Origin: Jimgerdemannia flammicorona
Taxonomy: Eukaryota
Direction of reading: 5' to 3'
Length of the DNA stretch: 34,031 bases
Assembly: GCA_003990765.1 (NCBI GenBank)
Contig: RBNJ01000289.1
Location: 1 to 34,031 of the forward strand
A program made the translations under genes and the position numbers. The notes under the pieces were generated by a model. That model did no database searches. It was not told the DNA's origin and worked only from the letters and a program-made list of their open reading frames with translations. Every line of letters begins with the position of its first letter. Positions within the stretch are counted from its first letter, which is position 1. Of this stretch, positions 1 to 34,031 are shown in pieces.

Positions 1-336
1 ATCGCTCGTACTCTACCACCTGAGTACAAGTGATATGAACCACAGCCACTAGCTTACTACAACCCTGCAACTCATAGTGCTATAACCTATAGAAGGTATG
101 CAGATAGCGAATCTGATGAAAGTGAAGATGATGCACCCCTCCTTCACCCACCAACACCTTATCTAGCATATAAGACAGATGATGCTATCCTGTGGAATGG
201 TGATGAAGTCCCAATGTATTACTATCTTAGCAAATAAGAAAAATTAATCTACAAACAACTCTTTTTAAATGACTACTTCATTAGAGATGATGTCATCGAT
301 GGTGATATCATCGAAGACTACCCAGATAGTATCTAA
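1..336 (+). pseudogene. 3' part of the LTR-embedded 365-aa ORF (decayed copy in LTR X)
   Basis: Translates to ...PPEYK*YEPQPLAYYNPATHSA...DYFIRDDVIDGDIIEDYPDSI*, matching the C-terminus of 27490-28587. Confidence 0.85.
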
Positions 337-456
337 ATCTATAGATAGCTTAGCAGTTATAGTATAGTTATATTAGTCTTATATGATATGACTGTGAACT
401 GACTTAGTAGTTAGATGATCTCTTGATATGTCAAATCACACTTATACTATGTGACT

Positions 457-461
457 GTATT
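457..461 (+). repeat. Left 5-bp target-site duplication GTATT of element A
   Basis: GTATT immediately precedes TGTAAG at 462 and follows CTTACA at 11044-11048. Confidence 0.93.
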
Positions 462-542
462 TGTAAGCTCACAACCTCCAAGCTACTGAAATTACATGCG
501 ACCTCTGAACAAATCTGGAAATCACCTGCTTGATCACAAAGC

Positions 543-648
543 TGAGTCAAACCAAAGTCACAGCACACAAAGCTGAGTCAATACGAAGTCACAGAACACA
601 AGATTTACACAAATGGAATCTTACCAATCAGGACCAAATGCATATATA
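543..648 (+). promoter_or_regulatory. Putative promoter of the LTR-embedded ORF: TGAGTCA x2 (543-549, 574-580), CCAAT (624-628), TATATA (643-648)
   Basis: Motifs recur at the same place in the five LTR copies carrying this region, ~70 nt upstream of the ATG; function inferred. Confidence 0.55.
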
Positions 649-717
649 CCGAGCACTGAGATGCGTCGAATCAGAGAACCAAAACAAACAACAACCATAA
701 CTTCCAAACACACAAAT

Positions 718-1815
718 ATGACCACTGAGATCTACAACCATATCTGCGCTGACATTTGGAATGCCATTGTCAACTGAGCCACACCCCCTCTGCCCCTCAT
801 GAATATCCATAGCCTGGCACCCCTCTACTTTGTAGAAGCCCGATGGAATGCTCTAAACATGCTTAGCAAGGCCCACTGAATCAGACAAATCTCAAGCTAC
901 TACCAGATCGGTCGCCTCCTGGAAGACATGGTTGAACACCACCATAATATAGACATTACCCAGATGTCTTAACACCAGAAGCTCATCAACCGCAAACATC
1001 GAGAACTCTGCTATGAGCACAACACCTTTATTCCCTGCCTCCGAGTCACTACCAGCGAAATGGTTGCTACCCTGTCCTATGGCCAAATCGATGACATGAT
1101 ACAAGAACTCCACCACAAGTACCTTGAATACATCCAGACCACAGACAGAACCTTCCCACACCCTGATGATCATATTCTGCAAATGCCTCAAGTCGGATAT
1201 GCCATAAAGGATGTCTACAATATAATCTACTTCAACGAAGATGAAGTAGAAGACAATGATCCCTCTGACGCCGACATGACCTCTAGCCAAGGATCTCTGC
1301 CAACTCTAATCATACTGCCAAACTTGCCGATGAACTTGCAACAGTTCATAACTGCATACGAGACTTATTGGGACAATGACCACTAGCACGAATACCAACC
1401 CATGTTCACCTCCGATTACTTTAATTACAATGAAGAGACCAGAGAACACAACCTGTACCTCCAGACAACCCTCGAGATCGAACCAATAACCCCACCACCT
1501 GAGTACGAGCGACATGAACCACAGCCGCCAGCTTACTACAACCCCGTAACTCATAGTGCTGTAACTTATAGAAGGTACGCAGATAGCAAATCCGATGAAA
1601 GTGAAAACAATACACCCATCCTTTGCCCACCAACACCTTACCCAGCATACAAGACAGATGATGCTATCCTGTAGGATGGAGACGAAGTCCCAATGTACTA
1701 TTACCTCAGTGAACAAAGAGAAGTAATCCATGTACCACTCTTCCTAGATGACTACTTCATCAGAGATGATGCAATCGATGGTGATGTCATCGAAGACTAC
1801 CCAGACAGCACCTAA
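718..1815 (+). pseudogene. LTR-embedded ORF (365 codons), copy with premature stops
   Basis: ATG 718 to TAA 1815, 1098 nt, same length as the intact copy; track ORFs 1060-1386 and 1402-1674 are fragments. Confidence 0.9.
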
Positions 1816-1878
1816 ACCCATAAATAGCCTAGCAGTCATAGTATAGTTAGATTAGCCTTGTACAACGTGACTGTGAAC

Positions 1879-2012
1879 TGACTCAGCAGTCAGATGATCT
1901 CTTGACATATCAGATCACACTTGTACTATATGACTGCATTCTGACTCAGCAAGGCACTTAGTACTACATCCATATTCAGCATAGTCCAGATAGCCCCTCA
2001 CTAGTATAAATA
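1879..2012 (+). promoter_or_regulatory. Putative LTR genomic-RNA promoter: TGACTCA x2 (1879-1885, 1942-1948) and TATAAATA (2005-2012)
   Basis: ctagTATAAATA is invariant in all LTR copies including variant C; AP-1/Gcn4-type sites lie upstream. Confidence 0.65.
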
Positions 2013-2128
2013 CCCCCTCCCCAGACCTCAGAATCTCAGACTTGAACAATCCGAATACAACTCCTGAGCACTTCCCCATAATATTCCTTTACACAACTAC
2101 TCCTAATATGGCAATATCATGAATAGCA

Positions 2129-2134
2129 AATAAA
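2129..2134 (+). terminator. Putative polyadenylation signal AATAAA of the LTR
   Basis: Conserved in all copies ~120 nt downstream of the TATA box. Confidence 0.5.
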
Positions 2135-2495
2135 CCTATTCCATAACCCACAAACCACTCTTAAGTAAATCCACTCTCTGTTAGGTCCCACTCCTAACCC
2201 CATCACGAAATTTCCTAATTGGGTATTATCTGCAGCGATACACCAATTCAACTAAGCTGGCCTTAGTTTCTCGAACTTCCTGAAATATGGAAAATCCTGA
2301 ACATCCAGAACTAGTCTGGGAAAGGACTTTGGTTGAGATGTCAACCCAATCTTGAAATCAATAAGCATAGAGGACATACTCCATATGAAATTGATCTTGA
2401 CCATAAGAAAACGGTCTTCCAGAATATCCAGAACTTCCAGAAAACCCTTCCAGAACTACATAATGGTTACTCTAAAAAGCAACCCTCTTACAACT

Positions 2496-2507
2496 TGGTA
2501 GCAGCAG
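2496..2507 (+). other. Primer-binding site TGGTAGCAGCAG (inferred consensus TGGTAGCAGCGG), initiator tRNA-Met type
   Basis: 3 nt after the LTR end; TGG-T-AGC is complementary to a CCA end with the A1:U72 pair of eukaryotic initiator tRNA; homologues at 12247, 15415 and 20738. Confidence 0.75.
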
Positions 2508-4517
2508 TTTACAATCCAATTCTGCTTCAAGACACTTCCTCACCCCACTACAAACCCCTCTGTGAATTCCTACAAGTTGGTATAAAGCCCAACCTCTGAA
2601 CTGGAATTTATCCGAACCATCTGACAATCTGGAGAGAATTGAACCTGACGTACAAGGACAATTTGACCTCCACACCTGCAACAAGTGGGATAAACTTCAT
2701 TCAAAGAAAGAAGTACTCAGATTAAACCAGCAAATAGGTGAAACCCTATTCATCAAACTCCTTATACTACACCTAGCAAGTCAAGACAAAGAAGGTCTTA
2801 TTGAAGCCTTCTTTACCCTTCTCAACAAGAGTTTTGTCAGCTCCACAAATCCGAGCGACCTAGGACAACCAGCAGCAGTCTTTCTAGCCTTAGTTCCTCA
2901 TGAAGCCCAAGCCTCTATAGCCAAGTGGCTCAACTCTACCGACTTTCACCGCACCAGGACCAAGACTGCCTTATACTACTGATTCCAGAACAGCAAGGCC
3001 TGCCATATCCTTAAAGAAGAAGCAAGAGAAACCCTTCATCAACTACCTGACCCCAAACCTGAAGCAGGCCCTGCTATAGCCCTACCTGAATCCGAAACCA
3101 ATATCGAACCTGAACTTGACTTTGAATTAAGTCCATCTGAAATCAGATATACAACTGATTCTGTCTACTTTGACGCTGAGCAAACCCAATTACACGGGGA
3201 CCAAACCGAAGAAGAAGAGGAGTATCTCACCGAATTCGATCCTGAATACACCACTGAAGGAGACACACACCCATCAGGACAGAATACACCTACACAGCAA
3301 CAAACAGCTATCTATCAAGCCCTCACTCCAGACCCACAACTACTACTCCAGCAGCTTACACAGACTCAAAGAACTCCATCACACTCTGCACCAGTACCTC
3401 AAGTAGTACTAGTAACACCACTACCAGCAGTCCAACCACCTCTAGCAATCAACATGGCGAACCAACAGATTCTTGATCTCACAGCCCAAGTAGCTATAAT
3501 GGCAGCAACTATCACTGCCTTAGCTGAACAGACCCGACCTACCAAAAATCTGAGCCTACCTACCTTCAATGGTACTGCACAAGAAGTCCAAAGCTTCATT
3601 AGTATAGTTGATACCAACTTTGAAGCCAATCAATGGACCAATGAGCGAGTTGCTGACTGCATTCTGATAAACAATCAAGACCACACCCTGGAACAACTCT
3701 TTGCTACCACTACAGCCTATATCCACCAAGTTGTTACATTCTTCTGAGGACCTGCCAAAGAATGGTAGCGAACTCTTCCTGAAAAACCCCTCACATGGGA
3801 TATCCGACCTTCAGTAGTTGCTCAGAATGCAGCAAACAATGCCCCAGGATATGGAGCCCATCCTGCAGCCCCTGGACTCAAACAACTCATGATTGCTCAA
3901 TATTGCAGTGAGACCATGATTGCTGAATCTCGAGTAAAACTCCGCAACCTCAAATTTGATGTACATGGCAAAGAAGAATTCGAAACCTTCTGTACAAAAC
4001 TCGAGTCACTCCTGAACACTGTTGGCCTAGGATATATTACCAATGATGAAGCATGAAATGGTACAAGAGCAGACCATCTATTTGATGCCCTGCCTGAATG
4101 GCTTACTAGAAAATCCGAGAACAAGGCCACTCAGTTGGTTGTGATCACTAACAATGGTGCCTGGCAAGAATCAAGACTATGGTCAAGCGAATCCTAACAG
4201 CTGGACCAATTCTGCCCCGAAGGCAATTCAACAACAAGGAAAAGACTTGGACTAAGAAAGAAGAACCCAAGCATGAAGCATCCCGAGCTCCCTCCACATC
4301 CACCTCTTGGACACCCAGAAATCCTGAACCCACCTAGCCCAGTACCTTCAAGAAACTTACTGAAGGCAAAAGTAATAAACTTCAAAGAAGCGGAGCATGC
4401 TTCTATTGCCGAAAGACAGGACACATGGCCAGAGCCTGCCCCAACCGGAAACCCTGAACAGCAATACGAGCAACTGTTACCACTCTTCACCACCTCAACA
4501 ACCTGACCACCAGAACA

Positions 4518-4925
4518 CTGGACTTTGTCAAGTTAAGACAAACTGCTAAGGCCCCAACCAAAGGAAGTCAAAAAGCAGCTGGATATGACCTGTATATAGC
4601 CGAAGAAGCTACAGTTTTCAACCGAGAAGTCAAACAAGTCTATATAGGAATCAGTATCCAAATCCTTGAAGGACATATTGGAAGAATATGCTGTTGCAGT
4701 GGCCTAGCGCTAAAAGAACTCTCAGTAGAAGGAGGAGTCATTAATGAAGATTACACAGGTGAAATCATTATCCTCATTCGAAACCACAGTTGGATACTCT
4801 TCAAGATCTCTATTGGCTTCTGCATTGCCCAGATCCTATTTGAAAAAATCGAGTCAACCCTGACAGTCAAGGAAGTCCCTGAACTACTACCCACCATCCG
4901 AGGATCCAAAGGATTTGGCTTATCA
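4518..4925 (+). pseudogene. dut: dUTPase domain between nucleocapsid and protease (copy A)
   Basis: LDFVKLRQTAKAPTKGSQKAAGYDL...GRICCCSGLA...GGVINEDYTGEI...IAQILF...RGSKGFG: all five trimeric dUTPase motifs recognisable. Confidence 0.93.
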
Positions 4926-7900
4926 AACAAAGCCCCAGCCCAACCTATCATGAGCAAAGAAGAACAATTCTATAAGAAGATCGAAGATGGATATGTACCA
5001 AGTGGCCGATGCCCTCATGGTATTGGAATGTACTCTTCCCGAATGATTGATGATTGCTTCTCTTGTGTCAACGAACTGGCTCAAAGAAGAACCAATAGGA
5101 GAAAGGCTCCTATAACTAAAATCACTACAATTGGATCAGACAAACTGCTCACTCTTAAAGCTTTTGTCAATGGAGCACCTGTCAAGATTATGGTAGACAG
5201 TAGTGCCTCAGGTAACTTCATCAATGAAGAGACAGCCAACAGACTCAAGGTCTTCACCTCCCCAGTACAGCAAACTCAAGCAGTTGCTACAGCTGATGGA
5301 ACCTCACATGTTATTAGCAAAGAAGTCCGCAATCTACCCTTTCGAATTGGCAACTACCGAGTACATGTTACCCTCCAAATTGTACCACTTCCTGACAATG
5401 AAATCATCCTTGGGACTCTATGGTTAAAACAAGAGAACCCCATAATCGATTGGGTAAACCATTCTCTGACCATCAAGAAAGGACGCCACAACTTCAAACT
5501 ACAAGACGAAAAGGACTCACTCAACTCTAGTGAACCTGGACCAAAGATCACCCACATCAACAAGCTACAACTCAAGAAATTGGCCAAGAAATGCCCTCTC
5601 TTTGCCATCTCCATCCGACCATCCAAAGGAGAACCCAAGAACTCTGAAGAGGATTTTTCCAAAGTTGACAGCTGTGTCAGACCACTACTCCAGAAATTCT
5701 GAGACATATTCCCAAAGAAGCTCCCGAAAGGCCTACCTCCCAAACGAGTAGTAGACCATGCAATCAAGACTATCCCAGATGCCAAACCAGTCTTCAAGTC
5801 AATCTACCACATGTCTCTGAGAGAAATTGATGCACTCAAGAAGGAAATCAACGAACTCCTAGAACAAGGATTCATCAGACCCAGTGTATCACCCTATGGT
5901 GCACCAGTCCTCTTCATTGTCAAGAAAGGAGGAGACCTACGAATGTGCATTGACTACCGCGATCTCAATGAGCAGACCATCAAGAACTGTTGCCCACTAC
6001 CGAGGATTGATGAAATATTTGATAGGCTCACCAACCCACAATTCATGAGCTCCTTTGACCTGCAAAATGGTTACTGGCAAATTACCATGAAAGAAGAAGA
6101 CATCTACAAGACAGCTTTCCGAACACGCTATGGACACTTTGAGTTCCTGGTTATGCCCTTTGGCTTAACTAATGCTCCAGCAACCTTCCAGACACTGATG
6201 AATACCATTCTGCATCTATACCTGGACAAATTCGTTGTTGTCTATATTGACGATATCCTAGTCTTCAGCAAAACCCTGGAGGAACATCTTGAACACCTTG
6301 AACTAGTACTACTGAAACTCTGAGAAAACAGACTCTTTGCAAAACTCAGCAAGTGCGAATTTCTCCTGAAAGAAATTCAATTCCTTGGACACATTGTAAC
6401 ACCAAATGGAATCAAAGTGGACTCCAGCAAAATCTCTACAATCAAAGATTGGCCCACACCCAAGAAGCTGAAAGACCTTCAGTCATTCCTGGGATTAGCA
6501 AACTATTACAGGCGATTTGTTGCCAACTTTGCTAAAATCACTACCACCCTCACCCAAATGACCAAGTACAGCAAGAAACAAGAACAACCCTGGACCATGA
6601 AACAAGAGAAAGACTTCAACAATCTTGTAAATTGGGGACACGAACAAGATACCACCTTTCAAGCACTGAAAGATGCCCTGATAACCACTCCAGTACTTCA
6701 AGCTGCAAACCCTGTCCTACCATATGAAGTCACTACTAATGCCTCTGACCTAGCTCTTGGAGCAGTGCTTATGCAAGAAGGACACCCTGTGGCCTATCAC
6801 TCCCACAAGTTCAATGATGCCGAAATTAACTACGCAACTCATAAGAAGGAAATGCTAGCCATTATAGACACTCTAATCAAATGGCAACCATATCTAGAAG
6901 GAGCACACTTCACTGTATTGACTGACCACAAGTCATTAGTCAACATCAAGACACAGGCTACCCTTTCTTGAAAGCAAGCCAGATGGATGAAAGTCCTCAC
7001 CAACTTTGACTACGAAATCCAGTACCACCCTGGCAAGGAAAATATTGTTGCTGATGCAATCTCCAGACCACTAATCGAAGAAGTTATCCAAACTCTGACC
7101 TTGGTTATCAACACTATCATGGAACAAATCATTGTAGCATGTGTTGATGATAAAGAAGCTCAAGCACTCCGAGAAATCCTGAACAATGATTATGCTCACA
7201 AGCATACCCGGTACAATCAATACCAACTCAAGGATAATGCTATCTACTACAAGGACAGACTGTATGTCCCAAACAACCGAGACCTCCAAAGGACTATCCT
7301 ATTTAAATGTCATGATGCCCCTATAGCTGGACATTTAGGATTTGATAAATGTTACAAAGTTATCTCCCAAAACTTCTATTGGCCCCACATGGCAGATCAG
7401 CTCAAAACCTACATTACTTCCTGTGATGCCTGCCAATGAAACAAGTCCTCAACACTAGCAAAATCTGGCTTACTCCACCCCATTCCAGTACCATCCACAA
7501 ATTGGGAACAAATCTCTATGGACTTCATTGTACAACTACCCCGAACCAAGAATGGGAAAGATGCAATTGTTGTCTTTGTAGACTACCTCAGCAAACAAGC
7601 CCACTTTGTGCCTACTACTACTACTGCAACAGCATCAGACATAGCCATACTCTTGTTTGACAACATCTTCTGCTATCATGGTCTTCCTAAGATCATTGTT
7701 AGTGACCAAGATCCAAAATTCACTAGCCATTTTTGGAAAGCCCTCCATATACACCTTGGAACGAAACTTGCACTATCCACAGCCTTTCACCCTAAAACTG
7801 ATGGCCAAACCAAAAGAATGAACCAAACTCTAGAACAAATGCTAAGGAACTATGTCTCCTACAGACAAGATGATTGGCATGAACATCTCACCGCAGTCAA

Positions 7901-8417
7901 GTTTGTCTATAACAACAGCAAGCAAGCCTCTCTTGGAATGACCCCATTCTTCACTAATACTGGACAAAATTCAAACACCCCTTTGACACTTATCTGAACT
8001 ACTGAAGAATCCTCCACAGTCGAAGCTGTTGAAGAATTCTTACTCCGAATGTGCAATCTAAGCCAGATCGCAATTGAGAATTTATCACGAGCTCCAGAAC
8101 AACAGTCACAGTATATTAACCAACACCGCCGAGAAGAAACTTTTGATATTGGAGAAAAAGTCCTACTAGACATCAGAGGATACCGAGTTGACAACCTCAA
8201 GCACAGACCATCCACAAAGCTGAACAGTAAGTTCATTGGACCATTTGAAGTCATTTTACAAGTCTCTCCAACCTCCTACAAACTGGCGCTACTGGATACC
8301 ATTAAGATTCACCTAGTCTTTAATATTCAATGTCTCAAGTGATACAATGACAATGATGATGAGCTATTTCCAAACTGGACCACCAAACCACCTGCACCTG
8401 TCATCATTAATAACCAA

Positions 8418-8585
8418 GAAGAGTATGAAGTTGAACAAATCCTCAACAAATGTAGCAATAAGAACCATCCTGAGTACCTTGTTAAATGGAAAGGTTACCC
8501 GACCCATGATGCAACCTGGGAACCTAAGACCAATCTTCAGAATGCTACTGATCTAGTTCAGGAATATGATTCCTTGAACAACTAG
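8418..8585 (+). pseudogene. Integrase C-terminal chromodomain (copy A)
   Basis: EEYEVEQILNK...EYLVKWKGYPTHDATWEP, aromatic-cage type chromodomain. Confidence 0.92.
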
Positions 8586-8648
8586 AACCAAATACTCTGC
8601 ACCTATCCATACATACTATATATTACCCTCCTGAACATTATAACTATC

Positions 8649-8951
8649 ATGAACCAAGTCAAGAACTCAGCAAAATAAGACAAGAATACCGAATCCCTGG
8701 AAAAAATAGCAAAACTGAAAGCAAGCCTATTCTCCCTGTACCACTAGTGGGAAACAAGGCATAGACATTTAAGAAGATTCCTTAGAGGAAATTCTCCAGC
8801 AGTGAATGACATCAGAATCACTTCCGGTGCACAGCATTGAACACATGACCCTTTAACATGTGAATCCAACGCGTTAGGCAACTGTACTATAAGCATGCCA
8901 CTTTCTGAGAAAATGGACCTTACCAGACTTTTGACCTCCCAAATGGTGTAA
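8649..8951 (+). pseudogene. Putative ~100-aa third ORF between pol and PPT
   Basis: MNQVKNSAK*DKNTESLEKIAKLKASLFSLYH*WETRHRHLRRFLRG...; those two stops are CAA and TGG in copy D (~26880-27170). Confidence 0.55.
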
Positions 8952-8997
8952 CAACACTAGAACAAATTAGAAGGCCCTGACGAGGATGTCAAAAGCT

Positions 8998-9010
8998 AAG
9001 AAGGGGAGAG
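8998..9010 (+). other. Polypurine tract of copy A
   Basis: AAGAAGGGGAGAG, 1 nt before the 3' LTR; identical at 27218-27230. Confidence 0.92.
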
Positions 9011-9011
9011 T

Positions 9012-11043
9012 TGTAAGCGCACAACCTCCAAGCCACCGAAATTACACGCGACCTCTGAACAAATCTGGAAATCACCTGCTTGATCACGAAGCTGAGTCAA
9101 ACTGAAGTCACAGCGCACAAAGCTGAGTCAATACAAAGTTACAGAATACAAGATTTACACAAACGGAATCTTACCAATCAGGACCAAATGCATATATACC
9201 GAGTACCAAGATGTGTCGAATCAGAGAACCAAAACAAACAACAGCCACAACTTCCAAACACACAAACATGACCACTGAGATCTACAACTGTATCCATGCT
9301 GACATTTGGAATGCCATTGTCAACCAAGCCACACTCCCTCTGCCCCTCATGAATATCCATAGCCTGGCATCCCTCTACTTTGTAGAAGCCTGATGGAATG
9401 CTCTGAACATACTTAGCAAGGCCCACTGAATCGGACAAATCTCAAGCTACTACCAGATCGGCCGCCTCCTGGAAGACATGGTTGAACACCACCATGATAC
9501 AGATATTACCCAGATGTCTCAACACCAGAAGCTCATCACCCGCAAACATCGAGAACTCTTCTATGAGCACAACACCTTTATTCCCCGCCTCTGAGTCACT
9601 ACCAGCAAAATAGTTGCTACCCTGTCCTATGGCCAAATCGATGACATGATACAAGAACTCCACCACAAGTACCTCGAATACGTCCAGACCACAGACAGAA
9701 CCTTCCTGCACCCTGATGACCATATTCTGCAAATGCCTCAAGTCGGATATGCCATGAAGGATGTTTATGATATAATCCACTTTGATGAAGATGAAGTAGA
9801 AGACAATGATCCCTCTGACACCGACATGACCTCTAGCCAAGAATCTCTGCCAACCCTGATCACACCGCCAAACTTGCCGATGAACTTGCAATAGTTCATA
9901 ACTGCATACGAGACTTATTGGGACAATGACCACTAGCATGAATACCAATCCGCATTCACCCCCGATTACTTCAATTACAATGAAGAGACCAGAGAACACA
10001 ACCTGTACCTCCAGACAACCCTCGAGATCGAACCAACAACCCCACCACCTGAGTATGAGCGATATGAACCACAGCCGCCAGCTTACTACAACCCCATGAC
10101 TCATAGTGCTGTAACTTATAGAAGGTACACAGATAGCAAATCTAATGAAAGCAAAGACAATACACCCATCCTTCGCCCACTAACACCTTACCCAGCATAC
10201 GAGACAGATGATGCTATCCTGTAGAATGGAGACGAAGTTCCAATGTACTATTACCTCAGTGAACAAAGAGAAGTAATCTGCATACCACTCTTTCTAGATG
10301 ACTACTTCATCAGAGATGATGCAATCAATGGTGATGTCATCGAAGACTACCCAGACAGTGCCTAAACCCATAAATAGCCTAGCAGTCATAGTATAGTTAG
10401 ATTAGTCTTATATGATGTGACTGTGAACTGACTCAGCAGTCAGACGATCTCTTGACATGTCAGATCACACTTGTACTACGTGACTGCATTCCTACTCAGC
10501 AAGGCACTTAGTGCTATGTCCATATTTAGCATAGTCTAGATAGCCCCTCACTAGTATAAATACCCCCTCTCCCAGACCTCAGAATCTCAGACTTGAACAA
10601 TCTGAACACAACTCCTGAGCACTTCCCCACAATATTCCTTCACACAACTACTCCTAGTATAGCAATATCATGAATAGCAAATAAACCTATTCTATAACCC
10701 ACAAACCACTCTTAAGTAAATCCGCTCTCTGTTAGGTCCCACTCCTAACCCCGTCACGAAATTTCCTAATTGGGTATTGTCTGCAGCGATACACCAATTT
10801 AACTAAGCTGGCCTTAGTTTCTCAAACTTCCTGAAATCTGGAAAATCCTGAACATCCAGAACTAGTCCGGGAAAGGACTTTGGTTGAGATGTCAACCCAA
10901 TCTTGAAATCAATAAGCGTAGAGGACATACTCCATACGAAATTGATCTTGACCATAAGAAAATGGTCTTTCAGAATATCCAGAACTTCCAGAAAACCCTT
11001 CCAGAACTATATAACGGTTACTCTAAAAAGCAACCCTCTTACA
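9012..11043 (+). repeat. 3' LTR of element A (2032 bp)
   Basis: TGTAAG...CTTACA, follows the PPT, followed by TSD GTATT. Confidence 0.96.
9268..10365 (+). pseudogene. LTR-embedded ORF, copy with premature stops
   Basis: 1098 nt, MTTEIYN...DYPDSA*. Confidence 0.9.
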
Positions 11044-11609
11044 GTATTCTGACTCAGTAAGGCACTAAGTGCTACATCCATATTTAGCATAGTCCAGATA
11101 GCCCCTCACTAGTATAAATATCCCCTCCCCCAGACCTCAGAATCTTAAACTTAAAGACTTGAATAATTTGAACACAACTCCTGAATACTTCTCCACAATA
11201 TCCCTTCACACAACTACTCCTAGTATAGCAATATCATGAATAGTGAATAAACCTATTTAATAACCCACAAACCACTCTTAAGTAATTCTGCTCCCTATTA
11301 GATCCCACTACTAACCCCATCACAAAATTTCCTAATTGGGTATTGTCTGCAGTGATATGTCAATTTAACTAAGCTGGTCTTAGTTTCTTGAACTTCCTAA
11401 AATATGAAAAATCCTGAACATCCAGAACTAGTCTGAAAAAGAACTTTGGTTGAAATGTCAACCCAATCTTGAAATCAATAAGCATAGAGGACATACTCTA
11501 TATGAAATTAATCTTGACTATAAGAAAACAGTCTTCTAGAATATCTAGAACTTCCAGAAAACCCTTCTAGAACTATATAACAGTTACCCTAAAAAGCAAC
11601 CCTCTTACA
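11044..11609 (+). repeat. Right part of older LTR X (begins with the right TSD of A)
   Basis: Continues exactly where 1-461 stops; ends CTTACA with no PBS after it, so it is a 3' or solo LTR. Confidence 0.9.
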
Positions 11610-11775
11610 GAGGGGGTGTGGCTCAGTTGATAATAATATTCCAAATATCAGTACAGATATAGTTGTAGATCTCAGTGGTTATATTTGTATATATATTCAA
11701 GATTTAGAGTTGTTTGTTTAATTTATTATGGTTCTCTATTTTGATACATCTGAGCACTTAGTATATATACATTTG
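11610..11775 (-). repeat. Old inverted fragment of a main-family-like LTR (cargo promoter and ORF start)
   Basis: Reverse complement reads caaatgtatatatac...accactgagatctacaac...ttggaat...caactgagccacaccccctc, matching 636-790. Confidence 0.85.
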
Positions 11776-12244
11776 TGTAACAATTTCACAGTCATATTTA
11801 GTCTTAGTACATTTTTCATATCTTTTAGTCAGTCTTTTCTTATTATTTCTTGAATATTCTACTATGTTCTAGCACCTTCTACATACTTACTTAGAAATCT
11901 TCTCTCAGTACCCAGACACCACTAGAACATTCTTGTCTTTTCTTGGCACCAAGTATCTCATTTTAGCTAATCATAGAACCTTTTGGAATATTGTAAAATA
12001 GTATTAGTTAGTTTTGCCAAGAATCTATTTCTTGGCATTTCTCTTTCTTTCCAAGATCCTTCTGGATCTTTCTTTCAGATTATGTATAAATATCCTTATT
12101 CTCTGTCTGAATAAAGCTCAGAATATTTTCTCCCAGAAATTCTTCAAGAATACTTAAACCTTTAAGTATCTCTTTGAGCTACTTTAGACCAATCAGAACT
12201 TTCAGATTTAGTTGCTTTCTCTTAAAGATACTAGAACTATTATA
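11776..12244 (+). repeat. Putative 5' LTR of family B (~469 bp)
   Basis: Starts TGTAAC where the inverted fragment ends; ends ATTATA (GTTACA with 2 transitions) 2 nt before a decayed PBS TGGTAGTAGTAG (12247-12258). The partner LTR is not in the window. Confidence 0.65.
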
Positions 12245-12334
12245 CTTGGTAGTAGTAGTGTTATTATACTTTACCTTATTAAGAAACCTTATATGAATTC
12301 AGAAACCAGTCACAACTAGTCACATGAATCTGAA

Positions 12335-13949
12335 ATGAGCCACAAAGAGTCAGTCTACCAGCCAGACCCCTCTGCTATAGAAGAAGCAGGAAGATTGCAG
12401 CTCAACATAGAAGATATAATCAATGCCATAGCCCACCAAATTCAAGAACTTCAAGTACAACTAGAACAGCAGAAAACACAACCTATGGATACATAACATC
12501 CTGCTATAGCACTAGTCAGTTTCAAACCACTCAAGTCAGATACCTTTGACAGCTATCAAGGAGGACTATCTACAGATACATGGACCTTCTAATTAAATTA
12601 ATACTTCAAGCTTACAAGAATGGAAGACAACATGCAAGTCTAATTTGCCACCATACTTCTCTGAGGAAATGTAGCTATCTGGTAGTACAATCATATCATG
12701 GTTATATCTGTACACTTATATGCAAGAATTAGAAATTGGAAAGCTTTCAAGAGAGCTCTTTATAAATAGTTCAAGCCTGCTAATGCCACCAAACTAGCCA
12801 GGGACAAGCTAGTGAATATCAAGCAACTCAAGTCTGTGTAAAGCTATAATGTACAATTCTTGTCAATCCTACTTGAGCTACTAGCAGTATCTGAGAATAA
12901 AAAGATAGACCACTATATCTAAGATCTGAAGGGAAATACACAAGTCAAGATTGAGCTAGAAGAGCCCAAAACTCTTAATGAAGTCATGAGAATCACTGAT
13001 AGATTTGATATCATCACCTTTAGTAACTGCTTTAAACCAGAATACTACAAAAAAAACCACTTCAAGAACTGCCACAGAAACCAACTAAGGATAGTTGGCC
13101 TGGTATCAATAGACTTAGACATCATGAACAAAAAGAACACCAAGCTTACCCCTGAAGAAAAGGACTATCTGAAGAAATCCAGAGCTTATTACTTCTATCA
13201 CCAAATAGGATACATTGTAATCAAATATCCTAGGAAGACTAGCGAACCCTCAAGACTAGTCACTATATTGTCCAAGGATACACCTGTCAATCCCACTACC
13301 AGTCAACTTGAGCTCAAGATCAAGAAGCTTCATCAGAAGGCCCAGGTCCCTCAATATCAAACAGAAGGAGCCATTGGTCTTGACCTACACTCAGTCAAAC
13401 AAGTCACTATTTCAGTCAAGGGCTGCATTCTAGTACTTACTGGAATTGCAGTCCAGTATTCTAAAGGACATTATGCTAGAATTGTACTATAATCAGGACT
13501 CAGTATCAAATATCATTTAGATATAGGTGCTGGTATCATTGACCCAGACTTTCAAGAACAAGTTCAAGTCTTGCTTGTCAACCAGAAGAATCAAGACTAT
13601 ACAGTTAAAGAAGGAGACCAAGTTATACAAATGATCCTGGAAAAAGCCAGTCAACTCAAGATTACAGAAGTCCAAGAACTCTCTGAAACCAAATGAGATC
13701 AAAAGGATTTTGGTAGCACTGATCAAGTAGCAAGTCTTAGTGAAAATCGAGCTCAAGCCATACTCATTTTCAAAGGCCTAGTCAAAGAAAAAGAAGTTCA
13801 AGTGCTCATAGACAGCAGAGTTATAGGGAACTTCATCAATCAGAATCTCATCAAAAACCTCAAGATCCTCATCAAGTCTATATCTAAGAACAATAGTATA
13901 GTTACTGCAGATGGTACTCTATACTCCATTGAGTCAATTGCTACCAAAC
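12335..13949 (+). pseudogene. gag-pol: Family B gag-dUTPase-protease (truncated)
   Basis: KSDTFDSY...NWKAFKRAL...ARDKLVNIKQLKSV*SYNVQF (Ty3-type capsid); decayed knuckle YYFYHQIGYIVIKY; PR VLIDSRVIGNFI...VTADG. Confidence 0.88.
13313..13720 (+). pseudogene. dut: dUTPase domain of family B
   Basis: LKIKKL...GAIGLDL...TGIAV...YARIVL*SGLS...AGIIDPDF...GDQVIQMI...DFGST. Confidence 0.9.
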
Positions 13950-15411
13950 TGTAAGTACACAACCTCCAAGCCACCAAAATCACATGGCATCCTCAGAACT
14001 AATTTGGAAACCACATGCGAGACTATAAAACAAGTTACTGAAGAGATCATCTGGTCACATGAAATATGTCAGCAAGCATGAGAACCCACCACCAAGATAC
14101 AAGAATACTAGAAGAAGTACTATAACCATAAGACTAACTCTGAACCACTATAACTAGTTTAGTATACTGTACTATTATAAAAGGAAACTGAAAGTACCAA
14201 ACTCAAATCAAGATAAGAAGAACCCTATCTTATCTACCAAAATATTCATGAACTGCACTTATCAACTCAAGACCAAGATACACTATGACTATATAAGACC
14301 TCATTACTTAGTAGAAGTAAAATGTATTTGAACAACTCTGTTTACTCTATCTGTATCACCTCCATTGGAGAGTAACAGATGCTTCATCTGAACTCAAGAA
14401 AGCTGACATTGTTGAAACCAATCTCAAGCCATCTATGTGACAGATATTACTATTAGAAATTGCCTCAGATTACAGAAAATATCATTTCTGAGAAGTTTAA
14501 ACCCCCAGCCATGACATTGAGAGCCCTTGCCCTAGACAAGAATGGCCAGTCCTCACAAATGTACCAGAAGACTAAAAAAAAAGAGAACCAAGACCTGTTA
14601 TCCTTGTACAACCACTGCCACCAAAGACAGCCTTAATCTTACAAGAGATAGAAGTGATGACACCTTGAAACTAATGATGTTAGAAGTCAGAAAACTGCTC
14701 AGACTTTGTCAGCGATGATGTTATCAATAGTGATATCATCAAAGACTAACCAGATAGCACCAAAACCTATAAATAGCTTAGCAGTTATAGTATAGTTAGA
14801 TTAGCCTTGTACAACATAACTGTGAACTGACTCAGCAGTCAGACAATCTCTTGACATATCAGATTACACTTATACTACATGACTATATTCTGACTCAGCA
14901 AGGCACTTAGTGCTACATCCATATTTAGCATAGTCCAGATAGCCCCTCACTAGTATAAATACCCCCTCCCCCAGACCTCAGAATCCCAGACTTGAACAAT
15001 CCGAACACAACTTCTGAGCACTTTCTTACAATATTCCTTTATACAACTATTCCTAGTATAGTAATATCATGAATAGCAAATAAATCTATTTAATAATCCA
15101 CAACCTACTCTTAAGTAAATCTGCTCCTTGTTAGGTCCCACTTTTAACCCCATCATGAAATTTCCTAATTGGGTATTGTCTGTAGCAATATGCTGATTCA
15201 ACTAAGCTGATATTAGTTTCTTGAACTTTCTAAAATATGGAAAATTCTGAATATTCAGAATTAGTCCAAAAAAGGACTTTGATTGAGATGTCAACCCAAT
15301 CTTAAAATCAATAAGCATAGAGAACATACTCTATATGAAATTGATCTTGACTATAAGAAAATGGTCTTCCAGAACTATGTAACAGTTACCATAAAAAGCA
15401 ATCCTCTTACA
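13950..15411 (+). repeat. Variant LTR (1462 bp) with a different U3 interior
   Basis: First ~70 bp and 14702-15411 match the main LTR; ~14020-14700 does not. Confidence 0.88.
14285..14764 (+). pseudogene. Possible alternative LTR cargo ORF (~159 codons, heavily decayed)
   Basis: ATG 14285 is in frame, with no frameshift, with the shared acidic tail DFVSDDVINSDIIKD*PDST; about 13 stops. Confidence 0.45.
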
Positions 15412-15680
15412 ACTTGGTAGCAGTAGTTTACAATCTAATTCCACTTCAAGATGCTCCCTCACCCTGCTATAAACCCCTCTGAGAATTCCTACAAGTTGTT
15501 ATAAAGTCCAATCTCTGAACTAAAATTTATTCTGAATCATCTGACAATCTAGAGAGAATTGAACCTGATGTATAAGAACAATTTGACTAGTTTACAAACA
15601 TCTTTCACCAGTACCATTTGGGTGACACAAGACTTAGACAACACTTTTTACTATATTTTTAGTGTCCAACAACTACTGAC

Positions 15681-16614
15681 ATGGATAGCAACAATCAAAC
15701 TGGTGAGCGTACTGGCCAGGGGGGAGATGGTACCTTTGGCTGGCAGCAGGTGGGAAGGAGGAGAGATGGTTTGGGGATGCCAGGGGCCTCAATGGCTAGC
15801 TGAGGTCCTGGGGGTAGAGGGAGGGGTGGTCTGAGGCAGAGAGGAGGGGAGAGATCAACCTTTGCTGACAAGGTCAGAATGGGGAAGATGGCCTCAGATC
15901 TAGATGGTTGGCTGGGCCTGGGGAAGGCATCAACAGCTACTGCTGGGGGACTAGGAGGTGTACCCAGGGGAGTCACTGAGGGTGGGGGAGAAGTGGGAGT
16001 AGGGGCTGGAGATGTGACTGGCGATGGAGCTGTGACTGGAGATCTGGCAAAAAATTCAGATATGATGGCAGTTGATAATTCAGGATAGGGAGTGGGCACA
16101 AGGCATGGAGACCTGGCAGATGGGGTTATGGGCATGGTGTCAGCCCTGTTACTCAAGAAGTCAAGATCGGAATTCGCAGTCATGATGTATTTCTGGGGCT
16201 TGGTAGTGATGACAAGGATGATTTTGAGACTGGTGGTACAGAAGGCAAAGGGAGCAGCATCGGTGAAGTTTTTGAAGAGAAAGAAAGGGGTCGAGGTAGG
16301 GTTTGAGGAGGAAGACGCCTTGCTGGTGGCCTTGGAGAAGAGGGTGATGGTTGGCGAAGTTGTCATCCCTATGGCCAGGTGCATGCACTGGGACCCCTGA
16401 GTGGTATAGTTGACAGTACTGGATCTCTCTACAATGTCGAAGGAGAGGACCAGAGAGTTGGTTGTAGAGGCGATCAGGGAGTATGGAGAGATTGTGGATG
16501 TTGGGTTCAAGGTCTGGGAAGGTACAGAGCTTTAGACTAGTAATGTCGATGTCAGGGTGAGGCTGGCTAGGAGGGAGAGTACAGGGAAGTCGAGAGACTG
16601 GCCAGTGATGCTGA
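15681..16614 (+). pseudogene. LINE ORF1, N-terminal part
   Basis: MDSNNQTGERTG...RG-rich...STFADKVR...RRM-like VKFLKRKKGVEVGFEEE; one frame with a few stops; continues in frame at 29269. Confidence 0.75.
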
Positions 16615-18082
16615 GTGCACAACCTCCAAGCCACCAAAATTACACGTCACCCTCTGAACAAATCTGGAAATCACCTGCTTAGTCATGAAGCTGAGTCAAA
16701 CTGAAGTTACAGCACACAAAGCTGAGTCAACACAAAGTCATGGAATACAAGATTCACATAAACAGAGTCTTACCAATCAGGACCAAATGCATATATACCA
16801 AGTACTGAGATGCATTGAACCAGAAGAACAAAAACAAATAACAACCACAACTTCCAAACACACAAACATGACCACCAAGATCTATACCTATATCTGCACT
16901 GACATTTGGAATGCCATTGTCAACTGAGCCACACCCCCTCTACCCCTCATGAATATCCATAGCCTAGCACCCCTCTACTTCATGGAAGCCTGATGGAATG
17001 CTCTGAACATACTTAGCAAGGCCCACCGAATTGGACAAATCTCAAGCTACTACCAGATCGGTCGCCTCCTGGAAGATATAATCGAATACTACCATAATAC
17101 AGACATTACCCAGATGTCTCAACACCAGAAGCTCATTGCCTGCAAACATCAAGAACTCTTCTACGAGTATAGCACCATTATTTCCCGCCTCTGAGTTACT
17201 ACAGCTAAAATGGTTGCTACCCTGTCTTATGGTCAAATTAACAAGATGATATAAGAACTCAACCACAAGTACCTTGAGTATATTGAAACCACAGACAGAA
17301 CCTTCCCACACCCCAATGATCATATCCTACAAATGCCCCAAGTTGGATATGCCATGAAGGACATCTATGATATAATCCACTTTGATGAAGACAAAGCAAA
17401 AGACAATGATCCCTCTGATGCTGACATGACCTCTAGCCAAGGATCTCTGCCAACCCTGATCACACCACCAACCTTGCCGATGAACTTACAACAATTCATA
17501 ATAACATATGAGACTTATTGGGACAATGACCACTGGCACTAATACCAATCCATATTCACTCCCGATTACTTCAACTATAATGAAGAGACTGGAGAATACA
17601 ATCTATATCTCCAGACAACCCTCAAGATCGAACCAACCACTCCACTACCTGAGTATGAGCGACATGAACCACAGCTGCCAGCTTACTACAACCCTGCAAC
17701 TCATAGTGCTGTAACCTATAGAAGGTATGCAGATAGTGAAACCAATGAAAGCGAAGACAATATACCCCTCCTTCACCCACTAACATCTTACCCAGCATAT
17801 GAGACTGATGATGCCATCTTGTGGGATGGAGATGAAGTTCCAATATATTATTACCTCAGCAAATAAGGAGAAGTAATCTACAAACCACTCTTCCTAGATG
17901 ACTACTTCATCAGAGATGATGCAATCGATAGTGATGTCATCAAGGACTACCCTGACAGTGCCTAAACCTATAAATAGCCTAGCAGTCATAGTATAGTTAG
18001 ATTAGCCTTGTATGACATGACTGTGAACTGACTCAGCAGTCAGACAATCTCTTGATATATCAGATCATACTTATACTATGTG
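16614..18082 (+). repeat. 5' LTR of D, left part
   Basis: agtgcacaacctccaagcc...; resumes at 20166. Confidence 0.92.
16868..17965 (+). pseudogene. LTR-embedded ORF, copy with premature stops
   Basis: 1098 nt, MTTKIYTY...DYPDSA*. Confidence 0.9.
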
Positions 18083-18370
18083 TGTAAGCGCACAACCTCT
18101 AAGCCACAGAAATTATACATCACCCTCTGAACAAGCCACTGAAATCACATGCGACCTCTGAACAAATCTGGAAATCACCTGCTTGATCACGAAGCTGAGT
18201 CAAACCGAAGTCACAGCACACAAAGCTGAGTCAATACGAAGTCACGGAACACAAGATTTATACAAATAGAATCTTACCAATCAGGACTAAATGTATATAT
18301 ACCGAGCACCAAGATGCATCAAATCAGAGAACCAAAACAAACAACAACCACAACTTCCAAACACACAAAC

Positions 18371-19467
18371 ATGACCACTGAGATCTACAACCATATCCAT
18401 GCTGACATTTGGAATGCCATTGTCAACCGAGCCACACCCCCTCTGCCCCTCATGAATTCCATAGCCTGGCACCCCTCTACTTCATGGAAGCCCAATGGAA
18501 TGCTCTGAACATGCTTAGTGAGGCCCACCGAATTGGACAAATCTCAAGCTACTACCAGATCGGCCGCCTCTTGGAAGACATGGTCGAACACCACCATGAT
18601 ATAGACATTACCCAGATGTCTCAACACCAGAAGCTCATCACCTGCAAATATCGAGAACTCTTCTATGAGTATAACACCTTTATTCCCTGCCTCCGAGTCA
18701 CTACCAGTGAAATGGTTGCTACCCTGTCCTATGGCCAAATCGATGACATGATATAAGAACCCAACCACAAGTACCTCAAATATGTCCAGACCACAGACAG
18801 AACCTTCTCGCACCCCAATGATCAAATTCTGCAAATGCTCCAAGTTGGATACACCATGAAGGACATCTATGATATAATCCACTTTGATGAAAATGAAGCA
18901 GAAGACAATGATCCCTCTGATACCAACATGACCTCTAGCCAAGGATCTCTGCCAACCCTGATCACTCCGCCAACCTTGCCGATGAACCTACAACAGTTTA
19001 TAACTGCATACGAGACTTATTGGGACAATGACCACTGGTACGAATACCAACCTACATTCACCCCCGACTACTTCAACTACAATGAAGAGACTGGAGAACA
19101 CAACCTGTACCTCCAGACAACCCTCGAGATTGAACCAACCACTCCACCACCTAAGTATGAGCGATATGAACCACAGCTGCCAGCTTACTATAATTCTGCA
19201 ACTCATAGTGCTGTAACCTATAGAAGGTACACAGACAGTGAATCTGACGAAAGTGAAGACAATACACCCATCCTCCGCCCACCAACACCTTATCCAGTAT
19301 ACGAGACAGACAATGCTATCCTATGGGATGGAGATGAAGTTCCAATGTATTATTACCTCAGCGAACAAGGAGAAGTAATCCGCGAACTATTATTTCTAGA
19401 TGACTACTTCATCAGAGATGATGCAATCGATGGTGATGTCATTGAAGACTACCCAGACAGTGCCTAA
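18371..19467 (+). pseudogene. LTR-embedded ORF in the solo LTR (1-nt deletion near 18457 and a premature stop)
   Basis: 1097 nt; track ORF 18835-19467 is its C-terminal 210 aa. Confidence 0.9.
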
Positions 19468-19690
19468 ACCCATAAATAGCCTAGCAGTCATAGTATAGTT
19501 AGATTAGCTTTGTACGATGTGACTGTGAACTGACTCAGCAGTTAGATGATCTCTTGATATATCAGATCACACTTATACTATATGACTACATTCTGACTCA
19601 GCAAGGCACTTAGTGCTACATCCATATCTAGTATAGTCCAGATAGCCCCTCACTAGTATAAATACCCCCTCCCCCAGACATCAGAATCTC

Positions 19691-19720
19691 AGACTTGAAC
19701 AGACTTGAACAGACTTGAAC
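19691..19720 (+). repeat. Tandem repeat (AGACTTGAAC)x3
   Basis: Three exact 10-bp units; a single unit in the A, C and D LTRs. Confidence 0.9.
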
Positions 19721-20165
19721 AATCCGAACACAACTCCTGAATACTTCTCCACAATACCCCTTCACACAAATACTCCTAGTATAGCAATATCATGAATAGC
19801 AAATAAACCTATTCCTTAACCCACAAACCACTCTTAAGTAAATCTGCTCTCTGTTAGGTCCCATTCCTAACCCTGTCACGAAATTTCCTAATTGGGTATT
19901 GTCTGCAGCGATACGCCAATTCAACTAAGCTGGTCTTAGTTTCTTGAACTTCCTGAAATACGGAAAATCCTGAACATCCAGAACTAGTCCAAAAAAGGAC
20001 TTTGGTTGAGACATCAACCTGATCTTGAAATCAATAAGCATAGAGGACATACTCCATACAAAATTGATCTTGACCATAAGAAAACGATCTTCCAGAACAT
20101 CCAGAATATCCAGAAAATTTTTCCAGAACTACGTAACGATCACCCTAAAAAGTAACCCTCTTACA

Positions 20166-20734
20166 ATGTGACTGCATTCTGACTCAGCAAGGCACTTAGT
20201 GCTATATCCATATCTAGCATAGTTCAGATAGCCCCTCACTAGTATAAATACCCCCTCCCCCAGATCTCAGAATCTCAGACTCGAACAATCTGAACACAAC
20301 AACTCCTGAGCACTTCTCCACAATATCCCCTTATACAACTACTCCTAGTATAGCAATATCATGAATAGCAAATAAACCTATTTAATAACCCACAAACCAC
20401 TCTTAAGTAAATCTGCCCCCTATTAGGTTCTACTCCTAACCCCATCATGAAATTTCCTAATTGGGTATTATCTGCAGCGATACGCCAATTCAACTAAGCT
20501 GGTCTTAGTTTCTTGAACTTCCTGAAATATGAAAAATCCTGAACATCCAGAACTAGTCCAAAAAAGGACTTTGGTTGAGATGTCAACCTGATCTTGAAAT
20601 CAATAAGCGTAGAGGATATACTCCATATGAAATTGATCTTGACCATAAGAAAACAGTCTTCCAGAATACTCAGAACTTCCAGAAAACCCTTCTAGAACTA
20701 TATAACAGTTATCCTAAAAAGTAACCCTCTTACA
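20166..20734 (+). repeat. 5' LTR of D, right part
   Basis: Ends CTTACA, followed by decayed PBS TAGTAGCAGTGG at 20738. Confidence 0.92.
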
Positions 20735-21696
20735 ACTTAGTAGCAGTGGTTTATAATCCAATTCCACTTTAAGATGCTTCCTCATCCCGCTACAAACCCT
20801 TCTGAGAATTCCTCCAAGTTGGTATAAAGCCCAACCTCTGAACTGGAATTTATCCTGAACTATCTGACAATCTGGAGAGAATTGAACCTGATGTACAAGA
20901 ACAATTTGACCTCCACACCTGTAACAAGTGGGACAAACTTCATTTAAAGAAAGAAGTACTCTAGTTAAACCAGCAAATAGGTGAACCCCTATTCACCGAA
21001 CTCCTTACACTACATTCAGCAAGTCAAGATGAAGAAGGTCTTATTGAAGCCTTCTTTACTCTTCTCAACAAGAGTTTTGTTAGCTCTACAAATCTGAGTG
21101 ACTTAAGACAACCAGTAGCAGTCTTTCTAGCCTTAGTTCCTTATGAAGCCCAAGCCTCTGTAGCCAAGTGGCTCAACTCTACTGATTTCCACTGTACCAG
21201 GACCAAGACTGTATTATACTACTGATTTCAGAATAGCAAGGCCCACCATATTCTTAAAGAAGAAGCAAGAGAAACCCTTCATCAACTACCTGACCCTGAA
21301 CCTGAAGCAGGCTCTGCTACAGTCGTACCTGAATCTAAAACCAACACCAAACCTGAACTTGACTTTGAATTCAGTTCATCTGAAATCAGATATACAACTG
21401 ATTCTGTCTACTTTGATGCTGAGCAAACCCAATTACACGGGGACCAAACTGAATAGGAGGAGGAGTATCTCAGTGAATTCAATCCTGGATATACCACCAA
21501 AGGAGAAGTACCTCCATCAGGACAGAATACACCTACACAGCAATAAACAGTTATCTATCAAGCCCTCACTCCAGACCTACAACTACTATTCCAGCAACTT
21601 ATACAGACCCAAAGAACCCCATCACACTCTGCACCAGTACCTCAAGTAGTACTAGTAACATCACTACCAGCAGTCCAACCACCTCCAGTAAACAAC

Positions 21697-24600
21697 ATAG
21701 CAAACCAAGAGATTCTAGACCTCACAGCCCAGGTAGCCATAATGGCAGCAACCATTACTGCCTTAGCTGAACAAACCAGACCTACCAAAAATCTGAGCCT
21801 ACCTACCTTCAATGGTACTGCACAAGAAGTCCAAAGCTTTATTAGTGTAGTTGACACCAACTTCAAAGCCAATCAATGGGCCAATGAGTGAGTTGCTGAC
21901 TGCATTCTGACAAACAATCAAGACCACACTCTGGAACAACTCTTTGCTACCACTACAGCCTATGTCCACTGAGTTGTTATATTCTTCCAAGGACCTGCTG
22001 AAGAATGGTGGCAAACCCTTCCTGAAAAACCCCTCACATGGGATACCTGACCTGCAGTAGTTGCTCAGAATGCAGCAAACAATGCCCCAGGATATAGAGC
22101 CCATCCTGCAGCCCCTGGACTCAAACAACTCATGATTGCCCAATACTGCAGCAAAACCATGATTGCTGAATCCCGAATAAAACTCTGCAACCTCAAATTT
22201 GATATACATGGCAAAGAAGAATTCAAAACCTTCTGTACAAAACTTGAGTCACTCCTAAATACTGTTGGCCTAGGATATATTGCCAATGATGAAGCACAAA
22301 ATGGTATAAGAGCAGACCATTTATTCAATGCCCTGCCTGAATGGCTTACTAGAAAAATCTGAGAACAAGGCCACCCAGTTGATTGTGATCACCAACAATA
22401 GTGCCTGGCAAGAATCAAGACTATGGTCAAGTGAATCCTAACAGCTGGACCAATTCTGCCCTGAAGACAATTCAATAACAAGGAAAAGACTTGGACCAAG
22501 AAAGAAGAACCCAAGCATGAAGCATCCCGAGCTCCCTCCACATCCACCTCTTGGACACCTAGAAATCATGAACCCATCTAGCCAAGTATCTTCAAGAAAC
22601 TTACTGAAGATAAAAGGAATGAACTTCAAAGAAGTGGAGTATGCTTCTATTGCTGAAAGACAGGACACATGGCCAGTGCCTGCTCTAACTGAAAACCCCA
22701 AACAGCAACAAGAGCAACTATTATCACTCTGTACCACCTCAACAACCTGACCACCAGAATACTAGACTTTGTCAAGTTAAGACAAACTGCTAAGGCCCCA
22801 ACCAAATGAAGTCAAAAAGCAGCTGGATATGATCTGTATGCAGCCAAAAAAGCTACAGTTTCCAACTGAGAAGTCAAACAAGTCTACACAGGAATCAGCA
22901 TCCAAATTCCTGAAGGACATGTTGAAAGAATATGCTGTCGCAGCAGCCTAGCATTGAAAGGACTCTCAGTAGAAGGAGGAGTTATTGACAAGGACTATAC
23001 AGGTGAAGTCATTATCCTCATATGAAACTACAGTTGGAAACCCTTCAAGATCCCTATTGGTTTCTGCATTGCCCAGATCCTATTCAAAAAAATCGAGTCA
23101 ACCCTGACAGTCAAGGAAGTCCTTGAACTACTGCCCACCATCCAAGGATCCAAAGGATTTGGCTCATCGAACAAGGCCCCAGCCCAACCTACCATGAGCA
23201 AAGAAGAACAATTCTATCAGAAGATCGAAGATGGATATATATCAAGTGGCTGATGCCCTCATGGCATTGGAATGTACTCTTCCCAAATGATTGATGACTG
23301 CTTCTCTTGTGTCAATGAACTGGCTCAAAGAAGAATCAATAGAAGGAAAGCTCCTATAACTGAAATCATCACCATTGGATCAGACAAACTGCTCACACTT
23401 AAGGCTTTTGTCAACCAAGTACCTGTCAAGATTATGATAGACAGTGGTGCCTCAAGCAACTTCATCAGTAAAGAGACAGCCAACAGACTTAAGGTCTTCA
23501 CCTCTCTGGTACAACAAACTCAAGCAGTTGCTATAGCTGATGGAACCTCACATGTTATTAGCAAAGAAGTCCATAATCTACCCTTCTGAATTGGTGACTA
23601 CCGAGTACATGTTACCCTCTAAATTGTACCACTTCCTGACAATGAAATCATCCTTGGGACTCCATGGTTAAAATAAGAGAACCCTATGATTGATTGGGTA
23701 AACCATTCTCTGACCATCAAGAAAGGACGCCACAACTTCAAACTGCAAGGTGAAAAGGACTCACTTAATTCTAGTGACTCTGGACCAAAGATCACCCACA
23801 TCAACAAGCTACGACTTAAGAAATTGGCCAAGAAATGCCCTCTCTTCGCCATCTCCATCCATCCATCCAAAGGAGAACCCAAGAACTCTGAAGAAGATTT
23901 TTCCAAAGTTGACAGCTGTGTCAGACCACTACTCCAGAAATTTTGAGACATATTCCCAAAGAAGCTTCTGAAAGGCCTACCTCCTAAACGAGCAGTAGAC
24001 CATGCCATCAAGACTATCCCAGATGCCAAACCAGCCTTCAAGTCAATCTACCACATGTCTCCGAGAGAAATCAATGTACTCAAGAAAGAAATTGATGAAC
24101 TCCTAGAACAAGGATTCATCAGACCCAGTATATCACTCTATGGTGCACCAGTCCTATTTATTGTCAAGAAAGAAGGAGACCTGTGAATGTGTATTGACTA
24201 CTGTGATCTCAATGAACAGACCATCAAGAACTGTTGCCTACTACCAAGGATCAATGAAATATTTAATAGGCTCACCAATCTGCAATTCATGAGCTCCTTT
24301 GACCTGCAAAATGGTTACTGGCAAATTGCCATGAAAGAAGAAGACATTTACAAGACAGCTTTCTGAACTCGCTATGGACACTTCGAGTTCCTGGTTATGC
24401 CCTTTGGCTTAACTAATGCTCTAGCAACCTTCCAGACACTGATGAATACCATTCTGTATCCATACCTGGACAAATTCATTATTGTCTATATTGACGACAT
24501 CCTAGTCTTCAGCAAAACCCTGGAGGAACATCTTGAACACCTTGAACTAGTACTACTGAAACTCCGAGAAAACTGACTCTTTGCAAAACTCAGCAAGTGT

Positions 24601-26808
24601 GAATTTCTCCTAAAAGAAATTCAATTCCTTGGACACATTGTCACTCCAAATAGAATCAAAGTGGACCCCAACAAAATCTCTGCAATCAAGGATTGGCCCA
24701 GACCCAAGAAGCTGAAAGACCTCCAGTCATTCCTGGGATTAGCAAACTATTACAGATGATTTGTTGCCAACTTTGCTAAAATTACTACTGCCCTCACTCA
24801 AATGACCAAGTGTAGCAAGAAATAAGAACAACTCTGGACCATAAAACAAGAGAAAGACTTCAACAATCTTGTAACTTGGGGACCTGAGCAAGATACTGCC
24901 TTTCAAGCACTGAAAGATGCCCTGATAACCACTCCAGTACTTCAAGCAGCAAATCCTGCCCTACCATATGAAGTTACTACTGATGCCTCTGATCTAGCTC
25001 TTGGAGCAGTGCTCATGCAAGAAGGACACCCTGTGGCCTATCACTCCTGTAAGTTCAATGATGCTGAAATTAACTATGCAACCCACGAGAAGGAAATGCT
25101 AGCCATTGTAGATACTTTGATCAAATGGTGACCCTACCTAGAAGGAGCACACTTTACTGTATTGACTGACCACAAGTCATTAGTCAATATCAAGACACAG
25201 GCTACCCTTTCTCGAAAGCAAGCCAGATGGATAAAAGTCCTCACCAACTTTGACTATGAAATCCAGTACCACCCTGGCAAGGAAAATATTGTTGCCAATA
25301 CAATCTCCAGACCGCCCATTGAAGAAGTTATCCAAACTCTCACCTTGGTTACCAACACTATCATGGAGCAAATTATTGCAGTATGTGCCGATGATAAGGA
25401 AGCTCAAGCACTGCAAGAAATCCTGAATAGTGATGATGCTGACAAGCATACACAGTATCATCAATACCAACTAAAGGACAATACTATCTACTACAAAGAC
25501 AGACTGTATGTCCCAAACAACCGAGACCTCTGAAGGACTATCTTATTCGAATGTCATGATGCCCCTACAGCTGGACATTTAGGATTCGATAAATGTTATA
25601 AAGTTATCTCCTGAAACTTCTATTGGCCCCGCATGGCAGATCAGCTCAAAACCTACATTACTTTCTATGATGCCTGCCAATGAAACAAGTCCTTAACACT
25701 AGTAAAACCTGGCTTACTTCACCCTATCCTAGTGCTATCTGTGAATTGGGAACAAATCTCTATGGACTTTATTATACAACTACCCTGAACCAAGAATGAG
25801 CAAGATGCAATTGTTGTCTTGGTGGACTATCTCAGCAAACAAGCTCACTTTGTGCCAACTACCACTACTGCAATAGCATCAGATATAGCTACACTATTAT
25901 TTGACAACATCTTCCACTATCATGGTCTTCCTAAGATCATTGTTAGCAACCGAGACCTGAAATTCACCAGCCATTTTTAGAAAGCCCTCCATATATACTT
26001 TGGAACAAAACTTGTACTATCTACAGCCTTTTATCTAGAAACTGATGGCCAAACTGAAAGAATGAACCAAACTCTAGAACAAATGCTAAGGAACTATGTT
26101 TCCTACAGACAAGATGACTGGCATGAACACCTCACTGCAGTCGAGTTTGCCTATAATAATAGCAAACAAGCCTCTCTCGGAATGAGCCCATTCTTCACCA
26201 ATACTGGACAAAACCCAAACACCCCTTTGACACTCATCTGAACTACTGAAGAACCCTCTATAGTCGAAGCTGTTGAAGAATCTAAGCCAGATCACAATCA
26301 AGAATTTATTGTGAGCTCAAGAACAACAGTCACAGTATGTTAACCAACACTACCAAGAAGAAACTTTGATATTAGAGAAAAAGTTCTACTGGACATTAGA
26401 GGATACCGAGTTGACAACCTCAAGTACAGACCATCTACAAAGCTGAACAGCAAGTTCATTGGACCATTTGAAGTCATTGCACAAGTCTCTCCAATCTCCT
26501 ACAAATTGGTGCTACCAGATACTATTAAGATTCACCCAGTCTTCAATGTCCAACATCTCAAGCGATATAATGAGAATGATGATGAACTATTCCCTAACTG
26601 AACCATGAAACCACCTGTACCTGTTATTATTAATGACCAAGAAGAGTACGAAGTTGAACAAATCCTCAACAAATGCAGCAACAAGAACCACCCTGAGTAC
26701 CTTGTCAAATGGAAAGGTTACCCAATCTATGATGCCACATGGGAACTCAAGACCAACCTCCAGAATGCTACCAACCTAGTTCAGGAATATGATTCCTTGA
26801 ATAATTAA
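21697..26808 (+). pseudogene. gag-pol: gag-dUTPase-pol polyprotein of copy D
   Basis: Same domains as A; PR IDSGA and RT YIDD; small deletions at ~26281 and ~26365; chromodomain in track ORF 26605-26808. Confidence 0.95.
22762..23169 (+). pseudogene. dut: dUTPase domain (copy D)
   Basis: AAGYDLY...CRSSLALKG...GGVIDKDYTGEV...IAQILF...GSKGFGSS. Confidence 0.93.
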
Positions 26809-27217
26809 AACCAAATACTCCGTACCTATCCATACATATCATATATTATCCTCCTGAACACTATAATTATCAAAAAATCAAGAACTCAGCAAAACAAGAC
26901 AAGAATACTGACCCTCTGGAAAAATAGCACAACTGAAAGCAAACCTATTCTCTCTGTACCACTGGTGAGAAATAAGGCATAGATATTTAAGAAGATTCCT
27001 TAGAGGAAATTCTCCAGCAGTGAATGATATCAGAATTACTTCTGGCATATGGCATTGAATACATGACCCTTTAATATATGAATCCAACACATTAGGCAAC
27101 TATACTATGAGCATGCCACTTTCTGGAAAAAAATAGCCTTTACTAGACTTTTGACCTCCTAAATGGTGTAACAATACTAGAACAAAATTAGAAGGCCCGA
27201 CGAGGACATTGAAAGCT

Positions 27218-27230
27218 AAGAAGGGGAGAG
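27218..27230 (+). other. Polypurine tract of copy D
   Basis: AAGAAGGGGAGAG before TGTAAG at 27232. Confidence 0.92.
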
Positions 27231-27231
27231 T

Positions 27232-29268
27232 TGTAAGTGCACAACCTCTAAGCCACTGAAATTATATGTCACTCTCTGAACAAATCTGGAAATCACCTGC
27301 TTGGTCATAAAGCTGAGTCAAACTGAAGTCATAGCACACAAAGCTGAGTCAACACGAAGTCACAGAACACAAGATTCACACAAATGGAGTCTTACCAATC
27401 AGGACCAAATGCATATATACTGAGTACTGAGATGCATCGAATCAGAAGAACAAAAACAAACAACAACCACAACTTCTAAACACACAAATATGACTACCGA
27501 GATCTACACCTATATCTGTGCTGACATTTGGAATGCCATTGTCAACCGAGCCACACCCCCTCTGCCCCTCATGAATATCCATAGCCTAGCACCCCTCTAC
27601 TTCGTGGAAGCCCAATGGAATGCTCTGAACATACTTAGCGAGGCCCACCAAATCAGACAAATCTCAAGCTACTACCAGATCAGTTGCCTCCTAGAAGATA
27701 TGATCAAACACCACCACAATACAGACATTACCCAGATGTCTCAACACCAGAAGCTCATCACCTATAAACATCAAGAACTCTTCTACGAGTATAGCACCAT
27801 TATTCCCCACCTCCGAGTTACCATAGCCGAAATGGTTGCTACCCTATCCTATGGCCAAATTGACAACATGATACAAGAACTCAACCACAAGTATCTTGAG
27901 TATGTCGAAACCATAGACAGAACCTTCCCACACCCCAATGATCATATCCTGCAAATGCCCCAAGTTGGATATGCCATAAAGGACATTTATGATATAATCC
28001 ACTTTGACGAAGACAAAGCAGAAGACAATGATCCCTCTGACACTGACATAACCTCTAGCCAAGGATCTCTGCCAACCCTGATCATACTGCTAATCTTGCC
28101 GATGAACTTACAACAATTCATAACAACATACGAGACTTATTGGGACAATGACCACTGGCACGAATACCAATCTGCGTTTATTCCCAATTACTTCAACTAT
28201 AATGAAGAGACTGGAGAACATAACCTATATCTCCAGACAACCCTCGAGATTGAACCAACCACTCCACCACCTGAGTACAAGCGACATGAACCACAGCCAC
28301 TAGCTTACTACAACCCTGCAACTCATAGTGCTATAACCTATAGAAGATATGTAGATAGTGAAACCAATGAAAGCAAAGATGATGCACCCCTCCTTTACCC
28401 ACCAACACCTTACCCAGTATACAAGACTGATGATACCATCTTGTGGGATAGAGATGAAGTTCTAATGTATTATTACCTCAGTGAACAAGGAGAAGTAATC
28501 CATGAACCACTCTTCCTAGATGACTACTTTATCAGAGATGATGCAATCGATAGTGATATCATCAAGGACTACTCCAACAGTGCCTAAACCTATAAATAGC
28601 CTAGCAGTCATAGTATAGTTAGATTAGCCTTATACGACAAGACTGTGAACTGACTCAGCAGTCAGACGATCTCTTGACATGTCAGATCACACTTGTACTA
28701 CATGACTGTATTCTAACTCAGCAAGGCACTTAGTGCTACATCCATATCTAGCATAGTCCAGATAGTCCCTCACTAGTATAAATACCCCCTCCCCCAGACC
28801 TCAGAATCTCAGACTCGAACAATCCAAACACAACAACTCCTGAGCACTTCCCCACAATATCTCCTCACACAACTACTCCTAGTATAGCAATATCATGAAT
28901 AGCAAATAAACCTATTTAATAACTCACAAACCACTCTTAAGTAAATCTGCCCCCCATTAGGTCTCACTCCTAACCCCATCACGAAATTTCCTAATTGGGT
29001 ATTGTCTGCAGCGATATGCTGATTCAACTAAGCTGGTCTTAGTTTCTTGAACTTCCTGAAATACAGAAAATCCTGAATATCCAGAACTAGTCTGAAAAAG
29101 GACTTTGGTTGAGACGTCAACCCGATCTTGAAATCAATAAGCATAGAGGACATACTCCATATAAAATTGATCTTAACTATAAGAAAACAGTCTTCCAGAA
29201 TATCCAGAACTTCCAGAAAACCCTTTTAGAACTACGTAACAGTTATTCTAAAAAGTAACTCTCTTATA
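27232..29268 (+). repeat. 3' LTR of D (2037 bp)
   Basis: TGTAAG...CTTATA; LINE sequence resumes at 29269. Confidence 0.95.
27490..28587 (+). CDS. Intact 365-aa LTR(U3)-embedded accessory ORF, unknown function (acidic, His/Tyr-rich, PPxY motif)
   Basis: Only uninterrupted copy; start, stop and length are conserved among LTR copies; no family recognised; expression not shown. Confidence 0.8.
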   Translation: MTTEIYTYICADIWNAIVNRATPPLPLMNIHSLAPLYFVEAQWNALNILSEAHQIRQISSYYQISCLLEDMIKHHHNTDITQMSQHQKLITYKHQELFYEYSTIIPHLRVTIAEMVATLSYGQIDNMIQELNHKYLEYVETIDRTFPHPNDHILQMPQVGYAIKDIYDIIHFDEDKAEDNDPSDTDITSSQGSLPTLIILLILPMNLQQFITTYETYWDNDHWHEYQSAFIPNYFNYNEETGEHNLYLQTTLEIEPTTPPPEYKRHEPQPLAYYNPATHSAITYRRYVDSETNESKDDAPLLYPPTPYPVYKTDDTILWDRDEVLMYYYLSEQGEVIHEPLFLDDYFIRDDAIDSDIIKDYSNSA

Positions 29269-30251
29269 GATGGGGACTGGTGGAGTGCAGGATCATGAGG
29301 GTGAAGGGGACCCAGGAGGAGAAGAAAGACCTGTTGGAGGCTCTAGAGGATCTGGAAGATACGGTTGCAAGGAGGAGATTGGCATGGAAGGAGTTTGAGG
29401 CCAGGACAGTGATGGGGGAGGTGGATGGAAAGAGAGTCCAAATGAAGAAGGGGGTCTGGGAGAAGTTGCAGGGGAGGAAAATCCAGAAAGAGCTACTAGT
29501 GAGGTTGGGTGGGGGTAGGGCCAGTGGAAGCTCAGGGGAGAGGAGTGTGGGATTGCAGGAGAGCACCTGGGCTGAGGGGGGTAAAAGGACTCAGAGTGGG
29601 GCTCAGCTGGAAGTGGAGGTAGAGAGGGTGGGCAATATGGAGGCAGATGCAGATATGAGTGAAGGTGTGTGCCCCCAGTATAGTGTCTCAGGTAGAGCTG
29701 AGGGAGAGGAGGAGCTGCTAGATGTGCCAGATGAGGAGTGGGATGAGTCAGTGCAAAGGAGCATGCTAGTGGACCCCGAGATGGATGGGGGACAAATCAC
29801 TCAGGGTGTGGCAGAGGCAGTGGATGAGGAGAAGTGGATGTGGAAGACCCTAGAAGAGATAGTGGCTGAAGAGCTGGGGGGTGAGAATTTCAGGGTAATA
29901 GAAGAAAGGCATTGGGAGGAGATCTTATAGGGGGAGGAGGTGCTGAGGAAGATGAGGAACAAGATCCTGGCTATTCTCTTGGAGTTAATTGAATATCAAG
30001 TCGATGATCAGAGGGAGGAGGAACTTAGGAGGATTGTGAGTGACAGGGCACTATTCTTGTGGAACTTGAGGAAGGGACTGAAAAAGTGGCATGCAGTCTG
30101 CTTGGATTATTGGTTGGATATGGAGGTAGTGGATGGGGTGGAATGTCAGGAAATCTTGGAGACACTGGATGCTCAGGCTAATGTGGAGGGTGACTTGGAA
30201 GCTAAATGGTACTTAGATCTGGCTAGGGATGAGATGAGCATAGAATTCTAG
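29269..30251 (+). pseudogene. LINE ORF1, C-terminal part
   Basis: Track ORFs 29280-29930 and 29940-30251 share a frame; joined to 15681-16614 they give 639 codons. Confidence 0.75.
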
Positions 30252-30282
30252 GATGGGGTCTCTATTGCAACATTTTTTCAAT

Positions 30283-33200
30283 ATGAACAGTACAACTAGG
30301 ATATTCTCATTGAATGTTAATGGGTTACAGGGGGTAGCTAGGAGGAAGTATATATTTGGATAGCTTAAGAGACTGAATGCAGATCTCTTCTTGTTACAGG
30401 ATGTTCATTATGAGGCAGATGTGGACTTACAAGATTGGACTAGAGAATGGGGGGGTACAGTAGTATAGAGGGGGAGAGTGTGTATTCTCATTTGGAAAGG
30501 GATGGGAGAAATTGAGGACATTGGACATTGGGGGTCTCGGGTGGTGTGGGGAGTGTGGAAGAGGTCTGGATGGGGCTCATTGATAGTTGGGTCTTGCTAC
30601 TGCCCAGCTGAGAGAGGGGAGAGGGTGGATTGGATTCACAGATTGAAAGAGGCTGGTGTATTGAGAGAAGTTGGGCTGGACTGTATGGGGGGTGACTTCA
30701 ACATAGTATGGGATAAGAAGATAGATAGAACAGATGGAGGGAGAGGCATGCGGAGTGAAAGTGGTGGGTTGGGTGACTGGCTGGAGGTAGAGAGGTTGAG
30801 TTCTTTAGTGGACTCGGGAAGACATTTTTGGGCTGATCAGCAGGTGTACACCCACTGGGCAGCAGGGCTGGGCTCTAGGATTGACTGGGTTTTGACAGCA
30901 GAGTGTTGGGGAGCAGATGTCTGGTCAGTGCTGGAAGTAGTTTGGTGTCTATGGGTCTGATTACTGGGGGCTGCTTGGAGGGGAGAGGTTTGGGGGAAAT
31001 GAGGATGGGCCTGGACATTGGTGGCTAAATTCTTCCTTATTGGAGGATAGAGAGTTGTGAGAGGGTTGGAAAATGGAGGTGGTTGGAAATATCAGTAGGT
31101 GGCAAGAACAAGGCCTTGAGATTGGGGACCACTGGAAAAGGCTGAAGGCAAATGCTCAGGGGTATTGGAGGGAAGCTGGGAAAGGAAAGTGTGCCCAGCA
31201 AAGGTGGAGAGTGCTGTGGACCTCGTGGCATCTGGCAGCACTCATGGAGAGATGGGCAGGTGTGCTAGAATATGGAGACATGACTGATTGGCATATTGTG
31301 AGAATCCGGCAGGAGGTGGAGGAGCTCAAAGGAGTGTTACATAGGGAGGAGGAGGTGAAGTTGCAGGGAATAGTGGCCCGACTGTGGTGGCAGAAGCTTG
31401 AGGAGGGGGAGAGGCCTACTAGGTTTTTGTCACAGTTGTTACAGGTATGATGAATGAAGCAGTGGTGGGAGGGAGTTCTGGACACAAATGGCAAGCTGGT
31501 AGTGGGGACTCCAGCTATTCTGGGCCTATTGAGAGCCATATGGAGGAATCTATGGAGTGAGGAGGAAGGAGGAATAGATGCTCTGGATGTTGAAAGGCAG
31601 CTGGGAGATTGACATCTAGACCCTGCGATGGGTCTTGGGGTATTGGGGGACCCAGTGAGTGGCAAGGAAATTCACAGGGTTGTGGCCTCAATGAGTAAGG
31701 GGACAGCCCTGGGAGAGGATGGACTTCTCTGGGATTTTTGGCAAAAGATGGCTGGGGTGGGTGAGGTGCTAGAGGAAATGACTGCTATGTGTGATGGAGT
31801 TTTTTGGTCTGGTGCTTGGATTGGGGGACAGTGCTTAGGGCTAGTCTCCTTGCTCTACAAAAATAAGGGGAGGCAAGAGGACTGGAAGAACTGGTGGCCA
31901 ATCATGCTTCTTGATATAGACCGAAAACTGGTGACGAAGATCTTGGTGATGAGGCTGCAAGGAATTGCTCAGCAGGTGCTTGGTGTGGAGCAGCGTGGGT
32001 TTGTCAGTGGCCAGTTGATTCGAGATAGGACAGCTTGGGTACATGGAGTGATTGAAGGTACCCAGATGACAGAGGTGGATGGCAGATTGGTGTTTCTGGA
32101 CCAAGAGAAGGCTTATGATAGAGTATGGAGGATATGGCTGGAGAGAGTACTGAGATGGATTGGTATCCCCCCAGGGTTCCAAGGATTATTGATCAGCCTT
32201 TTAGAGGATAGTCAGGCAGCATTGGTCATCAATGGCCACAGGGGGGTGACCTTTTCTCTGGGATGTAGGGTACTACAAGGGGACCCCTTGTCACCCATAT
32301 TGTATGCCCTTTCTCTGGAGCCCCTACTGGACAGAATTCGGTATCAGATTGGGGGTTTGGACATTTTAGGGAATAATTGGAAGGTAGGGGCCTTTGCTGA
32401 TGATATGGTGGTTGGGCTGGGCTCCTTGGTGGATGTGGGGGAGTTGCAGAGGTCTGTGGAATGGTATGAGAGGGGTTCTGGGGCTAAACTAAACTGGCAC
32501 AAATACAAGACTCTGATGCTGGGTACTGGAATTGTTAGTGGTGATATCATTGGGACAGTGGTACTGGTTGGGGAACCAGTGCATTATTTGGGGATCTACT
32601 TCTTGGTATTCAGATCTCTTCTTCCCTGGGTATGGTGGGACCGAAAACTTCTGGAGTGGGGAAATATTCTGCTGCAATGGGGAGGTCAGCATATGTCACT
32701 AGCCAGAAGGGTAATGGTACTGAATGTGTATTGGATGCCGAAGCTGTAGTATGTGGAATATTATTTAGATTTCCCAACCTGGGTGGTCAAGGGGCTGTTG
32801 AAGATGGCGAGGTCATAGATCTGGGGAGGGCGGCAGAGCCAGGTGGGTTGGGAGGTGCTCATACTGCTCTTGGAAAGAGGTGGACTGGGCTTAGTGAACT
32901 TTACTAAGCGGCTTCAATGTTTGAGAGCTTGGTGGTTGTGAAGGGCAAGTGAGCTTAGGGGTTGGGAGTGGGTGCCACTTATGCAGAGATTGTGGGAGGT
33001 TCGGTACTCTCCATATAGTGGCTCAGGTAACCTGCTCATAATGGTGGCCATGGATGGGAGCAGGAGGATGCAGTTTATGGGCTTTTAGTGGGGGGTGGTA
33101 GATGGTGCTAAGAAAATTAGACTTTAGTGGTGAGGTGATGAAGCCGAGGAGGATTGGGGACTGCAGATGTGGTGGTGAGACAGGCTTCTACTGGGTGGTG

Positions 33201-33950
33201 TTCTGGTGGAGAACTTTCAGCTTGGCGAGGGTTTGGAATATCTACGAGGCCTAGGTGGAGATCTGTGGCCTAAAGCCTGGCAGAGGGTTGGAATTAGTGA
33301 GGAGTGGAATTGGAATAGACTCTGGCTTTGGAGCAAAAGGGTGAGGCAGTGGCTGCCCCCAAGTTCTGAGTGATGTGGTGGTATGTCCTATGGCAGAATG
33401 TGATGTTGAACTATTGGTCTGGGCACTTGGTGGCCAGTGGAGTATTTGAGTGCAAGGATTGTTTCAGCATTGGTCAGGAGGGAGGTGTGATGCAAATGCC
33501 TGAACATTGGCTTAGTGAGTGTGAGGTTTTGGAGGAGTTTTGGAGATGTATTATGGACCAGGTAGGGCTGGGTGCCTTGGAGAGAGTGGAAGGGGGGAGA
33601 TGGGGAGAGCTCCACCAGTGACTGGTGGGTGGAGTTGGGGATGAATGGCTGACCCTTGGCTGGGCTTTGGCCATGTGAGTTGGGTTAGCTGAACATTGGG
33701 TTCATATCTTTGAGGAGGGGTGGCAGGTTGGGGTTGGGGACAAGGTGGCATGTTGGGAATGGTTGCTATTGAACATTTTGAATAGCTGGTGGCAATGTTG
33801 GGGACTGGGTGGGGGGTACCACAGGAGTTTGGTACAGTGTATCTCCTGGAAGAGTGGTGGGAGGGTTTAGGTAGTGGGTAACTAGGTGGTGCTTAGGTAG
33901 AGGGAGGTCGAGGGAGGAGAGTTGGGTCCATGGGGCATTGGTTGAGGGTG
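30283..33950 (+). pseudogene. LINE ORF2: APE endonuclease, reverse transcriptase, C-terminal CCHC (3' end approximate)
   Basis: SLNVNGL, LLQD, GGDFN, SRIDW, SDY; KNWWPIMLL, QRGF, LDQEKAYDRV, QGDPLSP, FADD; CKDC...EHWLSEC. Confidence 0.92.
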
Positions 33951-33987
33951 GAGATGACATTGTATTGTTAGAATTATAGACATTGGT

Positions 33988-34022
33988 AATAAAGGGCAGT
34001 CCAAGGGACTATAAAAAAAAAA
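33988..34022 (+). terminator. LINE poly(A) signal AATAAA (33988-33993) and A10 tail (34013-34022)
   Basis: Directly follows the end of ORF2. Confidence 0.75.
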
Positions 34023-34031
34023 GAGAAGAGT

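Follow-up and report, generated by a model that had tools for sequence, protein, structure and literature searches.

LTRs normally hold only control signals and are treated as non-coding modules; annotation pipelines mask them, and element models assign them no proteins. Among the closest described systems to the one reported here is sag of the vertebrate retrovirus MMTV, a superantigen ORF of about 320 aa in the U3 of a betaretrovirus LTR; its RNAs are spliced or arise from an internal promoter, and the protein they encode is a membrane glycoprotein. Further accessory genes, namely, lentiviral nef and foamy virus tas/bet, are located at the 3' end of the retroviral genome and overlap U3, having their starts 5' of the polypurine tract; of their products, foamy virus Tas is a transactivator that has an acidic activation region and an internal promoter of its own, and Bet counters a cytidine deaminase.

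For LTR retrotransposons, the extra ORFs of Athila/Tat, the errantiviruses and the bdelloid Vesta and Juno elements are described, in an excerpt of PMC5408684, as family-specific, unclear in origin and often separately expressed, and the LTRs of the rotifer elements are given there as 159-551 bp. A dUTPase located N-terminal to the protease is reported, in the available part of PMC2864245, for several fungal chromoviruses, namely, PosPlaTy3-3 of Postia placenta, elements of Phanerochaete chrysosporium and Tmt1 of Tuber, and, for some elements of fungi, the legend to Figure 3 of that paper mentions an 'add. ORF' with unknown function. The term 'LTR ORF' is used in MMTV papers (e.g. an excerpt of PMC2118998). 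In the literature searched, outside of which lie the subscription journals, all matches for this term were MMTV papers or cases in which the phrase was applied to gag-pol ORFs, and an LTR-embedded ORF was not described for any LTR retrotransposon.

We analysed a 34,031-nt stretch of the Jimgerdemannia flammicorona genome (contig RBNJ01000289.1, positions 1 to 34,031; hereafter, the window) that harbors two chromovirus elements, E1 and E2, the LTRs of which contain a long ORF described here as a probable accessory gene. Like MMTV sag, it is a long frame that the LTR encloses completely, 5' of the presumed LTR promoter, and is accessory to gag-pol, and, in both cases, both LTRs carry a copy because the ORF is wholly inside the LTR. 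Unlike sag, the frame belongs to a fungal-type chromovirus and encodes an acidic protein with no conserved hydrophobic segment and no Pfam family (E up to 10); neither the translation of the single open copy (P0001) nor its two relatives (P0002 and P0003) belonged to the Sag family in Pfam. Like nef and tas/bet, it may be regarded as an accessory gene in the U3-side 3' region, and Tas and Bet could, by analogy, serve as models for the two functions proposed below; unlike these genes, the frame begins 258 nt into the LTR and terminates 190 nt short of the TATA box, and no sequence similarity to nef, tas or bet was found in Pfam or PDB. As far as the available excerpts describe the ORF3/env-like extra ORFs of LTR retrotransposons, the LTR frame resembles them in being a family-specific addition to gag-pol. 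Unlike those genes, which are located between pol and the 3' LTR, it lies downstream of the polypurine tract, in a 2-kb LTR (pol ends at 8585 and 26808, and the polypurine tract ends at 27230), and, because it is inside the LTR, the gene is duplicated in each element and left behind in solo LTRs. With the dUTPase-bearing fungal chromoviruses the elements share, on the partial account cited, the order dUTPase-protease followed by RT-RNase H-integrase-chromodomain, and differ in the LTR-embedded gene, which the available part of PMC2864245 does not describe for that group.

Elements, LTRs and copies of the frame

The main features of the window are as follows.

10..330 (+), partial copy of the ORF (codons 258-364) in an older LTR that is split by E1
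462..11043 (+), element E1, with LTRs at 462-2492 and 9012-11043
718..1815 (+), ORF in the E1 5' LTR, 1098 nt, five premature stops (codons 20, 54, 85, 223, 319)
4398, gag CCHC of E1, followed by dUTPase-PR-RT-RH-INT-chromodomain in a single frame at 4458-8585 with five in-frame stops
9268..10365 (+), ORF in the E1 3' LTR, 1098 nt, six premature stops (codons 42, 54, 109, 209, 223, 319)
16612..29268 (+), element E2: 5' LTR at 16612-18082 plus 20166-20734, internal region at 20735-27231, 3' LTR at 27232-29268
16868..17965 (+), ORF in the E2 5' LTR, 1098 nt, six premature stops (codons 20, 42, 109, 129, 225, 333)
18371..19467 (+), ORF in a solo LTR, 1097 nt, one stop (codon 129) and one base missing at ORF base 88
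27232..29268 (+), 3' LTR of E2, 2037 nt, aligned over its full length with the other LTR copies
27232..27489 (+), 5' part of this LTR: a promoter-like block, then an A/C-rich leader up to the ATG at 27490
27490..28587 (+), the sole open copy of the ORF, 365 aa (P0001)
28588..28776 (+), conserved spacer between the stop codon of the ORF and the LTR TATA box
28777-28784 and 28905-28910 (+), TATAAATA and AATAAA of the E2 3' LTR

The initial annotation had taken the backbone for a Ty3/Gypsy chromovirus, and the domain content and termini agree with this assignment. The pol order PR-RT-RNase H-integrase is present in one frame at 4458-8342, with Pfam matches to RVP_2/gag-asp_proteas, RVT_1 (1e-29), RT_RNaseH_2 (5e-31), Integrase_H2C2 (9e-19), rve (6e-9) and SH3_Tf2-1, and a chromodomain (Chromo, PF00385) is found at the integrase's C-terminus in both E1 (8343-8585, E=6.9e-19) and E2 (26602-26808, E=6.9e-17). 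The dUTPase (PF00692, E=1.1e-27) occupies residues 30-156 of the 4458-5702 frame and the protease residues 219-343 of the same frame; the gag CCHC zinc knuckle CFYCRKTGHMARAC is located at 4398 in E1, and its counterpart at 22642 in E2 is interrupted by a stop. The LTRs end in TGTAAG...CTTACA; a polypurine tract, AAGAAGGGGAGAG, is found at 27218-27230, directly 5' of the E2 3' LTR, a TGGTAGCAG-type primer site directly 3' of the 5' LTR copies, and the 5-bp target duplications are GTATT, ATGTG and GATGC/GATGG, the last of which (GATGG) adjoins the end of the E2 3' LTR. The E2 5' LTR is interrupted by the solo LTR (18083-20165), and both nested-insertion sites, at LTR positions 1473 and 1481, are in the spacer.

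The ORF occupies LTR positions 259-1356 in all five long LTR copies, upstream of the TATA box TATAAATA, so that the earlier observations that the same ORF recurs in every long LTR, measures 1098 nt in four copies but is one base shorter (1097 nt) in the solo LTR, and is carried in both LTRs of an element and left in a solo LTR were all reproduced. The premature stops had been described as mostly single-transition changes, and, indeed, 17 of the 18 are one transition away from the codon of other copies, the remaining one being a transversion (GAA>TAA); the stops at codons 54, 223 and 319 are common to the two E1 LTRs. Two claims fared differently. The equal length of the copies does not serve as evidence of frame conservation because indels are rare throughout these elements: the E1 and E2 internal regions differ by seven gap events in 6525 aligned columns, a rate at which the ORF should in any case contain about one indel. 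The copy at 27490-28587, which had been called intact, is open, with 365 codons counted from its ATG and 387 between the flanking stops, but not unmutated, with 56 derived changes since its split from the sister LTR, of which 20 are synonymous, 36 are replacements and none is a stop. Thus, every copy of the ORF in the window, the open one included, is a dead relic.

Coding character, selection and relatives

Conceivably, the frame could have arisen by chance, if the A/C-rich strand of a non-coding U3 merely avoids stops; the strand is indeed skewed (GC skew about -0.25, AT skew about +0.2), and four of the five ORF copies are closed. This explanation is nevertheless extremely improbable, given that the open run is of 387 codons, whereas the longest runs obtained on shuffling the LTR 1000 times at constant dinucleotide content had a mean of 91 codons and did not exceed 177, that the frame shows a periodicity like that of pol and a synonymous excess found in this frame, and that it has a relative at the protein level. 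Measured against the codon table of the element's own pol, the ORF frame scores +0.223 log2-odds per codon, the remaining five frames ranging from -0.202 to +0.044, and its codon-position composition is similar to that of pol (position 1: A.33/C.26/G.25/T.16 vs.34/.24/.26/.16 in pol). A tblastn search with P0001 against the internal region of the element produced no match.

The paired LTRs allow differences that predate insertion to be separated from subsequent decay. We defined pre-insertion sites as those at which the two E1 LTRs agree, the two E2 LTRs agree, and E1 differs from E2, and post-insertion decay as the changes that distinguish the LTRs within a single element's pair. Before insertion, the ORF differences comprised 42.75 synonymous and 30.25 replacement changes, with 42 of the 73 sites at third codon positions; after insertion, the respective values were 60.5 and 120.5. 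The resulting McDonald-Kreitman-type ratio, which pertains to two element lineages and 73 fixed sites in one window, is 0.36 (Fisher p=2.3e-4), and, among the six frames, the ratio is below 1 only in the ORF frame and in the antisense frame that has the same wobble positions (0.49), the other four ranging from 1.41 to 2.34. The signal holds when CpG-related sites are set apart and is present in both classes of sites: 11 synonymous and 6 replacement changes before insertion vs 28 and 54 after at CpG-related sites (p=0.028), and 32 and 24 vs 35 and 64 at all others (p=0.011). Along the LTR, post-insertion decay is even (8.8% upstream of the ORF, 8.2% within it and 6.6% downstream) and pre-insertion differences are patterned (3.9%, 6.6% and 1.8%, respectively), with 10 fixed E1/E2 differences at 256 sites of the LTR 5' part (27232..27489) and 2 at 113 sites of the spacer, in the portion comparable in four copies. 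Hence the frame was under purifying selection between the element lineages, and the decay after insertion looks neutral.

Searches with HMMER against 1.84 billion representatives and with a word index of 5.8 billion protein clusters yielded two relatives in total, P0002 and P0003, each a single sequence on a contig of roughly 1 kb and available as protein sequence only; neither a protein-pattern scan nor a back-translated motif scan of JGI metagenome contigs added to these. P0002 is identical to P0001 at 151 of 250 positions (60%) and positive at 201, with two gaps of two residues each; its frame stays open across all 247 recorded residues and terminates where that of P0001 does. In neutral simulations (three sets of 500 runs, taken to the identity level of P0002), the mean number of stops was 3.9-5.5, and zero stops were obtained in 2/500, 1/500 and 6/500 runs; the fraction of positives, 0.804 for P0002, reached at most 0.784 in the 1500 simulations. 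Purifying selection is therefore evident against this relative as well, with replacements more conservative than in any of the simulations. Because of the shuffles, the codon usage, the pre-insertion synonymous bias and the relative P0002, we conclude that the active element probably carried, in agreement with the initial annotation, a real LTR gene of 365 codons, one that was kept by purifying selection while the family was active.

Judged from its sequence, the encoded protein is an orphan, strongly acidic and with many aromatic residues. P0001, the translation of a decayed copy, contains 57 D+E vs 19 K+R, arginine codons having been lost because of CpG decay, and 46 Y/F/W; the first ~140 residues are predicted to be helical, and the C-terminal two-thirds consists of conserved aromatic/acidic blocks followed by an acidic-hydrophobic tail. 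That no domain was recognised at the outset accords with the lack of any sequence match in Pfam, NCBIfam or PDB: Pfam returned no family for P0001 at E up to 10 or for P0002 and P0003 at E up to 1. The best scores in the ESM Atlas (0.87, with 64-83 of 256 features shared) belonged to short F-box and unnamed clusters, below the level of evidence, and the two AlphaFold models were unusable (mean pLDDT 32.7 and 30.7), so no fold supports any function. We rejected gag as the identity of the protein, the element having a separate gag with CCHC, and set aside an env-like identity, as inspection by eye revealed neither a signal peptide nor a conserved hydrophobic segment; at the place of LIILLILP in P0001, P0002 reads LITPPTLP. 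A late-domain-like PPPEY motif (residues 258-262) is not conserved either, P0002 reading PLSEY.

The E1 LTRs share changes that are inherited, since CpA sites hit in both LTRs number 9, compared with 0.34 expected for independent hits. Among these shared changes are TAG codons at 223 and 319, so the ORF copy of the E1 parent already had at least two stops, and the gene was therefore not required in cis for that transposition; the protein may work in trans, or the gene may be dispensable. This bears on a further explanation, under which a coding sequence was captured into an ancestral LTR and carried along without serving the element, and still looks coding because too little time has elapsed. 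Transposition of E1 with a broken copy fits this explanation, as do the decay of all five copies in the window, the near absence of the family from protein databases and the lack of a function readable from the sequence, but such a passenger would not be expected to show pre-insertion differences that are synonymous-biased in this frame only, or a relative that at 60% identity remains open over 247 residues with the position of the stop kept and with replacements more conservative than in 1500 of 1500 neutral simulations. Moreover, no separate host homologue was found by HMMER among the 1.84 billion representatives, and, altogether, we consider a captured passenger improbable. Still far less probable is that 27490-28587 stays open because the host now uses this locus. 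The absence of stops among its 56 derived changes, against 11 stops among 124 changes in the other three LTRs, has a probability of about 0.005 (0.911^56) before correction for the five copies examined; however, these changes are in the neutral ratio, arginine codons and conserved residues have been lost that P0003 and the other copies retain, and the copy reads CAA at codons 42 and 54, two of the four CGA-type codons that mutated to stops elsewhere. It still has CGA at codons 20 and 109, which are stops in other copies. From the neutral ratio, the lost residues and the states of these four codons, the copy looks open by luck.

Expression and possible function

The 5' part of the LTR contains two TGAGTCA motifs in a 31-nt tandem (27314 and 27345), CCAAT (27395) and ATATATA (about 27412), all invariant in 5/5 copies in the LTR alignment, and, judging from these motifs, this block would act as a promoter. 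Farther downstream, TATAAATA and AATAAA, which we presume to be the genomic-RNA promoter and the poly(A) signal of the LTR, are also present at the same LTR positions in the E1 5', E1 3' and solo LTRs, with TATAAATA 128 nt upstream of the single AATAAA in all four copies that reach that far. The ORF is wholly within the LTR and upstream of TATAAATA, and, judged by the position of this TATA motif, it would belong to U3; the second promoter-like block, 5' of the ATG, would also allow a self-contained LTR gene or a location in R.

Three routes of expression can be envisaged. An mRNA of its own, starting at the promoter-like block within the 258 nt of LTR that precede the frame and ending at the AATAAA of the LTR, has, in our estimate, slightly less than an even chance; transcribed in this way from each LTR, the frame would make every LTR, solo ones included, a self-contained gene. 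The 3' LTR might instead give rise to a spliced or subgenomic RNA, the way U3 genes of retroviruses are expressed, which is conceivable although doubtful. Somewhat more doubtful still is initiation of the genomic RNA at the upstream CCAAT/ATATATA block, with the frame as the first cistron in a very long R and the downstream TATAAATA as an internal or incidental motif. The upstream block is laid out like a promoter and invariant in all five copies, and the ATG at 27490 comes after an A/C-rich leader, all of which speaks for such a leader gene, but R would then span about 1.45 kb, far above the usual length, gag would need re-initiation downstream of a frame of 365 codons, and TATAAATA placed 128 nt before AATAAA in four copies is the classic U3-R layout.

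In contigs from runs X1 and X2, in which 0.07 of the sampled words occur, the last ~560 nt of the LTR are covered much more deeply than the frame, a depth that cannot rank the regions. These contigs are short, with unrelated flanks and LTR-to-LTR joints, and carry no usable signal of transcript ends or splicing.

If the frame is a gene, its protein more likely than not acts in trans for the whole family, and a broken copy could still move because of this action in trans. The protein would be a regulatory or adaptor factor, and a role as a regulator or in counter-defence may be envisaged. One tentative candidate is a transactivator of the LTR that would act via the acidic-aromatic tail; another, which we rate slightly lower, is an antagonist of the host C-to-T/methylation defence that has riddled these copies. 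The combined proposal, that each LTR is a self-contained gene serving in trans, the product of which switches on the LTR promoter or blunts the C-to-T/methylation defence, is accordingly put forward as a speculative one. If it is true, full elements would express the protein twice, solo LTRs would persist as dispersed expression units, and the gene would be a fungal retrotransposon counterpart of the Tas/Bet-type accessory genes, in a new location.

Implications for chromovirus biology

Accessory genes in retroviral LTRs are already known; what, by comparison with them, appears to be new here is a selected protein gene wholly inside the LTR of a chromovirus. A gene in this position would endow such an element with an accessory function on top of gag-pol, which is regarded as typical of complex retroviruses. 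Solo LTRs, generally taken for inert scars, could continue to express a protein, and the length of the LTR in such families would be set by coding capacity and not by regulatory sequence alone. The contrast between pre- and post-insertion LTR differences provides a cheap test that can be applied to other families with long LTRs. Should transcription or genome defence be the target of the protein, it would offer a handle on the persistence of chromoviruses in fungi that methylate and mutate repeats.

The reading frame and the elements that carry it

We show that a selected gene resides within the LTR of a chromovirus, with two copies in each element and one left behind in solo LTRs. As the initial annotation had it, the frame is found in both LTRs and in the solo LTR. 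The case is built on a single window plus two fragmentary proteins. The elements were mapped by BLAST of the LTR at 27232-29268 against the window, by alignment of the five LTR copies and by direct reading of the junctions.

Elements of the family in the window
462-11043: E1, complete element, LTRs 462-2492 and 9012-11043
10-461 and 11044-11607: older LTR of the same family, split by E1 (E1 target duplication GTATT)
10-330: partial copy of the frame
16612-29268: E2, second element, target repeat GATGC/GATGG
16612-18082 and 20166-20734: 5' LTR of E2, interrupted by the solo LTR
18083-20165: solo LTR, target duplication ATGTG
27232-29268: 3' LTR of E2, the stretch named initially
457-461 / 11044-11048: insertion junctions of E1, after LTR position 1481
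18078-18082 / 20166-20170: insertion junctions of the solo LTR, after LTR position 1473
11608-11775, minus strand: inverted LTR piece (LTR positions 175-333), remnant of this family or a related one
12923-13492: separate dUTPase fragment (PF00692, E=2.1e-5), remnant of this family or a related one
14703-15587: LTR truncated at its 5' end (positions 1295-1969) and, after it, 177 nt of internal sequence, remnant of this family or a related one

The junctions place TGTAAG...CTTACA at the LTR ends, a polypurine tract ahead of the 3' LTR and, downstream of the 5' LTR, a TGGTAGCAG-type primer site. The internal region contains gag with a CCHC knuckle, and the label 'chromovirus' is correct, both elements encoding a chromodomain (PF00385, E=6.9e-19 and 6.9e-17). 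The pol of E1 (4458-8585) is a single frame over 4.1 kb, with five in-frame stops and no frameshifts, and opens with a dUTPase domain (PF00692, E=1.1e-27) joined to the N-terminal side of the protease. Fungal chromoviruses with this arrangement have been described (PMC2864245).

In each of the five long copies, the frame spans LTR positions 259-1356 and has the length originally given, namely, 1098 nt at 718, 9268, 16868 and 27490, the solo-LTR copy at 18371 being one base shorter at 1097 nt. It does lie upstream of the LTR TATA box, with TATAAATA (28777) and AATAAA (28905) both past its end. Equal copy length was considered as evidence for a gene and rejected because indels are rare elsewhere too, the internal regions of E1 and E2 differing by 7 gap events in 6525 columns. 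The copy at 27490-28587 alone is open, spanning 365 codons when counted from the ATG and 387 between flanking stops; the other four contain 5, 6, 6 and 1 premature stops, and 17 of the 18 stop codons are a single transition away from a codon in other copies, as had been noticed. The description of the 27490 copy as intact holds in that it is open and free of stops, but the copy is not pristine, having acquired 56 changes since the split from its sister LTR. These comprise 20 synonymous changes, 36 replacements and no stops; the sister LTR has 16, 27 and 6, respectively, and in the other three LTRs stops account for 11 of 124 derived changes. By our own arithmetic, the chance of no stops in 56 changes is ~0.005 before allowing for the five copies examined. 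Because the replacement ratio is neutral, the open state is read as luck rather than selection at that locus. At codons 112-113 (27823-27828), E1 has ACC AGC (Thr-Ser) and the E2 lineage ACA GCC/GCT (Thr-Ala), with ATA GCC now in the open copy; this resembles a one-base shift undone within four bases, which would make it a frame-preserving double indel, three substitutions being an alternative explanation.

The nested E1 and the solo LTR are independent same-family insertions into older LTRs at sites 8 bp apart, both in the orientation of the target, with clean 5-bp duplications (GTATT and ATGTG), and both ~65-75 nt upstream of the LTR TATAAATA. This pair suggests integration targeted near the LTR promoter, with a parallel in Tf1, which likewise bears a chromodomain and targets Pol II promoters. 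The solo LTR also contains a ~40-nt duplication of its own first bases (18083-18150) and a 20-nt insertion directly past the TATA region (about 19660-19680), both absent from the other copies. The flanks of E2 (29269-34031 and about 15588-16611) have a GC skew opposite to that of E2; to its right are non-LTR retrotransposon ORFs (RVT_1, E=2.2e-22 at 31613-32749), and 30469-30960 yields a weak endonuclease/exonuclease/phosphatase match below the Pfam cut-off.

Coding evidence, selection and decay

The coding interpretation is supported by four independent lines of evidence, namely, the length of the open run, pol-like codon usage, a synonymous bias between lineages before insertion and a diverged open relative, so the active element probably carried a translated gene at this frame. 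Shuffling the LTR 1000 times with dinucleotide content preserved gave a longest open run of 91 codons on average and 177 at most, compared to the observed 387. When codon usage is scored against the table from the element's own pol, the ORF frame reaches +0.223 log2-odds per codon, compared to -0.202 to +0.044 for the other five frames and -0.03 to -0.10 for the rest of the LTR, and its base composition nearly coincides with that of pol at all three codon positions.

Differences between the two LTRs of one element provide a neutral class because both LTRs are copied from one template, so that these changes arose after insertion; the earlier class, which arose in replicating lineages, consists of sites where the LTRs of E1 agree, those of E2 agree and the elements differ. 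The earlier class comprises 42.75 synonymous changes and 30.25 replacements (third positions contribute 42 of the 73), and the neutral class 60.5 and 120.5, for a ratio of 0.36 (Fisher p=2.3e-4). The ratio falls below 1 in two of the six frames, the ORF and the antisense frame with the same wobble positions (0.49), and is 1.41-2.34 in the remaining four. The effect persists both at CpG-related sites (p=0.028) and at the remaining sites (p=0.011). Parallel hits do not account for it because 9 CpA sites are altered in both LTRs of E1, compared to 0.34 predicted from independent hits. Post-insertion decay is even along the LTR (8.8, 8.2 and 6.6%); differences that predate insertion are few in the flanks (3.9 and 1.8%) and, within the frame, concentrated at third codon positions.

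In the five-copy alignment, decay proceeds almost wholly by transitions (within the ORF, transitions to transversions between sister LTRs are 73:2 in E1 and 104:2 in E2), and C>T and G>A account for 187 of 243 singleton changes, most of them at CpA and CpG. This pattern is a signature of repeat-directed C-to-T mutation or methyl-cytosine deamination. On the E1 branch, CpA accounts for 9 of the 13 changes common to both LTRs and the same signature marks the changes from E1's parent, so mutated copies still served as templates. Given that stops at codons 54, 223 and 319 are common to both E1 LTRs and that shared non-CpG hits are almost all inherited, the gene was already broken in E1's parent, which nevertheless produced a new copy; the protein is, therefore, either trans-acting or dispensable.

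The protein and its relatives

As initially noted, the 365-aa product of the open copy (P0001) has no recognisable domain: it has no Pfam, NCBIfam or PDB match and no informative neighbour in the ESM Atlas, and the gene belongs to none of the known families tested. Structure prediction, called for in the initial annotation, produced two models that are unusable overall, with helices over residues 4-141 as the sole consistent feature. P0001 is very acidic and aromatic-rich (57 D+E vs 19 K+R; 46 Y/F/W). Comparison with P0003, a database relative, identifies several Q, C, H and stop codons in the window copies as former Arg codons, so the N-terminal part of the active protein was more basic.

In the protein collections searched, relatives were limited to P0002 and P0003, single fragments. 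P0002, from a 998-nt contig, aligns to residues 115-364 of P0001 with 151 of 250 positions identical and 201 positive, two 2-residue gaps and an identical end point. Neutral simulations to the identity of P0002 accumulated a mean of 3.9-5.5 stops, with zero stops in 2, 1 and 6 of 500 runs, and positives of at most 0.784, the observed value being 0.804. The blocks shared by P0001 and P0002 include FPHPxDHILQMPQV, LQQFITTYETYW, YFNYNExTGEHNLYLQTT and QPLAYYNPAT, along with a C-terminal acidic-hydrophobic tail, EPLFxDxYFIRDDxID. P0003 (128 aa, 81% identical) ends exactly at the CAA>TAA stop site of two window copies and is probably another decayed copy.

Possible expression, function and precedents

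The first 258 nt of the LTR contain two TGAGTCA motifs in a 31-nt tandem, presumably AP-1/Gcn4-type sites, together with CCAAT, an A/C-rich leader and, ~70 nt upstream of the ATG, ATATATA. These promoter-like motifs are invariant in all five copies, and the lineages differ at 10 of 256 sites in this block. The simplest reading, to which we give somewhat less than an even chance, is a separate ~1.5-kb mRNA that would start in this block and end at the AATAAA of the LTR. Considerably less likely is a subgenomic or spliced RNA that reads the 3' LTR copy, as in retroviral U3 genes, and still less so a genomic RNA that starts upstream and includes the frame in a long R region.

For the function of the protein, foamy viruses provide the closest working models, namely, Tas, which is a transactivator with a promoter of its own, and Bet, which antagonises a deaminase. 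By analogy, the protein might be a transactivator or regulator, which we consider unlikely on balance, or, with slightly lower probability, a defence antagonist. The acidic-aromatic tail is reminiscent of activation regions. A counter-defence role is plausible because the copies are riddled with C>T/G>A changes and the element carries a dUTPase.

By position, the chromovirus gene resembles a retroviral U3 gene: the ORF of MMTV sag lies wholly in U3, and genes of lentiviruses and foamy viruses overlap it. Extra ORFs of LTR retrotransposons are described between pol and the 3' LTR (PMC5408684), and the legend to Figure 3 of PMC2864245 lists an 'add. ORF' in some fungal elements. The openly accessible full-text literature searched holds no description of an LTR-embedded gene in Ty3/Gypsy or other LTR retrotransposons, and none is mentioned in section 6 and further passages of a survey of Tuberaceae chromoviruses (PMC12581995). 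That the LTR of a chromovirus should contain a 365-codon gene under selection would surprise a specialist.
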